Virus record (IMG/VR): IMGVR_UViG_3300011113_000805 | Coordinates: 62,001 to 126,000 of that record | Strand: one strand, 5' to 3' | Length of the DNA stretch: 64,000 nucleotides | In this document: piece after piece, positions 1 through 64,000 of the stretch | How the letters are laid out: each line of letters begins with the position of its first letter | Numbering within the stretch: the stretch's first letter is position 1 | Notes under the pieces: generated by a model | What the model saw: the letters and a program-made list of their open reading frames with translations, nothing else | Database searches by the model: none | What the model was told of the DNA's origin: nothing | Position numbers and translations under genes: made by a program

Positions 1-157
1 CACCGGCAATAGAGTCAAGCCTCTCGCCCTCATGTGTCACACGCTCCTGAACTGAGACAAGACCTGATGAAACGGCATCGTAAATAATGCCAGGTGACCT
101 GGAGGCTCCTCGTGCCTTGCCAAATTCATAGAGAGCCGAGTTGAAGTACCTTCTCAT
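1..157 (-). CDS. LysM-domain baseplate wedge protein (T4 gp53-like), 3'-truncated by window edge
   Basis: Not in the ORF track. Manual translation from ATG at 157 gives MRRYFNSALYEFGKARGASRSPGIIYDAVSSGLVSVQERVTHEGERLDSIAG, open to position 1. GERLDxIA is the start of a LysM fold, and the gene follows the hub gene. Confidence 0.7.
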   Translation of the reverse strand, partial: MRRYFNSALYEFGKARGASRSPGIIYDAVSSGLVSVQERVTHEGERLDSIAG

Positions 158-160
158 AGT

Positions 161-3100
161 TTAGGACCTTTTGTTTATTGGTGATGGTGTCAATTGGCTT
201 GCAGCTTGCACATCTCGATCAAATGCATCAGGCATATGCCTCAAACGAGTAATTCCTCCAACTGGATATGCAACAGAACGAGATGTACCATCCGCTGCAA
301 GCCCCATTGGAATGTCGTGAATAGGCAGGAATGTGACAGACAGTGTTACCATATTTGGCGCGCGGCTTCCTCTTTCGACTGTCCATGGTGTATCTGTGCT
401 ACCATATTCAACACCGAGCTGACTGATAAATCCAGCAAGGCCTCGACCACCTGAGCCCTGCTCAAAGGACTTGACAATAGGGTTGTCGTTAGGATCTAGA
501 AATTTCTGCGTAGGAAATTCCGGAGTATTATTTGTCTCTGCAGGTGGAGCAATAACTTCATCAAGTGTATTGGCATAATTAATGCCAGGAAAGGCAATAA
601 TATCTTCACTTCCACAAATAATGTAAGGACGATCTTCTGATTCTCCTCTTCTTTGAACTTCAAGTGGGTGATCTAGTTTAACAACAAAGTAAGCTGTAGG
701 CTCCTGTGATATTCTTTCTCGAGTAGAGTAAGCAACAATTTTTCCTTCGAGTTCATTGTTAATTTTTTCACGATTGCCTCCCTCACGAGCAATTGCAGAG
801 GCAATATTTAAGTATGCTTTATACTTCCCAGGCTTTACCTTGCAATCTTGAGGCACTATTATCCTGGCAATATTTCCTACTATAACTGACAATAGGTCAT
901 TATCGACCTCAGAAGAGACAGGTGAGTTTAAGTTACCATCCTGTATCGATGCTATAGTTTCAAGTCCGGACCCTACAGAAACACTAGATGATCCTGTCTT
1001 TCCTGTAATGTCAGAAATATCAGTGTCAATACCTGGTTTCGGATTTTCAAGTGAGACACCTGCAAGTTTTGCGTCTTGCTGATCTAACCCAAAGAGCCTT
1101 CCTAGGGCAAATCGCGAGTAGTTGCTGTGAATGACATCACCGATTCTCACTCTGATGAGTGGTGAGGCCGCAACCGTTTGTGAAAAGGGCTGCGTGAACT
1201 TATTCTTGTCATCACTGACACTCTCGCCCTGGCTCCATTGTGGATAGAGCATATTCACCAACTTGTTAATGGAGTACCACATGTTGTCATGATCCTCAGG
1301 GCTTGTGGCAACAACAGTGAAACTGAAGCTGATAGATCTCGTCGTGTTCTTGTAAGTCTGAATGGGATCCATTCTACCAAATCCATCTGTCGCTGTATAG
1401 TTTGCAGTAAAGCTATCTGACAGCGCCGAGAGGAAGGCATGAAATGAAAGGATCTCATTAGTTCTGACATCATGAAAGTAGAAGGGCATATACTCAGCAT
1501 CTAGAAGGGTCTCGTGATATTCTCTAGTAGCAGGATCAATTCTGCCGGAATCGGCAAAGACTTTTCTTGCCCTAAGACGTCGAAGCGCAGTTGCACCTGA
1601 CTCCTTTCTATCATTGACATGATAATTTGCAAATGCTCTCAACGATTCTTTGGTGACCAACTCAGTCCTAGTATATCCTAAGGAGATGTGAGACCAAGAA
1701 AGTCTCCTGCTTCCCTCTACCTCACGTGAGCGTGAGACACGTGACTGTGCAACATCAAAATAATTGGTACCTAATCCTGCAGGTGCAGGTGTAGCGGCAC
1801 CAGGAACAGTAGTTGTCAATCTTTGATCAGGTTCAGTTGAGGCATCAGCTTCTCGTGCAACACCATTGATAATTCCAAGGCGGGCACAAGTGTCAATAAA
1901 CCTCACAAGTTTCATCTCTCTTATTGCATCAAATATTCCAAGTATGCTGGCTTCTATCTTTGATGAAAATCTCTCCGACATGTAGTAGAGATCACGGGCT
2001 ATCTCTCTAATCAAAACCAAGTAATAGCCAGGTGAAGTTCCAAAGTTGATTGCAACATTGACAGAAGATGCACCAAATGCACCAAGAAAACCGCCGACAC
2101 CACCGCCAACAAAGGCATCCGTGTTAATACCGATTATTGAAAGAGCACCCTCCAGTGCCGCAAGGAAGTATGATATAACTGGAAGTCCCTCATAAGGCTG
2201 CATAACACCTATGACTTTTGCAACAAGGTTTCCAACAACCGCATAGACATCAAGAAAACCACTGTCAGAGTCCGAATTAAAGAGAAACTTTCCAAAAGCT
2301 GGCCCCCTTTCGGATCCAAGCGGTAAAGATGAAGTTTGTGGATTAGGTCTAGGTAGCTTATTGACAATAATAGAAATAATCAGTGAGACCAGAGATACAC
2401 CTACAAAGAGGGCACCGTATGCTAGCAAAGCAAGCGGCACTGCATTAAGTGTTCCTTTACCTGAGAATTGTTGCAGGAAGCTATTTAACTGACCGAATGA
2501 CCGGTCATTATACTGCACAGACTGTGTCTCGGCAGTATCGCCAGGCTGATCTTGGCCAAACTTGCCATCGTAAATTGTGTCAGTGCTAGGATTGTCCAGT
2601 CCATCGAGGCCACCACCTGGGGCTATAAATTTCTCTCTGTCGGCGCCTACCCGAAGCGCCACAGCCCCGGCAACCTTTGCCTCACCCTCATCGATCCCAC
2701 GAAAGGGCAATAAGAGAGAAGAGGCCTTAAATCCTATCCTATCAGTCGTTGTTTTAAGATCTCCTGCGCTATTGAGGCCTTCGATAGAGCTACCTGGCCC
2801 TGCAGATCCTCCGGCCGCTCGTAGCATTGTCTCAATGGCTCGCTGACGCATCTCTTCAAAGACACTGCCATCATTGGGGCCAGGCGTTCTTCCTGTAGGA
2901 CTTCGGGGTGCAGCATTTCGATAGCTCCTTGAAGTGAATTTGTCACCTGATGTGAAACGATTCTGCGAGAGGACTGATGCCTGAACAATTTCACGAGTCG
3001 CAGGATCGATATTTACTTCATTGCCATTAGGTGCAGACGAATTCTCACGGGCTGAGGGTTGGATGGAGACAGCAGATCTCAGAGTTGGATTTCCCGATAG

Positions 3101-3391
3101 CCGTTCCAAGTCTTCACCACTTGCAAACTGTCCTGGCAGTCGGGTCTCGGCACCAGCCCCTGTCTCGCTGTATCCAGGCTCTATCGGATAGCTGTTAGGA
3201 CGAGGAGGCATATAGGTATAATCACCTGCACCCTGTAGTGGTGGTGTATATGTCTCGGAGCCACCCCGGGTTCGACGAGAGAGATAGTCTGAGAGCTTTC
3301 TCTTTGACGCGATACGAATATCTTTGCCAGGCTCATCGAGAATGAACTCAGGCGGACCTATGCCGCGCTTTCCCTCGTCATTACCAGACAT
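161..3391 (-). CDS. Large baseplate hub / tail-tube-initiator-like protein with N-terminal low-complexity and hydrophobic regions
   Basis: 1076 aa. The C-terminal half has YMPFYFHD...FHAFLSALSDSFTANY...FGRMDPIQTYKNTTRSISFSF, resembling tube-fold initiator (gp48/gp54-like) domains. It lies between the tape measure and LysM genes. Confidence 0.55.
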   Translation of the reverse strand: MSGNDEGKRGIGPPEFILDEPGKDIRIASKRKLSDYLSRRTRGGSETYTPPLQGAGDYTYMPPRPNSYPIEPGYSETGAGAETRLPGQFASGEDLERLSGNPTLRSAVSIQPSARENSSAPNGNEVNIDPATREIVQASVLSQNRFTSGDKFTSRSYRNAAPRSPTGRTPGPNDGSVFEEMRQRAIETMLRAAGGSAGPGSSIEGLNSAGDLKTTTDRIGFKASSLLLPFRGIDEGEAKVAGAVALRVGADREKFIAPGGGLDGLDNPSTDTIYDGKFGQDQPGDTAETQSVQYNDRSFGQLNSFLQQFSGKGTLNAVPLALLAYGALFVGVSLVSLIISIIVNKLPRPNPQTSSLPLGSERGPAFGKFLFNSDSDSGFLDVYAVVGNLVAKVIGVMQPYEGLPVISYFLAALEGALSIIGINTDAFVGGGVGGFLGAFGASSVNVAINFGTSPGYYLVLIREIARDLYYMSERFSSKIEASILGIFDAIREMKLVRFIDTCARLGIINGVAREADASTEPDQRLTTTVPGAATPAPAGLGTNYFDVAQSRVSRSREVEGSRRLSWSHISLGYTRTELVTKESLRAFANYHVNDRKESGATALRRLRARKVFADSGRIDPATREYHETLLDAEYMPFYFHDVRTNEILSFHAFLSALSDSFTANYTATDGFGRMDPIQTYKNTTRSISFSFTVVATSPEDHDNMWYSINKLVNMLYPQWSQGESVSDDKNKFTQPFSQTVAASPLIRVRIGDVIHSNYSRFALGRLFGLDQQDAKLAGVSLENPKPGIDTDISDITGKTGSSSVSVGSGLETIASIQDGNLNSPVSSEVDNDLLSVIVGNIARIIVPQDCKVKPGKYKAYLNIASAIAREGGNREKINNELEGKIVAYSTRERISQEPTAYFVVKLDHPLEVQRRGESEDRPYIICGSEDIIAFPGINYANTLDEVIAPPAETNNTPEFPTQKFLDPNDNPIVKSFEQGSGGRGLAGFISQLGVEYGSTDTPWTVERGSRAPNMVTLSVTFLPIHDIPMGLAADGTSRSVAYPVGGITRLRHMPDAFDRDVQAASQLTPSPINKRS

Positions 3392-3621
3392 TATGCTCTC
3401 CTGCCTGTTCTGTCCTTGATGGCTGCCTCAATCTCCTCCAAGGTGATCTGACTCTCTGCTGTGTTAAGTGAGAAGCCATGAAGAGCCCGACCGGCGGCTC
3501 GAATAAACTCACCTATGACTGCCTCAGTCTCGGTCCTCTCCTCAGGCTTAAGCTTCTCAGACAACGCTCGCCAGACAGGATCATTCTGGAGTTCGGTTTT
3601 GATTCTCTTTTCGTAGTCCAT
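3391..3621 (-). CDS. Hypothetical protein (76 aa)
   Basis: SD CAGGAG before ATG; the stop overlaps the next start (TAATG). Confidence 0.7.
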   Translation of the reverse strand: MDYEKRIKTELQNDPVWRALSEKLKPEERTETEAVIGEFIRAAGRALHGFSLNTAESQITLEEIEAAIKDRTGRRA

Positions 3622-3633
3622 TTTTTCTCCTGT

Positions 3634-6600
3634 TTATCTTGGCCGTTCTAAAGAATCTATTTCTTGGTTATTAGCCAATGCATTAACAAGACTACCTACT
3701 GACATGTTATTTTGATTCACTAGTTTTCCTGTGGTTGTCAGAACGGTTTTTGTAAATTCTTCAGCATCAATCGTCAGGTTCATTATCATGTGAATATTGA
3801 TAGGTTTGTTCTCGATTCCAACTTCCTTTGATGTTATCATTTTTTTCGCAAAATCCTCAACTACAACATCAATGGGTTTGAGATGTATATCATTAAGCAT
3901 CTCATTAAGTTCGTACATTGCATCAATTGCGCCACTTATTGAGTCTTTAATCGATTCAGTATATGCCGTGGAATAAGCCTCAGTCTTGCTTCCAATCATT
4001 CCCATTGCTACTGCAATGTCATCGGCCTTGCCCATGAATGCCAGCAAGTTATTTGCACCTTTAAGATTGACGCCTGAACCAAAATACTTATTAGTTACAT
4101 CTGCAAAGCCTAACATGTGTGGCACAATATTGCTGAGGTTTGACACAATAAGTGGGATCTGGACACTTGCGACTGTAATTTTCTCTCTCATCTCAGGCGT
4201 GCCTATTCCAATGATAGAGTTTGTTATTGAGTTTATTGTTTCAACGATACCCTTGAGTAAATCAAGGTTTCCTCTTGCATCCTTGCCAAGTTTTATTCCA
4301 CTGGCAAGGCTAATCATGCTGTCAATAAGCTTCTTAAGAACACCGTCTGGTTTTGCAAGGTCTACCATAAAGTCAGAATTAACTTTAAGCAGATCCTTGA
4401 ATGCTGCCATTCTTGCATGCATTTCTGTTGGATTTGCACCGCTTGTTGAAATAGTAGCTGCAGTCTGACTCAGGCTGCTCGCAAGAGAACTTACAAGAGA
4501 GCTTAGCGTTTCAATAATTCGGATCGCAGTATCAGCTTTTTTAAGCTGATCTTCAGGTATATCTTTCACAATTTCAATAATCGCATAAACAAATTTTGAG
4601 GCGGTGTCGGTTATATTAAGCATGAACATGTGCAAAGATGTAAGAACACCTGATAGGTTGGTACCAGTTGCGCCAGCCATTCTACTAAAAAATCCTGGGT
4701 CTTTGGTAAGCTCAACGGCTGCAGATAGTGGCTGCATCATTGAGGCTATAGCTTCAATAATTTTGACCGCTATCTCACCTTTAGACTTAAGTTCTTCAAT
4801 ATTAACACCTGACACTGCTGCAAGTATGCTTTTTATGAACTGAGGGATCTTGTCATTGATCATATCCATGAATTTCTGCATGACTTCTAATCCCTTTTCT
4901 ATCAGGGTGTTAGCAAAGGGACTCAATGACGTAAGACCAAGCATTAAGGAACCAGTAGCTATAGTTCCTACGGCAAGCATAATTCCTGCAAATGTTCCAA
5001 AGAAGAATGCCAGCTTTTCAGCATCAAACGGAATTTTGTTTATTGATTCAACTATTTCCGAAAGGTATGTGACTATTGTTGGTATTGCTTCGGATATGGC
5101 AGCAAGAATAAGATCCATGAGTTTCATTCCGACTATTGCTAAGACAAACCCTGAACCCATCATTGCTGTTGTCGCAATTGAAGCGGCAACAAACGCAGCA
5201 ACCGATGCCTGGATTGTTGCCAAAGCAGCCATTCCTACAGCAGCTAGCATCATAATTCCTGCAAATTTTGCGACAGACGTGAATGCGGTTGTCATTAAAT
5301 TGGTAAAGGCATCAACTTCAGGAGGTTTCATGCCTAAACCATTAACCAAACCCACCAAGGCAACAAACCCTACCATGAAAAGTCCTATAGCGACTAACAT
5401 AGCAGCTGCCGCGGCAAGGCCGACTTCCAATGCTCCGGTGGCGGCTCCACCGGCGGCGGCGGCACCTAATGCAATGGCAGATATTGTTGCGACCAATGTT
5501 GCAGCCATTGCAGCCGCAGCAACATTCATCATTGAATCTATCTCAGTCGGAGTAACTCCTGATTTTTTAATCAGATATGCAATTCCTACTAATCCTGCCA
5601 TGAAGCCCAACATGGCAACTAGTATACCGGCAGCAACAGCAAATAGTGTTCCGGCTGCTTTTGAAACTTTACTCATGTCCAGTTTATTGACTGCTTCAAC
5701 CAAGCCGCCAATGCCTTCCACGGCATCAGTTATTACACTAGTTGCAGGTGTTTCTGCGGTAGATCCGATTGCCTTGAGCATAATGTTCTCGAGTCCTTTG
5801 ACAAATAATCCCCAAGCTGCACTGGCGGCAAGCTTAATGATTGAAGTTGTCAATGCAAGACCAAGCTGTGTAGCAAGAATGACAGAGTATGCAGTAATAA
5901 GGTATGGACCAAACTTGACTGCAGCCGTCAATATGAGATCTCCAAGCGCCTTTAATACTCCTGGGAGAGCTTTTTTCATCGCCGCCAGAATAGGAGCAAA
6001 GATCTTGGAGGCAAACCCCCCAGCATTTGGCACATAGGTTGATGGATTGCTTAGGAAGCTTGCGATATCTTTAAGGCCTGTCTCTAACAATAATCCCATC
6101 TTTTCAATCAGGCCAGCAATGATTAAAGAGACAGTTTCAACAAACTCAACGAGACCATCCTTCATCATTGTGGCGCCGGCGCCACCCTTAAATGCCCCGG
6201 AAAGGTTATCGATAAGATCATTTACTGCTTTTCCTGGATTCGTTTTTAGATCAGCAAAGAATTGTTGAAAAGTTTTTCTGAGTTCCTTAACAATATTTCC
6301 TATGCCATCTTTTCCGGAAAGCACCTTGTGTAGGCCATCAAACATTTTTCCAACACCAGGAAATGCCTCGACAAATACCTTACCAACTTCTCTACCTAGC
6401 TGTCTCATGCCACGCAGGAGAGATGCAAGGTCATAAAGAACTGCTCTGCCTTTTTGAGAACGTGATAATCCCTCAGCAAAACCTGTAAAGAAGTTTGTTA
6501 TAAAGCCTCCACTATAGTTGAGTGCTTCAACCATTTGCTTGATGGCGTTTCCTAAATCCTCAAACATCTCCTGCTGTGATTTTTGCTTTTTTGCTGATAT

Positions 6601-7926
6601 TTCAGCATCTTTGGAAAGCTCCTGATATGACTTGCCAGCATTCTTGGCTGATAGGGCCTGCTCTACAATGGCCTCGTCAAGTCCGGCTGTCTGTGCCAGG
6701 AGCTGCTTCTCCTGACGGGTCATCATGTCTATAGATTTGCCGGTTGTAGCAAACGAAGTCCTCAGCATCTCAAGGCGCTTACCTGGGTCCTGTTCCTTCA
6801 TCATTTGCAATGCATCAACATTCATTCCAAATGCCTGCGCAAGCTTTGATGCATTGGTCGCAGCAGTCTCAAAGTCATCGAATGCTGCGACAAGACCTTC
6901 AATCTGTTTTACTTCGAGCCCCAATTTCTTTACATAGACTACGGTTGCTGCAACCTGTGCGGCTGAAAGTTTTCCATACTTTGCCGTGCTTTGAAGCATG
7001 TAAGCCATGTCACGGGCAATCACCTTGGAACTCATTCCAAATTTTGCCGACATGTCTTTTGCAATCTTTTCCAAGTCGCTTACTAGCGATGTTGCAGACT
7101 TCCCAGCCAATCTTGATGCAATGACGAGGCCTTTCATGTCTTCGCCGGTAAGGCCCAAGCCCATTTGTGCAATGACTAGTGTGCCGGCAAGATTTTTGTA
7201 GTCATCATCAAGCATATTGACAGCATCACCCAATGCCACCGCCATTTCACGTGATGCATCGATTGCGGCAGCGACACCTCCTGGTCCTACACCAAAGAAA
7301 CGTGAAAATGATTTTCCTGTTGCTGCTGCGGCTGTCTTAATTGAGCCTAAACCATCAACTACCTGTTTTCCAAATCCTTCACTGATATCACCAAACTGCT
7401 CTCTGACTCTTTCCATTGCGTCAAAGACTTCGGTATTTGCTGCAAGTTCTGCAGCCTTTTCTGTAAGAATATCGAATATTTTGAAAGGAATGCCTATTAT
7501 TGCAATTGCAAGATTAGAGACAAATTTTCCTGCTGCAATGAGACCTTCATTAAATGCCGCTATACCGGCCAGGCCCTTTGAAAAGATACCTTTTATCCCA
7601 CTTCCTAAAGACTTAAACGCCCTGTCTATGTCAATTGTAGCTTTTTTTGTTTTGTCAGCCTCTTTATTGGCATCTTTAAGACCGCCAAGCAAGGCATTAG
7701 TTGTTTCACCGGCAGTCTTGCCTACGGAGTCTAAAGACCTCCTCATCTCTTCAAGTCTTTCGACTGTTCTATCAACTTCCTCACACTTGAGGGCCTTACA
7801 AAGTTGTAAGGCCAACTCAACTTGGTCAGCGATCCTGGAGGCTTGTGTGTCCAACATCCTAGACCTTTCTACAAGGACTGTATTGATCTGTTGCTGTATT
7901 CTCAGGTTCTCAGCGTCAGTTGTCAT
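3634..7926 (-). CDS. Tail tape measure protein
   Basis: 1430 aa, Ala/Gly/Leu-rich and helical, with central hydrophobic segments. It lies downstream of the tube and chaperone genes. Confidence 0.85.
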   Translation of the reverse strand: MTTDAENLRIQQQINTVLVERSRMLDTQASRIADQVELALQLCKALKCEEVDRTVERLEEMRRSLDSVGKTAGETTNALLGGLKDANKEADKTKKATIDIDRAFKSLGSGIKGIFSKGLAGIAAFNEGLIAAGKFVSNLAIAIIGIPFKIFDILTEKAAELAANTEVFDAMERVREQFGDISEGFGKQVVDGLGSIKTAAAATGKSFSRFFGVGPGGVAAAIDASREMAVALGDAVNMLDDDYKNLAGTLVIAQMGLGLTGEDMKGLVIASRLAGKSATSLVSDLEKIAKDMSAKFGMSSKVIARDMAYMLQSTAKYGKLSAAQVAATVVYVKKLGLEVKQIEGLVAAFDDFETAATNASKLAQAFGMNVDALQMMKEQDPGKRLEMLRTSFATTGKSIDMMTRQEKQLLAQTAGLDEAIVEQALSAKNAGKSYQELSKDAEISAKKQKSQQEMFEDLGNAIKQMVEALNYSGGFITNFFTGFAEGLSRSQKGRAVLYDLASLLRGMRQLGREVGKVFVEAFPGVGKMFDGLHKVLSGKDGIGNIVKELRKTFQQFFADLKTNPGKAVNDLIDNLSGAFKGGAGATMMKDGLVEFVETVSLIIAGLIEKMGLLLETGLKDIASFLSNPSTYVPNAGGFASKIFAPILAAMKKALPGVLKALGDLILTAAVKFGPYLITAYSVILATQLGLALTTSIIKLAASAAWGLFVKGLENIMLKAIGSTAETPATSVITDAVEGIGGLVEAVNKLDMSKVSKAAGTLFAVAAGILVAMLGFMAGLVGIAYLIKKSGVTPTEIDSMMNVAAAAMAATLVATISAIALGAAAAGGAATGALEVGLAAAAAMLVAIGLFMVGFVALVGLVNGLGMKPPEVDAFTNLMTTAFTSVAKFAGIMMLAAVGMAALATIQASVAAFVAASIATTAMMGSGFVLAIVGMKLMDLILAAISEAIPTIVTYLSEIVESINKIPFDAEKLAFFFGTFAGIMLAVGTIATGSLMLGLTSLSPFANTLIEKGLEVMQKFMDMINDKIPQFIKSILAAVSGVNIEELKSKGEIAVKIIEAIASMMQPLSAAVELTKDPGFFSRMAGATGTNLSGVLTSLHMFMLNITDTASKFVYAIIEIVKDIPEDQLKKADTAIRIIETLSSLVSSLASSLSQTAATISTSGANPTEMHARMAAFKDLLKVNSDFMVDLAKPDGVLKKLIDSMISLASGIKLGKDARGNLDLLKGIVETINSITNSIIGIGTPEMREKITVASVQIPLIVSNLSNIVPHMLGFADVTNKYFGSGVNLKGANNLLAFMGKADDIAVAMGMIGSKTEAYSTAYTESIKDSISGAIDAMYELNEMLNDIHLKPIDVVVEDFAKKMITSKEVGIENKPINIHMIMNLTIDAEEFTKTVLTTTGKLVNQNNMSVGSLVNALANNQEIDSLERPR

Positions 7927-7944
7927 ACAAAACCCTCACAGGTC

Positions 7945-7952
7945 TATTTATA
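7945..7952 (-). promoter_or_regulatory. Late promoter-like motif TATAAATA
   Basis: Exact T4 late promoter consensus, 18 nt before the tape measure ATG. Confidence 0.6.
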
Positions 7953-7967
7953 AAGTTGGGCAAGTAC

Positions 7968-8207
7968 TTAAATGTCCCAGTCTTCGCCTGTAAGGTCTTT
8001 CCACCTTTTTGCTGCCACCTGGCGTCTCTCCATCGCCTCCCTGACTCTCTCGGGTTTCGATGACTGACGAAGAGTGTGAAGAAGTGACCGACAAGACTCA
8101 ACGGCCTCCCAAAGCGTTGCAATGAGCCTGGGAGGGCCTGAGATCTCAAGGGTCTTTCTCTTACCGATAACATACTCGAGGATTGATTTTTTAAGTGTAG
8201 GTTCCAT
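7968..8207 (-). CDS. Hypothetical protein (79 aa), possibly leaderless
   Basis: Fills the gap between chaperone and tape measure genes. There is no SD, but a promoter-like motif ends 6 nt before the ATG. Confidence 0.65.
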   Translation of the reverse strand: MEPTLKKSILEYVIGKRKTLEISGPPRLIATLWEAVESCRSLLHTLRQSSKPERVREAMERRQVAAKRWKDLTGEDWDI

Positions 8208-8213
8208 AGGAGA

Positions 8214-8221
8214 TATCTATT
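8214..8221 (-). promoter_or_regulatory. Late promoter-like motif AATAGATA
   Basis: Matches the nATA[ACG][AC]TA motif recurring upstream of structural genes. Confidence 0.5.
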
Positions 8222-8232
8222 CACTAACTTGA

Positions 8233-8496
8233 CTAAGTGAAACGCCTCAGTCTAGAGGGAACTTGTTCTCTTCCCCTTCCCTGCATTGCCCTAACATCAG
8301 GCGTGTTATGATGAAGTGCCCTGGAGTTGGGGTCTCCTCTCTCATTGGTCTTCTTGATTTCCTCGTTGATTCTTCTGATAAACCAGATTCGATAACTCAC
8401 CGGGATATTGTAAGTCTCCCAGTAAGAGAAACCCATATAGTACATCAGAAGGAAAGACTGCTCAAGAAAGATCTCTTTATCGCCCGGCGTCAGGCC
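8233..8496 (-). CDS. C-terminal extension of tail assembly chaperone (T4 gp51-like / lambda gpT analogue), probably reached by frameshift
   Basis: The frame of the 70-aa ORF is open upstream as GLTPGDKEIFLEQSFLL-MYYMGFSYWETYNIPVSYRIWFIRRI and overlaps the end of the upstream gene. It has no in-frame ATG/GTG/TTG before 8445. Confidence 0.6.
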   Translation of the reverse strand, partial: GLTPGDKEIFLEQSFLLMYYMGFSYWETYNIPVSYRIWFIRRINEEIKKTNERGDPNSRALHHNTPDVRAMQGRGREQVPSRLRRFT

Positions 8497-9325
8497 AAAA
8501 GAATGTTGCTCCCAACGGGATGCGCACCTCCGACATCTCCGAGCAAGCGGGACAGTCCATATGCGACTTCATGTCAATTCCAGGTTCAGCCTGATCAATT
8601 GTTTGCCTGAGAAAGAGAGAGTCTCTAGCCGGAAGAGACCTGATAAATGACCCAATAAGGGCCTTGTCACTCTTTCCTTCAACCTCAACAATTGAGAACT
8701 GGAGGCGGGTTGTTACCAAGTTGTCAGCCATACCACCGGCTTTCTTCTTTCTTTCAGAGATGAGCATAATCTCCTCTTCATCGGCACCAGTGAGAAACTT
8801 AAACTTTACTCTCTTCTTGGTGATAGGTAGCGTCACCTCAAAGAGGTTGGCACCAAACTGCACAGGTTGCAACTCCAAAGGCTTGATTTCAAGCTCCGAT
8901 AGGTTGAAAGTCTGCTTCGACTTTGTGCTACATGCAGGACATTCAACCTCTACATTATAGTCGGCCCCGTAACCGGTAATACGAAGTGCGACCATCAATG
9001 CATTACGGTCACCTGACAACATCTTTGTAACATCAATTCTCTTATCTACCAGACAGCTCTTGATGAGTTCGGTGATGACAGTGCCCTTCTTGATGAGTGC
9101 CTTTGAGGTAAGAATGTCCTCCTCACGAGCAGTCATTGCCCTAACATCAACTGTCTCACAGCCGTGCAATGGAGAGTCCGATGGATATGTCAAGCCCCTC
9201 GATGGAAGTGGCACAGCTTCCACTGGAATTTCGAAACCAAAATCATCCTTCATCACATCTCGAACAGGAACACCTGGGCCGGCCCCACCCGTAAATACAC
9301 CGTTACGCTCATTTCTTTCAGACAA
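8477..9325 (-). CDS. Tail/baseplate assembly chaperone (T4 gp26-like)
   Basis: 282 aa, TTG start. Motifs: VPLPSRG, MTAREEDILTS, GDRNALMVALRITGYG, two CPAC zinc knuckles, C-terminal FFWP. It lies between the tube and tape measure genes. Confidence 0.8.
   Translation of the reverse strand: MSERNERNGVFTGGAGPGVPVRDVMKDDFGFEIPVEAVPLPSRGLTYPSDSPLHGCETVDVRAMTAREEDILTSKALIKKGTVITELIKSCLVDKRIDVTKMLSGDRNALMVALRITGYGADYNVEVECPACSTKSKQTFNLSELEIKPLELQPVQFGANLFEVTLPITKKRVKFKFLTGADEEEIMLISERKKKAGGMADNLVTTRLQFSIVEVEGKSDKALIGSFIRSLPARDSLFLRQTIDQAEPGIDMKSHMDCPACSEMSEVRIPLGATFFWPDAGR
8495..8503 (-). promoter_or_regulatory. Putative +1 ribosomal slippery site TTC-TTT-TGG
   Basis: A UUU to UUU re-pairing moves translation from FF-WP into the FF-GL frame. 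Confidence 0.55.
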
Positions 9326-9364
9326 GATTGCCTCCGATAGCTTTGTAGATTATCGGAGGCAATC
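9326..9364 (-). promoter_or_regulatory. 14-bp perfect hairpin containing the chaperone gene's SD
   Basis: GATTGCCTCCGATA-(11 nt)-TATCGGAGGCAATC lies immediately before the TTG start, with GGAGG in the 3' arm. Confidence 0.7.
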
Positions 9365-9389
9365 GATGAATGTTAAATGCTATCGTGAA

Positions 9390-9878
9390 TCAGTATTGGA
9401 GGACACAGTTGTCCATCTGTAAGGTAAGGTTGATTTCGGCAGGAGCCTCGTCTTCGTAGGAGACATCACCAAAGGTGGCATTGGTGATCTGTGCTCCTTT
9501 GATGTCCCAAAGTTCTACCACAGTGCCAATTGGATCAAGCATTTTTAGCTGGAGATCGCGCTTGTAGAAGTCGGCATAGCCTGCACGACCGGAGACAGTC
9601 TCCATATGTGTGCGAATCCACTCCATCACCTGCTGAGCACCTGAGGGTGCAATGGGATCATAGAGTGTGACCGCCATTGTGCTGAACTTGGCTTTACCAG
9701 CAACATAGCGAACTGTGTTAATCCAGTGAATTTCCTGTTGTCCTACTTCGATAGTAGGACGGGCTGCCGTCTTCACGAGGAATGCGTCGATTCCCTCAAT
9801 TGCCAGAACCCATCGAAACTTACGCTTGGGCTCAAAGCGATTAGGAAGCATATCGGTAACTGAAAGTGTCTCTGCCAT
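9390..9878 (-). CDS. Tail tube protein (T4 gp19-like)
   Basis: 162 aa: FEPKRKFRW, LYDPIAPSGAQQVMEW, GYADFYKRD, LDPIGTVVELW. It follows the sheath genes; SD AAGGAG. Confidence 0.9.
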   Translation of the reverse strand: MAETLSVTDMLPNRFEPKRKFRWVLAIEGIDAFLVKTAARPTIEVGQQEIHWINTVRYVAGKAKFSTMAVTLYDPIAPSGAQQVMEWIRTHMETVSGRAGYADFYKRDLQLKMLDPIGTVVELWDIKGAQITNATFGDVSYEDEAPAEINLTLQMDNCVLQY

Positions 9879-9894
9879 TTTAACTCCTTGTCAT

Positions 9895-9902
9895 TATCTA
9901 TT
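9895..9902 (-). promoter_or_regulatory. Late promoter-like motif AATAGATA
   Basis: 16 nt before the tube ATG. Confidence 0.55.
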
Positions 9903-9914
9903 CACAAGCTGGGC

Positions 9915-12821
9915 TCAAATCTCAACATTGGGATTGGAAACCACAAAGTCGAGTGAGATGAACTCGACAGACCGTGTGGGCTGGATGAAGATCTTGCCAC
10001 GAATGGTGTTGTTCTCCACATCAGCTTGTGTCGTTGTGGTTGTGTCGATCTTCACACGGTACCGATCCACACCCTGCTGGGCCTGAATCTGCTTCAAGAT
10101 TGGATCGACAAGGGCTGAGAACCGAGCAAGGGTAGCGGCACGGTTAGGCTCAAAGAGGATAGAGTTGGCAATGTTTCTCACCTTCCTACGAAGGTCGATG
10201 AGAAGACGACGAACATTGACCCTGTCAAGAGCTGATGCTCGAGCCAAGAGTGTCTTCTGTCCATAGACAACCGGACCAACTGAACCTGGCAATGTTGTAA
10301 TAGGATTAATGTCATTGTCATATAGGACATCAAGGTTATCACGATTGAGCTTCGTCTGCACTTCCACGACTGTGGAGAGTGCTCCACGTGTAAATCCTGC
10401 AGGGGCAAACCAAGGATAAGCAAGTGCATCATTCATGGCGAAAGCACCCAGGACCGCAACCGAAGGTGGGCAGACAAGATTGGTTCTTGTTGCCGGATCA
10501 GTCATCACAACATCCGGAAAGTAGGCCGCGGCAAAGGAAGTGTCAAGTGTCCTGTTTCTTAGACCATTCGCAGTGAGTCCCACCGAGACGGTTTCAACGG
10601 AGGAGGTGATGACCGAATCACTGATATTTCTCTCCTCAATGTCCATGATGTAAATGGCATCGAAACGAGATGTAACGGCATCAATCGCATAGTCAGTAAC
10701 ACCTGGCTCACGAATACCTGGAATTGCAAGGATCTGGATGTCGGCGAAAGCCTTGTCGGCCAGAACATCAATTGCCTTCCTGTAGGCGGCAACTGTATTG
10801 CCTGCTGGACCACCCTGTGTTGCCGTGAAATCCATCTCACGAGCTGCGGCATTGTTGAGGAGATTTGCACGATCACCATTGAAGATGTTGGTGCCGTTGA
10901 AACCGCCTTGGACAAAGAAGGAGAACTTCAGGTACCTGCGAGTTGTGAAATCAGCAAAGTCTGAAACATTAATGAATCTTGCAGGTGCTGCAGCTCCTAA
11001 TGTACCATCTCTACGATAGGATGCTGATGCCCAAAGGTTGGGATTAGGATACCCAGTAAGTGATGAGGTGTCTGCCACTCTCACCTTTGTCAATGAGAAG
11101 AGGTTATTGTTATATGTGTCAGCACCGGCACTAGTCCATGGAACAGCTGAAACTGTAAAGTAGTTGCTAAAATACTTGGTCATCGAAGATACGGTATTGT
11201 CAGCATATGTGTTCTTGTTAGGTTCACTAACAGAGTCATTTACCTCAAACTGAACACCCCAATGGAAGTAAGGTGTTGTTGTTGCTGCTGTGCCGGTTCC
11301 AAGGGCAATTGTTCTACGCATAGGAACAGGAAGCATCTTCACATTATTGATACGAGTTAGCTGATTTGCACCTGCAATATTAAGGTAGTTAACACCTCTA
11401 AATCCAAGTGGTAGAGCATCAGCTGGGATTTCCTGGTTCTCGACTTCAGCAGGAATTTCGAGCCTAATATAGGAGGAGAGATTAGGATAGTTTCCTTCTA
11501 CAACAAGCTTCTGTGCCCCTGCTGCCCTATCAAAGTCATAGTAAGTCTTAGTATCACCAATGACTTTTCCAATATACCTCTCAGAAGCAGGATTCAATGT
11601 GAGACCAATAAAGCTCTCTAGCACCTGTGGTGTATCATCCGTGTCTTCAAACTCCCTCACAAAGAGTGAGAAAGAACCGTATTCTGATGTGGGATCGGTA
11701 GATGGTGTAATGTTACTGATAGAGATCTTAAACTTGGTGTTAGCATATGTGCCATCATCAAGTGAATGAACCCGGAAGAGATCGACAGGTGATCCACCAA
11801 AATCCTGTGAGATAACCATTGGTGAGAATGCAGCCTGGAAACGATCCTCAAATCCCTCGAAGTTAGGAACCGTAGTTGAGCCTGTGTTGAAGGCCTGTGA
11901 CCCGGTGAGAATGAAGGCAATCTCTTCAGAGACACCTGCAATGTTTCCACCGTCACCATTCGTGATATTTCCTGTACCTGTCACAACAGTATATGCACGA
12001 TATGCATCATATGATGTATAGAGATAGTGACCGGCCTGTTCGGTCTTTGTAGGATCTGTATTGAAGATCTCAGCAAAATAGTTTGGAGCTTGTGGATCGA
12101 AAGAAGCCGTTACAATATTGGGATATGTTGCAGTTGCCTTGTGTCCGCTAAGAAGCAGAACAAACTCTTGAATACCAGCTGCAGATAGTTTAACTGCTCC
12201 TGTCATAAATCCAAACACTGTGTTTGGAACAGCAGTTGCAGGAAGGTCATTACTAGTGACACCTGAAGATGAGAGGACAGGAAGAACACCTGATGGTGCA
12301 AAGATGACACCGCGAAGGACAGGAATTGAGTTTGCTGATGTCTGTGCGCCGGCCTCTGAGAAAATAGTGACCCCACTTGACTCTGACATATAGCAACCAA
12401 GGAAGAATGTACGGCCTGTGTAATTGCCAAGTGCGTATGGATTTGCACCAAGATCACCATTTGCCTGTACTTGTCTATCACCAACAACGAAGCCTGCGTT
12501 GGTCACCTTTCCTGCATTGTCACCAGCATTGGATGTTCTGATCTTTCCATCACCGGCGCCTAATATTCTAACATAAGTTCCTGCTCTGGCAGTTCTGAGC
12601 CACTCGTTCATTGCAAGTGGTCCAAACTTCTCACCATCTGTAGGGCCAAACTTGTTAACAAAGTCGGTAAAGTTTGCCACGGTGACCGGAACGAATGCTG
12701 GGCCCCTGAGTGAAGTTCCAATAACACCTGCAGGAACTCCCTGAGGTGCTGCGCTAGTAGGCCCTGAGAGATCGATCTCGCGGGTTCCAACGCCCGGGCT
12801 CTTGAATGTGAGTTCTGCCAT
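9915..12821 (-). CDS. Tail sheath protein, paralogue B
   Basis: 968 aa: N-terminal FKSPGV..REID and GPAFVPVTV; C-terminal PWFAPAGFTRG, LYDNDINPI, GQKTL, SALDRVNVRRLL, PTRSVEFI. Confidence 0.93.
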   Translation of the reverse strand: MAELTFKSPGVGTREIDLSGPTSAAPQGVPAGVIGTSLRGPAFVPVTVANFTDFVNKFGPTDGEKFGPLAMNEWLRTARAGTYVRILGAGDGKIRTSNAGDNAGKVTNAGFVVGDRQVQANGDLGANPYALGNYTGRTFFLGCYMSESSGVTIFSEAGAQTSANSIPVLRGVIFAPSGVLPVLSSSGVTSNDLPATAVPNTVFGFMTGAVKLSAAGIQEFVLLLSGHKATATYPNIVTASFDPQAPNYFAEIFNTDPTKTEQAGHYLYTSYDAYRAYTVVTGTGNITNGDGGNIAGVSEEIAFILTGSQAFNTGSTTVPNFEGFEDRFQAAFSPMVISQDFGGSPVDLFRVHSLDDGTYANTKFKISISNITPSTDPTSEYGSFSLFVREFEDTDDTPQVLESFIGLTLNPASERYIGKVIGDTKTYYDFDRAAGAQKLVVEGNYPNLSSYIRLEIPAEVENQEIPADALPLGFRGVNYLNIAGANQLTRINNVKMLPVPMRRTIALGTGTAATTTPYFHWGVQFEVNDSVSEPNKNTYADNTVSSMTKYFSNYFTVSAVPWTSAGADTYNNNLFSLTKVRVADTSSLTGYPNPNLWASASYRRDGTLGAAAPARFINVSDFADFTTRRYLKFSFFVQGGFNGTNIFNGDRANLLNNAAAREMDFTATQGGPAGNTVAAYRKAIDVLADKAFADIQILAIPGIREPGVTDYAIDAVTSRFDAIYIMDIEERNISDSVITSSVETVSVGLTANGLRNRTLDTSFAAAYFPDVVMTDPATRTNLVCPPSVAVLGAFAMNDALAYPWFAPAGFTRGALSTVVEVQTKLNRDNLDVLYDNDINPITTLPGSVGPVVYGQKTLLARASALDRVNVRRLLIDLRRKVRNIANSILFEPNRAATLARFSALVDPILKQIQAQQGVDRYRVKIDTTTTTQADVENNTIRGKIFIQPTRSVEFISLDFVVSNPNVEI

Positions 12822-12840
12822 GGATGCTCCTAATCTTTCT

Positions 12841-12848
12841 TATTTATC
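12841..12848 (-). promoter_or_regulatory. Late promoter-like motif GATAAATA
   Basis: 19 nt before the sheath B ATG. Confidence 0.55.
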
Positions 12849-15800
12849 ACTCAAACGAGACGCCTGAAGGCGTAATTACGAAGTCGATGGCAATGAACTC
12901 CACCGTCTTGGTCGGAACTATAACAATCTTACCATTAAGTCTATTCTGTTCAGCATCTTGAGGTGTGTTATTGGTGTCATCCATAATGACCCTGAACTTC
13001 TCGATACCGGCCTGTGCCTGGATCAGTGAGAGCTGAGGATTGACGGATGCAATAAACCGCGAGCGGACAGCCGGTGTATTCTGCTCAAAGAGGATACCAC
13101 CGGCGGCCTGACTGACAACCCTCTTAACTTCCAACAAGAGTCTGCGAACATTAACCCTGTCAAGTGCTGATTTCTTCAATTGTAGTGTCTTCTGCCCAAA
13201 GATGACGAATCCACCAGATGGGAATGTTGCAATGGGATTGATCCTTGCATCGTACAAGGTGTCCCTGTCACCCTGGTTGAGTCGCACCTGGACGTTATTG
13301 ACGAAGTCAAGTGCAGCCCTGTTAAAACCTGCAGGGGCAAACCATGGGTAAGCAACCCGGTCATTGAAAGCAATTGCGCCCATTGCGGCAACTGATGCAG
13401 GAACCTTCACACGACGAGCCAGCGCATTATCAGTGATATAGACATCCGGAAAGTATGTAGTGGCATAGTTGTTATCAACATTCAAGGAGACGAATGTCTC
13501 TGATGTCTGCCTAACTGATGGGCGCCGACCGGTGGTATCATCGAATATCCGGACACCGTTATCATCATATGAGGGGATATCCCTAACAAACATCGCCAGT
13601 GAGTAATCACGAGCAGCGTCCTGCGCATAAGTTGTGACCAGGGCTTCCCTGATGCCTGGGATTGCAAGCAGATTAATGTTTGACGAGATCTCATCAGTCA
13701 TTATATCAGTTGCTGTCCTGTAGGCATTGACAATATTGTTAGAAACTCCGGCACCGGCTGCATTAGTAACTAGTCCATCCTCGACGGCTCCGGAAGCCTT
13801 ACCACCAGTCTCTGTCGATGAGGCCTTGTCATTCATTAGACGATTGTCCCTGTCCAGAATGTTGAGACCATCAAATCCGCCATAGAAGACTGTAGTGAAC
13901 TTGTTGAATGCAGCAAACCTGTTGAAGACAACTGATGAAGAGGCCACAAGGGTTGCCATTGTCACCCTATCGCCTGAGGCGTAATTGACTCTGTAGTCAA
14001 TAGGTGAAGGCTGACCATTTCTAACATAGGCGGCCTCACGCATATGCACCTCGGCAGTGCCGGTGACTGCTGAGATTGTAGTGTTTGCCAGTGCAACACG
14101 TGAGAGACTGAACTTGTTAGCGTTGAAGGCATCAGCTGCAGATCCAGTAACCAGAACATCTTGCTTAAAGATACCCTGGAATTTCGTGTAGCTCTTCACC
14201 AGGTTGTTTTCTAGTGTTCCTGCGTTATAGTTGAGGACAGCATTCTTCACGGAAGAAGTCGTTGGCATTGACTGCACGACAACACCCCAGTAGAGACGTG
14301 AGTCGGCGCGCTCATTAGGACCAGGAGCACCAATGTTACCATCAGTTTCACTCATCGTTCCCTTTGTCACCTTGAACCGGAAGGGCAAGGGTGGAAGAAC
14401 AGATGCAGTCAGCGGGAGAGCAGTTCCATCACCACCGAAGAGCCTGGGGCTACCAGTGAATGTTGTTCCACCAAATGTCAGTGAACCTGCGTAGTCAGTC
14501 AAAGAGTCAGTTGTCTTGAGAACGGGAATTCCTCTGAACCCGAAAGGTAGCGCGGCAGGTGGTACCTGCGCAGACTCAATAAGGGGATTCATCACAACCC
14601 TGAAATTGACGCTCCTGTTAGGGTACTTGCCTGAGATGATAAGGCGACGCTCGGACTGCTCATCGGCATCAAAGTTCCACTGGACTTTCTTGTCACCAAT
14701 TGCGCGTGCAATGTAGTTTTCGGCTCGAGGATTCAAGCTAAGAGCAGGATAGTACTCGAGTCCTTGTGGATTAAAGTCATCATCTCCAAATTGTCTTAGA
14801 ATAACATCGAAGGTACCATAAGGTTGATCAGGATCTGTGCTAGCCTGAATGTTCGCAATGGAGACCTTTAGTTTGTCATTGGCATACTCACCATCGGAGA
14901 TTGCCTCAAAGTGGAAGAGGTCATACTCATATGCACCGAAGGGCTGTGAGATGAAGGATGGTGTCTGGGGGGTTGTGAAACGAGTATCGTACCTGCCAAA
15001 AGCCGTCCTGTATGCTGAAGTACTTCCTGAGAGGATTGCAACCGTAGGATCTGTCACGGCAGTGCCTGTCATTACAGGTGCTAGCTCTTTCTCGACAGGA
15101 AAATCCAGGTAAAGCAGGTGTTTCTTAGAGGCAAAGAGATCAGGGTCGGTGTTGAGTACTCGTGAGACATATGCGGAGTCACTTGGATCAAGTGATGCGG
15201 TAAGGATCCTGACACCAGCAAAGCCATCATCACTATCAAAGCTTGACCCGGCTGCCGAGGAGATGATGAGCTTGAACCTTCTGGCAAGACCTGCTGTGTT
15301 GTTATCTGGGCCTAATGAAGCAGTTGTTGCCGCAGGTGAGAATGTCTTGTCAAAGGGGGCCACCTGAATACGAGTACCGGATGCAGGAAAGATCACCGCC
15401 CTGACAAGATTGACATTGTCTCCGCCGGTTCCGTCAACACTGAATGTAGGATTGTCAGTAAAGATCGGAAAGCCCTCTGCCTCCGTGGGGCCGGCAGTTG
15501 AGGCTGAAATATAGTGGCGTGCCACAAGAAACTGTACAGTGGAGTCGGAGTAGGGTGTACTTGCTGCTGTTGAAGCTGCAGGGGTGATCTTGAATCCTGC
15601 GCTCTTCACGGTACCATTAGTGATGGTGTCACTAATGTCAGAAGCATTGGAATTTGCACCACCACCAAGCACTCTGAGGAATGTTAGTGACTGTTTGTGC
15701 TTCAAGAACTCATTAACAGCATAGGGTGCAAATCGCTGTGGATCCAGGTCACCAAACCTGGCTGTAAAGTCTGTTATCGTCGCAAGGGTGACTGGCACGA

Positions 15801-15924
15801 ATGCGGGCCCCTTTTGTGATGTACCAATGACACCACCTGGAACGCCGACGGGCTGCTGAGCACCGGCAACGAGCTCGATCTCCTGCTCGTAAAAACCTGG
15901 GGATCTGAAAGTTTGCTCGGCCAT
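12847..15924 (-). CDS. Tail sheath protein, paralogue A
   Basis: Likely start MAEQTFRSPG at 15924 (SD TAGGAG), 1025 aa. It has the same sheath motifs: PWFAPAGFNR, LYDARINPI, SALDRVNVRRLL, PTKTVEFI. Confidence 0.93.
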   Translation of the reverse strand: MAEQTFRSPGFYEQEIELVAGAQQPVGVPGGVIGTSQKGPAFVPVTLATITDFTARFGDLDPQRFAPYAVNEFLKHKQSLTFLRVLGGGANSNASDISDTITNGTVKSAGFKITPAASTAASTPYSDSTVQFLVARHYISASTAGPTEAEGFPIFTDNPTFSVDGTGGDNVNLVRAVIFPASGTRIQVAPFDKTFSPAATTASLGPDNNTAGLARRFKLIISSAAGSSFDSDDGFAGVRILTASLDPSDSAYVSRVLNTDPDLFASKKHLLYLDFPVEKELAPVMTGTAVTDPTVAILSGSTSAYRTAFGRYDTRFTTPQTPSFISQPFGAYEYDLFHFEAISDGEYANDKLKVSIANIQASTDPDQPYGTFDVILRQFGDDDFNPQGLEYYPALSLNPRAENYIARAIGDKKVQWNFDADEQSERRLIISGKYPNRSVNFRVVMNPLIESAQVPPAALPFGFRGIPVLKTTDSLTDYAGSLTFGGTTFTGSPRLFGGDGTALPLTASVLPPLPFRFKVTKGTMSETDGNIGAPGPNERADSRLYWGVVVQSMPTTSSVKNAVLNYNAGTLENNLVKSYTKFQGIFKQDVLVTGSAADAFNANKFSLSRVALANTTISAVTGTAEVHMREAAYVRNGQPSPIDYRVNYASGDRVTMATLVASSSVVFNRFAAFNKFTTVFYGGFDGLNILDRDNRLMNDKASSTETGGKASGAVEDGLVTNAAGAGVSNNIVNAYRTATDIMTDEISSNINLLAIPGIREALVTTYAQDAARDYSLAMFVRDIPSYDDNGVRIFDDTTGRRPSVRQTSETFVSLNVDNNYATTYFPDVYITDNALARRVKVPASVAAMGAIAFNDRVAYPWFAPAGFNRAALDFVNNVQVRLNQGDRDTLYDARINPIATFPSGGFVIFGQKTLQLKKSALDRVNVRRLLLEVKRVVSQAAGGILFEQNTPAVRSRFIASVNPQLSLIQAQAGIEKFRVIMDDTNNTPQDAEQNRLNGKIVIVPTKTVEFIAIDFVITPSGVSFE

Positions 15925-15958
15925 TATTGGTCTCCTAAGAGTTTCGTAACTCAATAGT

Positions 15959-15966
15959 TATGTATT
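15959..15966 (-). promoter_or_regulatory. Late promoter-like motif AATACATA
   Basis: 34 nt before the sheath A ATG. Confidence 0.5.
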
Positions 15967-15993
15967 ACTGTAGAGTGCTAACCAACACAAAAA

Positions 15994-17244
15994 TCACAAC
16001 TTTGCGAAGGTGTCAATCGAAATAGTTTGCTCACCCTTCTGTGGAGAGACATCAGTAACCTTAGCTGCGACCCTGCCAGGCTTTCCTGTCACTGGATCAC
16101 TCTCCCAGACGACCCTTCGTGTACGCGATGGAATTTTTCCGACATTCCCCACAGCAGAATCATCAGGTCTAAGATCTCCTGTGAGAAGTGAGACATCGTT
16201 CCTGTCGGCTCCTCCATAGGCTTCGGCAGCCGACTTGCCACCCTCGGCAACTGACGCAGAGGGCCTGACGTTATCATCTGTTGCAACTTCTGAGAGGATG
16301 AATGGTTCCACCTTCCCACTAATGAGGGGTGTCTCCTGTACCCTCTCAGAGTCACCGATGTATGTTCCGAATGACACAGTAGGGGCTGATATGTAAGACC
16401 TGATTCCGGACGGAATGCCTTCAATCTCAGGCAAGATAAGATATCCCGGGACCTCTGCGCTGATGGTGGCTTTGACTAAGCGCTCCTCATCATTGAAGTT
16501 GTCAAAATTGTTTCCGGAGCTGAAAGTCTGATCAAAGTAAGCGACAAACCAGTATCCCTTCTTGGTGGTGATCTTTATGCTGCGATGGCCATTAACATAA
16601 GCTCCCAGGAGGACAGTCATCATCTCATTGAGCTGCCCAACATACTGAGCCCAGAAAGTAATCTCGTACTTTACAGTAAAGTACTTTGGCATTGGAATGA
16701 CAATGGTCTCATAGAGGCCGCGCTGGAGATCAGGTTGCAGAAGCCGCCCGGTGGCCGTGTAGTAATTCTCATCAATGTTGGTGAGGATACCAGCTCCTGG
16801 ACCCGATCCATTTCGAAGTCCTTGAGTATTCTGTATCGTCTGCCAGAGAGGATCTTCGGCCGAAACCCTCTTTCTGATGACCATCTCATTAAAGTACTCC
16901 GAGACACCCATTCCCTTTGCGGCATTTTGGTCTATGGCTGTTCTTGCAATAGAGATGATTGGCAGAATAAGTGATCCTGCCTTATCTCGAAGAGGTGATT
17001 TTTTCGATGCTAAGGCAAATCTCTCACCGGTAGCAAAGACGACAGGTATATTCCTTCTCTCCTCGGAGTCCTTCGATGCACGATATGTGAGAGGAAGCCC
17101 ACTGTTAAAAAGCTCAAAGAAAGCCCTGTCAACGTCCTCAATTCCACAGGAAGGCAACGTAAAGTTGCGGGTGACATTGGATCCCTCATATCCGCTAGGA
17201 AGGATACCCGGAACCTCCCTTCTCTTGTCATACTTAGTCTGCAT
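15994..17244 (-). CDS. Tail terminator / sheath stabiliser (T4 gp15-like)
   Basis: 416 aa: IEDVDRAF, IPVVFATGER, LPIISIAR, YEITFW. It lies between the neck and sheath genes. Confidence 0.7.
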   Translation of the reverse strand: MQTKYDKRREVPGILPSGYEGSNVTRNFTLPSCGIEDVDRAFFELFNSGLPLTYRASKDSEERRNIPVVFATGERFALASKKSPLRDKAGSLILPIISIARTAIDQNAAKGMGVSEYFNEMVIRKRVSAEDPLWQTIQNTQGLRNGSGPGAGILTNIDENYYTATGRLLQPDLQRGLYETIVIPMPKYFTVKYEITFWAQYVGQLNEMMTVLLGAYVNGHRSIKITTKKGYWFVAYFDQTFSSGNNFDNFNDEERLVKATISAEVPGYLILPEIEGIPSGIRSYISAPTVSFGTYIGDSERVQETPLISGKVEPFILSEVATDDNVRPSASVAEGGKSAAEAYGGADRNDVSLLTGDLRPDDSAVGNVGKIPSRTRRVVWESDPVTGKPGRVAAKVTDVSPQKGEQTISIDTFAKL

Positions 17245-17897
17245 TATTCATCACCATAGAATGATGATCCTGTCGAATCCTCGACAACCTGCTTCGGGCC
17301 TGTGATAGGTGCATCAAGTACCCCTTTCTCTTGCAGAGCCCTAATATCATTGGTAGGACCTTCAACATTTGTGCTAGCACCACGCTGCTGGGAGAATGTT
17401 TCCTGTACTGCATTAGGACCGGTGAATTCCTCTCCAAGAGGTCCTATTGGTGTCTTTCCAATCTGACCCTCTCGAGCTTGCTTACCTAAAATCTTGAAAC
17501 CTGTGACATGCTCAACCTGGCCAAAGATCTTACTAATGGGAATGAGAGAAGTCGCCTCATAGAATGCTGGTCCATAAGAGAAGTAATCTCCTTCTCTAAG
17601 GAGAATGTTTTTATCAAGCACGTCACGCTGGTGAATCATCACAGTGACAATGCCTCTTGTTTCAGATCCAAATTGTCCTGTATTAACTTCGGGTGAAGTC
17701 CATTCTACCAAGGCATCAAGTTCTACCGGTGGATCGAAGACTTTTTGCTGCGCCTCGGCATAGACATCATGTACCTGTGTTAGCTCCTCTCTCACCCGAT
17801 AGTAATAGATCTTTTGTCCAATGACATCCTTAATGACTTCCTTTGTGAGATCACTAATAAGGTCCAACTCACGCGAGGTAATGAAGAGCCTTGCCAT
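17244..17897 (-). CDS. Neck / head-closure protein (T4 gp14-like)
   Basis: 217 aa: EVIKDVIGQKIYYY, VYAEA, LREGDYFSYG. It follows the gp13-like gene. Confidence 0.7.
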   Translation of the reverse strand: MARLFITSRELDLISDLTKEVIKDVIGQKIYYYRVREELTQVHDVYAEAQQKVFDPPVELDALVEWTSPEVNTGQFGSETRGIVTVMIHQRDVLDKNILLREGDYFSYGPAFYEATSLIPISKIFGQVEHVTGFKILGKQAREGQIGKTPIGPLGEEFTGPNAVQETFSQQRGASTNVEGPTNDIRALQEKGVLDAPITGPKQVVEDSTGSSFYGDE

Positions 17898-17898
17898 C

Positions 17899-19068
17899 TT
17901 AGCCTATCCTGATAGCTTTGCCCATTGGAATGGGAACTGCAAGGAGAGTTTTTCGAATATTATCAACTTGAGCTGCCTGAGTCTCGATGAGCTTGTCTAT
18001 CGTCATAGTGTCAAGCATCTCTTTTAGCTGTGTAATGAGCTTATCTTTCTCATCCCTGCCGTTAGAAACAAGATCACTTCCATTAAGCTGCAGCTCGCCA
18101 CCTGGGATTGGGACAGATCCAAACTTTGATCTCACCAACCCCAAGAGTTCCTTGCTGAGAGCTAGTGTGTACTGACGTGTCCACTGACGTCCAATAGAGT
18201 TGATGCGACTATAAACAAAGTTTCCAAAAGGTACGTTAGAAAGGTTGCTAATGCCGTAAAGAGAAGGATCATGAATGTCCGGATTAAATGGATCTTGAGG
18301 AAATCCAACATTTATCCAAAGTCTAGGTGGAATGTCGGAAACTGGTGTAGGGAATATCCGGATATTCTTGCCAACTATCTGATAACTATAGTTTGACCTT
18401 CTGACCTTGTTAGAGAGAGACATCTGTCCTCCACGGAGGATGTCCTCAAAGACCGGCAGAACATAGAAAACAGTCTCCGGCGTGAATGACTCGAAGGAGA
18501 ACTCATTGTTGAGGTAATTGATAGCCGAGGTTGTGTCAAAGAAACGATAGGCTGCCTGAGGGTTAAAGTGCATCACTTCAAATATGCGAAGCTTTCCTTG
18601 AGATGGATTGAGCGATGATGAAACTATCGGAACTCCTGAGCCATCAACAAGGTCTGTGTAGAGATTGTAGTCTTGTCTTCCTTGCTGCAACTGAATCGAT
18701 GCGGAGACAATGTTGTAAGAGCCACCAACACCCGCCGTAGACCCATATGGCTCTGCAAGTTTTAAAGCAAACTCTAATGTCTCACGAGGAAACTTTTGCT
18801 CCATCCCATCAAGTGTCCCAGTAGCGGCACCAAGCAAGTTATTGAGCTGTGATTTTGCCTGATACTGATTAACAATGGCACCATACTCGCAGAAAGCTTC
18901 CTCGAAACAGGCCCAAATTTGTTTCGAAGTGAGCTCCACTGAGAGAACATCATCACCAAGCTTTCTCTTGACAAATGTAACCATGGCATCGGCCTCTGCC
19001 TGAAACTGTGTATCAGAATCAAAGAAGCCAAATGGTGTCGGACTGAGGGTGTTTGCAAATGAGGCCAT
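17899..19068 (-). CDS. Neck / head-tail adaptor (T4 gp13-like)
   Basis: 389 aa: VKRKLGDDVLSVELT, QWTRQYTLALSKELLGLVRSKFGSVPIPGGELQLNG. Confidence 0.85.
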   Translation of the reverse strand: MASFANTLSPTPFGFFDSDTQFQAEADAMVTFVKRKLGDDVLSVELTSKQIWACFEEAFCEYGAIVNQYQAKSQLNNLLGAATGTLDGMEQKFPRETLEFALKLAEPYGSTAGVGGSYNIVSASIQLQQGRQDYNLYTDLVDGSGVPIVSSSLNPSQGKLRIFEVMHFNPQAAYRFFDTTSAINYLNNEFSFESFTPETVFYVLPVFEDILRGGQMSLSNKVRRSNYSYQIVGKNIRIFPTPVSDIPPRLWINVGFPQDPFNPDIHDPSLYGISNLSNVPFGNFVYSRINSIGRQWTRQYTLALSKELLGLVRSKFGSVPIPGGELQLNGSDLVSNGRDEKDKLITQLKEMLDTMTIDKLIETQAAQVDNIRKTLLAVPIPMGKAIRIG

Positions 19069-19087
19069 CTTACACTCCCAATGTAAA

Positions 19088-19095
19088 TAGGTATT
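19088..19095 (-). promoter_or_regulatory. Late promoter-like motif AATACCTA
   Basis: 19 nt before the gp13-like ATG, just downstream of a terminator. Confidence 0.5.
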
Positions 19096-19112
19096 GAAAG
19101 TGAAATTTGCAT

Positions 19113-19144
19113 AAAAAACGACAACAGGGACCGCAAAGTCCCTG
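19113..19144 (-). terminator. Intrinsic terminator after the decoration-like gene
   Basis: CAGGGAC-TTTGCG-GTCCCTG followed by TTGTCGTTTTTT on the minus strand. Confidence 0.75.
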
Positions 19145-19161
19145 CTGAAGACAATATGTGT

Positions 19162-19614
19162 TTAGGCGCTAATTACGGTAACCCATCCACGTGTTGCTCC
19201 GGTAAAGATAAAGACTGTTGTCTTTGAAGCAATTACAACAGTTGCATTACCCGATGTGTCAGGATCAGTTCCATTAATTTTGTCAGTTCCTGTAGTGTAA
19301 ACTTTAGCAGCGTTTGCACTCAAATTGCTGACAATTCGTACATCACCTGCCACACCGGCCGGAAGCTTCAGGCCATCATTAGCATTTCCAACTGTCGCAA
19401 TTGTAACAACATTTGTGATAGCAGTTGATCCAGCCTCGGTTTGTGTTGTACCTGCTGTCTTTGCACCAATATCTGTTAGGCCGAAAGTTGAAGCAAGTGA
19501 AACGGCTCCGGAGGCTGTCAGGCCTCCTGTAAGTGTCAAATCACTAGTGACTTCAAAACCTGAACCTGCTTCCTGAACGAGACCCTTTGCTGCTGTGTAT
19601 ACTACTTTTGGCAT
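19162..19614 (-). CDS. Head decoration / head fibre-like protein (150 aa)
   Basis: Start MPKVVYTAAKGL at 19614 with SD AAGGAGG. Thr/Gly/Ala-rich beta-type sequence, located between the capsid and neck genes. Confidence 0.55.
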   Translation of the reverse strand: MPKVVYTAAKGLVQEAGSGFEVTSDLTLTGGLTASGAVSLASTFGLTDIGAKTAGTTQTEAGSTAITNVVTIATVGNANDGLKLPAGVAGDVRIVSNLSANAAKVYTTGTDKINGTDPDTSGNATVVIASKTTVFIFTGATRGWVTVISA

Positions 19615-19689
19615 GTGATCCTCCTTTTGGCCGAATGCTTCCGATCCCCTGTCGGTGTCAGGTTGATCACAATGGATCGGGCTTATCGG
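19614..19689 (-). promoter_or_regulatory. Structured 5' leader (stem plus possible pseudoknot over the start codon)
   Basis: CCGATCC/GGATCGG stem with an inner CCTG/CAGG stem. The bulge TGTGATC is complementary to GATCACA, which spans the SD-ATG junction. Confidence 0.5.
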
Positions 19690-19697
19690 TAGGTATG
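19690..19697 (-). promoter_or_regulatory. Late promoter-like motif CATACCTA
   Basis: Directly upstream of the structured leader. Confidence 0.4.
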
Positions 19698-19712
19698 CAA
19701 GCCGGTGAATAC

Positions 19713-19731
19713 TTTTCACAAAAGGTGAAAA
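19713..19731 (-). terminator. Weak hairpin after the endonuclease gene
   Basis: TTTTCAC-CTTTT-GTGAAAA; A/U-rich stem with no good U-tract. Confidence 0.3.
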
Positions 19732-19740
19732 ATGCCGTAA

Positions 19741-20538
19741 TCACACCGCGCCGTAGTTGATGACCTCGAAGGAGGCACCGTTATCGAGGCACCACTGGGC
19801 CGTCGCCTGCCACTTCTCGTGATCTACCGATGTCGTGTGACCCTTCACTTCGTAGAGTGTCTTACCATCAAGTGTGAGGAAGTCTGGGATGTAGGTGCGC
19901 TCGACTCCCTTCGGATCGATGTAGGAAATGCGAATGTCGTGCTGCTTCGTGATGGGTAAGCCGGCGCTGATGCAAGAGTCCAGGAATCGTGTCTCCCAGG
20001 AAGAGTGCATATACTCCTCCCTGCCCGTGAATGGGTTGAGCTTCCACTCGGCCCTGTAGGGAGCTTGAGGACCGATCTTTCCCTGTTCGAGGAGGTCAAT
20101 GGCTCGATCTGTCTGGCGCTTTCTCTTCTCTGCCGACTCGGGCTTTTGCCAGTTTTCAGAGTTTGTCTTGGCTGATCGCTTTCTGACTTCGGGTGTTATA
20201 TGTGATCGCATTAATGCAGCTTGTGCTATAGTTTTTTCTTTATTTTCATTGTAATAGCGCTCTAAATTTTGACGATTTTTAGCACCGATCTTGGCCTTAG
20301 ATTCGGCAGTCAAACGACCTTTGATCCTTGCTGAGTGTCCGTGAATGTATCGAAGAAACCTCATACCTTGAGATTTAGAGAAAGGTGCATCTTGACCACA
20401 CCCACACTCACATTTTGGAGGGACACCTCCGTAAAAATGTTTCAATAGATAGCTCTCGTAAGAGAGGCCATGGCATCTGGACACGTGTGAGGCTAAACGC
20501 TCAAATGACTTAAAACAAAGTTTGCATGTAGTTTCCAT
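19741..20538 (-). CDS. Free-standing putative homing endonuclease: Zn-finger/NUMOD-like N-terminus plus TnsA-like PD-(D/E)xK nuclease
   Basis: CKLC...H...H and PPKCECGCG motifs, a basic linker, then YMHSSWETRF...YIPDF...LYEVKG. Confidence 0.7.
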   Translation of the reverse strand: METTCKLCFKSFERLASHVSRCHGLSYESYLLKHFYGGVPPKCECGCGQDAPFSKSQGMRFLRYIHGHSARIKGRLTAESKAKIGAKNRQNLERYYNENKEKTIAQAALMRSHITPEVRKRSAKTNSENWQKPESAEKRKRQTDRAIDLLEQGKIGPQAPYRAEWKLNPFTGREEYMHSSWETRFLDSCISAGLPITKQHDIRISYIDPKGVERTYIPDFLTLDGKTLYEVKGHTTSVDHEKWQATAQWCLDNGASFEVINYGAV

Positions 20539-20591
20539 ATTTAGATAATATTCAACTCTATTCCGACATAAACCTCCGCGCTAAAATAGAA

Positions 20592-20618
20592 GCGGTGCCA
20601 CTACGAGAGTGGCACCGC
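20592..20618 (-). terminator. Intrinsic terminator after the major capsid gene
   Basis: 10-bp stem GCGGTGCCAC/GTGGCACCGC, 7-nt loop, then TTCTATTTT. Confidence 0.8.
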
Positions 20619-20634
20619 CAATATTAGTTGCAAC

Positions 20635-20652
20635 CTAACCCTTTCGAGTTAG
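20635..20652 (-). other. GAAA-tetraloop hairpin just after the capsid stop codon
   Basis: CTAACTC-GAAA-GGGTTAG (one G-U pair). Confidence 0.5.
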
Positions 20653-20663
20653 ATTACATTCAA

Positions 20664-22589
20664 CTATATTATGTTCATGTCGAGGCAAGTGACCGTGCCA
20701 TAGAAGTCGCTGCGAACCATCTTCTTGCCATAACGAGTCATGACACCCTTACGAGGGGTGAAATCCTCAGGAGCAAAGATGGTGGGAGTGACAATGAGTG
20801 GAACGTAGGGAGCATAGACATATCCGGTCTCCAGGTAGCTGCCGCCCTTGAAGCCGACGAGGATCTTGTTACGGGGGAAGTAAGGATCCTTGTAGACGGT
20901 GAAGCGGTTGCTAAGGGTTCCGATCTTCTCGGCACCAATTGTCATGGGGGTACCAACCTGGCCGCTGCCGTCGATGGAGTAGACGGGCTTGTAGAGCACC
21001 GAAGCCTCCAGGATGGTGGCGACGTCAGGGGAGACCACAATGAAGTTGGCGGAGCCGCGGAGGGTCTTGCGATGGATCTCGTTGGCAACATCGATAATGG
21101 TCTCGGAGAGGGTCTCGTACCACTCACGAACGGTGCCGGTGAAGGCAGGGCCAGGAGTGAGTGTAGATGCACGAGCAACTTCAGCACCAGTCTGCTTGTT
21201 AACAAACTTACCAGGAGCACGAGACCAGAAGAAGTTGGCACCGGTTCCGGTTGTCAACAGGTCATTGAGGATCTCACGGTCCAGCTCTAGAGCAATCTGC
21301 TCGGAGAGGATCTGGGTGAGCTCAACTTCTGCGTCAAGTGAGTGGTAGGCATTGAGGTCCTGGGCAAGCTCAGGTGACCAGCGAGCGCGAAGCTTACGAG
21401 TTGTGGCAACAACCGAGATGGACTCGATCTTGATGTCAATCTCAGGGATCGCAGGTGAAGGCGAAGTGCTGTTGAAATTGGACTCAAAGACTGGAATTGT
21501 CAGTGTTGAACCATCGTTGCCAACATCAAGTGTTGAAGCAATAGGATAGCTAACAAAGAAGTCACCAGGTGCTGTGCCTGCAAGCTTCGTTCCTGAAACA
21601 ATCATTAGCACTGCGGCATTTGTTCCGCTAACAGGTGTAAATCCATTAGCTGTGAAGGTGTTGGTGCCAGAGTCCCAAGTACCAAGCTGGTTGAGGCGGC
21701 GAACGTTAAGAACACCGGTACCACCTTGCACGGCCTGACCTACAGGAGCAACATCGGTGTCAGCATTTGCAGCTCCTGTGAGGAAGAGACCAAACTCCTT
21801 CACCATGGTGGAATCAACATTGCTCTGGAATCCCTTACCGGTGCCGGCATTACCAGCAAACTTTAGAACAACAGCGGTAAACTTACCGGCAGACTGATCA
21901 ATGAGGCTGCTGATTTGTGGGTCGAATTGGAGAAGACGACCATCGGAACCAGATGTTGAAAGAGTTCCTTGAACAAGAGTGGTTCCTGAGCCGTAGGATC
22001 CTGATGCAAGGAATGCGTCAGCGAGAACTGTTGAAATTGCAGATCCACTGTGCACCTTGGAGTAAGCAGTGCCAACGAGGTCGTACTGACCACCGACACC
22101 AAGAGATCCTGACTGAATTCCCTTGCCAGCGGGGTTGTTATAGATGGACTGCCCAACTGAGTACGTACCACGAGCGCCAACAGTTTCGCTACCATCAACA
22201 CCGGTGTTAGCGCCACGGTTATTACCAAAAGTGTAATCCAGGTAGAAAAGGAGACCTGATGGGAGGCTCATAGGCTGAATGGAAACGAGATCGTTGGCAA
22301 CAAGACCACCGAAGACCCTACGAACGATAGGGAATGCGATGTTGGTGAAGCCGCGGATGTCGCCAGAAGAGGAAGAGGTGCCGGCACCATTACCGATGGA
22401 GTTAGCCTCCTTCAGGATCTGGGCAGTCTGGTTCTCCAGGAGGCGAGCCATATTCTCCTTGCGGACACCGTCGAGACCCCTCAGGAGTCCAGTGCGGTTC
22501 CACTTCTCGAGGAGCCTACGTCCCTCGGTGCCAAGATGCCTCTCGCGAATGCCCTCGGCTAGTTGATCTAGTGTAAATGACTTCGACAT
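20664..22589 (-). CDS. Major capsid protein (T4 gp23-like)
   Basis: 641 aa: KWNRTGLL, AFPIVRRVF, VSIQPMSLPSGLLFYLDY, TRKLRARWSPELAQDLNAYHSLDAEVEL, YAPYVPL, GVMTRYG. Confidence 0.97.
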   Translation of the reverse strand: MSKSFTLDQLAEGIRERHLGTEGRRLLEKWNRTGLLRGLDGVRKENMARLLENQTAQILKEANSIGNGAGTSSSSGDIRGFTNIAFPIVRRVFGGLVANDLVSIQPMSLPSGLLFYLDYTFGNNRGANTGVDGSETVGARGTYSVGQSIYNNPAGKGIQSGSLGVGGQYDLVGTAYSKVHSGSAISTVLADAFLASGSYGSGTTLVQGTLSTSGSDGRLLQFDPQISSLIDQSAGKFTAVVLKFAGNAGTGKGFQSNVDSTMVKEFGLFLTGAANADTDVAPVGQAVQGGTGVLNVRRLNQLGTWDSGTNTFTANGFTPVSGTNAAVLMIVSGTKLAGTAPGDFFVSYPIASTLDVGNDGSTLTIPVFESNFNSTSPSPAIPEIDIKIESISVVATTRKLRARWSPELAQDLNAYHSLDAEVELTQILSEQIALELDREILNDLLTTGTGANFFWSRAPGKFVNKQTGAEVARASTLTPGPAFTGTVREWYETLSETIIDVANEIHRKTLRGSANFIVVSPDVATILEASVLYKPVYSIDGSGQVGTPMTIGAEKIGTLSNRFTVYKDPYFPRNKILVGFKGGSYLETGYVYAPYVPLIVTPTIFAPEDFTPRKGVMTRYGKKMVRSDFYGTVTCLDMNII

Positions 22590-22640
22590 ATTCTATATCT
22601 CCGTTGTTTGTTGAGTTGACTTCTGAATGTCCCGGCCCTA

Positions 22641-24476
22641 TCAGGCCTTTCCGTTCCCGATGCCGGCCAGAACAGCCCAGCGATCAGTCTCACCGACGGA
22701 TTCATTAATCATGCCACCTGGCCTCGTCGATCTTGAGGAGCTGCCCACTGTCCTGTTCGTCCCCTCTGAAAGATTACCTGATGCCTTGGAAAGGGATTCA
22801 TTCAGGCTCTTGTAGAGGAGGTTCGCCTCTCTAATAGTCTTTGCAGAGTCGAGAGCCTCGACAACAGCTTTCAGTTTGGACTGGGGTAGAGCTGTGTTCT
22901 GCATCAACTTGTTGACAAACAGAAGCTTGGCGTTGAACAGCTTCTGTTCTTTGAGCTCGCGGCTAAGCCCTTCTAATGCCGCAGTCGCCTCTTTAAGACG
23001 ACCCATGAGAGCTCGATTCTTGCGAGCCTCCTTTACTGCCTCATCCTTGGCCTCATCTGCCTTCTTCTCGGCGTCCTTGGCCTTTTTCTTGGCTTCTTTG
23101 AGTTTTTCGTTCTCAGAGACATTTGCATTGAGTTCGACATCATCGTAAGCCTTAAACTTCTTCTCGGGGGTACCACCAAATGCATGACCAGGTTCAATCT
23201 CCTCACGGAGACGACGTGAACGAAGACGATGAAGTTCACGACGAAGCATGTTTTCATTGATGGTGTAGACTGTTCCGGAACGACGACGACGGGACTCCAT
23301 GTGCATACCTTCATTATCCATCTCGTCCATATCGTCCATCTCGTCCATATCGTCCATCTCGTCCATCTCATCCATCTCGTCATAGAGACTGCCCTCTGGC
23401 ATATCATCCATCTCCATGGACATCTCTTCGTCCATCTCTAGCTTAATCTCGTCATCACCACCTTCATCATCAGCGGCCATTTCCTCATCATCACCTGCAG
23501 GTGCAACCTGCATTCCAACTGCTGCGGCAAGTGACTCAATAGCCGACTTCACGGCATTGACATCGACTTCGGCTTCACCGTCATCACCATCATCAGCAGC
23601 CTCATCGCCTTCATCATCACCACCTTCATCATCGGCAGCCTCATCATCGGCAGCCTCATCATCGGCAGCCTCACGAAGACGGTTGGCTCTCTTTGCTTTC
23701 TCTTCACGCTCAAGAAGTGTACGTAGTAGTGACCTAGTTGACATTTGCTTAATCTCCTTTAGTAGCAGGTTCATTTCTCTTGCCGATGCCTCTTGCAACT
23801 CACCTCGAGGAAGGGTGTTTAATTCACCCTGAAAACCTAAAGACTTGCGCAAGATGTTATTGAAGCTCTCGACAATTCGAAGTGCAGCTTTACCTGTGCT
23901 CCTGCCTTCATTAAGGGCGCCGAGGGCCCTTCCAATTAGTTTTAGCTCCATTCGTGTTTCACGAATACGGTCACGCAGACCGCCCTTGCCATCGATTATC
24001 CCCAGAAGGGTATTTATCGATTCATTTGTAAGGACAACACCCTCATCAGTGAGCATTTTGCCACCTAAGGAGTCTCCTTCGAACTCTATGTTAATTTTCT
24101 TAACACCGTCAGATGGAAGTGTGATTGTACCACCCTTCGAGAAAGATCCTAGACCGAAGTCGCCAGTATCCTTGTCGGTGCCATCAAAATCATCCTCTTC
24201 CTCTTCTTCAAATTGATCTTCGCCCATCTCATCATCGTCAAGATCATCCATGTCACCTTGCATGGGCTCTTCAATATCTAGGTCGTCAGGATTTTCGAGT
24301 GAATTGACAATTGAATCAATATCCTCATCATCATCAGCTTCCCTAACAAGTTTCTTCTCGACAAGTTTTCTGATTCTTGGGGCGACAGCCTCAATGAGCT
24401 TATTGGTGGCATTTTCCTCAGCCATCCTCACAAGCTCCTTGGCGTCAGCTATTGCTTCATCGTATAATGATGACAT
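22641..24476 (-). CDS. Prohead core / scaffold protein (T4 gp22-like)
   Basis: Very acidic with a coiled-coil C-terminus (LKEQKLFNAKLLFVNKL, AKTIREANLLY, RWAVLAGI). It lies directly upstream of the capsid gene; ATG at 24476. Confidence 0.8.
   Translation of the reverse strand: MSSLYDEAIADAKELVRMAEENATNKLIEAVAPRIRKLVEKKLVREADDDEDIDSIVNSLENPDDLDIEEPMQGDMDDLDDDEMGEDQFEEEEEDDFDGTDKDTGDFGLGSFSKGGTITLPSDGVKKINIEFEGDSLGGKMLTDEGVVLTNESINTLLGIIDGKGGLRDRIRETRMELKLIGRALGALNEGRSTGKAALRIVESFNNILRKSLGFQGELNTLPRGELQEASAREMNLLLKEIKQMSTRSLLRTLLEREEKAKRANRLREAADDEAADDEAADDEGGDDEGDEAADDGDDGEAEVDVNAVKSAIESLAAAVGMQVAPAGDDEEMAADDEGGDDEIKLEMDEEMSMEMDDMPEGSLYDEMDEMDEMDDMDEMDDMDEMDNEGMHMESRRRRSGTVYTINENMLRRELHRLRSRRLREEIEPGHAFGGTPEKKFKAYDDVELNANVSENEKLKEAKKKAKDAEKKADEAKDEAVKEARKNRALMGRLKEATAALEGLSRELKEQKLFNAKLLFVNKLMQNTALPQSKLKAVVEALDSAKTIREANLLYKSLNESLSKASGNLSEGTNRTVGSSSRSTRPGGMINESVGETDRWAVLAGIGNGKA
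23317..23383. repeat. Imperfect 9-bp tandem repeat encoding (DEM/DDM)n
   Basis: Units tccatctcg/tccatatcg, about 7 copies, within the scaffold gene. Confidence 0.75.
23626..23673. repeat. Perfect 15-bp tandem repeat x3 encoding AADDE
   Basis: tcatcatcggcagcc at 23626, 23641 and 23656. Confidence 0.9.
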
Positions 24477-24494
24477 CACCAATCTCCGTGTTTC

Positions 24495-24502
24495 TATGTA
24501 TT
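24495..24502 (-). promoter_or_regulatory. Late promoter-like motif AATACATA
   Basis: 18 nt before the scaffold ATG. Confidence 0.55.
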
Positions 24503-24520
24503 ACAGGCAATGTGATAAAA

Positions 24521-25078
24521 TCAAACATTTCTATCATTCTCTCTAAAAATGTTGGAAATTATCTTGCGAAGCCTTGTTATTTCAGGCGCCTCCTCCTGAT
24601 CCTCACTAGGATCCAGAATAACCGAGGCAAATTGGGTGCCTCGAGGAGTTGACTTAGTCCTGAGGATATTCTTCGTTACCTGCCAAGGATTCGAACCCAC
24701 CATGCCACTATCCCTACCCTTATAAAGGTCAGGGATAGGAACCATTCCACCACGCGTGTTATTTCTTACAACGGATTCAAATCTCGTTGCTGAACCAAAG
24801 AAGTAGAACGGGTCACTTTTCTTGGTGGCAAGTGGATCTGATGGAATGTATGCTGAAAGTTTTTTGCTCACATTGGACTCGTCTTCAGGATCCATTTCCA
24901 TATCATTTGCCTCTTCCTCATTGGGACTAACAGGTTCACGATATGGAAATGTACCTTGATACTGTCTTGGGGAATGATAGCCTGACTGGGTTCCATAACC
25001 TAGACCAGTTCTAGCATCATAATTGGGGAAGTTTGCAGGACCTCCACCAATAGCTTCCCAAAGAGTTTTACGATGCAT
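24521..25078 (-). CDS. Hypothetical head-module protein (185 aa)
   Basis: Likely start MHRKT at 25078, overlapping the upstream stop; Gly/Pro/Tyr-rich. Confidence 0.65.
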   Translation of the reverse strand: MHRKTLWEAIGGGPANFPNYDARTGLGYGTQSGYHSPRQYQGTFPYREPVSPNEEEANDMEMDPEDESNVSKKLSAYIPSDPLATKKSDPFYFFGSATRFESVVRNNTRGGMVPIPDLYKGRDSGMVGSNPWQVTKNILRTKSTPRGTQFASVILDPSEDQEEAPEITRLRKIISNIFRENDRNV

Positions 25079-25589
25079 TCTGAGTTGCTGGTGACTTGCC
25101 AAGATCAGGAATGTCAACGGTTGTCGACATGTTAGCTGATGCTACCGATGGGTTCTTGTCAGGTGCAATGACTGTTGTCGATGCTCCGGAATGTGAACCA
25201 TTTGTAGGAACTGTGCCATATCCAGCAGGGGCCGCCGCCATGTCAGCGGGATTGACTGATCCAGCCCCGGGGCTCACGGGGTTTGGAACCCATGCGGAGG
25301 CAGGAAGTCCACCTGCACCAGTAGGAACATCAGCATAGTTTGGCGCACCATTTCCTGCAAAATCTCGGTTGTAGTTTCCAACCTGACCATTGTCAATAAT
25401 CTCACCATCCAGGAGAAGCTCTAGAGCCGCCTTCTTGTAAGAAGAGGCATTGGATGTTGGTAAGTCACCGTCAGCAAGTCCAGGTGTTTGTGGAAACATT
25501 GACTGAAGGGTAGCAGTGTCAGAACTGCCTGGGGATCTGGTCCTTGTTCCAACGGTTTTAATCGTTGGGTATGTATATGTTCTACTCAT
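25068..25589 (-). CDS. Hypothetical head-module protein (173 aa)
   Basis: SD GGAGG; Pro/Gly/Ala-rich. Confidence 0.7.
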   Translation of the reverse strand: MSRTYTYPTIKTVGTRTRSPGSSDTATLQSMFPQTPGLADGDLPTSNASSYKKAALELLLDGEIIDNGQVGNYNRDFAGNGAPNYADVPTGAGGLPASAWVPNPVSPGAGSVNPADMAAAPAGYGTVPTNGSHSGASTTVIAPDKNPSVASANMSTTVDIPDLGKSPATQNAS

Positions 25590-25612
25590 TTTTCCCTCCA
25601 GTCAAATTATTT

Positions 25613-25885
25613 TCAGCGACGTGCAAGGCGGCGACGAAGATTTCTCTTGCTCTCACGAATCTTCTCCAGCTGTGCGGCGAGGCGGCGCTCCTGCAGGGTA
25701 AGATTGCGATAAGCATGTGACTCATTCTTAGGTGAGAAATCCTTATGTGCAGCTAGAGTATCAGCGTAACCATCAGCATCAACCTCGTCAGGTGCAGGTG
25801 CATCTAGCTCCTGCTGAATTTTCTTCTTCTCCTCAAGGACGATACGACGAAGGAGAGCTGGTGTAAGAGTAACAGTTTTTGACAT
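25613..25885 (-). CDS. Hypothetical head-module protein (90 aa, coiled coil)
   Basis: SD CAGGAG; promoter-like motif upstream. Confidence 0.7.
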   Translation of the reverse strand: MSKTVTLTPALLRRIVLEEKKKIQQELDAPAPDEVDADGYADTLAAHKDFSPKNESHAYRNLTLQERRLAAQLEKIRESKRNLRRRLARR

Positions 25886-25917
25886 TTTTATCTCCTGGAG
25901 CTTTTTTGCTCGATTAC

Positions 25918-25925
25918 TATGTATT
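25918..25925 (-). promoter_or_regulatory. Late promoter-like motif AATACATA
   Basis: 32 nt before the ATG at 25885. Confidence 0.5.
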
Positions 25926-26377
25926 CACCTTCTTGGGCTAATTTTCGAATTCGAGAAGGCAATTGTTGCCCAATTATCTGCGCCTTCAAAAAGGGTAGGA
26001 TCCACACCGGTATCAATGTATGGATTTGTATTCTCATTATTGGCAGCTGAACCGATTCTTTCAACTAATCCGCTAGACGCAGTATCTGCAAATATTTCAG
26101 CCATTATAGCGTTTCCACCGGTAAGTTCTCGATAACTCTCGGCTTTAACCCTAGTGGTCACAGGCTGTTGTGTCTTTGGAACCGAAGCCTTTCGTGAGAC
26201 ACCATTAGGATGAATCAAGTCCAGTGCCGGTCGAGAAATAGTATGCTGAGCCTCTACTGGTGCTCGGCTTCCAGATTTTCTTTCTCTAACACTTTCAACG
26301 ACATTTTTTGGAGATCCCTCAATTATGATCTCAAGAAGACACTCTTTTACCAAGGATTTTAGATCATCTCTTGTCAC
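25925..26377 (-). CDS. Hypothetical head-module protein (150 aa)
   Basis: Likely GTG start at 26377 (SD GGAGG), overlapping the protease stop. Confidence 0.65.
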   Translation of the reverse strand: MTRDDLKSLVKECLLEIIIEGSPKNVVESVRERKSGSRAPVEAQHTISRPALDLIHPNGVSRKASVPKTQQPVTTRVKAESYRELTGGNAIMAEIFADTASSGLVERIGSAANNENTNPYIDTGVDPTLFEGADNWATIAFSNSKISPRR

Positions 26378-28055
26378 TCTTCCTCCACGAAAGTACTTCG
26401 TTGAATACTCTATCAATTCTATCGCTTCGTGTGAAGGTCTTTTTTAGATCATTTTCAGAAACCCTCTTTCCCTCGGCCATCATAAATGCACCTGGTGTCG
26501 ACGGCTCTGCGACAAAGTCCCAGCAGATCAGCTGAAAATCGTCCTGCACAACCTGTGAGTCTCCATCACGTTTTGTAGAACCAACTCCACGTGATGAGAT
26601 TCCAAGTGTGACGCCGGACTCAACAAGGCTCTGAAGAATCTTGCCCATTGGGGTGTCCAAGATTTCCACAGTACCATAACAAACATTTCCTTCCAACCAG
26701 GCTTCACGAATAATGTGACTCACTTTTTTCAGTTCAACAACAGACGAGTCTGGGTGGTCACAGTTTCCTGTCCATACGACTCTTTCATTTTGCCTCATAA
26801 GCCATGTTCCGTTCTTGACATTAACGCAATACACAGGACCATCATATTCAATTTCATCAATTTTCATAAACCTTAGATCAGATGAAACTGCATTTGATGT
26901 ATGCATATACACAATATGCATATCAGATTGGTTTTCAGCTAGAATCACTCGTCCAGGATCAGGTGAAATTCTTTCATAGGGCTTTCTAACTCTAATTGTT
27001 GAAGCATGCCCTAGTTTAAGCATGACCTCTTGAACATCATTTGCCAATCGTCTTGATGAGGTTGCATATTCAATTGCACCATTTTTCCTATGAAGACCAT
27101 CACCATACAGCATCCATTCTAACAATATTGATAAAAGCCTTGGAGACCAATTTTTTGCATAATCAGGAATGAACTTTTCTCGAGATCCGCCTAACTGAAC
27201 TAAATGTGAGTGAAGTTCTGAATTTCTAATACAGAAATCAAATCTCTTCTCTAAAGACTCCTTAGTTGTAAAATTCCATGGAAGCTGCTGCATAAGATTC
27301 ATAATCTTGTTTGCAGTTTCACCTGAATTTTGTGTGATTACAACATTATGATATGCCTGCCTATATGACTTATACACACCACTTGAATGACCTTCAGCCA
27401 AGTATATTCCTAAAAAGGCTGCCCAAAGTTGTGAATCGATTTCCTTACCATCAATCAAAAATGTTTCAGGATCTTCACCCTTCCAGTTTGTGAATGCTCG
27501 CTTAAATGCACTATGACTTATCCATGATCTTTTAGTTTTATTTGTGCCTCTGGCAATATCAAGCAGTTCAGTAGATGAAATTTTGTATGGAATATTTTTT
27601 CTGTCCCAAAGAACATGATTGTGACTTGGTGTTACAACCATGTTATAGGTCGAGTGATTGTGAATTTTGTGTAACTTTCCTGAAAATTGAATTTCAATTT
27701 TTTGATCAATTGCCTGATATTCAGTTTCACCGGTACTCAAATTACAAGTTGCAATAATCTCATTATCATCGATGTTTTCTATCTTTTTCCATCCTGAAAG
27801 AGTAAGAATCTCTGTGCCAGGCGGAACACACTCTCCTAAGGCCCTATTTTCTCTAATGAACTTTTGATAGTTTCTAACTTCTCTCTCAAGAATACTAAGT
27901 GGATAGACACGACCATTCTGATTGAGAGTCTCAGCCTTCTGGAGGATTCCTTTCATGATAACTTTTCCACCGTTTCTATCACGGCTTTCCTTAACCATTT
28001 CAGGTGTATATGAAAATGCCGTCCATTCGGTAAGAAGCTTTTTGTCACTTGACAT
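26364..28055 (-). CDS. Prohead maturation protease (T4 gp21-like) containing an intein
   Basis: Start MSSDKKLL. Exteins: GILQKAETLNQNGRVYP, ALGE|CDHP, GISSRGVGS, WDFVAEPSTPGA. The spliced product is 207 aa. Confidence 0.93.
   Translation of the reverse strand: MSSDKKLLTEWTAFSYTPEMVKESRDRNGGKVIMKGILQKAETLNQNGRVYPLSILEREVRNYQKFIRENRALGECVPPGTEILTLSGWKKIENIDDNEIIATCNLSTGETEYQAIDQKIEIQFSGKLHKIHNHSTYNMVVTPSHNHVLWDRKNIPYKISSTELLDIARGTNKTKRSWISHSAFKRAFTNWKGEDPETFLIDGKEIDSQLWAAFLGIYLAEGHSSGVYKSYRQAYHNVVITQNSGETANKIMNLMQQLPWNFTTKESLEKRFDFCIRNSELHSHLVQLGGSREKFIPDYAKNWSPRLLSILLEWMLYGDGLHRKNGAIEYATSSRRLANDVQEVMLKLGHASTIRVRKPYERISPDPGRVILAENQSDMHIVYMHTSNAVSSDLRFMKIDEIEYDGPVYCVNVKNGTWLMRQNERVVWTGNCDHPDSSVVELKKVSHIIREAWLEGNVCYGTVEILDTPMGKILQSLVESGVTLGISSRGVGSTKRDGDSQVVQDDFQLICWDFVAEPSTPGAFMMAEGKRVSENDLKKTFTRSDRIDRVFNEVLSWRKSDKR
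26763..27830 (-). mobile_element. Intein (356 aa) with LAGLIDADG-type homing endonuclease
   Basis: Starts CVPPGTEILT; block B VTPSH; endonuclease blocks FLGIYLAEG and WMLYGDG; block F VYCVNV; ends WTGN with Cys at +1. It is AT-richer than the exteins. Confidence 0.92.
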
Positions 28056-28890
28056 CTTTTTCCTCCACTTCAGCAATAAGTTTAATCAATGTAAGGTAAC
28101 GGGAGAGGTCACCTTCTTGAATTTTTTCTTCTGGTAACTGTTCAATTTCACGCTTGACAGGATCAACCTTTTCAGTGATGACCTTGTCTCCTCTTTCACT
28201 TCGAAGAACCTGCATTGCCTTTACGGCCCGTTCCTTGATAGACTTGCATGACTCTACAAGCTGTCCTGTTTCACCTCGGGTAGCAGCCTTGACATATGTG
28301 TTTATCAATGAAATCTGTTCAGGATTCAGTGTGTTAGAATACTTTCTCTCAAGCTTCTCCTGCATTAGCTTCAATGAGAGCGAAGTGACCTCAGGTTTCT
28401 TGATAATAGGTGATGCCACTTCCTTGTGTGTCAAATACTCGACAACGCGGGACTCATGAAGGGCAGTCTCAGGTGTTGTGACACCTGTTGTTGATCTCCA
28501 TGTGTTTAGAAGTGTTTGTACGGTAGCAAGTTTCCTGTAGTTAGGAATTCTCATATCGAAAAAACCTGGAAAATCCAGCTTCTTATTGATGCTTTTGATT
28601 AGCAGGCTCTTCTCGTTATCAAGCCGCCTTGCATCATGTCCTATTGCCGCTGTTTTAGCCTCATCGAGGATTCTAATTGCAAGTGGCTCACTTCCTACAT
28701 GCGTCTGTACTAGTGCATTAAAGAGTCGAAACTCCTTATAAAGCTCTGTCCCAGGCTTGAAGTGATCATTCATGATTCCCATGGCGATCTCAGCCCTGTC
28801 CGATCTTCCCTCAAGAATACACTTAGAGGTATATCGGATAAGCTGCTCATAGATCAGACCGACATTCCTTTTCTTATTGTGACTACTCAT
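28045..28890 (-). CDS. Hypothetical protein between portal and protease
   Basis: Likely start MSSHNKKRN at 28890, overlapping the portal stop; helical. Confidence 0.75.
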   Translation of the reverse strand: MSSHNKKRNVGLIYEQLIRYTSKCILEGRSDRAEIAMGIMNDHFKPGTELYKEFRLFNALVQTHVGSEPLAIRILDEAKTAAIGHDARRLDNEKSLLIKSINKKLDFPGFFDMRIPNYRKLATVQTLLNTWRSTTGVTTPETALHESRVVEYLTHKEVASPIIKKPEVTSLSLKLMQEKLERKYSNTLNPEQISLINTYVKAATRGETGQLVESCKSIKERAVKAMQVLRSERGDKVITEKVDPVKREIEQLPEEKIQEGDLSRYLTLIKLIAEVEEKDVK

Positions 28891-30847
28891 CGTCGGACTC
28901 TCCATCAAGGTTTATATCGAGCTTCTCGCGAAGTATTGACTTTTCAGTCTTCACTGTATTTATGCTCTTGCTGAGAAGACTTAGGACAGATTTCATCTCA
29001 GGTGTATTTTTAGGTGTTGGTGACTCACCAAACATTGCTCTTGACAGAGAAAGATCATTTTCCCAGATCTCCCTGTTCATTCTTGACCTACCATATGGGT
29101 CATTAGAAGTCGATTGTTTATGACTGTCTGTTGTCATTACTAGAAAGTCAGGTACCTCTGCCTTCGCGTTTGAAGAACGTGATGGTTTCTTTCTCCTCTT
29201 GCCTCCAAAGACATTCTTTGACTCGGAAGAAGGCTTAATCGGGAAATCATCGACCTCACCAAGAATGGGGCCGGCCTTAAAGTCACCTGAGAAGAGATCT
29301 TCTTCACCGCCGGTATTGGATTCTCCTGCATCATCACCACCGGCCGGAGGTGTCGGCTCATCACCGGCGCCGCCGGCGCCTCCAAATAAGTCTTCACCGC
29401 CTCCTCCGCCTCCTCCAGCTCCGGCACCTCCGCCACCATCAGGTGATTCGGCGGTTGCAGCTGCCTCAACTTCAGCGTCCTCCTTCTTGTCTACCTTACG
29501 ACCTTCCTTTATGGACTCAATCTCTTCATCGGTAAGACCAAGAATGTTCTTTCGAATCCACTTTCTATCGACAGCACCCTCAGGTGCAGAACCTGCAATG
29601 TCGAACTTTGTCTTGATGAGCTCAAGTTTTTGCAACTGTGCCACAGAAGATGGATTGTTTAAGCTAAGGTGAAAGTTGAGAAGATCATCGTCAGTAAAAC
29701 CGTGCGAGTAAAGATGGATCATTGCCATCTTGTTAAGCTCTGAGATGATAACTTTCTGAATGCGGGTTATTGTTCTAGAGAACCTGATGTCCTCTTGTGC
29801 CAGAGTCGCCTTTGCCCCAATCTCCTCATCATATCCAAGATATGCTTTAGGAATCTTTAAGGCAGCAAAGAGCTTCTTTTGAATATACTGCACATCCTCT
29901 ACAGCTGCAGCATTCTGTCCACCGGCAAGTGTCTCAATTTTTGTTCCTGATTCACCACCACGAACAGGAATAAAATAGTCATCATCAACAGCAAGAGGAT
30001 TATACCTGAGATCGAGTCTCCCCGTATTCTGGTCAATGGCTTTGTTCCTCTTCAGGCTTGTCTGGGCTTGCTGCATGTAAGTTTCAATGTCCTCAGGCGG
30101 AACATTTCCAACATCGATATAGAAAATTCTACGCTCCGGTGCCCTAACGATACGATAGACAAGCATTGCATCTTCAATTAGGATAAGCTGACGCCAGATT
30201 CGCCTTGCTGACTCAAGAACAGAAGCACCGTATGGAAGGAATGCATCATTTCCAAGAAGTCGGAAATGAGTTACCTGCCAATTCTCAAGGACCGTGTTTC
30301 CTCTTGTGATCCAACGAAAGCGAACCGCCATTGGATCCTTAGGATCATATCCTTCTTCCCGCTCAATTTCTGCAATGGGAATAGGATAAGCATTTAGAAC
30401 GCCATACTTTGGATCCACATCATTAAAAAGAAAGAAATCACCATACTTGCAGAGATTTCGAACCCACATTGGTAAGTTAAAATTAACATTGAGAATATCA
30501 TCGAAGAGATTCGTCAATAGTTCCAAAATTGCTCTGTTCTCAGAATAGACATGCAAGACCCTTCCTGAGTCATCCTGTGATGCAGTTTCCTCAGCATAAA
30601 TGTCAAGTGCAGATGCAATTTCTGGTGTTGCCTCCATCTCCGAGAAGTCAGAGTACCTTGACATTCTGTCATATGCACCGTATGCCGAAACTGTGCTTGC
30701 ATAAACATCCGAGACATTTCTACGAAAAAGCTCATATGCAGAAGATGCAGTCGGTGTTGATTCGCCCTTTACTTTTCTCCTTACGACAGGACCACTCCTA
30801 AAGAGCTTCGTCAATCGTGAGAAAAGATTTCCCTGTGGTTTTGCCAA
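28883..30847 (-). CDS. Portal protein (T4 gp20-like)
   Basis: TTG start with SD AAGGAG. Motifs: EIASALDIYAEE, RNLCKYGDFF, EDAMLVYRIVRAPERRIFYIDVGN, DYFIPVRG, IETLAGG, LFAALKIP. Confidence 0.96.
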   Translation of the reverse strand: MAKPQGNLFSRLTKLFRSGPVVRRKVKGESTPTASSAYELFRRNVSDVYASTVSAYGAYDRMSRYSDFSEMEATPEIASALDIYAEETASQDDSGRVLHVYSENRAILELLTNLFDDILNVNFNLPMWVRNLCKYGDFFLFNDVDPKYGVLNAYPIPIAEIEREEGYDPKDPMAVRFRWITRGNTVLENWQVTHFRLLGNDAFLPYGASVLESARRIWRQLILIEDAMLVYRIVRAPERRIFYIDVGNVPPEDIETYMQQAQTSLKRNKAIDQNTGRLDLRYNPLAVDDDYFIPVRGGESGTKIETLAGGQNAAAVEDVQYIQKKLFAALKIPKAYLGYDEEIGAKATLAQEDIRFSRTITRIQKVIISELNKMAMIHLYSHGFTDDDLLNFHLSLNNPSSVAQLQKLELIKTKFDIAGSAPEGAVDRKWIRKNILGLTDEEIESIKEGRKVDKKEDAEVEAAATAESPDGGGGAGAGGGGGGGEDLFGGAGGAGDEPTPPAGGDDAGESNTGGEEDLFSGDFKAGPILGEVDDFPIKPSSESKNVFGGKRRKKPSRSSNAKAEVPDFLVMTTDSHKQSTSNDPYGRSRMNREIWENDLSLSRAMFGESPTPKNTPEMKSVLSLLSKSINTVKTEKSILREKLDINLDGESDDE

Positions 30848-30871
30848 GCTTATTCTCCTTACAAAGATAAA

Positions 30872-30879
30872 TATCTATT
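30872..30879 (-). promoter_or_regulatory. Late promoter-like motif AATAGATA
   Basis: 24 nt before the portal start. Confidence 0.55.
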
Positions 30880-30886
30880 TAGGGAG

Positions 30887-32470
30887 CTACTTGTAAAGCC
30901 AGGCAATATTTGCCGGTACCGGTGAAGAACCTATTGGACCTTCATCCATTGTTTGAGGATCATATGGACGAGGTGAAAAGGGATTTCCTACAATAAGAGG
31001 TGGAGGCCTCTGGGTTGTTGGTCGATTAATGCCAAAACCTGCTAGCATTGCCTTATAAACACCTGAATTATTCTTTTTGCTTTCACTAAGTGTTGGATCA
31101 TAGAGTGATGTTCCAATAGCCAGCGCAAGGACAAGGTCATCATTAAATCCCTTTTGTGCCCTAGGGCTATCACCAAACCAGACGAAAGTTTTAAGCTCAT
31201 CCAAGAGTCTCGATGAATAGACCTTAATTGCTCCGGTCCTCAAGTGCTCCTCAAGCCTTGTGAGAATAGCTGATCGACTTGGTCCTGATGTTGCAAATCC
31301 AAACTTAGAAGAAGGTATCTCTGTGGAGTACTGAAACCTCCTGTCATTCATGTAGATGTTAGGATAACCAATGTCTCTCAGCTTAATGATGGTTGCGATT
31401 CCGTATGTGTTGTTTTCAGGGCAAATCATGGCCTTGTTATATCGATAGCCGGCCTCACTAAGGAGGACACCGAATTGATCAGGCGGTAATTTTCCTCGAA
31501 ACTCACAGACTTGTTCAGAGTCATTAGTGTCTATAACATGGAATGTTGAGTAATCTTTTCCATCACCTCGTGAAACGTCACCAGATATGATGTATTTGTG
31601 ATCAGGTAATGGGTATTTCCAGACCCAAACACCCGACTCAGGTCCCCATCTTTCTATTGGTGAACGTGTTGCAACCCTAATTCTCTCAAAATCCTCAGCA
31701 TTGAGGAATGTATCACCTGAAGAGGCAAAGTCGCACATAAGCTCCTGTGCGACTTGCTTTCGAGTCATTTGCCTAGACTCTTTTTCGAACCAGGCCTGGT
31801 CCCTCTCTGGATGCACATCCCACATGAGTTTGATGGGATTAAAGTCAGAGATACCAGTCTCGGCATCAACCCAAAGTTTGTGGTACTGGTTTCCGACACC
31901 ATTTGGTGTGCTGAGAATGATGGCTCCACCACCGGTAGATAGGGTAGGATAGAGACCCTTCCAGAGCTCCTCAAAGTTTCGAATGAATGCAGCCTCATCA
32001 ATAATAAGAAGAGATAGTGCTTCAGATCGACCGGCATCCTCAGATGTTGGTACGGCCTTGATTATTGAGCCATTCGAAAATTCTATTGAAGTTCGAGTTT
32101 CAGATGTTACCTTTGGAATAAGCAGCCAAGGTGGCAAATTCGCTAGCATTGTTTTCACTTTGCGTACGAAGTTAGTTGCCGTTGCCATCTTGGTAGCAAT
32201 GATTAGAATGTTCTTTTCTTTGTAGAATATCGCACGCCAAAGTGCAAATGCAGCTGTGACCGTGGAAAGCCCTAGCTGCCTGCTCTTAAGAACAATATTA
32301 AAGCGATGTTTTACAAATTCTTTAACACAATCATTCTGGAATGGGTAAGTCTTAAAACTGATAAGGCCTCTATTAGGATGCGTAATTTTTGCCCATTTGT
32401 TGATAAAATGGACAGGATCTTTACCGCACTTTATAACCTCTTCCGTTTGACTATTTTTAGATACCGGCAT
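30887..32470 (-). CDS. terL: Terminase large subunit (T4 gp17-like)
   Basis: Walker A LKSRQLGLST, Walker B LLIIDEAAF, coupling motif STPNG, nuclease motifs SGDVSRGDGKDYS and NDDLV. Confidence 0.96.
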   Translation of the reverse strand: MPVSKNSQTEEVIKCGKDPVHFINKWAKITHPNRGLISFKTYPFQNDCVKEFVKHRFNIVLKSRQLGLSTVTAAFALWRAIFYKEKNILIIATKMATATNFVRKVKTMLANLPPWLLIPKVTSETRTSIEFSNGSIIKAVPTSEDAGRSEALSLLIIDEAAFIRNFEELWKGLYPTLSTGGGAIILSTPNGVGNQYHKLWVDAETGISDFNPIKLMWDVHPERDQAWFEKESRQMTRKQVAQELMCDFASSGDTFLNAEDFERIRVATRSPIERWGPESGVWVWKYPLPDHKYIISGDVSRGDGKDYSTFHVIDTNDSEQVCEFRGKLPPDQFGVLLSEAGYRYNKAMICPENNTYGIATIIKLRDIGYPNIYMNDRRFQYSTEIPSSKFGFATSGPSRSAILTRLEEHLRTGAIKVYSSRLLDELKTFVWFGDSPRAQKGFNDDLVLALAIGTSLYDPTLSESKKNNSGVYKAMLAGFGINRPTTQRPPPLIVGNPFSPRPYDPQTMDEGPIGSSPVPANIAWLYK

Positions 32471-32829
32471 CAGGACACCGAAAGTAGGATCCTGTAACGA
32501 TAGTACGCAATTCGACGAGGATTATGAGCGGTTGCTTGAATAATCTCTATCTGGTCATTCTCATTCGTTACTTTAGTACTAAGCTCATCGCCAGAAAGAG
32601 ACTTGTATTCTTTTGCAATAGTTTTTGTTGCATCCCGTAACATTGCCTTAGCTCTTTCAGCTTCACGGGTTGTTTGTTGCCTAAATGATGCTTCGCTAGC
32701 ATAGTGAACAACACAGGTATAGCAAAGTTCTAGTCCATTAGTGCCAATTATCTTGGATGTGATTGATGTTGTGCCATCCTTTGAACCCTTACAGGTTTCC
32801 AAGGCTTGGCCTAGCGCATTATAGTTCAT
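32470..32829 (-). CDS. Hypothetical protein (119 aa), positional candidate for terminase small subunit
   Basis: Directly upstream of and coupled to terL. No sequence motif supports the TerS call. Confidence 0.6.
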   Translation of the reverse strand: MNYNALGQALETCKGSKDGTTSITSKIIGTNGLELCYTCVVHYASEASFRQQTTREAERAKAMLRDATKTIAKEYKSLSGDELSTKVTNENDQIEIIQATAHNPRRIAYYRYRILLSVS

Positions 32830-32844
32830 ATTATCTCCTTCTCC

Positions 32845-33111
32845 TTATGTATCTCTTACACCGATAAACTGTCTGGCAGCTGTAACAGTTTTCACGATGT
32901 CAGGTGAAGGCCTCCATCCTTCTGTGAGCCAAGCCTCTCGATTTGGATCAAAAAACTGTTGCTCACATTGACGACAACAGCCTGCTAGCTCAAATGCATC
33001 GACATCATAAGAGCCTACAAGCACACCATCACAGATGGGACAGAATGTAGGAACTTTAGGTGATGTGCAATTAACTGTTTGGAAGTGAATCGGTGGCGCT
33101 AACGTGCGCAT
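32845..33111 (-). CDS. Small Cys-rich (zinc-binding) hypothetical protein (88 aa)
   Basis: CPIC...GCCRQC. The likely ATG at 33111 overlaps the end of the Mre11-Rad50 gene. Confidence 0.6.
   Translation of the reverse strand: MRTLAPPIHFQTVNCTSPKVPTFCPICDGVLVGSYDVDAFELAGCCRQCEQQFFDPNREAWLTEGWRPSPDIVKTVTAARQFIGVRDT
32846..32853 (-). promoter_or_regulatory. Late promoter-like motif GATACATA
   Basis: 16 nt before the ATG at 32829. Confidence 0.5.
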
Positions 33112-36100
33112 CGGGCCCCCTTGTTGTGACTTCAATAAATCCATCGACTGCATCCTTTACTGCGTCGACATGTGAAATTACCAACACGGTCTTGAAGAAT
33201 CTCTTAAGAGAGTGAAGGAGTTTATTACAAGACTCAACATTCTGTTCATCAAGAGCACCAAATCCTTCATCGATGATGAGGATATCAGACTTTGGCAAGC
33301 TTGAAATGTTGATCAAAGCCACCCTAATGGCAAGTGAAGATAGCATCTTTTCCATGCCAGACCCAAGCTCGATTGGACGTCGAGAATCACCGTAGTCAAG
33401 ATAGATATCAAGATCAGAGCCTGACTCATCAGTCTCCAAGGATACTGTGAAACCGGTAACCCCCTGCAGAATTTTAGAGATCTCCTCATTGATTCTGGGG
33501 AGTTCGTCACGAACTATCAGCATTGGAATTCCATCTTTACCATATGCCGAAAGTAGCTTGTCATAGAAGTCACGCTTTGCAGTCACTTCATTGAACCTCT
33601 CTTCTTCCTCCTGCAGATTTCTAATCTTTTCTTGATACACAGCCTTTTGACTGGTAGCCTCAGTAATTGCCGCTCTCAATAGTCGTAGCTCTTTCTCGGC
33701 CTCAGCCAATCGACGACGATTTCCGGAAATTGCCTGAGCTTCTGGTGTATCTGACATATTTTGCTTTGCATTTTCAAGCTGCTGTCGAAGCTCGATTTCT
33801 TGCCTTAGCAATTTTTCAATGTTACTTACCGAAAGCTTCATTCCAGCATCAAATGCTTGTTTCTCTGATACAAGTGACTTCTCTCTATTTAGTGCATCAT
33901 TGTACTTTTTTACCTTATCAATTGCATCGTCAATGTCATTTGCCCTAAGAGTTGATGTGATTTCCCTTAAAGACTCCTTCAATGAATCAAGCTTCCTGCG
34001 CTGATCATCAATAAGGCGCTTGTCCTTGATAGAGTCCTTGATAAACTTACAAGTAGGAAAGCTCTCTCCGCAAGGAACTTCACTTAGCTTTGCAACAGAC
34101 TTTTCCTGACCACTTAAAATAAGCTTCTCACGATCTACCTGATGCTTGGTATCAAGCTCTTGCTTTTCAAGACGTGTATGCTCAGCAATCTTTGCATTCA
34201 TTGCATCAATTGGAAATACAGCCTTGATTCTCTCGATGGCAGATAGCTTCTTAATTGTCTCTGCAATTTTCTCAGCATAAGAAGCTTGTGACTTTTTCTC
34301 CTGATCAATAGCGTTGCTCACTTGTGTAAGCTTTCTATTCATTTCTTGAATATCACTTTCTGTGTATCCAATCTTTTCAGGTGCACTTTGAAGCAATCGA
34401 TTAATTTGACCGATCTCACTCTCAAGTTGCTTCAACTTGATATCACTCTCCTGCAGAATGGCATCAGTGGAGCTCAATGTTGTTAGATACTCTTGTCGAA
34501 GATTACGAAAGTTTCTCTGAGGCATTGACTTGAGAATACCCTTAAGAGTAACTGTCTCTTCCTTTACCTTACTATGAATGGCATCTAGTACCTGCAGATC
34601 AAGAAACCGAGAGAGCAAATTCTTTCGAAAAGTCGCCTTTTCACGAATAAAGTTGTTCATTTCACCTTGAGCAGCAAAGGAAGTGATAAGAAAGTCCTCA
34701 GGACCTCCAACTAATCTCCTCAAGATCTTTTCTGAATCCTTTCGTTGTTCACCTGACATATCAGTGCTTGAATCACCTTGTTCGTCAAGTTTTAGCAAGT
34801 TGAGATGTGTCGTAGAGAAGACATATCCCTTCTTGTTAGTATGCCTGACTGTCTGCCTCTCAGCTCGATAGGGAACTCCATTGACGCTAAAATTAACCGA
34901 TGCAAGGCAATGACCTTTTCGTGTATTCACAATATGCTGTGCCTTGAGACTTCCTCTATCGGTCGTGTTGAAGAGGGAGTACATTAGTGTGCCTGGGATT
35001 GAAGACTTTCCAATCCTGTTCTTTCCAAAGAGTCCCACAACACCGGTAAGACTGCTAAAATCGATGACGTTATCCTTGCCATAGGAAAAGGTATTTTCCC
35101 ACTCCATTTTCTCTAGAGACCACTTCTGATTACGAACAACATCATCCTCAGCATCAATCTTGCCAAGAACATTCTCAATGACATCACCACACTTCTCTAC
35201 ATCTGGATCATCCTTCAGGAATGATCGAAGCAAAGATCGATGTGTCTCGGGTTCACGAAGGCTCTTTCGTGTTGTCTCTAGCTTCTCAGTAAATCGCTTA
35301 CTATCTGACTCGGTGTCCCATTTCCAAACAATTTCGTGGGCATCATACTTCTCTTTCAAGTATGATGATAGTTGTTTAATCTCTTCCTGTAGAAGGGTCT
35401 TGCTGGATGAGATCCTAAAACGCGATCCATTTTTAATGCCGCTAATTGAGTCGATGGTCTCATCTAAATCTCCCATCCAGGGAATTGTGACAAAAGGATG
35501 AGGTGATTGCAGAAGACGACGCTCAACTGTAAATTTTTCAGGACTGGAAATGCTCCAGAGAAGGTAACCCTTGTCTTGGGTCTCACCAAAGTTTTGCTGA
35601 ATGGTGGATCCCGGGTAAGCAAATCTCTTTTGTTGATCTAGAAACTGGAACTTGTGAATATCACCAAACATTCCAAAATGGCAGCCTGTGAAGAGAGATA
35701 AATCATCTTCACCATCGGTAGGAAAATCAGAGTCTGTGAGTGATCCTCGAATCGCACCGTGATACAATGCAATAACAATATCACCCTCACGGCCAACGCT
35801 TTCCCATCCTTCTTCATCAAAGCAGGAGAAATTTGCGAAATTGATTCCTGGCATATGGGTAGGATAGTTTCCTGACTTCTTCATCAGGATAATCCTGTCA
35901 TCCCTCATTGCATCGATGAGGGGACTAATAGCATCCTGCCTATCTGGATTGTGAATTAGCCCATCGTGATTTCCAAGACAGATGTAAGTTGGCGCAATCT
36001 TAGAGAATGACTTTAGCCACCAAGTGAGGCACTCAATAATTTCTGGTGAGATACCTTGTGTTTTGGTATGGACAATGTCACCAGCAATGACAATTGCATC

Positions 36101-36217
36101 AACCTTCTCCTTTCGAAGCTGCTTGAATGCATCCTGAAATACAGTTCGATATTCCTGGTGACGAGTTAGACCACGCCAGTGAATGTCGGCAAAGTGTGCA
36201 ATTTTATATGTCTTCAA
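33071..36217 (-). CDS. Fused Mre11/SbcD nuclease - Rad50/SbcC ATPase (T4 gp47-gp46-like)
   Basis: Phosphoesterase motifs ADIH, AGDIVH, GNHD, YHG, GDIH. Then Walker A GKNRIGKS, coiled coils with a central Cys pair, signature LGSGME, Walker B LIIDEGFGALD, and VISH. Confidence 0.92.
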   Translation of the reverse strand: MKTYKIAHFADIHWRGLTRHQEYRTVFQDAFKQLRKEKVDAIVIAGDIVHTKTQGISPEIIECLTWWLKSFSKIAPTYICLGNHDGLIHNPDRQDAISPLIDAMRDDRIILMKKSGNYPTHMPGINFANFSCFDEEGWESVGREGDIVIALYHGAIRGSLTDSDFPTDGEDDLSLFTGCHFGMFGDIHKFQFLDQQKRFAYPGSTIQQNFGETQDKGYLLWSISSPEKFTVERRLLQSPHPFVTIPWMGDLDETIDSISGIKNGSRFRISSSKTLLQEEIKQLSSYLKEKYDAHEIVWKWDTESDSKRFTEKLETTRKSLREPETHRSLLRSFLKDDPDVEKCGDVIENVLGKIDAEDDVVRNQKWSLEKMEWENTFSYGKDNVIDFSSLTGVVGLFGKNRIGKSSIPGTLMYSLFNTTDRGSLKAQHIVNTRKGHCLASVNFSVNGVPYRAERQTVRHTNKKGYVFSTTHLNLLKLDEQGDSSTDMSGEQRKDSEKILRRLVGGPEDFLITSFAAQGEMNNFIREKATFRKNLLSRFLDLQVLDAIHSKVKEETVTLKGILKSMPQRNFRNLRQEYLTTLSSTDAILQESDIKLKQLESEIGQINRLLQSAPEKIGYTESDIQEMNRKLTQVSNAIDQEKKSQASYAEKIAETIKKLSAIERIKAVFPIDAMNAKIAEHTRLEKQELDTKHQVDREKLILSGQEKSVAKLSEVPCGESFPTCKFIKDSIKDKRLIDDQRRKLDSLKESLREITSTLRANDIDDAIDKVKKYNDALNREKSLVSEKQAFDAGMKLSVSNIEKLLRQEIELRQQLENAKQNMSDTPEAQAISGNRRRLAEAEKELRLLRAAITEATSQKAVYQEKIRNLQEEEERFNEVTAKRDFYDKLLSAYGKDGIPMLIVRDELPRINEEISKILQGVTGFTVSLETDESGSDLDIYLDYGDSRRPIELGSGMEKMLSSLAIRVALINISSLPKSDILIIDEGFGALDEQNVESCNKLLHSLKRFFKTVLVISHVDAVKDAVDGFIEVTTRGPDAHVSATDSLPNS

Positions 36218-37170
36218 AGCATAGACCCCGAGCTAATGTTTCTGATGAGATGAAAAAGTCTGTCATTGGGCTTCCAGTTAGGAGCCAGTTCTATTGCGTT
36301 CTGTAACACCTCAGGTGACATTTCTCCAACATCTTTTTTGTCACCTGTTTCAAGCATTCTAACACTCACACCATGAGAGAATAGGAGTTTTGCAATATCG
36401 TGCGCCTTTTTTCGAACATCCTTATCTAGCGCCAAGAGAACAGGTGTCTCATTTTCAACAATTCTGTGAAAGAGAGCATGGCCTGATGTTAGCGTGGAAC
36501 CTAAGAGGCAAGTTGAATTTCCTCCTACAGATATCAGGTCAAATGGGCCTTCAACCAGGGTCAGTTCCTTAGACCAGTCAATGTCAAGTTCATTGAAAAT
36601 AACATCACGCCTTTCGACCTTTGGATTGAGGTACCTCACCTGTGCATCACTATCAATTGCACGACCTGTCCAGTAATTGAGAACACCTTCATGATCATAT
36701 GATGTGATTATGGCTCGGCGTCGACAGCTTCCTTTGGTTGCCGTGCCAATTCGATACCGCCAGATCTCCTGATCACCAATACCTCTGCTTGCGAGGTACT
36801 TTCTTGTAGAATTGAAATCCGGATCAATACTTGTACCTACTAGAGGAACAAATCCAACAGGTAGCTCGAGTTTCTTTTCCTCCTCGACATGCTCATCAAG
36901 AAATTTCTTCTGCTGAGCTGTGCCAAATCTCTGGATCCAACCCGGTCGATGTGACCTAGCGAACTTACCAAGAAGTGCAGCGATAGACCTACCTTTCGAT
37001 CCGCATACCCAGCAGTGCCACCTTTCATCATCAAGCCTCACAATGAGTTTCAGCTTTTCCTTGTGCTGACACTTTGGGCACTTGAAGCTAGCATTGACAC
37101 CATCCTTACCTAGAATACCAGGACCAATGGCGCTAGAAAGGTATTTTAATCTTTCAATAGTGTCAATCAT
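36214..37170 (-). CDS. DNA primase (Zn finger plus TOPRIM)
   Basis: CPKC...HCWVC, YLASRGI, LVEGPFD, LALDKD. Confidence 0.88.
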   Translation of the reverse strand: MIDTIERLKYLSSAIGPGILGKDGVNASFKCPKCQHKEKLKLIVRLDDERWHCWVCGSKGRSIAALLGKFARSHRPGWIQRFGTAQQKKFLDEHVEEEKKLELPVGFVPLVGTSIDPDFNSTRKYLASRGIGDQEIWRYRIGTATKGSCRRRAIITSYDHEGVLNYWTGRAIDSDAQVRYLNPKVERRDVIFNELDIDWSKELTLVEGPFDLISVGGNSTCLLGSTLTSGHALFHRIVENETPVLLALDKDVRKKAHDIAKLLFSHGVSVRMLETGDKKDVGEMSPEVLQNAIELAPNWKPNDRLFHLIRNISSGSML

Positions 37171-37183
37171 AAAGTACTATAAG

Positions 37184-37726
37184 CTATTGGCGTATTGTTT
37201 TCAACCCTGCTGTCGCCAAGAGAAAAGCATCAGCTGCATCAACACTGCCATGAACCAGCACTTCTTCGCCCTTTCGCTTTCCTGACTTCATTTTCCTTGT
37301 TTGCCAAAGTTCCAAAGGCGACCTCTCCATTGCCCACTTGACGACATGTTCCTTTGCATTTTGCCCCTTAGGAACTTTAAGACCTACTAGTGATCTTGCA
37401 CGAATCGCTGGTATTGAAACAGGAGCTATATTCCAAACTTTCCAACACGTATGCGAGACAACTGCATTGAACTTTGCCAATGTAACAATTGTATGCGCCG
37501 TTGAACTTCCAGTCCTAAACCCTAGAACGTTCTCCTCAACAAAGATGTGCGTCGGTGTAGGAAGTCCTCTGAGCCCAGACTCAATAAAGTCTGCCTTCTC
37601 ATGAGGACCATTAAGGCCAGCAATGTTAAACCATCCAATATCTAATAGCTTGCCATCGGTATCTACCAATGCCCAGCCTGTACAAGATGTTGAAATATCG
37701 AGACCTAGAATAACATTAGAAGTCAA
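37184..37726 (-). CDS. RuvC-like Holliday junction resolvase (180 aa)
   Basis: ILGLDISTSCTGWAL, IFVEE and DAADA acidic motifs. A TTG at 37726 overlaps the upstream stop. Confidence 0.8.
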   Translation of the reverse strand: MTSNVILGLDISTSCTGWALVDTDGKLLDIGWFNIAGLNGPHEKADFIESGLRGLPTPTHIFVEENVLGFRTGSSTAHTIVTLAKFNAVVSHTCWKVWNIAPVSIPAIRARSLVGLKVPKGQNAKEHVVKWAMERSPLELWQTRKMKSGKRKGEEVLVHGSVDAADAFLLATAGLKTIRQ

Positions 37727-40013
37727 ACTTGACTTTGATAAGGAACTTATCTGAGAGTCGCTTTGCAACAGGTTGGGCAAGCTCTGCCCTACCGACGACG
37801 TTGAGGTCAGCATCATGGAAGTTAACTCTGGTGATATAGACAATTGGGTCTCCGCTTTCATTGGCATAGTCAGATGCTGTAAGAGGAAGGTATGAAGGTG
37901 ATGAACTCGAGTTAATTTTCCAGGCAGGAACTTGAACATTTGCTGTTAGCAATGGAACAGGTTGTTCACCACGAAATGACACTTCATAACCATCCTTGCC
38001 AAAAAGGTCACCCAAATAGGGTGATGTGATGCATGCTATTCCTTCTTCATAGAGCAGCGTTCCTACTGTATTCCACTTTGCATGAGGCGTTGTACAGTCT
38101 GCCCTATAAAGTCCTCCCATTCCATTGTCATGTAACTTGAAAGACAGAAGACCTTGACTTCCTGTAAAAGATGGATCTGTTATGCTAAATGAGCCTGGAT
38201 GAATCTTACTGCCGTAAAGAAGGTTTGAAATATTGAAGATAGAGACAAGATTTGAGGAATCGTCTGTGTTGGTGATATCTTCACCTGGCTCACGAACTGA
38301 ACCTGTTGGGAATAAGATGCAGGGGCTCACTGAGCCGCTGGACCAATTTGGAATAACTCCCTCACGTAATGCAAGCCTATAAAAGCTGCTTGAAACACCT
38401 GAACTTATAAGACCTTCAAGACTTACTGTTCCAGGTGATTCAGCAAAGAAAGGTGTGAATGATGAAGTTTGCAAAAGTGTGAAGTTAGGTGTAAATTTAC
38501 CATTATCACAGGGGAGTATTAGCAGATTTTTTCTTATGGCAGATTCAGTAACGAATAGGTAGCCATTGGTACCGGTAACATTTGGAAACACCGCAGGGAT
38601 GCTATTGAAAGTTTGTGATGCCGTGAGATTAAGCAGTCTTGGAAAATACCCAGAGACATGATCACGCAGGTGGTTCTCGGCATTGATGAGATGACCGCCT
38701 AGACTAAATGCCATCTCAGCATCAAAGGGAGCATTGGTTGCTGTCACAAATGAAGCATATGGTGCAATTAAGACGCTTCTTTGCAGTGATTCGTGACCAA
38801 AGAATGGGCCTAAATAAAACTTAAGGGTCTCATCGGGCGATGAGATACCTCCAAATGATCCGGATCTAATGGATTCAAGGCTCCTAAAGTTTTGCCATAT
38901 CCTGATCTCGTGAAGCTCCCCAGCTAGTTGATGATTCATTGGCCTTGATGGAAAGGTTCCTGTTGCACCATACGGATCGGTAAATCCTTCCTCGGTTCCC
39001 GTGACAAAGAGTTCCTTAATTCCGTTTCCGGAAACGTTTTGTCCCTCGTAAAAATTACCTATGAATAGGGCTCTAGAGTCCTCAGGGTATGAAGTTCGAG
39101 TGACAGACTCTGATGGAATGTAGAATGTTCCTGCCTGATTTCCATCTATAAAGAATGAGCCAGAGCCAAAGTCAGTACCTGAGCCTCCCCATCTGATTGC
39201 AATATGATGCCACCCATTGAATGTGATGGAGTCCTCACTGAGAAAGCACAGATCATCAGGAAATGTCCTAGCATTATTGGCTGTGGCAAGGCTCACTTGT
39301 GAGGGTGGCTTATCGGCACTATGTGACAATTGGAGAAGTACTCTGAACGAGTCAGGTTTCCCGTCAAAGCTAATTGCACTGCCACTTACGAGTGAGATTG
39401 CAAATGATGAGGAGACGTGAAGTACAGTGCCGGCATGATAAGTTCCTGACACCCTAGTTGTGGGCTTTACATAGAACTCAAATGTGAACGCTCCACTTGG
39501 TGTAAGCTTAGGCTGTCCGGCAGTTGTAGGATTTGCATACATCAAGGCTGATCCAGTACTGAATCCGGATCCGGAGACAAAATTGAGAGATAGGTAGTTC
39601 CTGTAACCCCAGTAACTTGAGGGATACGCAGTTTTATAGTAGGGGTATAGGTTGGATCTAATAATCCCCTTTCCCATAGATTCACTGGTGAAACCAGCGG
39701 ATGGCTCTAGCCTATTAATGCCAACCATCCTTGATGCCAATGCAGGGGAAGGTCTTGTATTGACTACATCTAAGTAAGTCTCTGCAGATTCAATTGTAGT
39801 CGACTCAACAAGATTGCTTAAAGCATTGCTTATGTCACTGTCGTCATAAATGCCGTCTTCATCAATGTCTAGGCTTTTTCCAATAGAAGAAGCCTGTGGT
39901 AGTACTTTTACCGAACCAGTAATTCCCTGCGATGAAGAGACAAAGTCTCTTGTGGGACGAGCAATGAATGTGAAGTTCTCGAAAAAGCCTGGTGTCGTCC
40001 GAATGAGGGACAT
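37716..40013 (-). CDS. Virion structural protein with LamG/ConA-like domain
   Basis: 765 aa: FTFEFYVKP, GWHHIAIRW, FFIDG, GELHEIRIW. The C-terminus is paralogous to that of 40023-41294. Confidence 0.7.
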   Translation of the reverse strand: MSLIRTTPGFFENFTFIARPTRDFVSSSQGITGSVKVLPQASSIGKSLDIDEDGIYDDSDISNALSNLVESTTIESAETYLDVVNTRPSPALASRMVGINRLEPSAGFTSESMGKGIIRSNLYPYYKTAYPSSYWGYRNYLSLNFVSGSGFSTGSALMYANPTTAGQPKLTPSGAFTFEFYVKPTTRVSGTYHAGTVLHVSSSFAISLVSGSAISFDGKPDSFRVLLQLSHSADKPPSQVSLATANNARTFPDDLCFLSEDSITFNGWHHIAIRWGGSGTDFGSGSFFIDGNQAGTFYIPSESVTRTSYPEDSRALFIGNFYEGQNVSGNGIKELFVTGTEEGFTDPYGATGTFPSRPMNHQLAGELHEIRIWQNFRSLESIRSGSFGGISSPDETLKFYLGPFFGHESLQRSVLIAPYASFVTATNAPFDAEMAFSLGGHLINAENHLRDHVSGYFPRLLNLTASQTFNSIPAVFPNVTGTNGYLFVTESAIRKNLLILPCDNGKFTPNFTLLQTSSFTPFFAESPGTVSLEGLISSGVSSSFYRLALREGVIPNWSSGSVSPCILFPTGSVREPGEDITNTDDSSNLVSIFNISNLLYGSKIHPGSFSITDPSFTGSQGLLSFKLHDNGMGGLYRADCTTPHAKWNTVGTLLYEEGIACITSPYLGDLFGKDGYEVSFRGEQPVPLLTANVQVPAWKINSSSSPSYLPLTASDYANESGDPIVYITRVNFHDADLNVVGRAELAQPVAKRLSDKFLIKVKFDF

Positions 40014-40022
40014 CTTCCCTCC

Positions 40023-41294
40023 TTAGAAGTCTAGCCTGACCCTAACTGTCAAGTCCTTCTCGTCATTCTTCTCAATGGGTCTTGAGAACTTGGCAACAGC
40101 AAGAAGGCGATTCTGCTCATCATAGAGACCCACAGTTGTCGGGAACGCAAAGGGCTTAGGGTCCGTACTTCCCTCCTGGGCATTCATTACGACAAGCTCA
40201 CCAACGTCATTGAAGTATGTTGGATTGTTAGAGTAGTTAAACTCATCTGCCGTCGCCCTACAGAAGAAGAGCGTTGAATTGACATTAGTAACATTCTGGA
40301 ATGTTATTCCAGTGAGAGATCCTGATGACATTCGAGTTGAGGTGAAGTAATTCACAAGATCGTCAATCGAAGACGAAACAAGAAGATCGGGAATCAATGT
40401 TGCATTTGGATTTGATGCTGGAAATGATGTTCTTCCAACAATTGTCTGATTCAACAGTGGAGGACTCACGGCTCCTGTGACTGCGCTAATAGTTCCGGAA
40501 ACGTGTTGACCTCCGGAGCAGATCTTCTTAAGATCAAACACAGCAACCCCGGCATCATACCATAGGAGCCCTACAGTGCTGGAAGTATTTGCCGCGTTGA
40601 CAATTGACCCAACTCGGCCACCGAAGAGGTTGGCAAGGTTTGATGCCTGTGTTGAGTCCGTGAACACAGCACTACCTGATGGTGAGGTAATGTTAAGGTT
40701 AGAGCCTGTGTAGCCATTGGCTATGCCAGTATCAAATCCGGCAGCTCCATCAAGAACACCGGTTGTGTAAAATCTCATTGCAAACGTGTTACGCTTGATA
40801 GCATCACGTGCAAAGAGGCGCTTGAAAGAGATGAAAAGGGCTTCATCAATTCTGTCATTAGCTGCCGTGGATGTTGTTGGAGCAAAGAATGCGCCTTCAG
40901 TATCACCTAGTAGCTTTCCAGCGAAAAGACCATAGACATCTGTCTTCTCACGCATCATAAGCGATGAAGAGGGATAGAGCCGCTTTCCTCTTGAATCAAC
41001 ACCTGATGAGGCACTGAGGTTTGTTGAACCGCTCCAGTAGAGTCCCACAGTCGTGTCAAACATTGCATTTGACACCTGCAAGGAGAAGTCTTGATCATAG
41101 ACAGTCTGAAAGAGTGAGGATGTCACGGCATAAGTTTGCGATCCATCCGATGATGCGGTAACGAAGATCGCATACTGCTTGCGAGTTGCAGATCCTGAAA
41201 TATCCTGCTGAACAATGTCAACAAGCTGTGAGAGTTGTGACTTTACTGTCTTGACATCACTTGCAATGTCAAGATCCTTGTATGTAGTTGCCAT
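40023..41294 (-). CDS. Virion structural (baseplate-associated) protein
   Basis: 423 aa; C-terminal FNYSNNPTY...TTVGLYDEQNRLLAVAKFSRPIEK...VRLDF. Confidence 0.65.
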   Translation of the reverse strand: MATTYKDLDIASDVKTVKSQLSQLVDIVQQDISGSATRKQYAIFVTASSDGSQTYAVTSSLFQTVYDQDFSLQVSNAMFDTTVGLYWSGSTNLSASSGVDSRGKRLYPSSSLMMREKTDVYGLFAGKLLGDTEGAFFAPTTSTAANDRIDEALFISFKRLFARDAIKRNTFAMRFYTTGVLDGAAGFDTGIANGYTGSNLNITSPSGSAVFTDSTQASNLANLFGGRVGSIVNAANTSSTVGLLWYDAGVAVFDLKKICSGGQHVSGTISAVTGAVSPPLLNQTIVGRTSFPASNPNATLIPDLLVSSSIDDLVNYFTSTRMSSGSLTGITFQNVTNVNSTLFFCRATADEFNYSNNPTYFNDVGELVVMNAQEGSTDPKPFAFPTTVGLYDEQNRLLAVAKFSRPIEKNDEKDLTVRVRLDF

Positions 41295-41305
41295 TTATTC
41301 TTCCA

Positions 41306-42007
41306 TCAGGTCTTAGTGATTCGAACTATGAGTTCGGTGGTGATACCGGATCTTGCACCGATTATTCTGACAGGTGTAGTGATAGTAGATCCATCACCGT
41401 ATGTTGTGAAATCTGTGCTGGTGTTTGCAAGAACGGTTCTCAGTGAGAAGGATGCAGTTGGTGTTGCACCCAGTGCCGTTACAACTTCATAGACATCAAC
41501 ACCGTTAGGCTGCGATGTCGTCACAACAGAACTCACGGCAAGGAATCGACGATTGACCTTTACAAAGAAGAGATCCTCTGCTAGCTCGGCAGTAACAGAT
41601 GCCTGTCCACTTGCAGGACGCTGTGTGACTAGAACTTGTGTTGATGCATTTGCAACGCTGGAGGCGATGAGATTGACAGTATTTCCGGAGACAGTGGCTC
41701 CGCCAGTAGATCCAAGTGTCAAAGTTGGGTAAGCTGTAAGGGCTGTTGCACTAATACTGACACAATTGTACTTTAAGGCAAGATCAGTATTTGTTTGAGC
41801 CTCAAAGATAGGTGTGTTCTTCTCAATTTTTTCCTTTCCTACGACAAGGCCAAATCTCGTGACGACGCCATAGTCGACTTCATCATCCGCAAGTGAGAAC
41901 CTTCGAATGGAAAAACTGCCATCATTTGCCGCAAGGAGCTGGCGACCAAGATCGGTCAGCACCGCATCGACAATAATGTTTGCTGTCGAGTTATCAAGAA
42001 AGCCCAT
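41306..42007 (-). CDS. Virion structural protein (tail-collar-like N-terminus)
   Basis: 233 aa; MGFLDNS..IIVDAVLTDLGRQLLA...FSLADDEVDY, paralogous to 49572-50498. Confidence 0.6.
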   Translation of the reverse strand: MGFLDNSTANIIVDAVLTDLGRQLLAANDGSFSIRRFSLADDEVDYGVVTRFGLVVGKEKIEKNTPIFEAQTNTDLALKYNCVSISATALTAYPTLTLGSTGGATVSGNTVNLIASSVANASTQVLVTQRPASGQASVTAELAEDLFFVKVNRRFLAVSSVVTTSQPNGVDVYEVVTALGATPTASFSLRTVLANTSTDFTTYGDGSTITTPVRIIGARSGITTELIVRITKT

Positions 42008-42049
42008 GTTGCTCCTACTACTCCCTATTTTTTACATTTTTTGTGAGAG

Positions 42050-43717
42050 TTAAATTGAACCGCTAATAATACTGATTGGTACCGATACCTGCTCAGCCCT
42101 GTCAGTATCTATGACATTCACAAAGTACTTTGCGTCGTTCTCTATGAATTTTAGAAGCTCAAGATTAAAACCACTAGCGGTGACATCGTGGTACTCAGGA
42201 TCGAAAACAATCCTCATTCTTGTCGGTCCTCTTCCTGAGATACTATCCAGTGTCAGTGAGTCAGGATTATTGAGATACAGGTTTGGGTAAGATCTAGGTG
42301 CGCCCGATGATGATATCGATTTCACGATGATGGTGTTAAGCCGTCGATTGAATGTCACCCTAAATTGTGTAGAGTAGTTCGAGACAAGACCATGAGCATC
42401 AACAGAGCATAGGGCATAGATGTAGTCAGAGCTTCGGCCAAAGTCGTGATCAATAAACCTCCGAACAGGAAAGTTTGACTTTATGACATTGATTGGAAGT
42501 GGAGCATCTGACCTGATGACAGGTGATGATGACTGGTCAAAATCAAACTCCTTTAGCAAGACAAATGATTCTGCTATGGATCTTCTCCTGAAGAGCTGGA
42601 AACGGGTGACATCCTGCTGTGGATTAACAGGAAATTCCCACCTAATAACAAACTCACCGCGGGTGTGATCAAAGCTGAATGAGATATCTGTGGGTGGAGG
42701 AGGAGGAACTAACTCCTCTGCAACAACCGAAACAATATTTGACGGAGTCGATGATACGAGCACTGTGCTTACGATTGGATCTGCTTTGCCAGCAATAATC
42801 TGGGGCAGTGTTGCTTCGAAGACTGTCCTTACCGTGTAGGAGTACCTAGCGCCATATTTGATTTCATAATCGACAAAGGAAAGATTTGTTTGCGAAGACC
42901 TTCCTATGGTCCTTATTTCCCTTTTGCCACTTGAAAATTCTTCAACCCTGTCAATGAGATATCCTATGAGTTTGTACCCAAAGTCTGCTGATGCCAACCC
43001 CTCAGTTGCAATAGGCTCAAGAAACGATGTAAAATCACCTGCACTAATGTTTGGTGAGATGTTTCTCTCCTCTCGCTGCCTGTCTAACAGGTACTTTGCA
43101 ATAAGACCAAGTTCTACAGGAGTTCTGTAAGGTGATTGCATCTCCGCATTCTGGCAGATATCACCAATGAACTTGTCATAAAAATTTCCCCTTGCCGGAA
43201 CTCCTGTCACGTCATCATACTTAGAGATATCACTGACAACACTGCCATTTGTGAACTGTGTCAAACCTGATCGATCGGTATTTACAGCCAAGTCTTGTAA
43301 AATTTCTCTATTGACAGCAGGCAATAGTGTTCTTCCTAACTTTTCGGCCCTATCCGTGGAGTTTCCTGTGATCCCTCTCATTCTGCAGGAGCGCTGTATT
43401 GCATCGCTTGTTCTATTAAAGATGCCTGTGTTCTGTGAGGTTATGTAGGTGCATCTCATATTGACAATATCTTCGATAGTATGCACTTTAGTTATATCAA
43501 TGTCGGCGATTTTGATATTTGATGCATCATAGCTTTCGCCTTGTGTGAAATTAACTTTCACATATCTTGCACTAACACCAGACACATTTTTTGTCTGTTC
43601 ATTGACTGTTTCATCAGGTGTATAGAGCCTATATGTGAATTCCGCCGATACATCAACGGGTGGCCTAAGACCGCTATATGACAGGGTATTAGTAAGAAGA
43701 GATTTAACCATTGCCAT
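42050..43717 (-). CDS. FN3/Ig-like repeat protein
   Basis: 555 aa; two FN3-like units (GYLIDR...FVD...YSYTVR and PPPPTD..IRWEFP...FIDHD...YIYAL). Confidence 0.6.
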   Translation of the reverse strand: MAMVKSLLTNTLSYSGLRPPVDVSAEFTYRLYTPDETVNEQTKNVSGVSARYVKVNFTQGESYDASNIKIADIDITKVHTIEDIVNMRCTYITSQNTGIFNRTSDAIQRSCRMRGITGNSTDRAEKLGRTLLPAVNREILQDLAVNTDRSGLTQFTNGSVVSDISKYDDVTGVPARGNFYDKFIGDICQNAEMQSPYRTPVELGLIAKYLLDRQREERNISPNISAGDFTSFLEPIATEGLASADFGYKLIGYLIDRVEEFSSGKREIRTIGRSSQTNLSFVDYEIKYGARYSYTVRTVFEATLPQIIAGKADPIVSTVLVSSTPSNIVSVVAEELVPPPPPTDISFSFDHTRGEFVIRWEFPVNPQQDVTRFQLFRRRSIAESFVLLKEFDFDQSSSPVIRSDAPLPINVIKSNFPVRRFIDHDFGRSSDYIYALCSVDAHGLVSNYSTQFRVTFNRRLNTIIVKSISSSGAPRSYPNLYLNNPDSLTLDSISGRGPTRMRIVFDPEYHDVTASGFNLELLKFIENDAKYFVNVIDTDRAEQVSVPISIISGSI

Positions 43718-46700
43718 TAGTACATAGCCCCTATGTCAAATGCAACCAATGTTCCATCTTGAACATCTGCACTCTCCCGGGCGGTGGCACCTTGAAATGT
43801 GAATTCATCAAAGTCTAGCGGTATGCAATACAATCTTTCAAGGCCACCGACGGCAAATAAGCTTTCTGATATCGTTGAGTTAGTAAAAGCACCTGACTTT
43901 AAGAAATCAATCAGCAAAGAATGATCGGCAGGCGTTGTCAAGGAAGATGCCTGATCACTTAATCTTGAGAATGGAATAGGTTCAAAGTTTCCGCCTGAAT
44001 TTAGATTCAAGAACTGACTTGCCTGTAAGCCCCTGCTTGGGATTAGACCCGATCTTGTGGATTGCAATAAGGATAAAAGCTGCGCTGCTCTGCCTGATGA
44101 AATTTGAAGTCCAGTGTCGTTTTGTGAAAGACTTTTCAAGTCAATTCCCGTTATTGTACGAATGGCAGACTTACAAAGAGCATCAAGGTAATGAAACAAC
44201 AAAATATTTTTCCTGTCATTTTCTCCGGAAATTCCTAAAGTTGCGAGGGCAACTAACAATTGTCTGTAACTCAAATTTTCCCAAGTCCCTTCATTTGTGT
44301 TAAAGAATGAGAAAACTACAGAATTTGATGCCATTCCTGATGTCGGTATTTCACCTACGATGTTGCAATCAATGTAAGGATGAAATAAAAATGTGGGTCC
44401 ACTTACATCATTTAGATAAGGGTTAGTAAGTTTTCTTGCGTATGAATTGACTACGTAATACTTAGGAACCCTTGTTAGTCCTAAGTTTGTGGCATCAGCT
44501 TGTCTTAAATTTTGCATGAACCCTGTGGGTATGCCAACAATTGCAATAGCAGAATTGTCAATTAGGTTATCAAAACTTCCATTGCTGAATATGTCTTTTA
44601 GTTTTCTTGTTGCGCTAATATCAAAGATATTCTGCTGAGCCGAGCTTGTGAAATTTCCTAGCGAGACTAGCCTGTCATACAACAAAGATTTTTGACTTGC
44701 AATTTCTGGTGTCAATGACGAGAAAAGTACTTGTCGCTGCGATGGACTGATAATCGCGGATGTCGCCAATGCTCTTTCAAGCATCGCAATTAGACCTGAT
44801 GATTCATTGTCGACTAGCTTTCCAATTGCATTCAGTGCTGACACTCTAGAGATTTTTAACCGTGTGTCTCTGTATGCATTTGTCAATGCACCACTTTCCG
44901 GAAGTGGCATTTCGAATGGCCTCTTAGTTTTATCCTCATTTGATCTTGCAATTGCATCCTTAATTGCGCCTGGCGTAGTTGCCATGGAAATCTTATCAGC
45001 CAATCTCAATCCCTTTTCAAATGATTTGCGAACTGACAATCTATAGAATTTGTATTGGACTGCTGATCCTGTGCCGGCATTAAGGCTTGCAAGCTCGTTG
45101 TTAATTTCATTTAGTCTAGTTCTAAGAGCTGGTAAAGCGGCCTCTGCTTCTTCACTGGCTCTTTTTAACGTAGTGCTGGTACCTCCTCCTCGAAGAACAT
45201 TATTGTATCGATCAATTGCGTCCTGATATTCTTTAATTTGCCTCTTTACTTCAGCTTTTTCATCCTCAAGCTCAGCTATCCGTTCGGATGAAGCTTCACT
45301 TAAAGGCGTCGAAACTTCAGGCGAAGTGTATCCAGGCCCTACAAATAGGCTAACTAAATTTGCAATGCACTCAAAGATAATGCTATAGACCATTCTTTTT
45401 GACGCAGTTTCACCATTGGAGAATATAAGCCTACCAGAGACATCAAACCTTGATCCTAGCGTTTCGAAAATTCTTTCGGTTGATCTAGCCACCGTAATTG
45501 ATTGGTTTCTTGCAAAGCTATCGATTGCACCGCATATGCGTGTGCCAATTAATGCCTGATTACCCGAAGAGCCTCTAGCAGATATTGCATCATAACCTCC
45601 AGGAATTTTATCTAGAAAACCGCTGGCTCTTAATTCTGCGTCTGAGATTATGTCTGATGTGTCTTGCGGTGCATTGTTATAATACACATCGGGTTTCAAA
45701 GATGGGTCAATGTATTCAGCAAACTCTCCTCGTGTAATGGTACGAACCTTTTCACGTGAAATATTGGGGTAATTTTTCAACCTTTCTTCAGTTAGGAACT
45801 CACTGCTAAACATTGCCCACTCAAGGAGAGCACCAATGGCAGCACCCTTAAAGGCATTATTGAGTTGTAGCTCATTGATTGTTTTGTCTAAAATCATTGT
45901 TAGCAATGTTCCTCTTATTAGGCCACACCAAACGGGATCATTGGTCGGTGACTTAAGAGACATTTGAATAACAGTAGCATCACCAATCTCTTTTGAAACT
46001 ACAATTCCTGGATTTAGTTGTGGTTGAGATAGCGCAGGAAAGGAGCTCACTAGTTCCTTTAACACAGCTTGCAATACATCTACTGCATATCTGCCTCCAC
46101 CTATCACAACACTAGATTTTCTGGTAATAGATGATACAGAATTTGTAAAACCGGTCACAAATTCTGTCTTGAATTTCTGCAATGGCGCGATACTGACTGT
46201 TGAAAGTGCCGGCCTAACTATGGAGTCATAGTTAGATGGAAGCCCTCCTACTTTTTTTGACTCAAAAACACGATTTCCACCAAATGTAAGTGGAAGTGAT
46301 GTATATCTCACATCACCTGTCGAAGATGCACCATAGATCCTTGATAGAATTGTGCAGCATATGCTCGCCTTTCCCATTCTCGATAATGTTGAATAACCTT
46401 CAATCGTACCATCATCAAAGAAAAGACCTTCATTCCTTATACGTGATTCAAGCAAAGTAATAATGCTGTCCTGTGAGTCATTAACTATGCTTCTTTCCAG
46501 TCCTTCAATAAATGAAGTCGAAAGGCGTGCCGATGAATCTAATTCACTAAGACCTGTAATTGCAGGACTGTAGTCAAATCCATTTGCTATGTAGCCTTGA
46601 TAGAATGACTCAATGTCATTTTTTAGTGTGTCCCAGTGTGAAATAACATCAAGTTGAGTTGAAAAATTTTCCGCAATAGATGCAAGCTTTGAAATGTTGG

Positions 46701-47208
46701 CAAGAGGTTCCTGAACTGATACAACATCACTGCTGGCCTGTGACTCTATTGCGGAAACAATAGGAGCTGTTGCACTTCCTGTTCTAAGTTCATTTACTAA
46801 GTATTTGTAGTCTTCTAGTGACAAATTAGCTTCAAACTCAGAAAATCTCATTGATTCATTAAATGAACTGCCTCCTGTAGGGGCTGTCAATGACGAACCA
46901 AAAATATCATATACACCAATAAGCGTAGGCCTCTCAGGACTAAGTCCGGCCTGCCGTGCTGATGGAGCGCTACCTGTCAATAGTTCATTGGTAGGATCTA
47001 CGGTACTAATTTCAAAATTTCTTGTTTCAAATTTTGCTGAGCCGATCGAGTCCTGCGATAAAAAACTATTGCCCTGCGATACCACTTCAGGCGGAGAAAT
47101 GTATGTTTGACGGGAAGTTGGAAGAGATCCTGGTGCTACCGCAGCAATGTCAGGGGTGACAGGCTGCGCTGCAATATTCGAATTCCATCTTGAAAACCTA
47201 ACCGACAT
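43717..47208 (-). CDS. Large hypothetical protein (1163 aa) with an internal coiled coil
   Basis: Long ORF coupled to both neighbours; lower GC; no family recognised. Confidence 0.75.
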   Translation of the reverse strand: MSVRFSRWNSNIAAQPVTPDIAAVAPGSLPTSRQTYISPPEVVSQGNSFLSQDSIGSAKFETRNFEISTVDPTNELLTGSAPSARQAGLSPERPTLIGVYDIFGSSLTAPTGGSSFNESMRFSEFEANLSLEDYKYLVNELRTGSATAPIVSAIESQASSDVVSVQEPLANISKLASIAENFSTQLDVISHWDTLKNDIESFYQGYIANGFDYSPAITGLSELDSSARLSTSFIEGLERSIVNDSQDSIITLLESRIRNEGLFFDDGTIEGYSTLSRMGKASICCTILSRIYGASSTGDVRYTSLPLTFGGNRVFESKKVGGLPSNYDSIVRPALSTVSIAPLQKFKTEFVTGFTNSVSSITRKSSVVIGGGRYAVDVLQAVLKELVSSFPALSQPQLNPGIVVSKEIGDATVIQMSLKSPTNDPVWCGLIRGTLLTMILDKTINELQLNNAFKGAAIGALLEWAMFSSEFLTEERLKNYPNISREKVRTITRGEFAEYIDPSLKPDVYYNNAPQDTSDIISDAELRASGFLDKIPGGYDAISARGSSGNQALIGTRICGAIDSFARNQSITVARSTERIFETLGSRFDVSGRLIFSNGETASKRMVYSIIFECIANLVSLFVGPGYTSPEVSTPLSEASSERIAELEDEKAEVKRQIKEYQDAIDRYNNVLRGGGTSTTLKRASEEAEAALPALRTRLNEINNELASLNAGTGSAVQYKFYRLSVRKSFEKGLRLADKISMATTPGAIKDAIARSNEDKTKRPFEMPLPESGALTNAYRDTRLKISRVSALNAIGKLVDNESSGLIAMLERALATSAIISPSQRQVLFSSLTPEIASQKSLLYDRLVSLGNFTSSAQQNIFDISATRKLKDIFSNGSFDNLIDNSAIAIVGIPTGFMQNLRQADATNLGLTRVPKYYVVNSYARKLTNPYLNDVSGPTFLFHPYIDCNIVGEIPTSGMASNSVVFSFFNTNEGTWENLSYRQLLVALATLGISGENDRKNILLFHYLDALCKSAIRTITGIDLKSLSQNDTGLQISSGRAAQLLSLLQSTRSGLIPSRGLQASQFLNLNSGGNFEPIPFSRLSDQASSLTTPADHSLLIDFLKSGAFTNSTISESLFAVGGLERLYCIPLDFDEFTFQGATARESADVQDGTLVAFDIGAMY

Positions 47209-47211
47209 TAA

Positions 47212-49575
47212 CTATATCCCCCGAGTGTTCTTATCAGTTGTTTGATTGGCAATTTCAACTTCACGTGCAATTGAATCTGCCAATCTAGATGTTAATTTTC
47301 TTGTTGAAATAGTTTTACCATAGGATTCTTCTCTTGAAATCGGTGGTGCTTTAATGATAGATGAATCAATTGGCAATGAGACACCAGCAGGTGCAGGCCT
47401 TTTTGATAATGTAATCTTGGAACCTGATGTAACTCTTGATGGAGCAGCTGCTGTGGATGATGCTGTGGCTGCATCTGTTGTGACTCCTGTTGTCTCTGAA
47501 GTCGATTTTGGAGATGTCCTAGTTGTCGTAGGTGTGGCCACTAGCGCAGTGGTCGATGCTGCAGGTGCATCAGAAACTCCTGATGAAGTTACTGCGCTTG
47601 TGGCTGCTGTATTAGCTATGACAAATGTCGAAACACCAAGCATAGATTGATTATTTTCAAAGTTAGGCATAAGCTCAGGAGGAATTGTTGTGCTATTCAC
47701 AACAATTGGATCCGTTATAGCTGATTTTCCAATTGTAAAATCATTGTAAATCGGAACAACTCTATAAACTACAGGTCCAGGTAACTTAAAAAGATCGCTC
47801 TTGTCGATAAAATGCATTTTCTTGAATGAAGTGCCCAAGAGCTTCTCAATGCCTAAATAAGTTCCATAAATCTGATAGTGATCAACAGTTGCAGGATTTC
47901 CAAGTATGCTCCACTGTACAATGTTTGATCTGCCAGGCAATGTACTAATTCTAAGTGAAGTTATTGTTGCCAAGCTGATTTGTGAAATGTTTCCTTCGAT
48001 AGCAATGTCAGCAATTGCAACGGGAGTTCTGGTAGAACCTGTAACTCTATTTAGAAAGAACTTATAGTGCCTACCATAAATTTCATCAGTAGGAACATCC
48101 CAAAATGAATCAGGTTGCCACTCAACAGAAATAGTAGAATTGCCCGAGCCTGATATTATGGATGTGGCAGAAACCTGCTCAGATGTTGAAAGTGAAATTG
48201 ATTCGACATCAATTTCTATAACATCAGTAGGATTTTTCCCATTAAAATCTATCTGGAACTTGGGGACAGTACCCTTTGAAAGCTGTAAAATTTCAACATC
48301 AACTTTTGATGTTAACTGTGTAGGCCTAATATACTTCCAGACAATATAGTTTGATGAAACGAATTTTGCTCCATACAAAAATTCAAACTCTAGAGACACA
48401 TTGTAAGTACTCCCATACATCAATAATCCTCTAGCATTTCTTGAAATTTCAATTCGAATGTCATTATCGCCTGATAATATACTTACTCTTTCTCCTGTTT
48501 GACTTCCTACGCCTGATATTAAGGCGAATTTAGCAACAACGCTCTTGGCATTATGTGGAATTGAATTCGACGGTACAATAATGACATTGTTGGCATCTAT
48601 GTAGAAGGGAGCAATTAGCCCAGAAATAACAGTACCATTATTGAAAAAACCTATCTCATTAGTAATGTCACCTTCCTGTGATAAGCCAACTGTTCTTAAA
48701 AAGAAAGATGTTCCTGCTGACGATGGAAGCAAATCATTGATTGATCTTGGACTAGGCGTTGTAGGATCGATAGTGAATGAATTTTCAGGATATTGCAAAA
48801 ATGAGTAATCATTGAAGCTCTTTCTGTATCTTGCATAGCTTGCTGATTTGCCATCAGAAAGGTTTAGCCCTGATAGCAAATTTTCAATTTTGTCTGCTAT
48901 GTCAATTTCAAGAAATTCTATTCCATCTTTACTTTGATATTGAAGCTCATAAACTTCGCCAATCTCAAAGTTAGATCTGCTTATATCTACAGTGATTTCA
49001 ATGATTCGATAGTCGGTTTCAATCTCAACAGTTTCAATTTCATATGATTCACCTGTACTAACATAGTGAATGCTATTTCTGTCTTGAGGAACACCATAAT
49101 TCACGTCTATGAATGAAGCTTCACCAATTCCTAAACTTGCAGGATCTTTTTTAAGATAAAAAACCAAGTTTCTCATAAGTTCAGCTGTTATCTCAGTTCC
49201 ACTTTTTGCACCATCATTAGCTGGATTTCTTATGATACTTTTTCCTATCACCTTTGCTTGACTATTCAGCGTAGATGATGAGATTGTTATTGGAACTACT
49301 ATGCTTAATTTCTGTGAAACTAGAGCTCTCTCGGCGCCTGTTAAGGATTGAAACGTTATATCTGATATTGCAATTGGCAATTGTGAAATTGGAGGCCTAA
49401 TTTGCAGGGTTACCTTTCCTCCCTCTTCAAGGTATCTTTTGCTATTGATGGCAAACCTGACAGTTACCTTAATATTCCCCGATGCCAGCATTTCCAATTT
49501 AGAAATAGGTGAGTTTGCAGCCCTGAACATTCCTCCATCGGCATTGGACTCGACAACATTAACTCTTGCTCTCAT
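47212..49575 (-). CDS. Large hypothetical protein (787 aa), FN3-like domain and Ser/Thr/Ala-rich tail
   Basis: VQWSI...VDHYQIYG...FIDK...VVYRVVP; low-complexity C-terminal segment. Confidence 0.7.
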   Translation of the reverse strand: MRARVNVVESNADGGMFRAANSPISKLEMLASGNIKVTVRFAINSKRYLEEGGKVTLQIRPPISQLPIAISDITFQSLTGAERALVSQKLSIVVPITISSSTLNSQAKVIGKSIIRNPANDGAKSGTEITAELMRNLVFYLKKDPASLGIGEASFIDVNYGVPQDRNSIHYVSTGESYEIETVEIETDYRIIEITVDISRSNFEIGEVYELQYQSKDGIEFLEIDIADKIENLLSGLNLSDGKSASYARYRKSFNDYSFLQYPENSFTIDPTTPSPRSINDLLPSSAGTSFFLRTVGLSQEGDITNEIGFFNNGTVISGLIAPFYIDANNVIIVPSNSIPHNAKSVVAKFALISGVGSQTGERVSILSGDNDIRIEISRNARGLLMYGSTYNVSLEFEFLYGAKFVSSNYIVWKYIRPTQLTSKVDVEILQLSKGTVPKFQIDFNGKNPTDVIEIDVESISLSTSEQVSATSIISGSGNSTISVEWQPDSFWDVPTDEIYGRHYKFFLNRVTGSTRTPVAIADIAIEGNISQISLATITSLRISTLPGRSNIVQWSILGNPATVDHYQIYGTYLGIEKLLGTSFKKMHFIDKSDLFKLPGPVVYRVVPIYNDFTIGKSAITDPIVVNSTTIPPELMPNFENNQSMLGVSTFVIANTAATSAVTSSGVSDAPAASTTALVATPTTTRTSPKSTSETTGVTTDAATASSTAAAPSRVTSGSKITLSKRPAPAGVSLPIDSSIIKAPPISREESYGKTISTRKLTSRLADSIAREVEIANQTTDKNTRGI

Positions 49576-50498
49576 TCCATCACCAAGTCAAAAATATTAA
49601 CAAACCTCGGATTGCCGGCCAAGTCCTCAAAGACCTTGCCCACGAAGTAGATATGTCGCTGCTTCCCACCTACATTTGAAGGTGGCAATGTCCCGTACCT
49701 GACAATGTCAAGCTTTGCAAGGCCTCCTGATGAGCTCTCAATCACTTGAATTCCAACTTCATGATCACCTGTGTATTTAGAGAAAGTCACTATTGCTGAT
49801 TGCAAGTTGCCTTCGATGGTGGCAAGTATCTCATCATCCGTGAGTGGATCCTCCCCCAGGACTTCATATGTACCTAGTGGTATCTCATTTCCAATGGTTG
49901 TGATTGTTCTCTGAAGTGGTGGAAGATATTGGAAGTTGGGGTTTTTGCTAAATCTCCTGTCGGCAAAGAAAGCCTCAACATTATCGATATCGGAGACAAG
50001 AGGTGGGTCACCAACACCTGGTGGTGATTCAGGTTCTCTCAGTACAAACTCTACAGATGATGGACTAAATGACAAGCCAGGATCATCAAATATGAAACCT
50101 GTCGTAGAAATAATTCGCTGATTATCAAATGCTTCGATAGATCCAGAGTAAATGATATTCAAAACTGGTGGAAGGCTTCCGGAAATGGTACTACCGGTGA
50201 CAACTGAACCGTCAGGTCTCAGGTAAGTGGATCCGCTAATGCTTCCTGCATAGAAACCCTGTAGACTACCAAAAGCATCTGTCGTTAAAGTTATCTCGTC
50301 GTTTGGTGTTCCAAAGGATTCCATGCCAATGGCCAATGGAACGATAGCAACTCCATCACCATCATTCTCGTACTTTGCACCAATATCAGAAAACGAGACA
50401 TACCTGATTTCAAGCCCGCCATTGACAATGGAAGACCTCCCGCGTGATGTCAATTGGGCATCGATAATTCTTGATTTGCTGTCTAATAATCCTGCCAT
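49572..50498 (-). CDS. Virion structural protein, paralogue of 41306-42007
   Basis: MAGLLDSKSRIIDAQLTSRGR...YVSFSD. Confidence 0.65.
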   Translation of the reverse strand: MAGLLDSKSRIIDAQLTSRGRSSIVNGGLEIRYVSFSDIGAKYENDGDGVAIVPLAIGMESFGTPNDEITLTTDAFGSLQGFYAGSISGSTYLRPDGSVVTGSTISGSLPPVLNIIYSGSIEAFDNQRIISTTGFIFDDPGLSFSPSSVEFVLREPESPPGVGDPPLVSDIDNVEAFFADRRFSKNPNFQYLPPLQRTITTIGNEIPLGTYEVLGEDPLTDDEILATIEGNLQSAIVTFSKYTGDHEVGIQVIESSSGGLAKLDIVRYGTLPPSNVGGKQRHIYFVGKVFEDLAGNPRFVNIFDLVME

Positions 50499-50554
50499 TC
50501 TGCTAAGTAGGCCCCTCCTAATGTAAGTTGCCAGTTAGTAAATGTGAATAGCCA

Positions 50555-51019
50555 TTAGCTCAGAGGAGTGAAAGTTCCGTCAAAAAGGCTCTCATCATTC
50601 GCATCACTATCAAGAAACCTGCTAAATATTCGACTATGAATATCACGATTAATGCTGAGTTCGTAAGAAGACCCCGATGCTAGTGGCGTGTATATGGGTG
50701 GTGTTGATTTCCCATTGTCAGACCACAAGTATCTCTCAGGCGGTGTGCCAATGACATCACCAAAGAAACCGTGATGCACCGGTGAAAGAACTGTTTTGTC
50801 TTTAAGTACAATGCCAGCAGCAGTTATAGTTCCTGAAGTAGGGGACCATGTTACATTCGAACTCCATGTTCCTGTTGCAGGAGGCGCACTTTCAGGATAA
50901 TTTAGAACTGTTTGATAAGCTCCGGATCCTGTCATTGTGTTTGGGCCAAAAACAAACTCATCATACCCAAATCTTTCAGAAAATGCTGTAAAGAAGAAGT
51001 TGCTAAAGTTTGAAGCCAT
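50555..51019 (-). CDS. Hypothetical protein (154 aa)
   Basis: SD AGGAG; co-oriented within the baseplate block. Confidence 0.65.
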   Translation of the reverse strand: MASNFSNFFFTAFSERFGYDEFVFGPNTMTGSGAYQTVLNYPESAPPATGTWSSNVTWSPTSGTITAAGIVLKDKTVLSPVHHGFFGDVIGTPPERYLWSDNGKSTPPIYTPLASGSSYELSINRDIHSRIFSRFLDSDANDESLFDGTFTPLS

Positions 51020-51021
51020 CT

Positions 51022-54000
51022 TTATCTCCTCGCTCCGCCGTCTCTAACAAACTTACGTGTGCCGGCAATAACACCTTCTTGACCCTCTGATCCTGAGAAG
51101 ATTCGCGTAAAAAGCGATCCTGAAAGAAGTTCAGCGTTGAACCCAAAAAGTCTGTCTACAATGGGCTCATCACCATAGACTGAAGAGATGTCACCACCAA
51201 GCTGAGTTCCTCTTGTTGGAGAAACTGGAACACCATCCTGCAGGAAGTCACCAATTAGTGTCAGCTCGGCCTCACCTGACATAATCTGCAGGTAAGAATC
51301 TGTCATGACAATCCTATAGTCGTGTTTTAAGAATGTGTCCTTGAATATTCTCTTGCCTGCCACTGTCGAAAGGGATCCATCAGGTATGGATCCTGAAAGA
51401 GGACCTAATGGATTATTGTCGCCAGGCAAGTCATCGACATCAACATCCGGAGGACCAAATGTTCCGGCATCCAATCCTAGAATGAGTTCATCCTCAGGAT
51501 ACAAGAGTGTCGGATTGTAAGTTTGTGTTGCCGTGAATTGTGATGGAACCTGGAATGATGATATAAACCTCCACCCATAATACTGCATATAGTTCTGGGC
51601 TTCGATTGTTAAGGTTCCGGAACCTGCCGGGGCTGCATTTGTGACTCTTCCGGCAAATGTTATTCCTTCTCCTGAACTTGCAGGAATAGGAGCATTGACA
51701 GATGCAGGATCTATAGGTTGCTGGAAAGTGAGCATAGACTCATTAAACTGTGGAACTGTTCCATCAATAGCTGCTAGCTCAGTGGGAAACAGACTTATTC
51801 CATGGTTTTGTAGGCATCCCGGGTTAGGAATGTATGTGAGTGAGCTTAATGCTCCGGATACTGACTGACTTGACTGGAGTACCACACGATTGACAAATGT
51901 TGGGCCATAGAGCGCCTGTACATCAACCATTCCTGGTGAAAACCCAATGTCAGCGGCTCCCTTTGGCCTGATAGTATTATATGGATCAGACTCTTGTGAT
52001 GCTGCTATTTGGGGTGGCCTTGTTCCTCCTGTCCAGCGATTTGATATCAATGTGAGCCCAGGTGCAATAACATCCATGACAGGACTTGACCTAGAACCTG
52101 AGTTGATGTATGCCATAACCTTGTTGTTAGTGTTGTCATATTCTCTGAACGCATATTGCACCTTAGCACTTGCAGTCATTGGTATCAAGCTTGGTGCGAC
52201 TTGAACAGGCGGAACTGACATTGGTAGCATTGTTAAATTGAGAAATGCCACATGTGTCTGTTCGTTTGAGTTAGGATTATCCTCGTTATTTGCAAAAAAT
52301 CTTGTCTGGTTCCAGTCATAAGAGTATTCAGGTGTATGCAGTATTGCATTTGAACCTGATATCAGGGTTAGTTTCTCACCCCAATGATCATATGACATCG
52401 ATGTATATGCCAATGATGCTGAAAGCGAACCAGAAAAGTATTGGCCTGTTCCACCTGGACTATTTTGCCACTTTGATGATGCTGAGGTAAAGAATCCGTC
52501 TTGCCAGGCGGAGCCAAATGAACCTGAGTTGTAAAAACATACGGAAGCACTTGCAATGAGATATCTCTTTGATGTAGCAAAATCCTCGGCCGTGTCTTTG
52601 TTCCTGGATACTCTGCGCTGTCGATAAAGGAAAAAGACATAGTTGTCCAAGTCCTTTTTGTTTGTTACTTGCTTGTTGTGTGTCTTGTTTAGAGCTTGGG
52701 CAGAAGCAGGAGAAGTTGGACCGGCTGCTCCATAAAGTGTTCCACCACTTACACCATAAGGATTCGAACTTGAATAGAAATAAGGATTAGTGCCAAATCT
52801 TCTGCGACCCTTCACAGGAATTTTTAGCTCAATTCTCTTTAGGAGAAATGGCCTATCAATAAAATCAGAGAGCTTTATTGTCTCGTGATCACATGCGTGA
52901 TATTTTGGAGCATTAGGTGCTCCAAACATTGCTGTAGGCCAACCAATCCTACTGTATCCTGCCTGCTGAAGATGCTCAACGTGATTTACGAAATAACCAA
53001 ACTGCGGTGACCAAGCAAACTGTGACATTATCCTATTCACATCTGCTGGATAGTCGTCTGTCTTGGCATTCGCTAGTATTCCACTTCCAAAGCTACAAGA
53101 GATGAAATTTGACATCGATGCAACTGATGCTGCGGATGTTATCCTTCCTAGATTATTTGAGAATGATGAGATTCCAATTGGTGACTTTTCAATCCACTTT
53201 TTCAACTTAGGGCTATAGTAAAGAAACCCGGTTCCAACACATTCTGATGTTGGCGGAAGGCCGGTGATTGCTTTAAATGACAAAGATGCACTTTCATCAC
53301 CGACGTGAAATCGACCGGCGGCAACTCCGGAATCATTATTTGTGACAGGTATTCTGACCAGTGCGGAACCATCAGGTATCACAAACTCATCATCGACAAT
53401 GGGCTGTGTTGGATCCTCTGTGTCACGAAAAGATGAAACTTGTGACCGATCAGGCTTTCTTGCACCATCAGTGAAAACTATCCCACTATAAATGCCGTCT
53501 GTGAGAATTTCATTATCCTGATAGATACCGGTTGATACATTCTCAGTCAAGGCTTCTCTGTCAGAAAATGCAACGGTAGATGGATACGAGGAAAAGTCAG
53601 AGAAACCTGCATTGTCTGGTGGTGCATCTGGCCTTGTGTCGATTCCAATAAGCCTCTTTGGAGCACCTGACCTGGAGGTGATGGACTCCACGAAGACACC
53701 GTTTCGACTGCCATCGTATATTGCCTTGATCTCATCAGGAGCCAGGGACCTTTGCCAAAGAGACATCTGGGCATATGCATCGGCTCCTGATGTCCCGGAA
53801 AGGTAAGTTGTAGCAGATGCGTGACGAATGACTCTATTTCCAACATTGTTGGAGCCCTGATAACGTGAAGCCGTGCTGCCGTTGAGACCGGCAAGTCCAT
53901 CCTCATAGAAGTAGGGAGCAAATCCTTGTGGCCACTGTCTGTAAGCTGGTGACTCGTACCTGAGCTCTCCGTCTATCCACAGTTGGCAAAGTCCCTCTTC

Positions 54001-54789
54001 ACCTGTTGCTGAGGATCCCGCAAGGGCAGAATCGGTGATTCCAAATGTTGGGATAAAACTTCCTGAGATGGGGTTTCTTGCCGCCCTTTGCACATAAGCA
54101 AGGTGATGCCACCCAGTATCTAGGCCAATGGGATCTTCTGATAGGCTGGAACTGAGGTAGTTTCTCACCTCATTGACTCTGCCCTCATACAGTGTGCCGG
54201 CACCTCCGGATGATCCACTGGTTCCTGCCTGCGATGCAAGGAGTCCAGCTGTCCTGTCAGATGTTGCAACAACATTCTTTAGGCCGGCTGTCGAGACAGT
54301 CTCGAGTATGAGCCTAAAATTCTTGTCGGAAGGTATCTGCCAGTATCTTCCCATCAAGAACTGGTAGCCGTATGTGCCTGTTGTTGCCAGCATAAAAGAA
54401 GATGTCAGTGACTGGACCGAGTATGATACCTTGTTGGATGCATTTGATCCTGAGAACCACATCGCCAGTGTCATCTCCGGAAATGCAAAGCTCAATGTGT
54501 CTGAGACACCTGGTACTTGAGCGATGCCAGTTGGCTGTCCAACACCAGCAACAGTAGTACTAAATGACAGCGCATTCATACTTGATGAGTAGGGACCTAT
54601 TGCAAGCAGTGATGAGGTGAAATTCCCTTTCACATCAGTAAAATCACCTGCATTGCTGGAAGATGGATTAGTTAGTGATTGCTGAAAGACAAGACTGGCA
54701 CTGAGGTTAAAAACTTTGCCACCTTCCTCCAGTGAGAAAGGTGTCCAAAGGTCAATAAGACCCTGCTTGGTTCCTCCGAGTTTTGCCAT
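51022..54789 (-). CDS. Large virion structural protein with LamG-like domain (1255 aa)
   Basis: MTLAMWF, GWHHLAYV, LWIDG, MSLWQRSLAPDEIKAIY. Confidence 0.65.
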   Translation of the reverse strand: MAKLGGTKQGLIDLWTPFSLEEGGKVFNLSASLVFQQSLTNPSSSNAGDFTDVKGNFTSSLLAIGPYSSSMNALSFSTTVAGVGQPTGIAQVPGVSDTLSFAFPEMTLAMWFSGSNASNKVSYSVQSLTSSFMLATTGTYGYQFLMGRYWQIPSDKNFRLILETVSTAGLKNVVATSDRTAGLLASQAGTSGSSGGAGTLYEGRVNEVRNYLSSSLSEDPIGLDTGWHHLAYVQRAARNPISGSFIPTFGITDSALAGSSATGEEGLCQLWIDGELRYESPAYRQWPQGFAPYFYEDGLAGLNGSTASRYQGSNNVGNRVIRHASATTYLSGTSGADAYAQMSLWQRSLAPDEIKAIYDGSRNGVFVESITSRSGAPKRLIGIDTRPDAPPDNAGFSDFSSYPSTVAFSDREALTENVSTGIYQDNEILTDGIYSGIVFTDGARKPDRSQVSSFRDTEDPTQPIVDDEFVIPDGSALVRIPVTNNDSGVAAGRFHVGDESASLSFKAITGLPPTSECVGTGFLYYSPKLKKWIEKSPIGISSFSNNLGRITSAASVASMSNFISCSFGSGILANAKTDDYPADVNRIMSQFAWSPQFGYFVNHVEHLQQAGYSRIGWPTAMFGAPNAPKYHACDHETIKLSDFIDRPFLLKRIELKIPVKGRRRFGTNPYFYSSSNPYGVSGGTLYGAAGPTSPASAQALNKTHNKQVTNKKDLDNYVFFLYRQRRVSRNKDTAEDFATSKRYLIASASVCFYNSGSFGSAWQDGFFTSASSKWQNSPGGTGQYFSGSLSASLAYTSMSYDHWGEKLTLISGSNAILHTPEYSYDWNQTRFFANNEDNPNSNEQTHVAFLNLTMLPMSVPPVQVAPSLIPMTASAKVQYAFREYDNTNNKVMAYINSGSRSSPVMDVIAPGLTLISNRWTGGTRPPQIAASQESDPYNTIRPKGAADIGFSPGMVDVQALYGPTFVNRVVLQSSQSVSGALSSLTYIPNPGCLQNHGISLFPTELAAIDGTVPQFNESMLTFQQPIDPASVNAPIPASSGEGITFAGRVTNAAPAGSGTLTIEAQNYMQYYGWRFISSFQVPSQFTATQTYNPTLLYPEDELILGLDAGTFGPPDVDVDDLPGDNNPLGPLSGSIPDGSLSTVAGKRIFKDTFLKHDYRIVMTDSYLQIMSGEAELTLIGDFLQDGVPVSPTRGTQLGGDISSVYGDEPIVDRLFGFNAELLSGSLFTRIFSGSEGQEGVIAGTRKFVRDGGARR

Positions 54790-54791
54790 TC

Positions 54792-55667
54792 CTACATCCT
54801 ATCGCTATAGACTATTGAATCAGTTCCATTGATAACGTTTACAAATGTCCAGCCTGCACCAGCTGATATTTCATTCCTGTCAATTAAGTATGCACCTGCT
54901 AATCCACTAGCCAGGATGGAAGATATCTCAGGATCAGCTGTGACAGCCTGCTGATTTGGTGTGTCCTCGGTACCCCAGGTTGATGCATCCTTGGTGTCAC
55001 TGCTGTCTATAAATGGATGAACTTCTTCAGGAATCTGGTCTGTATATGACGGGAGGAGATCAATAAGGTCATCTGTGCTGACTTCAATGAAGGATGAGTA
55101 AGAGGGACAATAGCTTCCATTTCTAGGTTTTGCCTGCTGAATGAGATAGCTCCTATGGTCTGCAGCCTCGGCTGCAAAGCAGGCTGATCCCTTAATTCCT
55201 CTCTTGGCAAATGCCGGCAACCAAATGAGTCCAGCAGCCTCGGGCCTAGTCTCAAATGTTCCAATAGCACCGTCACTAACTGATGGATCAGCATATCCTG
55301 CGGCTGTGAGAATAACTGGGTACATTGCAAGACCGGCATCTAGCAGGTATGCAACAGCATCAAAATCTCCAATATCATCAAAGACGGGACGACCACTTGA
55401 GCCTAATCCAAGACTTCGCTGCTCGGCATAGGGACTTGGCGCACTGGTAATTGCACCAGAGACATCAGGATCCAAGAGATTATCATCAAAGAAATTGTCG
55501 CTGACTTCCTTGCCATTAAAGATAAGAATATCGCTGGAGTTAGGACGCAACCTAAAAATTCGAGGACTTATCTGCTGCTCTTTGGTTTGTAGGTTAATTC
55601 CTTCCCTTGTCGTAGCAGGAGATCCGCCTCCAATTGTGACTTCAAACTGGCTCATTTGTATCCTCAC
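54792..55667 (-). CDS. Hypothetical baseplate-block protein (291 aa)
   Basis: Coupled ORF with an ATGA overlap; acidic. Confidence 0.7.
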   Translation of the reverse strand: MRIQMSQFEVTIGGGSPATTREGINLQTKEQQISPRIFRLRPNSSDILIFNGKEVSDNFFDDNLLDPDVSGAITSAPSPYAEQRSLGLGSSGRPVFDDIGDFDAVAYLLDAGLAMYPVILTAAGYADPSVSDGAIGTFETRPEAAGLIWLPAFAKRGIKGSACFAAEAADHRSYLIQQAKPRNGSYCPSYSSFIEVSTDDLIDLLPSYTDQIPEEVHPFIDSSDTKDASTWGTEDTPNQQAVTADPEISSILASGLAGAYLIDRNEISAGAGWTFVNVINGTDSIVYSDRM

Positions 55668-58600
55668 TCACCGGCTGATTGCTTGTAATCAGGCCTATCC
55701 CAGTTTCTTGCCCACCCATATCTAAGTTTATTTCTCTCAAGAATGTGACTCTCAATCACAAGATTGACACCTTGGAAATCGGTATTGTATGGCAAGAACT
55801 GTGCAACAAGCCTCTCAATATTAGACTCAAACCACTTGGCAAACAGAAAGACTTCCTTGAAAGATATGGGTGACTGTAATCGATTGAAATAAACATCCCT
55901 AAGATGCCTTTCACCGGAATATTCTACAGCAAAGACATCAGTTGGATTGCCATAAACATTATCCAGTGGCTCGTGACCACCAAACATCAGGACAATGTCC
56001 TCATTCAGGGCACGGGCAACCGATATCTCAATACCAAACCGGTTGTCATCGGTGATAATTTCGGCAGGGTCGACCTGATACACAGGCTGTGTATTACCTC
56101 CATACTTTGAGGCATTCTCCTCCAGCACCCATGATCTTACCCTCACCTTTGAGTCAGTAGAAGACTCATCAAAGTGAGGATCAATTGCATCAAATATCAT
56201 CTCCTGGCCAAAGATAACATTAGCACTAGCCGGAAATCCACTTCCGGATAGGTTTAGACCATTTTGTGTGAAGTCCAAGATGCTTATATTGCCTGATGGA
56301 TTTGAAGCAGTAATAGGCTGATCAAATCCGGCATCGATCCTGAGCCTACCAAATGATCCGCTTTCATTTGTGACAAAGTTAAAATTGATGGAAGGATCTA
56401 GAACACCAACACTGAGCGGGTTTCTAACATGCTCCTGCCACTCACTTCCGCTAAGAAACTTCGACCAGAATCTCAACTGTGATACAGCACCAGTCTGTGA
56501 TGAAATCCTTGAAATAGCAGGCAAAGCAGAATCATTGAGGAATAGCTGACTTGACCCATTTGTGATTGTTGATGTTCCTACCTGAAAGAATGATCCACTT
56601 GCATTGTAAGTTGGGCTTACAACCGAGAAAATATCATCACCTTCAGGAACAACAACTCTAAAATTACTTTCGGTGACAAAAAGATTTTGCCCAATACTCT
56701 TGCCAAATCTCAGATACCAGTTACTGGTGTCTGCCGATTCCTTATTTCTTCCAACAGAGAGATAAAATGGCTTACCATCATATACAGGAAGATTAATCAG
56801 TGACAAACTAAAGCGTTGTGGATTTGACACATTGGAGGAGTAAGATCCACTAAGTGTGATAGACCCCATTGAGCCACCGTATGTTCCTGATGCTTGCATA
56901 ATCACATTAAGTGAAAGTGCAGGACCATAAGATCCTGTGCTCAATAGTCTCAGTAGAGATGCATCATTATTCTTTTGGCTTTCTAGAAACTTATAGTGAC
57001 CCTCAATGAAAAAACTGCTGGTCGTAAAGAGGCCGTCGCTAACCCCTCCAGTTACTAGTGGATATCCTGGCTCAGTTCGAGTTCCACTAAGAAATGGTGA
57101 GGTAAGAAGGAAACTGCCTGTACTAGTAAATTTGACATCCCTTTTTGTCGAACTTCTGCCTGTAATGTAGCCAGATCTTGTTCCACCATACTCCTTAAAT
57201 CTCAGTGTGATGTCAGGATCAATACCCATTGACCTGATGATGTTCTTTAAGGAAAATACTGTTCCCTTTGACTTTAGAATAACTGGCAAATCGGCCAACA
57301 TCCTTCGCCATATCTCAGACTCAATTTTATAGAGTGGATTTGTTCCGATCTCATTGTCAGATGTGAGATTATCACCGTGAATATACTGCAGATATGTTGG
57401 ATCGCTAAAGAGTCGTGGCAGTTCTATTCCGTACTCTTTAGCAAGGAATGGCAAGAATGTATCGGCAATTCCACCATTTGATGTGTAATCAGCCCTGTTA
57501 AGCCTTGAAAGTTGGGCGATATGCATCTTTAGTTCATCAAACTGCTTTGCCCAAATAAGCAGAAGCATTGTGATTATTTGCACGGATCCTAGGGATGTTT
57601 TTCTCGGTAGATTTCCTCCATCAGAAAATTCTTGCCCAATATTTCCATCGACTGACTCTAGTCCTAGAAAAGCCTGCTCCTGTTCCAGGTAGTGAGGAGG
57701 TATTAGCTTCACAATATAGTTAGGATTATTTGCATCATAGTCAGAAGCGCTTGTCAGAAGTGTTGTGTTTATTGTCACAAGTTCAGGAAAGTCTGGGAAT
57801 AGTACAGGTGAGTGTGAGGCGCGCTCTTCAAAGCTAGCAGGACCACCGGTATTTAGCGATGAGTCTCTAAGGCTTTCAATAAATCCCGTGATGGTAGAGT
57901 GAAGACCATTTCCTGATGAATCGATTACAATTGAATTTCTTGCATATGAACCTGATGGCTCATTGAACTTGTACATTAGCCTGAGATTTGGGTTAGGCTC
58001 GATTGGATTTTTCGATGCATACTGGATCTCGGTTAGCGTCCTATTGCCAACGAATATCTTCAAGTCATCAAGTGAAGCACTCAAATTCTGTGCCGGTAAG
58101 AAAGTAAATGGACCTGAACTGTGAAGACTTCCTGTTCCAATATAAAGCGGTGATGAAAGTACTGTATTGACACTAAATTCACTAACATTGCTTGATGATG
58201 CAGCAAGAGTGCCTGTGACATATAGTTGAAGCCGATTAATACCAGGCCTTCTATTGAACATTGCTGTAACATCAACCCACTCACCCTTGTTGATGGACAC
58301 ACTAGAGCTTAGGCAGGATGATCCGGATGAGTATGCAAAGAGAATATTTGCAACAGAAGTTGATAGAGACTCTGAAACTGCCAGGGTGTAGCCTGAATTT
58401 CCGCTAAGTCTCTGCAAGATCACTTGGTTGTCACTTTGCTCAGGTGGAACAAAGATCTTCATCTGAAACGAGATGCTACTTGCACCAGGATCCAAGACAG
58501 ATGCACCTGTCTTATTTCTAGATAGTTCAGGAAACTTTGATCCGGCCGCATCAATTACCTCAATCCAAGACCCTCCATCGAATGTGAGACTATTGATAGA

Positions 58601-58960
58601 CTTTGGAAATTGATTAAAGACATAAGCTTCGAAGCCTGTAAGACTATCAAAGAAGTCCTCTATCTCCCTAAAAGTGCCGTCGAATGGAAAATTATTGATG
58701 ATTGTATCAAAAGCAACATTGACATTAGCAGTAGCTGAACTGAAGAATGTGTGATTTGCAAAATTTGACCAATCAACAGGAAGTTGCTGTGTTGACTTGA
58801 GAGGACTTCCTTGGGCAAGATACCTGAATGAACTTGATGATGGTGCCTGTGGATCTTGAAAATCTACCTGTGATGATCCGCCTGCACTGATGCTCTGCCT
58901 TTGCAGGCCAATAAGAGTGTCAATGCTGGTATAGTCGGTTATTCCTAATCTTCGAGGCAT
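55664..58960 (-). CDS. Baseplate wedge protein (gp7 / P2 gpI-like core) with LamG-like domains
   Basis: 1098 aa: FLPFLAKEYGIEL...IWRRMLADLPVILKSKGT..LKNIIRSMGI (gpI-like), LamG motifs, C-terminal VIESHILERNK. Confidence 0.7.
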   Translation of the reverse strand: MPRRLGITDYTSIDTLIGLQRQSISAGGSSQVDFQDPQAPSSSSFRYLAQGSPLKSTQQLPVDWSNFANHTFFSSATANVNVAFDTIINNFPFDGTFREIEDFFDSLTGFEAYVFNQFPKSINSLTFDGGSWIEVIDAAGSKFPELSRNKTGASVLDPGASSISFQMKIFVPPEQSDNQVILQRLSGNSGYTLAVSESLSTSVANILFAYSSGSSCLSSSVSINKGEWVDVTAMFNRRPGINRLQLYVTGTLAASSSNVSEFSVNTVLSSPLYIGTGSLHSSGPFTFLPAQNLSASLDDLKIFVGNRTLTEIQYASKNPIEPNPNLRLMYKFNEPSGSYARNSIVIDSSGNGLHSTITGFIESLRDSSLNTGGPASFEERASHSPVLFPDFPELVTINTTLLTSASDYDANNPNYIVKLIPPHYLEQEQAFLGLESVDGNIGQEFSDGGNLPRKTSLGSVQIITMLLLIWAKQFDELKMHIAQLSRLNRADYTSNGGIADTFLPFLAKEYGIELPRLFSDPTYLQYIHGDNLTSDNEIGTNPLYKIESEIWRRMLADLPVILKSKGTVFSLKNIIRSMGIDPDITLRFKEYGGTRSGYITGRSSTKRDVKFTSTGSFLLTSPFLSGTRTEPGYPLVTGGVSDGLFTTSSFFIEGHYKFLESQKNNDASLLRLLSTGSYGPALSLNVIMQASGTYGGSMGSITLSGSYSSNVSNPQRFSLSLINLPVYDGKPFYLSVGRNKESADTSNWYLRFGKSIGQNLFVTESNFRVVVPEGDDIFSVVSPTYNASGSFFQVGTSTITNGSSQLFLNDSALPAISRISSQTGAVSQLRFWSKFLSGSEWQEHVRNPLSVGVLDPSINFNFVTNESGSFGRLRIDAGFDQPITASNPSGNISILDFTQNGLNLSGSGFPASANVIFGQEMIFDAIDPHFDESSTDSKVRVRSWVLEENASKYGGNTQPVYQVDPAEIITDDNRFGIEISVARALNEDIVLMFGGHEPLDNVYGNPTDVFAVEYSGERHLRDVYFNRLQSPISFKEVFLFAKWFESNIERLVAQFLPYNTDFQGVNLVIESHILERNKLRYGWARNWDRPDYKQSAGE

Positions 58961-60468
58961 TATTCACTCACAATCGTGACAAAGTTCTTGGATGTTAATT
59001 CAGTGTCTGTTCCATCGATCTTTATCCTGAACTCAAACTGCAAAGGTATTCCAATAGGCAATGCATCTGTGTAAAGCATCGCATATGGTGAAAGTGTGTC
59101 AATTGACATTCTTGATCCAGGAACATCAAAGTCAAAAAGAAGCTTACCTGACGACGTGTCACGAATTCTATATCTGCAGTCGGTCACCTGTAGCGGTACT
59201 GGATCATAGGAGAATCTAGCTGATTTGTTCTGTTCCCAATCATCATAGACGGCAAGCCTAAATTTAGCCGATGATCCCCTCTGCAGCTGACTTGGAAGTG
59301 AAGGCATTGCAATTCGAATCTTTCTATTTTCACTTGAGACAGTACCGGCTTGCAAAGATGACATTGCAAGGGTGCCTGAGAAGAACGTCACTGTCCTGTC
59401 TAGAGACTGCCAGGTCTCGTTGAAAGTTATGGATCCACTTGCCTGAAGCGCTCTTGCAATTGTTAATGATCCTGATATGACACTAGTGTCAGAGGATGCT
59501 ATTGCAAGTGATGCTGTGTAGAGACCTGTGATTCCTCCTCCTTGCATTACTTGTGAGCCTGTAATCCACTTTGTGTAAGAGCCTGTGCTTATATTCACAA
59601 GAAGACAGTTATGACCGGTTACTTCGGTAAGAGATGATCCTGACACAAGATTTCTATAAGCACCTCTCACTATGTTGCGAAGTGACAGTGTTCCTGTTGT
59701 GTCAAAGTAAGATGAACTGTGATTATCTATGATGCTATCATCACTTGAAATGATTAGCGAAGGACGAAGTGATTGTTCCCTCACATGTCTCGAGGCGAAC
59801 CTCTTTACAAATCGAGTTACTTGATCACCTTCCTCGGAATCAATAAATGAGATACGGAAACCATTGTCAGGAAGTATTCCGGCAATGGTTGCCGAAACAA
59901 CTCGTGTGACATCAACAATTAAGTCCTCAGTACCAATTTCAAAGTATTGTGTTGATCCTAGATTGACAGTTCCATTTCCATCCTGAAGATTTCCGCTGGC
60001 AAAGTAGTCAATGTTGGAATCACCCAGTGTGCCAGACTTGTAAGCACCTGTGACATTCCAAAGTGCACCGACTGACCTACTAAGAAAATTGGTTGCATCA
60101 ACATCAGCAAATGAGATAACATCTCTTCCAAACCCTTCACTAAATTCAGCGGCAAGAGGAAAAACTTGCACCGTGAAATTATTTGGAACCGGTTGGCCGG
60201 CAGAGATATTTTGCAACTTCAAAGTTGCCCTGAATGTTGAATCTCCAATGTCCAGTGAACTGGAAGCTAGGGTCAATGCTTTTGACAAGTCAAATTTTAT
60301 CAGAAGTCGTGATAGCTCTAGTGTACCTGTAACTTCTAGATTTTCATCATAGAGCTTAAAGAGATCAAGTGTTCCTGCTCTGCCTACATTTCCAGAGACG
60401 GCAGGAAGTGCATCAATAATCTTGTTAGTGATGTATGTGTCAGCAGATGCACTAGCAATAACTATCAT
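58960..60468 (-). CDS. Virion structural protein with DNRLRE/disaggregatase-like beta domain
   Basis: 502 aa: ASADTYITN, SRLLIKFDL, ATLKL, RFASR, PSLII. Confidence 0.55.
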   Translation of the reverse strand: MIVIASASADTYITNKIIDALPAVSGNVGRAGTLDLFKLYDENLEVTGTLELSRLLIKFDLSKALTLASSSLDIGDSTFRATLKLQNISAGQPVPNNFTVQVFPLAAEFSEGFGRDVISFADVDATNFLSRSVGALWNVTGAYKSGTLGDSNIDYFASGNLQDGNGTVNLGSTQYFEIGTEDLIVDVTRVVSATIAGILPDNGFRISFIDSEEGDQVTRFVKRFASRHVREQSLRPSLIISSDDSIIDNHSSSYFDTTGTLSLRNIVRGAYRNLVSGSSLTEVTGHNCLLVNISTGSYTKWITGSQVMQGGGITGLYTASLAIASSDTSVISGSLTIARALQASGSITFNETWQSLDRTVTFFSGTLAMSSLQAGTVSSENRKIRIAMPSLPSQLQRGSSAKFRLAVYDDWEQNKSARFSYDPVPLQVTDCRYRIRDTSSGKLLFDFDVPGSRMSIDTLSPYAMLYTDALPIGIPLQFEFRIKIDGTDTELTSKNFVTIVSE

Positions 60469-60480
60469 TTGACCACCGCC

Positions 60481-62313
60481 TTAAACTGATACTACCACGA
60501 CATCCTGCGTGGGATAAAGAATTTCGAATATTCCTCCAGGAGGAGGAACAATAATCCCCCTGGATGTTGCCAATGACATGTCATATGCAAAGCTCGAATA
60601 TGATGTATCATCAACTGTGCCTGATCGACCAATAAATTCCAGCGAGACAAGTGAAAGAACACCAGGCGTGTTAATGATTGCACTAGTGACGTCAGCAATC
60701 ACAATAGGCTGATCAGGCTGGAACGTGGAAATATCAAGCTCATTCCTGATTGCCTGCGCTGTGTTTTGTAAAACCTCCAGCGATATAAAATTAGGAGCAA
60801 CAATAACAGAAGCCCTGACGGCATAATTGACAATTGGAGAATCCACAATATCAATTGCATCAGATATTAGCCTTAAGTCATTGAGATAGTTTCTTAAGTT
60901 AATCTTAAGAGTGTCGGATGCCCTGGCAAGGTTTCCGCTAGCATTATATCCTAGAATGTAAAGCTGCTTTGCAAGAGGATTTGCAGGATTTGATCGACAT
61001 CCGGCTTTTGCAACTTTCCCAAATTTCGTTGGAAGTGAGTACACCCGAGCAATAAGGTCTTCCTTAGTGACAACCCTTAGCTGTGAATTTTTTGCTGCTG
61101 GAATTTGTAGTCTGAGATCCTGAATTGTTGGTTGATTTGTACCACCACTTGAACTCTCCCTGTTAATAACATCGGTTGATGCCCTAACGGATGCTGCAAC
61201 GCCATTTGATGGAAGCCCAGGAAATATCATTGACAATGATGTGATGCTTCGGATGGAGTTAGCTGCGACATTATGATTAAGACCACCACCGTACTCATAG
61301 ATGACTGTGAGTGTGGTATTCGAAGGTGCAACTCCAAGTGTTTTCGACCTTAGCAAGGCATTAGGATCCAGTGAAAATCTTGGAATAGCACCCTTGCCAT
61401 AAAGTGGCAGGGCTAACCTGGAAGGATCCACAACAGTTCTCTCATCGATGGCATTCTCACCACCACCAAATGTCAGTGTCATTGTCCTGGATGTTAGATC
61501 GGTTGACGTGGTAAATCTTCGTGGAGCAGGAATAACTTCCATACTGTCAGTAACAGTGCCATTATCATATGAGATGTTTGAGACTGGTAGGAAGACCGTG
61601 TCCTGTGTCAGTGAATCCACCTCGTAGTACTGGTTTCCCTCTGTATCAACAATGCTGACAATTCTGGAGACATTGGTATTGGCAAGTGTTATGGCGTAGA
61701 AAGGATTAAAGCCATTTGGAACACTGAAAGTTTCTGAGACACGGGCAGATGATGTTGCTGTCACATTTCTAGTAAGAATGAAAGTTAGAGGATTACCGTC
61801 ATCATCGGTCTCACCCACGGTGACAGTGGCCCTAAGAAAACCATCCCTATCTCTCTCGTTAAAGTTAATGTCCTCAACGGTGGTGAAAGTTATTCTACCG
61901 GCCGAAGCTGTCGTGGTGCCAGCAAGAATTGTCGGAATTGAGTTTTCTTGTGGGACATAGCCATTCGATGTCAGTGATGCCGGCACCTCAATCAGGAATG
62001 TGAGAGAAACGGTGGCAGGGGATGCCCCTGTAATTTTAACACCTGCATTCCTTAGATGTCGCTGGATATTGTCAAGTTCTACCGAGTCTGACCAGGAGAG
62101 CTCATTAAACTGATGATCAAGATAGTATGTCATCGTATCACCGACTGATGCGGCGAGGTCAATTAGCATACCGCCTAAACCAGCCTCACTGAAGTCCTTG
62201 ATCTTGTCTGGGAAGAATGTCTGTGCATACCTAACAAGATCAGACCTGAGGTCGATAAAGTCCTTTGATAGGTAATTTCTTTGAAGTTGCGCTGCCGTAG
62301 GATTTCCTGCCAT
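60481..62313 (-). CDS. Baseplate wedge protein (T4 gp6 / P2 gpJ-like)
   Basis: YLSKDFIDLRSDL, GGMLIDLAASVGD, RVVTKEDL, LRNYLNDLRLISD. Confidence 0.9.
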   Translation of the reverse strand: MAGNPTAAQLQRNYLSKDFIDLRSDLVRYAQTFFPDKIKDFSEAGLGGMLIDLAASVGDTMTYYLDHQFNELSWSDSVELDNIQRHLRNAGVKITGASPATVSLTFLIEVPASLTSNGYVPQENSIPTILAGTTTASAGRITFTTVEDINFNERDRDGFLRATVTVGETDDDGNPLTFILTRNVTATSSARVSETFSVPNGFNPFYAITLANTNVSRIVSIVDTEGNQYYEVDSLTQDTVFLPVSNISYDNGTVTDSMEVIPAPRRFTTSTDLTSRTMTLTFGGGENAIDERTVVDPSRLALPLYGKGAIPRFSLDPNALLRSKTLGVAPSNTTLTVIYEYGGGLNHNVAANSIRSITSLSMIFPGLPSNGVAASVRASTDVINRESSSGGTNQPTIQDLRLQIPAAKNSQLRVVTKEDLIARVYSLPTKFGKVAKAGCRSNPANPLAKQLYILGYNASGNLARASDTLKINLRNYLNDLRLISDAIDIVDSPIVNYAVRASVIVAPNFISLEVLQNTAQAIRNELDISTFQPDQPIVIADVTSAIINTPGVLSLVSLEFIGRSGTVDDTSYSSFAYDMSLATSRGIIVPPPGGIFEILYPTQDVVVVSV

Positions 62314-62804
62314 TAGCTCACCGTTGAAAGTACGACTTCTATGAGTCTTGTCTTGTTGTTAAGTCCTGGCACCGTGTAAGTTACCTTGACAATCACACGA
62401 GAAGGATCGGTATAGGTCTGTGGAGTCTGTGCTGTTTCGAATGTCTGCAAATTCACAAAAGGTAGGTATTTCCTAACGGCAGTTCTAATCCTGTTAATAG
62501 CCTCGAGGTCACCATTCTCGGTGCCAAGTTCGAATACAAGCTCTCGAAGATTTGCACCATAATCATATCGAAAAAGTCTTTCACCGTAATTTGTTAGCAA
62601 AAGATTTCTCAAATTGTCGCTAATTGTGTCCTCAATGTTATGATGCATCCTGAGAAGTCCGTCTCTTTCTAGTCCCGTCTCCAGAGGCGTCTTGATGCCA
62701 ATTGGATCGGCACGAACTTCCGATGCAGCAGTCGTAACTCTTCTCTGATATGATGTCGCAGACTCACCTACTGAGCTGAAATCATACTTTTTACTAGTCG
62801 ACAT
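62313..62804 (-). CDS. Baseplate wedge / sheath initiator (T4 gp25-like)
   Basis: NLRNLLLTNYGERL...YGANLRELVFE, IRTAVRKYLPFV; ATG at 62804 with SD GGAGG. Confidence 0.9.
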   Translation of the reverse strand: MSTSKKYDFSSVGESATSYQRRVTTAASEVRADPIGIKTPLETGLERDGLLRMHHNIEDTISDNLRNLLLTNYGERLFRYDYGANLRELVFELGTENGDLEAINRIRTAVRKYLPFVNLQTFETAQTPQTYTDPSRVIVKVTYTVPGLNNKTRLIEVVLSTVS

Positions 62805-62819
62805 CAATCCTCCAGTGGA

Positions 62820-62827
62820 TATGTATT
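62820..62827 (-). promoter_or_regulatory. Late promoter-like motif AATACATA
   Basis: 15 nt before the gp25-like ATG. Confidence 0.55.
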
Positions 62828-62840
62828 CAACAAGTCAAGC

Positions 62841-63089
62841 TCATGATGAACCTTCTCCTGTTGTTGATCCAGCACCTGTTACAGGATCAGTCGTCACAAC
62901 TATTCCAGGAAGAATTTTAACGGTCACTGTCGAAACATATGCCTCCACAGCAGCTGCAATGTCACTTGACAACTGTGAGATAACAGCATTTGAATCAGCA
63001 CCGTCTGCTGATCCATCTTGTCTTGACCTCTCGAAAGCACTAGAGATTGCGCTTTGTAATGCCGCCGTGTCACCTGCTATTATTGGCAT
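62841..63089 (-). CDS. Small protein after the spike gene (82 aa), possible spike-tip component
   Basis: Directly follows the spike gene; helical N-terminus and Gly/Thr beta-type C-terminus. Confidence 0.6.
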   Translation of the reverse strand: MPIIAGDTAALQSAISSAFERSRQDGSADGADSNAVISQLSSDIAAAVEAYVSTVTVKILPGIVVTTDPVTGAGSTTGEGSS

Positions 63090-63092
63090 AAA

Positions 63093-64000
63093 TCACTCTC
63101 CAAAAATTCTCTTTGACCTGATACTAGGTATCTGAGCTTCCCTGGCATCCATTGCAGCCTTTAGTGCATTTGCCGCAGCATTAAGTTGTGGTGATGGGGC
63201 CCCATAGCCAGGTGTTGTGTGAGTTAGCACCGTGTCACAGAATGTTCTAATATCAGCCATGGTTGTCCTAAGAAGTGATTCTAGTTGTGCATATAGAATG
63301 TAAGGCTGGGTTGATCCTGGGGCTTCTGGGTCGCCATCACCGGCACCACCATCTAAAGAGTGACGACCAATATGAACTTGCCTTCCCGATATCTGAATGG
63401 TACCATCAGGAAGGATGATGATTGCTGCGAGGTCGTCACTTTTATTTCCTTCCTTGATAATTCGAATGGTTCCATTGATTCCGTGGATCTCATCTTTTCT
63501 TGCAATGAGCCGAAGCTGATCAGCCTTGACTCCTACAGCTGCACCTGAAGTATCAGTTAGAACTTGTCCCTCGAATGTTGTTGGGGTAAAATTACTTGTG
63601 CCAAAGTTGAAGTCTATTCCAGTCCGCTGTGAGACATAGATTCTAGCAGCATCATCGAGAAAGTCTGCATCACCCTCGACAGGAAGTGTGCCATCAAAGT
63701 CCTCAATTCTCTTTGAAACCTCAACAAACCTTCTGCGATTTGCCCTGAGAGGTGGAACTGTTCTATTCTCTATTTCGCCATTCTGTATCCACCGAGACCT
63801 GCCGGCAACTATATCAACTGTTCCTGAGAATTCGCCTGGTATCCTTGAGGAGACTGATGTCACACTTTCTTCAGGTTTGTCAGTGGGTGCCCATCCCCTA
63901 TCGGTTGTTAATGCAATGGCAGCATTGTTTGAACCGTGAATTACGAAATCACCAGGCCTCTTTATGTACCTTGGAACAGGTTCAAATCGTGTTAGCGGAA
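63093..64000 (-). CDS. Baseplate central spike (gp5/VgrG-like), 5'-truncated by window edge
   Basis: The frame stays open from 63863 to the window end (PLTRFEPVPRYIKRPGDFVIHGSNNAAIAL). It has spike-like beta segments (VKADQLRLIAR, TIRII, GTIQISG) and lies upstream of the gp25/gp6-like genes. Confidence 0.7.
   Translation of the reverse strand, partial: PLTRFEPVPRYIKRPGDFVIHGSNNAAIALTTDRGWAPTDKPEESVTSVSSRIPGEFSGTVDIVAGRSRWIQNGEIENRTVPPLRANRRRFVEVSKRIEDFDGTLPVEGDADFLDDAARIYVSQRTGIDFNFGTSNFTPTTFEGQVLTDTSGAAVGVKADQLRLIARKDEIHGINGTIRIIKEGNKSDDLAAIIILPDGTIQISGRQVHIGRHSLDGGAGDGDPEAPGSTQPYILYAQLESLLRTTMADIRTFCDTVLTHTTPGYGAPSPQLNAAANALKAAMDAREAQIPSIRSKRIFGE

What the first reader, a model, noticed from the sequence alone, without database searches (positions are those of the whole stretch)
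9915..15924. Two tandem, enlarged tail sheath paralogues with a single tube gene
Seen: 1025-aa and 968-aa genes both have complete sheath N- and C-terminal motifs and share an internal module (ISQxFG...DLF...DGxYANxKxKxSIxNI...YGxF). They diverge widely in ~500 aa of insertions, and each has its own promoter motif and SD. Established: T4 has one sheath gene (gp18, 659 aa), whereas eCIS such as PVC and Afp use several sheath paralogues in ordered layers. Inference: this phage builds a heteromeric or position-specific sheath with large surface domains.
Basis: partly seen in the sequence, partly recalled or inferred. Interest (0 to 1): 0.62.

Follow-up and report, generated by a model that had tools for sequence, protein, structure and literature searches.

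The report
Two conserved tail sheath paralogues
An uncultured freshwater jumbo phage, like all of its many metagenomic relatives examined, carries two (in some relatives three) full-length, selectively maintained copies of the contractile tail sheath gene next to a single tube gene, so its tail sheath is probably built from more than one subunit type, which in phages is documented only for the unrelated phage PaBG.

Summary
Window 12847-15924 (A, 1025 aa) and 9915-12821 (B, 968 aa), both on the minus strand, are complete T4 gp18-type sheath proteins. They are 35% identical and collinear over their whole length, and one tube gene follows them. The enlargement predates the duplication, because the middle regions are homologous rather than independent insertions.

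The pair is old and conserved. In 74 of 78 related IMG/VR loci an A orthologue is followed by a B orthologue, and the other four loci end before B could appear. A and B form separate, parallel clades. The duplication lies after the split from the single-sheath Microcystis phage Mel-JY01.

B has an insertion hot-spot that adds 135-707 aa in relatives, and it was duplicated again in some lineages. A conserved late-promoter-like motif and a Shine-Dalgarno sequence precede each gene.

A sheath made of both proteins is the best reading. Whether they alternate along the trunk or sit at specific positions cannot be decided here. Phage PaBG (two sheath proteins, both in the virion) and Afp/PVC are precedents, so this is an independent new member of a known kind in a large uncultured clade.

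The parts
12847..15924 (-). Sheath paralogue A, 1025 aa (upstream copy). It has a gp18-type core (about residues 1-95 and 690-1025) and about 600 aa of outer domains.
   Evidence: AF2 model: pLDDT 87, pTM 0.88. VIA-align top match is the T4-like KP1 sheath 9f4a, Z 35.1, rmsd 3.4, 447 aligned. The PDB profile search finds T4 gp18 at E 8.9e-48.
9915..12821 (-). Sheath paralogue B, 968 aa (downstream copy). It has the same domain order as A. Residues about 133-161 are the insertion hot-spot in orthologues.
   Evidence: AF2 model: pLDDT 86.7, pTM 0.88. Foldseek top match is T4 gp18 9mkb, E 1.7e-22.
9390..9878 (-). Single tail tube gene, 162 aa.
   Evidence: PHROG 4542 'tail tube protein' at 2.1e-29 and a weak Pfam T4_gp19 match. 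It is the only copy in the record.
15958..15965 (-). Late-promoter-like motif ATACATAA, 33 nt upstream of the A start.
   Evidence: The equivalent motif ATA[N][A/T]TA is present 10-50 nt upstream of A in 39 of 40 distinct relatives.
15932..15936 (-). Shine-Dalgarno AGGAG, 7 nt before the ATG of A.
   Evidence: Read from the sequence.
12840..12847 (-). Late-promoter-like motif ATAAATAA overlapping the stop codon of A, 18 nt upstream of the B start.
   Evidence: The motif class is present upstream of B in 32 of 41 relatives.
12827..12831 (-). Shine-Dalgarno AGGAG, 5 nt before the ATG of B.
   Evidence: Read from the sequence.
9894..9901 (-). Late-promoter-like motif ATAGATAA upstream of the tube gene.
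   Evidence: The motif class is in the B-tube spacer in 43 of 43 relatives.
8477..9325 (-). Baseplate hub protein (T4_baseplate family), the next gene of the tail module.
   Evidence: Pfam PF12322 at 8.8e-17 and PHROG 150 at 1.7e-21.
17899..19068 (-). Neck / head-tail adaptor protein (gp13-like) upstream of the sheath genes.
   Evidence: PHROG 211 at 1.4e-8. The orthologue in L088 carries Pfam Phage_T4_gp13.

Best explanation
A and B are both working subunits of one contractile tail sheath that polymerises around the single tube protein.

An enlarged (about 1000 aa) gp18-type sheath gene duplicated in tandem at the base of a large clade of uncultured aquatic T4-like jumbo phages. The two copies then specialised and have been co-inherited ever since.

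Each copy keeps the parts that make a sheath subunit polymerise and contract. These are the N-terminal arm, the inner gp18 domain III/IV core and the C-terminal arm. I therefore infer that they interlock through the usual strand-exchange 'handshake' into one lattice.

My preferred arrangement is a regular mixed lattice along the trunk. A would be the size-constant partner. B would carry an outward-facing loop that tolerates large insertions and so acts as an evolvable surface-display position.

Shown here: homology, fold, intactness, conservation, purifying selection, separate promoter-like motifs and the insertion hot-spot. Inferred: presence of both proteins in the virion, co-polymerisation and the geometry.
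For: Sheath identity of both copies:
- Family matches.
- High-confidence models match T4-type sheaths: Z 35.1 and Foldseek E 1.7e-22.
- The first 21 residues and the last 4 are the only parts modelled below pLDDT 50, as expected for exchange arms that order only in the polymer.

Conservation:
- A followed by B in 74 of 78 loci, with no counter-example.
- A and B are separate clades with parallel topology.
- (A,(B+C)) has support 98 and is sister to the single-sheath Mel-JY01 group.
- dN/dS is 0.06-0.16 for A and 0.05-0.28 for B, with near-equal dN.
- No indels in either gene in the four runs laid, from three studies.

Specialisation:
- Sites conserved in each paralogue but different between them cluster in the C-terminal arm region.

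Expression signals:
- Each gene has an SD and a clade-conserved promoter-like motif.
- Two metatranscriptome libraries hold contigs over both genes.

Arrangement (bears on trunk heteropolymer against position-specific use):
- A and B are collinear over all domains, including the outer ones.
- B inserts reach +707 aa at one site.

Co-assembly:
- A-core with B-core complex prediction: weak support, ipSAE 0.59 against a best control of 0.00. That mark was reached by 58 of 80 solved complexes and 2 of 110 mismatched pairs, but scores at or under 0.60 came from only 7 of those 80 and from both mismatches that passed. Partner pLDDT was at least 80 and the runs agreed in at least 96% of contacts.

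Precedents:
- PaBG has two sheath proteins, both in the virion proteome.
- Afp2 and Afp3 chains are both present in the Afp trunk entries 6rbn and 6rc8.
Against: - There are no proteomic or structural data for this uncultured phage, so virion presence, stoichiometry and arrangement are all inferred.
- The complex prediction is weak and may come from the model's memory of solved sheath lattices. It does not separate A-B from A-A or B-B contacts.
- Position-specific paralogues in eCIS (Pvc3 and Pvc4 appear only in the baseplate entry 6j0n) are also conserved, so conservation alone does not favour a trunk heteropolymer.
- RNA-library contigs may derive from contaminating DNA.
- The nearest cultured relative, Mel-JY01, manages with one sheath gene, so a second subunit is not structurally required by this tail type.
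Confidence: 0.55

Rival explanations
1. Position-specific use. One paralogue forms the bulk of the sheath. The other forms only one or a few rings at the baseplate or neck end, adapting the lattice to the baseplate, neck or fibres, as Pvc3/Pvc4 and Afp4 do in eCIS.
For: - Pvc3, Pvc4 and Afp4 chains occur only in baseplate entries (6j0n, 6rao/6rgl), while Pvc2 fills the trunk entries.
- The paralogue-specific conserved residues in the C-terminal arm could mark a specialised junction.
- The B insertion modules could be a collar or fibre-attachment ring.
- Further B-derived copies in subclades fit stacked special layers.
Against: - A and B are collinear through every domain and evolve at nearly the same rate.
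- Each has its own strong SD and conserved promoter-like motif, with no sign that one is expressed at a low level.
- PaBG's two sheath proteins each appear as a separately identified gel band of the virion proteome. Band intensities are not given.
Confidence: 0.3
2. Alternative sheaths. A and B are used in different particles or conditions, giving two tail types with different surface properties, rather than being mixed in one tail.
For: Each gene has its own promoter-like motif, so differential expression is conceivable. The outer domains differ strongly, at 23-27% identity.
Against: - Both motifs belong to the same class and sit in the same late structural module.
- The spacer is only 25 nt, and no switch (invertible segment or recombinase) lies nearby.
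- The strict co-inheritance of both in 74 of 74 informative loci fits mutual dependence better.
- An RNA-library contig bridges the A/B junction.
Confidence: 0.07
3. One copy is redundant or decaying, or has left the sheath for a non-sheath role such as a decoration or a decoy.
For: B scores below the Pfam cut-off for Phage_sheath_1 (20.2 against 31.4 bits), and A scores below it for Phage_sheath_1C in the protein scan (24.4 against 26.9). The third paralogue 'C' of a subclade has lost all family-model matches, so sheath copies can drift far.
Against: - Both are intact over about 1000 codons in every relative.
- dN/dS is about 0.05-0.3.
- Both models are full sheath folds at pLDDT 87.
- The arms and the tube-proximal core are the best conserved parts, at 44-50% A/B identity.
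- Both exceed the PF17482 cut-off in the genome search.
Confidence: 0.04

Closest known systems
Pseudomonas phage PaBG and its proposed 'Lupandier' group (two tail sheath proteins, gp76 and gp213)
   Same: A jumbo myophage from fresh water (Lake Baikal) with two full-length sheath paralogues of similar divergence: 38% identity there, 35% here. They are attributed to gene duplication, and both were identified in the structural proteome (PMC7412058).
   Different: - The origin is independent. The PaBG sheath is only about 12% identical to A in the fold comparison (rank 12), and its subunits are about 58 kDa against about 105-110 kDa here.
- The PaBG genes carry distant numbers (76 and 213), whereas these are adjacent.
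- Here the pair spans a very large uncultured clade, with an insertion hot-spot in one copy and further duplications.
T4 gp18 tail sheath (single-gene sheath of T4-like phages)
   Same: It is the best sequence and fold match (E 8.9e-48, Foldseek E 1.7e-22; Z 35 to the T4-like KP1 sheath). The gene neighbourhood is the same: gp13-like neck, sheath, gp19-like tube, T4-type baseplate hub.
   Different: T4 has one 659-aa subunit forming a homopolymer. Here there are two subunits of about 1000 aa, and only about 450 residues superpose on gp18-type structures.
Extracellular contractile injection systems with several sheath paralogues (Afp2/3/4, Pvc2/3/4, AlgoCIS)
   Same: Several sheath paralogues are encoded next to each other and built into one contractile sheath. 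Afp2 and Afp3 both occur in the trunk structures, and Pvc3/Pvc4 in the baseplate-proximal part (chain lists; the review PMC12961389, states that the Afp sheath is polymerised from Afp2, Afp3 and Afp4).
   Different: Those are small (350-450 aa) subunits of headless particles from bacterial loci. This locus sits in a phage head-tail module with terminase, portal, protease and a gp23-type capsid protein. The paralogues arose independently, inside the T4-like sheath lineage.
Microcystis phage Mel-JY01 (nearest cultured relative) and uncultured huge phage LR756508.1
   Same: The sheath lineage and local gene order are the same.
   Different: Mel-JY01 has one 813-aa sheath gene. LR756508.1 has two 824-aa sheath genes about 1 kb apart that group with Mel-JY01, not with A or B, so that duplication is separate.

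Membership tests
Phage tail sheath, T4 gp18 type (Pfam PF04984 + PF17482) | Sequence match to the sheath family models | tested here: met
   A: PF04984 at 34.4 bits (cut-off 31.4); PF17482 at 24.4 bits in the protein scan and 29.9 bits in the genome search (cut-off 26.9). B: PF17482 at 31.9 and 36.4 bits; PF04984 at 20.2 bits, below the cut-off. PHROG 23 'tail sheath' at 3.9e-58 (A) and 2e-52 (B). Profile against PDB: T4 gp18 at 8.9e-48.
Phage tail sheath, T4 gp18 type (Pfam PF04984 + PF17482) | Sheath fold (inner domains equivalent to gp18 III/IV) | tested here: met
   A: VIA-align Z 35.1, rmsd 3.4, 447 aligned to 9f4a, and Z 29-32 to the pyocin, Streptomyces CIS and AlgoCIS sheaths. B: Foldseek E 1.7e-22 to T4 9mkb. 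Models have pLDDT 87.
Phage tail sheath, T4 gp18 type (Pfam PF04984 + PF17482) | N- and C-terminal exchange arms for the inter-subunit handshake | tested here: inconclusive
   Both start MAE.TF.SPG...EI.L and end ...VEFI..DFV.., conserved in all orthologues. Residues 1-21 and the last 4 are unstructured in the monomer models. The actual strand exchange was not modelled. The heterodimer prediction gave only weak support.
Phage tail sheath, T4 gp18 type (Pfam PF04984 + PF17482) | Encoded next to the tail tube gene in a tail module | tested here: met
   The order neck, A, B, tube, baseplate hub holds in the window and in all relatives that reach that far.
Phage tail sheath, T4 gp18 type (Pfam PF04984 + PF17482) | Present in the virion and contracts on infection | not testable with these tools
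   The phage is uncultured and no proteome or image is available.
Contractile tails with several sheath paralogues (PaBG-like phages; Afp/PVC-type eCIS) | Two or more full-length sheath paralogues serving one tube | tested here: met
   Two sheath genes and one tube gene are in the 257-kb record. Relatives have two or three.
Contractile tails with several sheath paralogues (PaBG-like phages; Afp/PVC-type eCIS) | All paralogues incorporated in the same particle | not testable with these tools
   Only indirect evidence is available: purifying selection on both, strict co-inheritance and a weak complex prediction.
Afp/PVC-type eCIS (as a locus type) | A headless bacterial locus without capsid and packaging genes | tested here: not met
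   Terminase large subunit, portal, head maturation protease and a gp23-type major head protein lie 5-20 kb away on the same strand. The record is classed as a virus. It works like a multi-paralogue sheath but is not an eCIS.
PaBG / 'Lupandier' phage group | Sheath paralogues orthologous to the PaBG pair | tested here: not met
   The PaBG sheath is a distant structural match only (12% identity, BFVD rank 12). The A/B split lies inside the Mel-JY01/immuto-related lineage. PaBG sequences were not put in the tree.

The most novel reading that the evidence does not exclude
The clade builds an obligate hetero-polymeric phage sheath. A and B (and B2 or C where present) occupy regular, non-equivalent lattice positions along the whole tail. 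B serves as an evolvable scaffold that displays inserted modules of up to about 700 aa on the tail surface. This would be the first such architecture defined in a phage and would be widespread in fresh and marine waters.
Probability: 0.35. Interest if true: 0.65.

Novelty: new member of a known kind. Interest (0 to 1): 0.5.

Why it matters
Contractile sheaths of phages are treated as homopolymers of one protein. The only documented phage exception found in the held literature is PaBG, and no structure of a two-sheath phage tail turned up in the PDB and paper searches run here.

This finding shows that an independent sheath duplication has been fixed for a long time. The evidence is orthologue divergence down to about 40% identity in a very abundant, uncultured group of aquatic jumbo phages: more than 2,200 protein clusters and at least 13 mostly freshwater studies for this genome alone. 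In the same group the second copy repeatedly acquires large inserts and duplicates again.

That gives a natural series (one, two or three sheath genes; inserts from 0 to 700 aa) for asking three questions:
- How does a contractile lattice accommodate non-identical subunits?
- Does heteromery change contraction mechanics?
- Can the tail surface be used for display?

It also warns annotators that using the sheath as a single-copy phylogenetic marker fails in this clade.

Tried and rejected
- **megablast against 50,697 phage records:** no match. No cultured close relative exists in that collection. The best tblastn hit was Mel-JY01 at 34% identity.
- **T4 late promoter TATAAATA:** absent upstream of either gene. 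ATAAATA and ATANATAA are not enriched window-wide: 5 found against about 7 expected. ATANTTA is also not enriched. The promoter claim therefore rests on position and on conservation in relatives, not on window counts. The window pattern was derived from the three sites themselves.
- **First tree with the mixture model on 102 rows:** did not finish. It was replaced by LG+G4. That tree placed Mel-JY01 with A, but the better model with outgroups did not. The 'careful' search also did not finish, so the quick PMSF tree is what is reported, and outgroup long branches remain a caveat.
- **dN/dS between the window and its nearest relatives:** could not be computed because dS is saturated. Closer pairs elsewhere in the clade were used instead.
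- **Complex prediction on the C-terminal cores (A 680-1025 with B 625-968):** weak support only, ipSAE 0.59 against a best control of 0.00. No interface was reported, and it does not discriminate hetero- from homotypic contacts.
- **Pfam scan of the large B inserts and of paralogue C:** no domain family found. PHROG found nothing for C.
- **Read laying:** only assembled contigs were available, so relative expression of A and B cannot be ranked.
- **Literature searches for multi-sheath phages:** nothing beyond PaBG.
- **Models of single outer domains:** not made, because the structure-prediction cap (2 jobs) was used on the full-length proteins.
Full report
**1. What is in the window**

The window is bases 62001-126000 of a 257,178-bp IMG/VR virus record, estimated 76% complete.

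- On the minus strand lie two long ORFs: 12847-15924 (A) and 9915-12821 (B).
- A is 1025 aa from the ATG that has AGGAG 7 nt upstream. B is 968 aa, with AGGAG 5 nt before its ATG.
- The spacer between them is 25 nt.
- Downstream come a 162-aa tube protein (PHROG 4542, 2e-29) and a T4-type baseplate hub protein (PF12322, 9e-17). Upstream is a gp13-like neck protein.
- Further upstream on the same strand are a gp23-type major head protein, head protease, portal and large terminase.

This is therefore the tail part of a T4-like head-tail module of a jumbo phage, not a bacterial injection-system locus.

**2. Both ORFs are complete sheath proteins**

- Both match the Pfam sheath models and PHROG 23 'tail sheath' (2e-52 and 4e-58).
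- A profile of the family finds T4 gp18 in the PDB at 8.9e-48.
- AlphaFold2 models built from orthologue alignments are confident: A has pLDDT 87.0 and pTM 0.88; B has pLDDT 86.7 and pTM 0.88.
- Model A superposes on the T4-like Klebsiella phage KP1 sheath with Z 35.1 (rmsd 3.4, 447 residues). It matches pyocin, Streptomyces CIS and AlgoCIS sheaths with Z about 29-32.
- The best Foldseek match of model B is T4 gp18, at E 1.7e-22.
- In both models only the first 21 and the last 4 residues fall below pLDDT 50. This is the expected behaviour of the arms that become ordered only by strand exchange in the polymer. That last point is inference from established knowledge of T4 and pyocin sheaths.

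**3. Relation between A and B**

- They align end to end at 35% identity, E 3e-165.
- Identity is 44-50% in the N-terminal segment, the shared middle module (A 321-470) and the C-terminal core. It is 23-27% in the two outer regions.
- The roughly 550-600 residues beyond a gp18-size core are therefore homologous in the two proteins.
- Single enlarged sheaths of 880-1090 aa also exist in other jumbo phages, namely PA5oct and Atu_ph07. Size alone is not unusual.

**4. The pair is ancient and universal in a large clade**

- A scan of IMG/VR found 346 relatives, of which 78 loci were fetched.
- In 74 loci an A-type ORF is directly followed by a B-type ORF on the same strand. Where the contig continues, the tube gene follows. 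The remaining four loci end inside or just after A.
- A orthologues are 40-88% identical to A but only 30-36% to B, and the converse holds for B.
- In a 103-sequence tree, A (support 100) and B (94) are separate clades with parallel internal topology.
- With a site-heterogeneous model and outgroups (S-RIM32, Atu_ph07, PA5oct, immuto), A and B together form a group (98). That group is sister to the one holding the single sheath of Microcystis phage Mel-JY01, the Flavobacterium phage immuto sheath and the two sheaths of huge phage LR756508.1.
- The duplication is thus placed after the split from the Mel-JY01 lineage and before the radiation of the clade. The LR756508.1 pair is a separate event.
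- Caveat: the careful search did not finish, and some branches are long.
- The word-index protein search found more than 2,200 clusters at E ≤ 1e-20. None came from a named isolate.

**5. Both copies are under purifying selection**

- For orthologue pairs with unsaturated dS, dN/dS is 0.06-0.16 for A and 0.05-0.28 for B. dN is nearly equal in the two genes of the same genome pair.
- In the four runs laid (two metatranscriptomes and two metagenomes, three studies), contigs near-identical to this genome show substitutions but no indels in either gene.

**6. Signs of specialisation**

- Twenty-nine alignment positions are at least 80% conserved within each paralogue but differ between them. Eight of them (A 975-1017) lie in and just before the C-terminal arm region: A 'VIMDDTNN...' against B '.IDttTTTQ...'.
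- B orthologues range from 960 to 1672 aa. Nearly all the extra length sits at one place, window-B residues about 133-161, as inserts of 135-707 aa. A stays between 988 and 1165 aa.
- No Pfam family matches the inserts.
- B has also duplicated again. A 244-kb contig has A + B1 + B2 in tandem, with B1 and B2 61% identical. Two IMG/VR loci show a third tandem copy.
- A subclade of 11 loci has a very divergent B-derived copy 'C' placed after the tube gene. It is 25-27% identical to B, with E down to 5e-78, and has no family-model hit.
- The window's genome has neither extra copy.

**7. Expression signals**

- The canonical T4 late promoter TATAAATA is not upstream of these genes.
- ATACATAA, ATAAATAA and ATAGATAA lie 33, 18 and 15 nt upstream of the A, B and tube start codons. 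They account for three of only five ATANATAA sites in the window.
- That pattern was derived from these sites, so the independent evidence comes from relatives. The motif ATA[N][A/T]TA occurs 10-50 nt upstream of A in 39/40 distinct loci and of B in 32/41. It occurs in the B-tube spacer in 43/43.
- The controls show the motif in 2% of coding windows and in 23% of a window further upstream of A.
Promoter function itself is inferred.
- Two metatranscriptome libraries from freshwater sediment contain contigs over both genes, one of them bridging the junction. DNA carry-over cannot be excluded, and contigs give no expression levels.
- The genome is found in lake, reservoir, river and other mostly freshwater samples of 13 studies.

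**8. Mechanism**

The best-supported explanation is that both proteins are subunits of one sheath around the single tube. The supporting points are:

- Both have every element needed to polymerise.
- They are strictly co-inherited and equally constrained.
- Each has diverged in a conserved way at the arm region.

A complex prediction of the two C-terminal cores reached the pass mark only weakly: ipSAE 0.59, best control 0.00, partner pLDDT at least 80, runs agreeing in at least 96% of contacts. By the tool's own calibration a pass at or under 0.60 is more often wrong than right unless the guess was already likely. It may also reflect memory of solved sheath lattices. I therefore count it as compatible with co-assembly, not as evidence for it.

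I prefer a mixed lattice along the trunk (about 0.35-0.4) over a position-specific ring (about 0.3) for four reasons:

- The two proteins are collinear through all outer domains.
- They evolve at equal rates.
- Both have equally strong expression signals.
- B's variable insert looks like a surface-display site.

None of this is decisive, and both arrangements have eCIS precedents. Afp2 and Afp3 chains are both present in the Afp trunk structures 6rbn and 6rc8, whereas Pvc3 and Pvc4 occur only in the PVC baseplate entry 6j0n.

**9. Comparison with what is known, and novelty**

- Pseudomonas phage PaBG is described as having two sheath proteins of 38% identity that arose by duplication. Both were identified in its structural proteome (PMC7412058). 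The phenomenon is therefore known in phages.
- The present pair is an independent case. The PaBG sheath is only a remote structural match, and its two genes are not adjacent.
- The case differs in subunit size, tandem arrangement, the insertion hot-spot, the further duplications and the size of the clade.
- Five full-text searches found no other description of multi-sheath phages.
- I rate it a new member of a known kind, of moderate interest. It is a solid comparative-genomic observation that makes heteromeric phage sheaths testable, but the architecture is unresolved and no cultured representative was found.

Noticed in passing
L088:8001-17945 (ENA contig k141_1991243, 244 kb) and L089: A relative carries three tandem sheath genes (1075, 1191 and 1015 aa) before the tube. 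The second and third are 61% identical to each other, so they are B-type copies from a more recent duplication.
   Followed up: partly
L051:8037-11429, L061:10511-13723, L066:16128-19364, L080:5023-8397, L082:10589-13771: A subclade has a third, very divergent sheath-like gene 'C' (about 1070-1140 aa) placed after the tube gene. It is derived from B in the tree and 25-27% identical to window B, but matches no Pfam or PHROG sheath model. Its role is unknown.
   Followed up: partly
B orthologues, e.g. L054:10916-15919, L057:3610-8379, L083:11170-15768: Inserts of 135-707 aa sit at a single site (window-B residues about 133-161). They match no Pfam family and may be surface-display or adhesion modules.
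   Followed up: partly
L002 (LR756508.1) 4020-6494, 7509-9983, 10095-14209: A 484-kb uncultured huge phage has its own pair of 824-aa sheath genes about 1 kb apart. Two large homing/HNH endonuclease genes follow them before the tube gene.
   Followed up: partly
window 9894-9901, 12840-12847, 15958-15965 and the equivalent sites in L006-L083: A conserved ATA[N][A/T]TA motif lies 10-50 nt upstream of the sheath and tube genes throughout the clade. It is probably this group's version of the T4 late promoter TATAAATA. The rest of the window was not surveyed gene by gene.
   Followed up: partly
window 19741-20538 (-): A 265-aa ORF between the major head protein and the neck genes matches endonuclease families (PHROG 15427, 1.9e-14). 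It may be a homing endonuclease inside the structural module.
   Followed up: no
window 20664-22589 (-): The major head protein is 641 aa, but the gp23-type match covers only residues about 367-623. It therefore has a long unexplained N-terminal region.
   Followed up: no
window 33071-36217 (-): A 1048-aa ORF matches an SbcD-like family at its N-terminus and an SbcC-like family over the rest. This suggests a fused SbcCD-type nuclease.
   Followed up: no
window 3634-7926 (-) and 161-3391 (-): Two very large ORFs (1430 and 1076 aa) lie downstream of the baseplate hub and have no PHROG match. They are probably tail, baseplate or fibre proteins.
   Followed up: no
window 9880-15879: Near-identical DNA occurs in lake, reservoir, river and sediment metagenomes of 13 studies and in two sediment metatranscriptome libraries. 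The phage is a widespread freshwater one, and its host is unknown.
   Followed up: partly

What the first reader, a model, noticed from the sequence alone, without database searches (positions are those of the whole stretch)
19614..19697. Pseudoknot-like 5' leader that can occlude the start codon of the decoration gene
Seen (minus strand): CATACCTA ccgataagc CCGATCC attgtgatcaa CCTG acaccga CAGG GGATCGG aagcattcggccaaaAGGAGGatcacATG. A 7-bp stem is continued by a 4-bp stem, with an 11-nt one-sided bulge. The bulge contains TGTGATC, the exact complement of GATCACA, which covers the end of the SD and the A of AUG. GATCC in the 5' arm can alternatively pair with GGATC at the SD. This 75-nt leader is much longer than the usual 15-24 nt here. 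Established: T4 gene 32 autoregulates through a leader pseudoknot. Inference: this may be an undescribed cis-regulatory RNA switch matching decoration protein output to capsid supply.
Basis: partly seen in the sequence, partly recalled or inferred. Interest (0 to 1): 0.66.

Follow-up and report, generated by a model that had tools for sequence, protein, structure and literature searches.

The report
Conserved double-pseudoknot leader masking a start codon
The leader of a small late gene next to the capsid gene of an uncultured freshwater phage folds into a conserved double-pseudoknot RNA that pairs with its own start-codon region; the same RNA is found in more than 60 related phages, matches no described family, and most likely controls translation of that gene.

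Summary
On its own it is not convincing: its folding energy lies within the range of shuffled sequence. Comparison settles it. More than 60 distinct leaders from freshwater and marine viral contigs keep four helices through compensatory changes:
- a 7-bp stem (P1);
- a 3-5 bp hairpin (P3);

On 63 sequences, 96.8% of P1/P3/PK2 cells pair, 14 of 15 pairs change on both sides, and 0 of 500 shuffles match this. P2 takes at least eight distinct complementary forms.

The strand order is that of the HDV-ribozyme fold, but two defining ribozyme features are not met. A T4-late-like ATAnnTA heptamer sits at a fixed distance upstream, so the RNA probably starts 4 nt before P1. The element always precedes genes whose products begin MPKVxYTxxKGL. 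Rfam has no match.

Most likely this is a cis-acting translational operator that sequesters the initiation region. Its effector is unknown. The "decoration" label and autoregulation are untested.

The parts
19690..19696 (-). Promoter-like heptamer ATACCTA (family consensus ATAnnTA), 5 nt upstream of the inferred transcript start
   Evidence: ATAnnTA lies at a fixed 5-nt spacing before A-R-G-C + P1 in 50 of 58 leaders, and TAnnTA in 57 of 58. ATAC(C/A)TA also lies upstream of three other genes in intergenic gaps of the window. Its function as a promoter is inferred by analogy with the T4 late promoter TATAAATA.
19681..19684 (-). Inferred 5' end of the mRNA, AAGC (consensus A-R-G-C); +1 is probably A19684
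   Evidence: Position -4 is A in 100%, -2 is G in 100% and -1 is C in 93% of 58 leaders. The start site is inferred and has not been mapped.
19674..19680 (-). P1, 5' arm (CCGAUCC)
   Evidence: Always 7 bp. 98.9% of cells pair, and 6 of 7 pairs change on both sides. RNAalifold predicts it independently.
19665..19671 (-).
   Evidence: It pairs with 19620-19614. Variants elsewhere: GUGAAC/GUUCAC, GUGAAU/AUUCAC, GAAAC/GUUUC, UAAUC/GAUUA, GCAUAA/UUAUGC and others. Partner-swap test: 0 of 100000. Pair 21-71 is AU in 15 and UA in 11 sequences.
19659..19662 (-). P3, 5' strand (CCUG)
   Evidence: All 4 pairs change on both sides. Predicted by RNAalifold.
19652..19658 (-). L3 hairpin loop ACACCGA; its last four bases CCGA (19655-19652) are the 5' strand of PK2
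   Evidence: PK2 cells pair in 98.8%, and all 4 pairs change on both sides. At least 12 complementary variants were seen.
19648..19651 (-). P3, 3' strand (CAGG)
19641..19647 (-). P1, 3' arm (GGAUCGG), 0-2 nt after P3
19635..19640 (-). Invariant unpaired linker AAGCAU (consensus A-A-K-C-W-U)
   Evidence: A1, A2, C4 and U6 are each 100% conserved in 63 leaders whose helices have fully diverged.
19631..19634 (-). PK2, 3' strand (UCGG), followed by a conserved A-(G)-C-A-A in relatives (CCAAA here)
19620..19625 (-). Shine-Dalgarno AGGAGG. It is left in the loop between PK2 and P2; its last G is the first base of the P2 3' strand.
   Evidence: Read directly from the sequence.
19614..19620 (-). P2, 3' strand (GAUCACA): the SD-AUG spacer plus the A of AUG
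19162..19614 (-). Regulated gene P0001 (150 aa, MPKVVYTAAKGLVQE...), function unknown
   Evidence: Translation. No Pfam or PHROG family. Every motif instance precedes a gene of this N-terminal type.
19122..19147 (-). Intrinsic terminator after P0001; closes a monocistronic unit
   Evidence: 11-bp stem followed by a T run.
20591..20619 (-). Intrinsic terminator after the capsid gene; in relatives it directly precedes the promoter-like heptamer
19741..20538 (-). Context only: TnsA-like endonuclease ORF inserted between the capsid terminator and the leader's promoter
   Evidence: Pfam PF08722 at 3e-8. Relatives lack 19687-20631.

Best explanation
The element is the 5'-terminal leader of a short monocistronic late mRNA (promoter-like heptamer, about 70-nt leader, 150-aa gene, terminator). 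It folds into a compact nested double pseudoknot with four helices:
- P1, 7 bp.
- P3, a hairpin abutting the P1 3' arm.
- PK2, the P3 loop paired with a stretch 6 nt beyond P1.
- P2, the junction between P1 and P3 paired with the SD-AUG spacer or the start codon itself.

Because the core is transcribed first, it can capture the initiation region as soon as that region emerges. The 30S subunit then cannot place the start codon until P2 opens. The element is therefore most likely a cis-acting translational operator. It either sets or gates how much MPKV-type protein is made from an abundant late transcript. As a by-product it buries the 5' end of the mRNA.

The invariant unpaired bases (A-R-G-C at the 5' end, A-A-K-C-W-U, and C-A-A) point to a precise tertiary fold that an effector could stabilise or open. 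That effector might be a phage or host protein, possibly the gene's own product, or a small ligand.

What is shown: the four helices, their conservation, and the strict link to this gene family.
What is inferred: the transcript start, repression of translation, and the existence and identity of an effector.
For: Structure:
- P1, P3 and PK2 on 63 distinct leaders: 96.8% of cells pair, 14 of 15 pairs change on both sides, 0 of 500 shuffles reach this, and slid controls reach at most 43%.
- RNAalifold finds P1 and P3 on its own.
- With P2 added, on 26 freshwater leaders: 98.2% paired, 12 pairs with double-sided changes, 0 of 500 shuffles.
- Partner-swap tests. For P2, the summed duplex energy is -98 for own partners against -56 +/- 7.5 permuted (0 of 100000). 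For PK2 it is -72 against -35 +/- 7 (0 of 100000).

Link to initiation:
- The P2 3' strand always overlaps the initiation region (-10 to +4). This holds although the distance from PK2 to the SD varies by about 30 nt and the P2 register shifts between subfamilies. That argues selection acts on masking the start site.

RNA on the sense strand, and non-coding:
- G.U pairs make up 88 of 1342 helix positions, so the pairing works on the sense RNA only.
- 54 of 63 leaders carry an in-frame stop, so the leader is not coding.

Transcript context:
- A promoter-like heptamer lies at fixed spacing.
- Terminators lie on both sides.

Specificity:
- One copy in the 257-kb genome.
- Always upstream of MPKV-type genes.
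- Invariant linker bases.
Against: - No expression or probing data exist. The only RNA-library runs are contigs of relatives and show no ends.
- The single-sequence fold is not unusually stable.
- The SD itself is unpaired, and in the window's subgroup only the A of AUG is inside P2. Occlusion may therefore be partial.
- No conserved alternative (ON-state) structure was found.
- Some MPKV-type genes lack the element, including a 73%-identical full-length orthologue (L004) and the second copies of tandem pairs.
- A strong SD combined with a repressing fold is an odd pairing unless something relieves the repression, and that something is unknown.
Confidence: 0.6

Rival explanations
1. Small-molecule riboswitch. 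The conserved core (P1, P3, PK2 and the invariant linkers) is an aptamer, and ligand binding stabilises P2. This would turn translation off in the way the SD-sequestering pseudoknot riboswitches (SAM-II, preQ1-II) do.
For: The linker nucleotides are invariant although the helices have diverged completely. The architecture is a pseudoknot-only expression platform with no alternative hairpin. The element is compact, at about 55 nt. It is spread across marine and freshwater phages.
Against: The regulated gene is a non-metabolic, probably virion-associated protein with no ligand logic. There is no match to any riboswitch model, even at E of 10 or below. The element is tied to a single gene family, whereas most riboswitch classes control several kinds of gene (the latter point is general knowledge, not tested here).
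Confidence: 0.13
2. Pure 5'-end protector. The fold exists to bury the 5' terminus and the AU-rich leader of a very abundant late mRNA from 5'-end-dependent RNases. Pairing with the start region only closes the knot and has no regulatory meaning.
For: The structure begins about 4 nt from the inferred 5' end. The transcript is monocistronic and ends in a strong terminator hairpin, which is the classic layout of stable mRNAs.
Against: A simple 5' hairpin would be enough for protection. It does not explain why the P2 3' strand tracks the start codon through register shifts and 30-nt spacer changes. It also does not explain the invariant unpaired bases.
Confidence: 0.12
3. Self-cleaving ribozyme of the HDV fold. 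The RNA cleaves 5' of P1 and leaves a 5'-OH mRNA whose ribozyme body overlaps the start site.
For: The strand order is that of HDV-like ribozymes, with a 7-bp P1 abutting a 3-5 bp P3. The first two PK2 pairs are nearly invariant C-G, as in P1.1. A C-A-A follows the P1.1-like strand in 61 of 63 leaders, which recalls the catalytic C of J4/2 (PMC10879173). HDV-like ribozymes are known in phages.
Against: The first P1 pair is C-G in 59 of 63 leaders, not the G.U wobble. The P1.1 analogue is 4-6 bp and offset by a 6-nt linker. There is no P4. The candidate C is separated from the P2 3' strand by 6-35 nt and is missing in L011 and L137. No HDV-family Rfam model matches. With the start site inferred 4 nt upstream, cleavage would remove only 4 nt.
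Confidence: 0.06
4. Not a functional RNA: chance complementarity, a DNA-level inverted repeat, or an N-terminal extension of the ORF (GTG at 19719 is in frame).
For: Single-sequence z-score is only -1.25. A 185-aa ORF spans the leader. One database gene call extends into it (P0006).
Against: Covariation in four helices. G.U pairs that would be C.A on the other strand. Indels that are not multiples of three, and in-frame stops in 54 of 63 leaders.
Confidence: 0.01

Closest known systems
HDV-like self-cleaving ribozymes (HDV, CPEB3, drz-Mtgn, phage theta ribozymes)
   Same: Nested double pseudoknot with the same strand order: P1, P2, P3, L3, P3', P1', loop partner, P2'. P1 is 7 bp and P3 is 3-5 bp, abutting P1. 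Two near-invariant C-G pairs join L3 to the downstream strand. A C-A-A follows that strand. These ribozymes occur in phages.
   Different: No G.U wobble at the base of P1. The loop helix is 4-6 bp and set off by an invariant 6-nt linker. No P4. The P2 3' strand is the translation start region, far from the candidate C. No Rfam HDV model matches. Cleavage is untested and unlikely.
E. coli rpsO (ribosomal protein S15) translational operator
   Same: A leader pseudoknot whose downstream strand lies in the initiation region, with the SD in a loop. It controls initiation rather than transcription.
   Different: The rpsO operator is a simple H-type pseudoknot in equilibrium with hairpins, and it is bound by the gene's own RNA-binding product. 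Here the fold is a double pseudoknot, no alternative fold is conserved, and no RNA-binding activity of the product is known. This comparison rests on textbook knowledge and was not tested here.
T4 gene 32 autoregulatory leader pseudoknot
   Same: A phage mRNA with a pseudoknot near its 5' end, linked to translational control.
   Different: In T4 the knot lies well upstream and nucleates cooperative binding of the single-strand-binding protein over an unstructured start region. Here the knot itself contains the start region, and the product has no SSB-like family hit.
SD-sequestering pseudoknot riboswitches (SAM-II, SAM-V, preQ1-II)
   Same: Small pseudoknot-only elements that mask the initiation region and have no separate terminator or anti-terminator.
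   Different: No sequence or model match. Different topology. The downstream gene is not metabolic. No ligand is known.
Catalogue of 8,495 unnamed candidate structured RNAs from IMG/VR (PMC10690425)
   Same: Same data source and the same kind of object: covarying intergenic motifs within 25 nt of phage gene starts.
   Different: That paper does not describe this motif in its text. Its alignments are not held here, so overlap could not be checked. That pipeline does not model pseudoknots.

Membership tests
HDV-like self-cleaving ribozyme | Nested double pseudoknot with helices P1, P2, P3 and a loop-L3 helix in the canonical strand order | tested here: met
   All four helices are supported by covariation, in that order.
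HDV-like self-cleaving ribozyme | G.U wobble as the first pair of P1 at the cleavage site (+1 G) | tested here: not met
   The first pair is C-G in 59 of 63, U-G in 2 and U-A in 1.
HDV-like self-cleaving ribozyme | Catalytic cytosine at the first position of J4/2, just 5' of the P2 3' strand (PMC10879173) | tested here: inconclusive
   A C lies 1-2 nt after the loop-helix strand in 61 of 63 leaders. It is 6-35 nt away from P2 3', and it is absent in L011 and L137.
HDV-like self-cleaving ribozyme | A 2-bp P1.1 immediately 3' of P1, and a P4 hairpin | tested here: not met
   The loop helix is 4-6 bp, lies after an invariant 6-nt linker, and there is no P4.
HDV-like self-cleaving ribozyme | Site-specific self-cleavage | not testable with these tools
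   Needs an in vitro transcription assay.
Any Rfam 15 family (riboswitches, ribozymes, leaders) | Score at or above a family's gathering threshold | tested here: not met
   No hit overlaps the leader in the window or in 19 related loci, even at E of 10 or below.
T4 gene 32-type autoregulation | The product is a single-strand nucleic-acid-binding protein that binds its own leader | tested here: not met
   P0001 has no Pfam or PHROG family and its AlphaFold model is poor. Binding itself is not testable here.
Initiation-region pseudoknot operator (rpsO type) | The downstream strand of the pseudoknot lies within the ribosome-binding site | tested here: met
   The P2 3' strand maps to -10..+4 in all 63 leaders.
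Initiation-region pseudoknot operator (rpsO type) | A trans-acting protein stabilises the knot and blocks initiation | not testable with these tools
   No RNA-protein tool and no expression data are available.
T4-type late promoter | An A/T-rich -10 element (TATAAATA type) about 6 nt upstream of the start, without a -35 element | tested here: met
   ATAnnTA lies at fixed spacing in 50 of 58 leaders. The same heptamer lies before three other genes in the window.
T4-type late promoter | A phage gp55-like late sigma factor encoded in the genome | tested here: inconclusive
   Only a weak, collinear phrog_234 match (E 0.003-0.04) to a 244-aa ORF just outside the window. The T4 gp55 protein itself finds nothing.

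The most novel reading that the evidence does not exclude
The leader is a new class of active RNA built on the HDV-type nested double pseudoknot. One reading is a ligand-sensing riboswitch that gates translation of a virion-associated gene. The other is a P4-less self-cleaving ribozyme variant that makes a 5'-OH mRNA whose body overlaps the start codon.
Probability: 0.18. Interest if true: 0.88.

Novelty: new variant of a known kind. Interest (0 to 1): 0.64.

Why it matters
Few phage translational operators are known (gene 32, regA, gene 43, the RNA-phage coat-protein operators). All were found in cultured model phages. This is a well-supported new one from uncultured aquatic phages, defined purely by covariation and spread across marine and freshwater lineages.

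Its fold is unusual: an HDV-type nested double pseudoknot used to hold a ribosome-binding site. Its invariant unpaired bases suggest a specific partner.

It gives RNA biologists a compact object of about 70 nt that can be tested directly for ligand binding, protein binding or catalysis. It also marks a conserved promoter-leader-N-terminus module that phages appear to reuse with different C-terminal domains.

Tried and rejected
- Single-sequence folding: not significant, and the MFE picks a subgroup-specific alternative helix.
- Rfam at permissive thresholds on the window and on 19 loci: nothing overlaps the leader.
- Cultured-phage database searched by DNA and by protein, with both the freshwater and the marine versions: no match. 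The nearest cultured phages by capsid protein (Flavobacterium phage immuto, Microcystis phage Mel-JY01) lack both the gene and the leader.
- Sequencing runs: only contigs were available, so there are no 5' ends and no expression evidence.
- AlphaFold2 of P0001: mean pLDDT 57, too poor for a fold search.
- ESM Atlas and PHROGs on relatives: hypothetical viral proteins only.
- Coding reading of the leader: rejected.
- The second weak model hit, at window 63434-63513 (E 0.14): it lies inside a coding region and does not show the motif.
- Supplementary alignments of the IMG/VR csRNA catalogue: not held.
- Complex prediction was not used, because no protein-protein binding is claimed.

Full report
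**Observation.**
The start codon is 19614-19612. The gene (P0001, 150 aa, MPKVVYTAAKGLVQE...) runs to 19162.

The stems and the bulge complement are all there:
- CCGATCC (19680-19674) pairs with GGATCGG (19647-19641).
- CCTG (19662-19659) pairs with CAGG (19651-19648).
- The bulge holds TGTGATC (19671-19665), complementary to GATCACA (19620-19614).

Taken alone the fold is not remarkable. RNAfold gives z = -1.25, 21 of 200 shuffles fold as well, and the MFE uses a different local helix. Rfam finds nothing.

**Surroundings.**
All of the following lie on the minus strand, listed from upstream to downstream:
- A Gp23-type major capsid gene at 22589-20664 (Pfam 2e-74).
- A strong terminator at 20619-20591.
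- A TnsA-like endonuclease ORF at 20538-19741 (PF08722 3e-8).
- The leader, then P0001.
- A second strong terminator at 19147-19122.

P0001 has no Pfam or PHROG family. Contigs of relatives in two DNA runs and one RNA-library run join 19686 to 20632 with 100 other letters between. The endonuclease is therefore a polymorphic insertion between the capsid terminator and the leader's promoter. In relatives without it, the terminator is followed directly by the leader.

**Relatives.**
Three IMG/VR scans gave more than 60 distinct leaders, from freshwater and marine viral contigs:
- one with a leader word;
- one with only the N-terminal codons of the gene, which is unbiased with respect to the leader;
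- one with a marine leader word.

Every true instance sits directly upstream of a gene whose product begins M-P-[KRT]-x-x-x-[TS]-x-x-K-G-L-x-Q. No cultured phage in the GenBank collection has the gene or the leader. A covariance model finds one copy in the window's own 257-kb virus record.

**Structure.**
A structural parse of all leaders and a MAFFT alignment of 63 distinct ones show four helices:
- P1 is always 7 bp. Variants include CCAAUCC/GGAUUGG, CCAGCCU/AGGCUGG, CCGGCAC/GUGUCGG and CCCUAGC/GCUAGGG.
- P3 is a 3-5 bp hairpin ending 0-2 nt before the P1 3' arm.
It pairs the last 4-6 bases of the hairpin loop with a stretch that starts 6 nt after P1. Variants include CCGA/UCGG, CCACA/UGUGG, CUGC/GCAG, UCGC/GCGA, CCCG/CGGG, CCCA/UGGG, CUAC/GUAG, UCCC/GGGA and GCGC/GCGC.
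Variants include GUGAUC/GAUCAC, GUGAAC/GUUCAC, GUGAAU/AUUCAC, GAAAC/GUUUC, UAAUC/GAUUA, GCAUAA/UUAUGC, GCAUAAUA/UAUUAUGC and CUUU/AAGG.

The counts are as follows:
- For P1, P3 and PK2 on 63 sequences: 96.8% of cells pair, 14 of 15 pairs change on both sides, and 0 of 500 column shuffles reach the observed values. Sliding the partners by 1-3 columns drops pairing to 24-43%.
- RNAalifold predicts P1 and P3 independently.
- On 26 freshwater-type leaders with P2 included: 98.2% pair, with 12 double-sided pairs. One P2 position is A-U in 15 sequences and U-A in 11.
- The P2 register differs between subfamilies, so it was also tested by swapping partners among 16 representatives. Own partners sum to -98 kcal/mol; permuted partners give -56 +/- 7.5, and 0 of 100000 permutations are as low. 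PK2 gives -72 against -35 +/- 7.

Two further results fix this as non-coding sense RNA. G.U pairs make up 88 of 1342 helix positions, so the pairing works only on the sense RNA. And 54 of 63 leaders carry an in-frame stop, so the leader is not coding.

**5' boundary.**
ATAnnTA lies at a fixed 5-nt spacing before an A-R-G-C that directly precedes P1, in 50 of 58 leaders; TAnnTA does so in 57 of 58. In the window, ATAC(C/A)TA also precedes three other genes in the few intergenic gaps. One of these is the next gene, at 19094-19088.

By analogy with the T4 late promoter (TATAAATA, start about 6 nt downstream; established knowledge), the transcript probably starts at A19684, 4 nt before P1. This is an inference:
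- A gp55-like sigma factor was found only as a weak hit just outside the window.
- No read ends are available.

**Conserved unpaired bases.**
The linker after P1 is A-A-K-C-W-U, with four positions invariant. After PK2 comes A-(G)-C-A-A in 61 of 63 leaders. The SD lies between PK2 and P2 and is not paired in the freshwater group.

**Mechanism.**
The distance between PK2 and the SD varies by about 30 nt, and the P2 register shifts. Even so, the P2 3' strand always falls between -10 and +4 of the start codon. That is the strongest argument that selection acts on masking the initiation region.

The core is transcribed first, so it can trap the start region as that region emerges. The best reading is therefore a cis-acting translational operator at the extreme 5' end of a monocistronic late mRNA. 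Whether it is constitutive or opened and closed by a partner is open. The invariant linkers favour a specific partner or a demanding tertiary fold.

Autogenous control by the product is attractive, because the RNA co-occurs strictly with the conserved N-terminal ~20 residues while the rest of the protein varies. It is untested, however. The same pattern is expected if promoter, leader and N-terminal anchor are simply inherited as one module.

**Comparison with known systems.**
The strand order, the 7-bp P1 abutting a short P3, the two near-invariant C-G loop pairs and the following C-A-A all match the HDV-ribozyme fold. HDV-like ribozymes are known in phages. Several points argue against membership:
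- The G.U wobble at the cleavage site is absent (C-G in 59 of 63).
- The loop helix is longer and is offset by the invariant linker.
- P4 is missing.
- The candidate C is far from the P2 3' strand and is absent in two leaders.
- With the inferred start site, only 4 nt would be removed by cleavage.

I therefore do not file it as an HDV-like ribozyme, but I keep catalysis as a low-probability reading.

Functionally it resembles initiation-region pseudoknot operators such as E. coli rpsO, and SD-sequestering pseudoknot riboswitches. It shares only the general theme with T4 gene 32. A catalogue of 8,495 unnamed IMG/VR motifs (PMC10690425) may contain it, but its alignments could not be read.

**The gene.**
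'Decoration protein' is unsupported:
- AlphaFold2 gives pLDDT 57.
- The ESM Atlas and PHROGs give only hypothetical viral proteins.
- The C-terminal domain of P0001 recurs behind different N-termini (P0016-P0022).
- The N-terminal ~22 residues recur in front of different C-termini.

Its position beside the capsid gene, its late-type promoter and its own terminators make a virion-associated protein plausible. Nothing more can be said.

**Verdict.**
- The element is a new, well-supported structured leader RNA: a new variant of the known kind 'initiation-region-sequestering leader'.
- Its effector is unknown.

Noticed in passing
window 19687-20631 (ORF 19741-20538, minus strand): A 265-aa ORF with a zinc-finger-like N-terminus and a TnsA-like endonuclease C-terminus lies between the capsid terminator and the leader's promoter. 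Contigs of relatives in three runs lack this 945-nt segment and hold 100 other letters there. It looks like a free-standing homing-endonuclease-type insertion.
   Followed up: partly
window 19088-19094, about 25924, about 32852 (minus strand): ATAC(C/A)TA heptamers lie 23-39 nt upstream of three other gene starts, in the few intergenic gaps. This may be the late promoter of this phage group, a T4 TATAAATA analogue.
   Followed up: partly
L129, L132, L133, L169, L184 (tandem genes): Several relatives carry two MPKV-type genes in tandem. Only the first has the leader; the second follows directly with its own SD.
   Followed up: no
P0001 versus P0016-P0022, and L009:3001-3882: The protein is modular. 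The first ~22 residues (MPKVVYTAxKGLxQExGSGF) recur in front of unrelated C-terminal parts. The C-terminal domain of P0001 recurs behind a different N-terminus (M..THFKGP...).
   Followed up: partly
L004:2900-3003: A 73%-identical orthologue of P0001 in a 187-kb contig has no match to the RNA model. It still has GUAAUU upstream that is complementary to AAUUAC just before its AUG, and an ATATTTA heptamer. It may be a diverged leader or chance in AT-rich sequence.
   Followed up: no
marine leaders, e.g. L009:2960-2995, L010:2960-2995: The longer marine spacers hold a pyrimidine patch (UCUC, CCUC or CUCU) that could pair with the SD. The mean duplex energy is -3.6 kcal/mol against -2.1 for shuffled spacers, which is weak.
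   Followed up: partly
L009:702-2725: The capsid gene of this marine relative is split into two ORFs (702-1328 and 1370-2725). This could be a frameshift, an assembly error or an intervening element.
   Followed up: no
G000:C1:126870-127604 (just beyond the window's end), = L361:1294-2028: A 244-aa ORF gives a weak but collinear match to the T4 gp55 late-sigma family (phrog_234, E 0.003-0.04).
   Followed up: partly
window 22641-24482 (minus strand): A 613-aa, extremely acidic, repeat-rich ORF (D/E/M runs) lies directly upstream of the capsid gene. It is probably a scaffold or prohead core protein.
   Followed up: no

What the first reader, a model, noticed from the sequence alone, without database searches (positions are those of the whole stretch)
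26763..27830. Endonuclease-bearing intein two residues before the catalytic His of the prohead protease
Seen: ALGE|C...WTGN|CDHP, 356 aa, with GC 19-22/60 in sampled lines versus 31/60 in the C-extein. The intein ends in GN rather than the canonical HN. Established: the GE(L/C)xHP His is catalytic in gp21-type proteases, so capsid maturation should depend on splicing, and the +1 Cys is the required nucleophile. Inteins are more familiar in phage replication enzymes and terminases. Inference: a recent invader, and a possible conditional (redox/metal) switch on head maturation.
Basis: partly seen in the sequence, partly recalled or inferred. Interest (0 to 1): 0.6.

Follow-up and report, generated by a model that had tools for sequence, protein, structure and literature searches.

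The report
Homing intein splitting a phage head protease
A self-splicing, mobile protein insert (an intein with its own homing endonuclease) sits two residues before the catalytic histidine of a freshwater T4-like phage's head-maturation protease; it is real and probably active, but it is one of hundreds of uncatalogued copies at this spot, not a one-off.

Summary
Window 26763-27830 (- strand) encodes a 356-aa insert, ALGE|C...WTGN|CDHP, inside a 563-aa Peptidase_S77 (T4 gp21-type) prohead protease. Its GC is 36.0%, the 0.5th percentile of the 257-kb genome.

It is a genuine intein with a LAGLIDADG endonuclease:
- The AF2 model (pLDDT 85.5) matches TliVMA, PI-SceI and PI-PfuI at Foldseek E of 5e-16 to 1e-11.
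- Natural intein-free alleles are 207 aa (563 minus 356), 98% identical to the C-extein, and read GECDHP. Their DNA matches the window's flanks at 47 of 48 bases.

It is not rare. At least 394 metagenomic cluster representatives hit the precursor. Almost all of the 120 listed carry this intein family in the same motif, at four offsets. Two carry two inteins five residues apart. Ending in GN is normal for the family.

All 120 copies keep Cys1, Thr B:7, His B:10 and Asn G:7, plus an invariant Cys at block F:4; 119 keep Thr at G:5. This mixes class 1 and class 3 signatures.

A relative 92-94% identical in DNA has lost the endonuclease through a clean 555-nt deletion, so the homing cycle is ongoing. 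Nothing supports a redox or metal switch.

Verdict: a new member of a known kind, of moderate interest.

The parts
26364..28055 (-). Precursor gene: T4 gp21-like (Peptidase_S77) prohead protease interrupted by an intein. It is 563 aa from the ATG at 28055; an in-frame TTG at 28076 would give 570 aa. The stop codon is 26364-26366.
   Evidence: P0003 is 563 aa and 99% identical.
27831..28055 (-). N-extein, 75 aa, ending ...RENRALGE.
   Evidence: It aligns to T4 gp21 (5jbl) residues 57-101.
26763..27830 (-). Intein, 356 aa: a HINT splicing domain with a nested LAGLIDADG homing endonuclease.
   Evidence: The boundaries are confirmed by natural 207-aa empty-site alleles.
27828..27830 (-). Block A, Cys1, the N-terminal nucleophile. 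Invariant in 120 of 120 family members.
27621..27632 (-). Block B, T-P-S-H (Thr B:7 and His B:10). Both are invariant in 120 of 120. B:12 is His here; elsewhere in the family it is V, I, M, L or F, never Trp.
   Evidence: Aligned to the AceL NrdHF S65/H68/M70 block.
26916..27470 (-). Endonuclease domain (intein aa 121-305). This is exactly the 555 nt missing from mini-intein alleles of close relatives.
   Evidence: L017 alignment. The joint 26915->27471 is seen in an independent lake metagenome.
27390..27416 (-). LAGLIDADG motif 1 (FLGIYLAEG). The acidic residue E146 is kept in 106 of the 108 family inteins that retain the endonuclease domain.
27096..27125 (-). LAGLIDADG motif 2 (LLEWMLYGDG). 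The acidic residue D244 is kept in 107 of 108. The conserved Lys219 (window 27174-27176) is kept in 108 of 108.
26796..26834 (-). Block F (VYCVNVKNGTWLM). Position F:4 is Cys, invariant in 120 of 120, where class 1 inteins usually have Asp. The F:13-equivalent position is Thr; in the family it is T or N, never His.
   Evidence: (aligned with the PI-PkoII VYDLSV block).
26763..26780 (-). Block G (VVWTGN). Thr G:5 is kept in 119 of 120. Gly G:6 is variable (G, H, S, R, C or M). Asn G:7 is kept in 120 of 120.
26367..26762 (-). C-extein, 132 aa, starting with Cys+1 (26760-26762) in CDHPDSSVV. The catalytic His codon is 26754-26756 and the catalytic Ser codon (first Ser of SSRG) is 26595-26597.
   Evidence: The 5jbl chain has Ala at both positions.
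28883..30847 (-). Portal protein gene (context: head module).
   Evidence: PHROG 213, 6.6e-75.
30887..32470 (-). Terminase large subunit gene (context).
   Evidence: PHROG 2, 4e-49.
20664..22589 (-). Major head protein gene (context), the presumed substrate of the protease.
   Evidence: PHROG 138, 8.7e-71.

Best explanation
The feature is a functional, mobile intein. It combines a HINT splicing domain with a nested LAGLIDADG homing endonuclease. It sits in the catalytic-histidine motif (GE^CDHP) of the T4 gp21-type prohead protease of an uncultured freshwater T4-like phage.

Proposed working, with the basis of each step:
- The 563-aa precursor is translated whole. The gene is one open frame (shown).
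- The intein excises itself and ligates the 75-aa and 132-aa exteins into a 207-aa protease reading ...ALGE-CDHPDSS... This is inferred from conserved catalytic residues and from natural alleles with exactly that sequence.
- Only then can the His/Ser active site and the prohead-core protein form, so head maturation depends on splicing (inferred).
- The chemistry is most likely the four-step class 1 route: a Cys1 thioester, transfer to Cys+1, Asn356 cyclisation, then an S-to-N shift. The invariant block-F Cys and block-G Thr replace the usual Asp and His helpers.
- At the DNA level, the endonuclease cuts intein-free GECDHP alleles during co-infection, and the intein is copied in by repair. This homing is inferred from presence/absence polymorphism and conserved endonuclease residues.
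- The family persists through a cycle of gain, endonuclease decay and loss.
For: Identity and fold:
- Pfam Peptidase_S77 is split in two by the insert, with LAGLIDADG_3 inside it.
- The family profile hits solved inteins: 6zgq at 1.4e-6, PI-PkoII at 1.5e-6 and the Mja KlbA intein at 2e-4.
- The AF2 model has pLDDT 85.5, with mostly 90 or higher across the intein.
- Foldseek top hits are endonuclease-bearing inteins TliVMA, PhoVMA, PI-SceI and PI-PfuI (E of 5e-16 to 1e-11), then I-DmoI, then T4 gp21.

Splicing competence:
- Cys1, Thr B:7, His B:10, Cys F:4 and Asn G:7 are invariant in 120 of 120 family inteins. Thr G:5 is kept in 119 of 120. The +1 residue is always Cys, Ser or Thr.

Exact boundaries:
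- Intein-free proteases of 207 aa (563 minus 356), 98% identical to the C-extein, read ...ALGECDHPDSS....
- Their DNA across the empty site is 47 of 48 nt identical to the window's two flanks, although the genomes are only 84-86% identical.

Endonuclease and mobility:
- E146 is kept in 106, K219 in 108 and D244 in 107 of the 108 family inteins that retain the endonuclease domain.
- Intein and extein identities are decoupled. One pair has exteins 77% identical but inteins 38%; another has 66% and 55%.
- The intein's GC is at the 0.5th percentile of the genome.
- A relative 92-94% identical in DNA has a clean 555-nt in-frame deletion of the endonuclease. The same joint occurs in an independent lake metagenome.
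- The full allele is present in another study's aquatic metagenome.

Precedent:
- A phage intein with a penultimate Gly splices efficiently (PMC5050341).
Against: - No experiment shows splicing, endonuclease activity or dependence of head maturation on splicing. All of this is sequence inference.
- Pfam Intein_splicing and TIGR01445 score below their cut-offs on the single sequence. phmmer against the PDB finds nothing. The intein is therefore divergent.
- Both histidines that usually assist Asn cyclisation (F:13 and G:6) are absent from this copy.
- The invariant Cys at F:4 and Thr at G:5 are class 3 signatures. The class 1 route is therefore not certain.
- The four runs laid showed no joint that skips the whole intein, so there is no direct evidence of both alleles co-existing in one sample.
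Confidence: 0.85

Rival explanations
1. It is the same intein, but it splices by a class 3-type route. The invariant block-F Cys (C335) attacks the N-terminal junction and forms the first branched thioester. Thr G:5 and His B:10 act as its triad. Cys1 is dispensable or plays a secondary role, such as regulation or a redundant nucleophile.
For: - Cys F:4 is kept in 120 of 120 and Thr G:5 in 119 of 120 family members. These are two of the three residues of the class 3 WCT signature (PMC2807308, PMC7891396).
- This copy has no His at F:13 or G:6, and F:13 is never His in the family. That matches the proven class 3 AceL NrdHF intein, which has an 'MCT' triplet.
- That intein (6zgq) is the best solved-structure intein hit of the family profile, at 1.4e-6.
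- Three inteins with a WCT triplet were noted to begin with Ser or Cys (PMC2807308).
Against: - Cys1 is invariant in 120 of 120, and so is Thr B:7, the 'spring-loading' residue of class 1 that class 3 inteins generally lack (PMC6195587).
- B:12 is never Trp.
- The +1 residue at this site is Cys, whereas class 3 inteins almost always use Ser or Thr.
- Some relatives in other host proteins carry Asp, Asn or Ser at F:4 and still end in GN.
Confidence: 0.2
2. The intein is a conditional switch. Its three active-site cysteines (Cys1, Cys F:4, Cys+1) form disulfides or bind zinc. Protease maturation, and so head assembly, would then be delayed under oxidative or metal stress.
For: Support is by analogy only. 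The class 3 Msm DnaBi1 intein is reversibly trapped by a disulfide through its F:4 Cys (PMC6195587). In the site-A copies of this family, three Cys cluster at the active site.
Against: - No data bear on it.
- Site-B copies of the same intein family use Ser+1 and work in the same motif. A Cys+1 partner is therefore not a family requirement.
- The abundance of intein-free alleles and of mini-inteins argues for a selfish element rather than a retained regulator.
- The intein is absent from phages whose protease is 98% identical.
Confidence: 0.1
3. It is a decaying or dead insertion. The intein no longer splices, and the gene is a pseudogene or the protease function is supplied otherwise.
For: - The penultimate His and the F:13 His are missing.
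- Single-sequence HMM scores fall below the curated cut-offs.
Against: - The frame is open across 563 codons.
- Every catalytic position is conserved in 119-120 of 120 family members, and so are the endonuclease residues.
- gp21 is essential and single-copy. The only match to the intein family in the 257-kb record is this gene.
- The same allele recurs in independent studies.
Confidence: 0.04

Closest known systems
Endonuclease-bearing class 1 inteins (PI-SceI / Sce VMA, TliVMA, PhoVMA, PI-PfuI, PI-PkoII)
   Same: - The overall architecture is the same: a HINT domain split by a two-motif LAGLIDADG endonuclease. Foldseek gives E of 5e-16 to 1e-11.
- It has Cys1, a TxxH block B, a terminal Asn and a Cys+1.
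- It inserts into a catalytic motif of an essential enzyme.
   Different: - Sequence identity is only 9-14%.
- Block F:4 is Cys, not Asp.
- There is no His at F:13 or G:6.
- The host is a phage structural-module protease rather than an ATPase, polymerase or RNR.
Class 3 inteins, especially the AceL NrdHF split intein (PDB 6zgq) and the MP-Be / Msm DnaB inteins
   Same: - It has Cys at F:4 and Thr at G:5.
- Both assisting histidines are absent from this copy, as in AceL NrdHF.
- AceL NrdHF is the best sequence-profile intein hit among solved structures, at 1.4e-6.
- It has phage and metagenome origin.
   Different: - It retains Cys1 and Thr B:7, both invariant.
- It has no Trp at B:12.
- It uses Cys+1 at this site.
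- It is contiguous and carries an endonuclease.
Mycobacteriophage class 1 inteins lacking the penultimate His (for example the Bethlehem gp51 RDF intein; Kelley et al. 2016, PMC5050341)
   Same: - It is a phage intein ending in Gly-Asn with Cys1.
- The penultimate position varies within the family (G, H, S or K).
- It carries an endonuclease and is mobile.
   Different: - The host proteins there are terminases, methylases, portal, RDF and similar. No prohead protease is listed.
- There is no detectable close sequence relationship.
Chlamydomonas eugametos chloroplast ClpP intein (Wang & Liu 1997, cited in PMC5050341; details from memory)
   Same: It is an intein interrupting a serine protease, with a non-His penultimate residue.
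   Different: - It is an unrelated protease fold (ClpP against the assemblin-like S77 fold).
- It comes from a eukaryotic organelle.
- It was not compared by sequence here.
T4 gp21 prohead core protease (PDB 5jbl, MEROPS S77)
   Same: The exteins align to gp21 on both sides of the insert, at 8.6e-22. The GE-x-(D/N)-H-P and SSRG motifs are conserved. The gene lies in the same module of TerL, portal, protease, scaffold-like ORFs and MCP.
   Different: - T4 and all cultured cyanophage homologues seen are uninterrupted and read GEL(N/D)HP.
- This clade reads GECDHP.

Membership tests
Intein (HINT splicing domain) | In-frame insert within a conserved host protein, whose homologues exist without the insert and are colinear across the site. 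| tested here: met
   Intein-free alleles of 207 aa, 98% identical to the C-extein, read ALGECDHPDSS. Their DNA matches the flanks at 47 of 48 nt. Mel-JY01 and T4 gp21 are uninterrupted.
Intein (HINT splicing domain) | Blocks A, B, F and G are present, with an N-terminal Cys/Ser, TxxH, a C-terminal Asn and a +1 Cys/Ser/Thr. | tested here: met
   C1, T67-x-x-H70, N356 and C+1 are present. They are invariant in 120 family members. The penultimate His is absent, which is variable in the family.
Intein (HINT splicing domain) | HINT fold. | tested here: met
   The AF2 model has pLDDT 85.5. Foldseek matches PI-SceI, TliVMA and PI-PfuI at E of 5e-16 to 1e-11. The profile hits 6zgq, 2cw7 and 2jmz. Curated single-sequence HMMs fall below their cut-offs (PF14890 at 17.8 against 35.8 bits; TIGR01445 at 19.1 against 24.5 bits).
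Intein (HINT splicing domain) | Autocatalytic protein splicing. | not testable with these tools
   This needs expression and mass spectrometry.
Class 1 intein | N-terminal Cys/Ser/Thr nucleophile with Thr B:7 and His B:10. | tested here: met
   Kept in 120 of 120.
Class 1 intein | Typical helpers: Asp at F:4, and His at F:13 and/or G:6. | tested here: not met
   F:4 is Cys, F:13 is Thr and G:6 is Gly. These helpers are frequent but not obligatory. [quoted passage not shown]
Class 3 intein | WCT triplet: Trp B:12, Cys F:4, Thr G:5. | tested here: inconclusive
   The Cys and Thr are met (120 of 120 and 119 of 120). B:12 is His here and V, I, M, L or F in the family, never Trp. The proven class 3 AceL NrdHF intein also lacks the Trp, having Met instead.
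Class 3 intein | No N-terminal nucleophile, and usually no Thr at B:7. | tested here: not met
   Cys1 and Thr B:7 are invariant. Definitions are taken from PMC2807308 and PMC6195587.
Class 3 intein | Block-F branched intermediate; the F:4 Cys is obligatory. | not testable with these tools
   This needs mutagenesis of C1 and C335.
LAGLIDADG homing endonuclease (two-motif, intein-nested) | Two LAGLIDADG helices, each ending in an acidic residue, with the αββαββα fold. | tested here: met
   PF14528 at 3e-9. The motifs are FLGIYLAEG and LLEWMLYGDG. E146, D244 and K219 are conserved in 106-108 of 108. Foldseek matches I-DmoI at E of about 1e-5 to 1e-6.
LAGLIDADG homing endonuclease (two-motif, intein-nested) | Site-specific cleavage of the intein-less allele. 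| not testable with these tools
   Indirect evidence only: presence/absence polymorphism and a near-identical empty site.
Peptidase S77 (T4 gp21 prohead protease) | Sequence membership, with the catalytic His and Ser motifs. | tested here: met
   PF03420 at 75.4 bits against a cut-off of 27. PHROG 207 at 2e-47. 5jbl at 8.6e-22; the aligned His and Ser positions are those reading Ala in the crystal chain.
Peptidase S77 (T4 gp21 prohead protease) | Located in the head-morphogenesis module. | tested here: met
   The order is TerL, portal, a 287-aa ORF, the protease, small ORFs and MCP.

The most novel reading that the evidence does not exclude
This intein represents a large, undescribed intein lineage. 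Its signature is Cys1 ... TxxH ... Cys(F:4) ... [S/T/C]-Gly-Asn|[S/T/C]. There are 6950 representative hits, including proteins with up to about 9 copies.

The lineage could be mechanistically intermediate between class 1 and class 3. It might use the block-F Cys as an obligatory or alternative branch point while still keeping Cys1.

In prohead proteases it has repeatedly hopped between insertion points 5-7 residues apart inside one catalytic motif. It sometimes leaves two inteins separated by a 5-residue 'micro-extein' (CDHPD) that contains the catalytic His.
Probability: 0.25. Interest if true: 0.65.

Novelty: new member of a known kind. Interest (0 to 1): 0.4.

Why it matters
- It adds a capsid-maturation protease, a structural-module enzyme, to the list of intein hosts. 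In phages that list is dominated by terminases and nucleic-acid enzymes. The insert lies exactly at the catalytic His.
- The site is a natural experiment in intein population biology. It offers hundreds of copies, empty GECDHP alleles, endonuclease-deleted derivatives, four neighbouring insertion offsets and double-intein alleles.
- The invariant pairing of Cys1 and Cys F:4, with no assisting histidines in this copy, makes the family a convenient test case. It could show how class 3 splicing might have arisen from class 1 inteins in phages.
- For annotation, gp21 homologues of about 560 aa in metagenomes and in two GenBank phage genomes should be read as intein-containing proteases.

Tried and rejected
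Searches that gave little or nothing:
- phmmer of the single intein against PDB sequences gave no hit at E up to 1. The family profile was needed.
- Single-sequence PF14890 and TIGR01445 scores were below their cut-offs.
- Literature searches for an intein in a prohead or maturation protease or in gp21 found no report. The hits concerned inteins in other genes of the same genomes.
- Tori & Perler 2011 (J Bacteriol) could not be read. What I say about class 3 inteins that begin with Ser or Cys rests on PMC2807308 and PMC3196547 only.

Ideas considered and rejected:
- Two inteins in P0024 (869 aa). It is a fusion or run-on with the upstream 287-aa gene.
- The site A/B difference as an alignment artefact. 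P0057 and P0130 have both sites occupied at once.
- The same intein family elsewhere in this genome. The only other inteins, in the RNR large subunit, are of a different type.

Reads and structure:
- The four runs laid showed no joint that skips the whole intein. All runs were contigs, so absence means little. The RNA library cannot prove transcription.

Operators' rule on joined sequences:
- I did not build or search a joined (spliced) extein sequence. The exteins were searched apart by reference, and natural intein-free alleles served as the comparison.
Full report
OBSERVATION

The ORF at window 26364..28076 (- strand) reads ...RENRALGE|CVPPGTEILT...NERVVWTGN|CDHPDSSVVELKKVSH.... The insert is residues 83-438 of the TTG-started frame. 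The probable start is the ATG at 28055, giving 563 aa. This matches the 99%-identical database protein P0003.

GC is 0.360 in the insert, 0.398 in the N-extein, 0.459 in the C-extein and 0.447 in the window. The insert lies at the 0.5th percentile of all 1068-nt windows of the 257-kb virus record that holds the window.

WHAT THE HOST GENE IS

Pfam finds Peptidase_S77 (prohead core serine protease) at 5.5e-21, in two stretches that flank the insert. PHROG 207, 'head maturation protease', scores 2e-47.

The intein-free homologue from Microcystis phage Mel-JY01 (AMGELDHPESSVVNLK) and the family profile both align to the T4 gp21 crystal chain 5jbl. In that chain the positions matching the window's His (DHP) and the first Ser of SSRG read Ala (GELNAP, GVASRG). 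This fits an inactivated catalytic double mutant. From memory these residues are His85 and Ser140 of gp21.

The splice junction therefore lies two residues before the catalytic His, with His at +3. The gene sits in a head module: TerL (30887-32470), portal (28883-30847), a 287-aa ORF, the protease, small ORFs and the major head protein (20664-22589), all on the - strand. The phage is a T4-like virus of fresh waters. Its nearest isolates are cyanophages, and the runs that hold it are aquatic, lake, river and reservoir metagenomes.

WHAT THE INSERT IS

Sequence evidence:
- Pfam LAGLIDADG_3 scores 3e-9 inside the insert.
- Single-sequence intein HMMs fall below their cut-offs, and phmmer against the PDB is blank.
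- A profile of 56 homologues hits solved inteins: AceL NrdHF 6zgq at 1.4e-6, PI-PkoII at 1.5e-6 and the Mja KlbA intein at 2e-4. It also hits I-DmoI weakly (E 0.03-0.2).

Structural evidence:
- An AF2 model of the precursor has mean pLDDT 85.5, with values mostly 90 or higher across the intein and low confidence only at the two junctions.
- Its best Foldseek matches are endonuclease-bearing inteins TliVMA, PhoVMA, PI-SceI and PI-PfuI, at E of 5e-16 to 1e-11. I-DmoI follows, then T4 gp21.

The blocks map as follows:

| Element | Residues |
|---|---|
| Block A | Cys1 |
| Block B | T67-P-S-H70 |
| LAGLIDADG motif 1 | FLGIYLAEG |
| LAGLIDADG motif 2 | LLEWMLYGDG |
| Block F | VYCVNVKNGTWLM |
| Block G | VVWTGN |

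BOUNDARIES AND MOBILITY

I searched the C-extein alone, by reference. This returned 7195 S77 proteins of 73-231 aa. The best are 207 aa, which is 563 minus 356. They are 98% identical to the C-extein and read ...NRALGECDHPDSSVVE...; 115 of the top 120 read GECDHP.

These natural empty-site alleles have exactly the sequence predicted for the ligated exteins. I did not build a joined sequence myself. The exteins were handled apart.

At the DNA level, the empty site in L011-L013 is AGA GAA AAT AGG GCC TTA GGA GAG|TGT GAC CAC CCA GAC TCG TCT GTC. It matches the window's two flanks at 47 of 48 bases, although the genomes are only 84-86% identical. The 60 nt next to the junction match at 59/60 and 57/60, against about 51/60 further away. 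This fits a conserved homing site, a short co-conversion tract, or both.

A relative 92-94% identical in DNA (L017, protein P0005, 378 aa) carries the same intein with a clean in-frame 555-nt deletion. The deleted stretch is window 26916-27470, which encodes intein aa 121-305, the endonuclease domain. The same joint, 26915 to 27471, appears in a contig of an independent lake metagenome. The full-length allele appears in another study's aquatic metagenome.

Intein and extein identities to the window are decoupled. One pair has exteins 77% identical but inteins 38%; another has 66% and 55%.

Together these results show an element that is gained, loses its endonuclease and is lost. This is the classical homing cycle. 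'Recent invader' is thus only part of the story.

HOW COMMON IT IS

The full precursor finds 394 cluster representatives of 313-997 aa. Almost all of the 120 listed are S77 plus intein. In 50,697 GenBank phage records, only an uncultured 484-kb phage (LR756508) and Desulfovibrio phage 7757/SRB7757 have it, and it is unannotated there. I found no paper that describes an intein in a prohead protease. Kelley et al. list terminases, methylases, portal, RDF and others, but no protease.

The family occupies four offsets in one motif:

| Site | Junction | Copies among those parsed |
|---|---|---|
| A | GE^...N^CDHP (the window) | 88 of 118 |
| B0 | GELDHP^ | 1 |
| B1 | GELDHPx^...GN^SSVV | 16 |
| B2 | GELDHPxx^...GN^SV | 13 |

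P0057 and P0130 have sites A and B1 occupied at the same time. The two inteins are separated only by CDHPD, and the full-length and mini inteins are arranged in opposite orders in the two proteins.

In trees rooted on relatives from other host proteins, the S77 inteins form one clade (support 100). Site-B inteins are nested among site-A inteins, and the window's site-A clade is nested among B2 inteins. An AU test rejects a single clade of all B inteins at p = 0.012. The grouping was chosen after seeing a first tree, so this is indicative only. It suggests the insertion point has changed more than once.

CATALYTIC SIGNATURE

Across 120 family inteins:

| Position | Residue | Conservation |
|---|---|---|
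| A:1 | Cys | 120/120 |
| B:7 | Thr | 120/120 |
| B:10 | His | 120/120 |
| B:12 | V, I, M, H, L or F | never Trp |
| F:4 | Cys | 120/120 |
| F:13 equivalent | Thr or Asn | never His |
| G:5 | Thr | 119/120 |
| G:6 | G 63, H 45, S 7, others | variable |
| G:7 | Asn | 120/120 |

The endonuclease residues E146, K219 and D244 are kept in 106-108 of the 108 family inteins that retain the endonuclease domain.

The GN ending is therefore a family trait. In relatives from other host proteins G:6 is Gly in 182 and His in 6. It also has functional precedent. The Bethlehem gp51 intein, which has a penultimate Gly, splices well, and changing that Gly to His slows it (PMC5050341).

Cys at F:4 and Thr at G:5 are two-thirds of the class 3 'WCT' signature (PMC2807308). 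The proven class 3 AceL NrdHF intein likewise has no Trp and lacks both histidines (PMC7891396). It is also the family's best solved-structure intein hit.

Against a class 3 route, Cys1 and the class 1 'spring-loading' Thr B:7 are invariant. Class 3 inteins generally lack both (PMC6195587). [quoted passage not shown]

I therefore favour a class 1 route helped by Cys F:4 and Thr G:5, at about 0.6-0.65. A class 3-like or dual route is a live rival, at about 0.2.

WIDER FAMILY

phmmer of the intein against 1.84 billion representatives gives 6950 hits at E of 1e-3 or better, and 244 at 1e-30 or better. Full-length relatives at 27-35% identity lie in PurD/GARS, a Mu-type portal, a glycosyltransferase and very large proteins with several copies, up to about nine in a 3308-aa protein. 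Most share the pattern C1...TxxH...C(F:4)...[S/T/C]-G-N|[S/T/C].

In the window's own 257-kb record, this is the only copy of the family. The RNR large subunit gene outside the window holds one or more inteins of a different type.

- Dependence of head maturation on splicing is a sound inference, because the active-site motif is split. It is untested.
- The +1 Cys is needed for splicing, but it is also the native residue of the intein-free alleles of this clade. More distant S77 proteases have Leu at this position. Whether the Cys pre-dated the intein or is the scar of earlier occupancy cannot be told from these data.
- The redox/metal switch has no support beyond analogy with Msm DnaBi1. Site-B copies with Ser+1 and the abundance of empty alleles argue for a selfish element.

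VERDICT

This is a real and very probably active homing intein. It is a new insertion allele, apparently undescribed in the literature I could search. It belongs to a well-known kind of element and is abundant in metagenomes. Interest is moderate at 0.4. That interest comes mainly from three family-level features: neighbouring insertion sites, tandem inteins around a 5-residue extein, and a mixed class 1/class 3 signature.

Noticed in passing
Proteins P0057 (763 aa) and P0130 (770 aa), from metagenomes, not in the window: These prohead proteases carry two inteins of this family only five residues apart: GE|intein|CDHPD|intein|SAV(V/I)SL. The 5-residue 'micro-extein' contains the catalytic His. 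In P0057 the first intein is full-length (349 aa) and the second is a mini-intein (160 aa). In P0130 the order is reversed (159 aa, then 393 aa).
   Followed up: partly
Proteins P0021, P0026, P0061 and others; L001:3001-4725 (LR756508); L002:2920-4671 (Desulfovibrio phage SRB7757): The same intein family sits at three further offsets, after DHP, DHPx and DHPxx, with Ser+1. Trees nest these among site-A inteins and nest the window's clade among B2 copies, which suggests repeated switching of the insertion point.
   Followed up: partly
L017:2146-3282 (Logan contig), and a joint at window 26915->27471 in run X8: A relative 92-94% identical in DNA carries a mini-intein made by a clean 555-nt in-frame deletion of the endonuclease domain. 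The identical joint occurs in an independent lake metagenome.
   Followed up: yes
Proteins P0208 (3308 aa), P0196, P0158, P0136 and others: Very large metagenomic proteins hold many copies or fragments of related inteins, up to about 9 in one protein. These share the pattern C1...TxxH...C(F:4)...[STC]-G-N. Other hosts are PurD/GARS (P0124), a Mu-type portal (P0125) and a glycosyltransferase (P0132). The organisms are unknown.
   Followed up: partly
G000:C1:48622-51189 (- strand), outside the window (L005:160-2727:-): The same phage genome has an 856-aa open frame for the ribonucleotide reductase large subunit. It is interrupted by one or more inteins of a different type (PF14890 at 2.6e-25, PT-HINT). 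A further weak HINT match lies at C1:28902-29024.
   Followed up: partly
window 20664-22589 (-): The major head protein ORF is 641 aa, but the PHROG 'major head protein' match covers only about residues 367-623. The long N-terminal part is unexplained.
   Followed up: no
window 19741-20538 (-): A 265-aa ORF next to the capsid gene matches phage endonuclease families (PHROG 15427, 1.9e-14). It may be a free-standing homing endonuclease in the head module.
   Followed up: no
window 29200-29600: A GC-rich stretch (up to 62%) lies inside the portal gene and encodes a Gly/Ala/Pro/Asp-rich low-complexity segment (...GGGGAGAGGGGGGGEDLFGGAGGAGDEPTPPAGG...).
   Followed up: no
L014-L016 (empty-site alleles): Some intein-free GECDHP alleles differ from the window's flanks at several synonymous positions within the putative homing site (for example CGT GAA AAT AGA GCA ... 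TGT GAT CAT CCG GAT AGC). They could be endonuclease-resistant variants.
   Followed up: no
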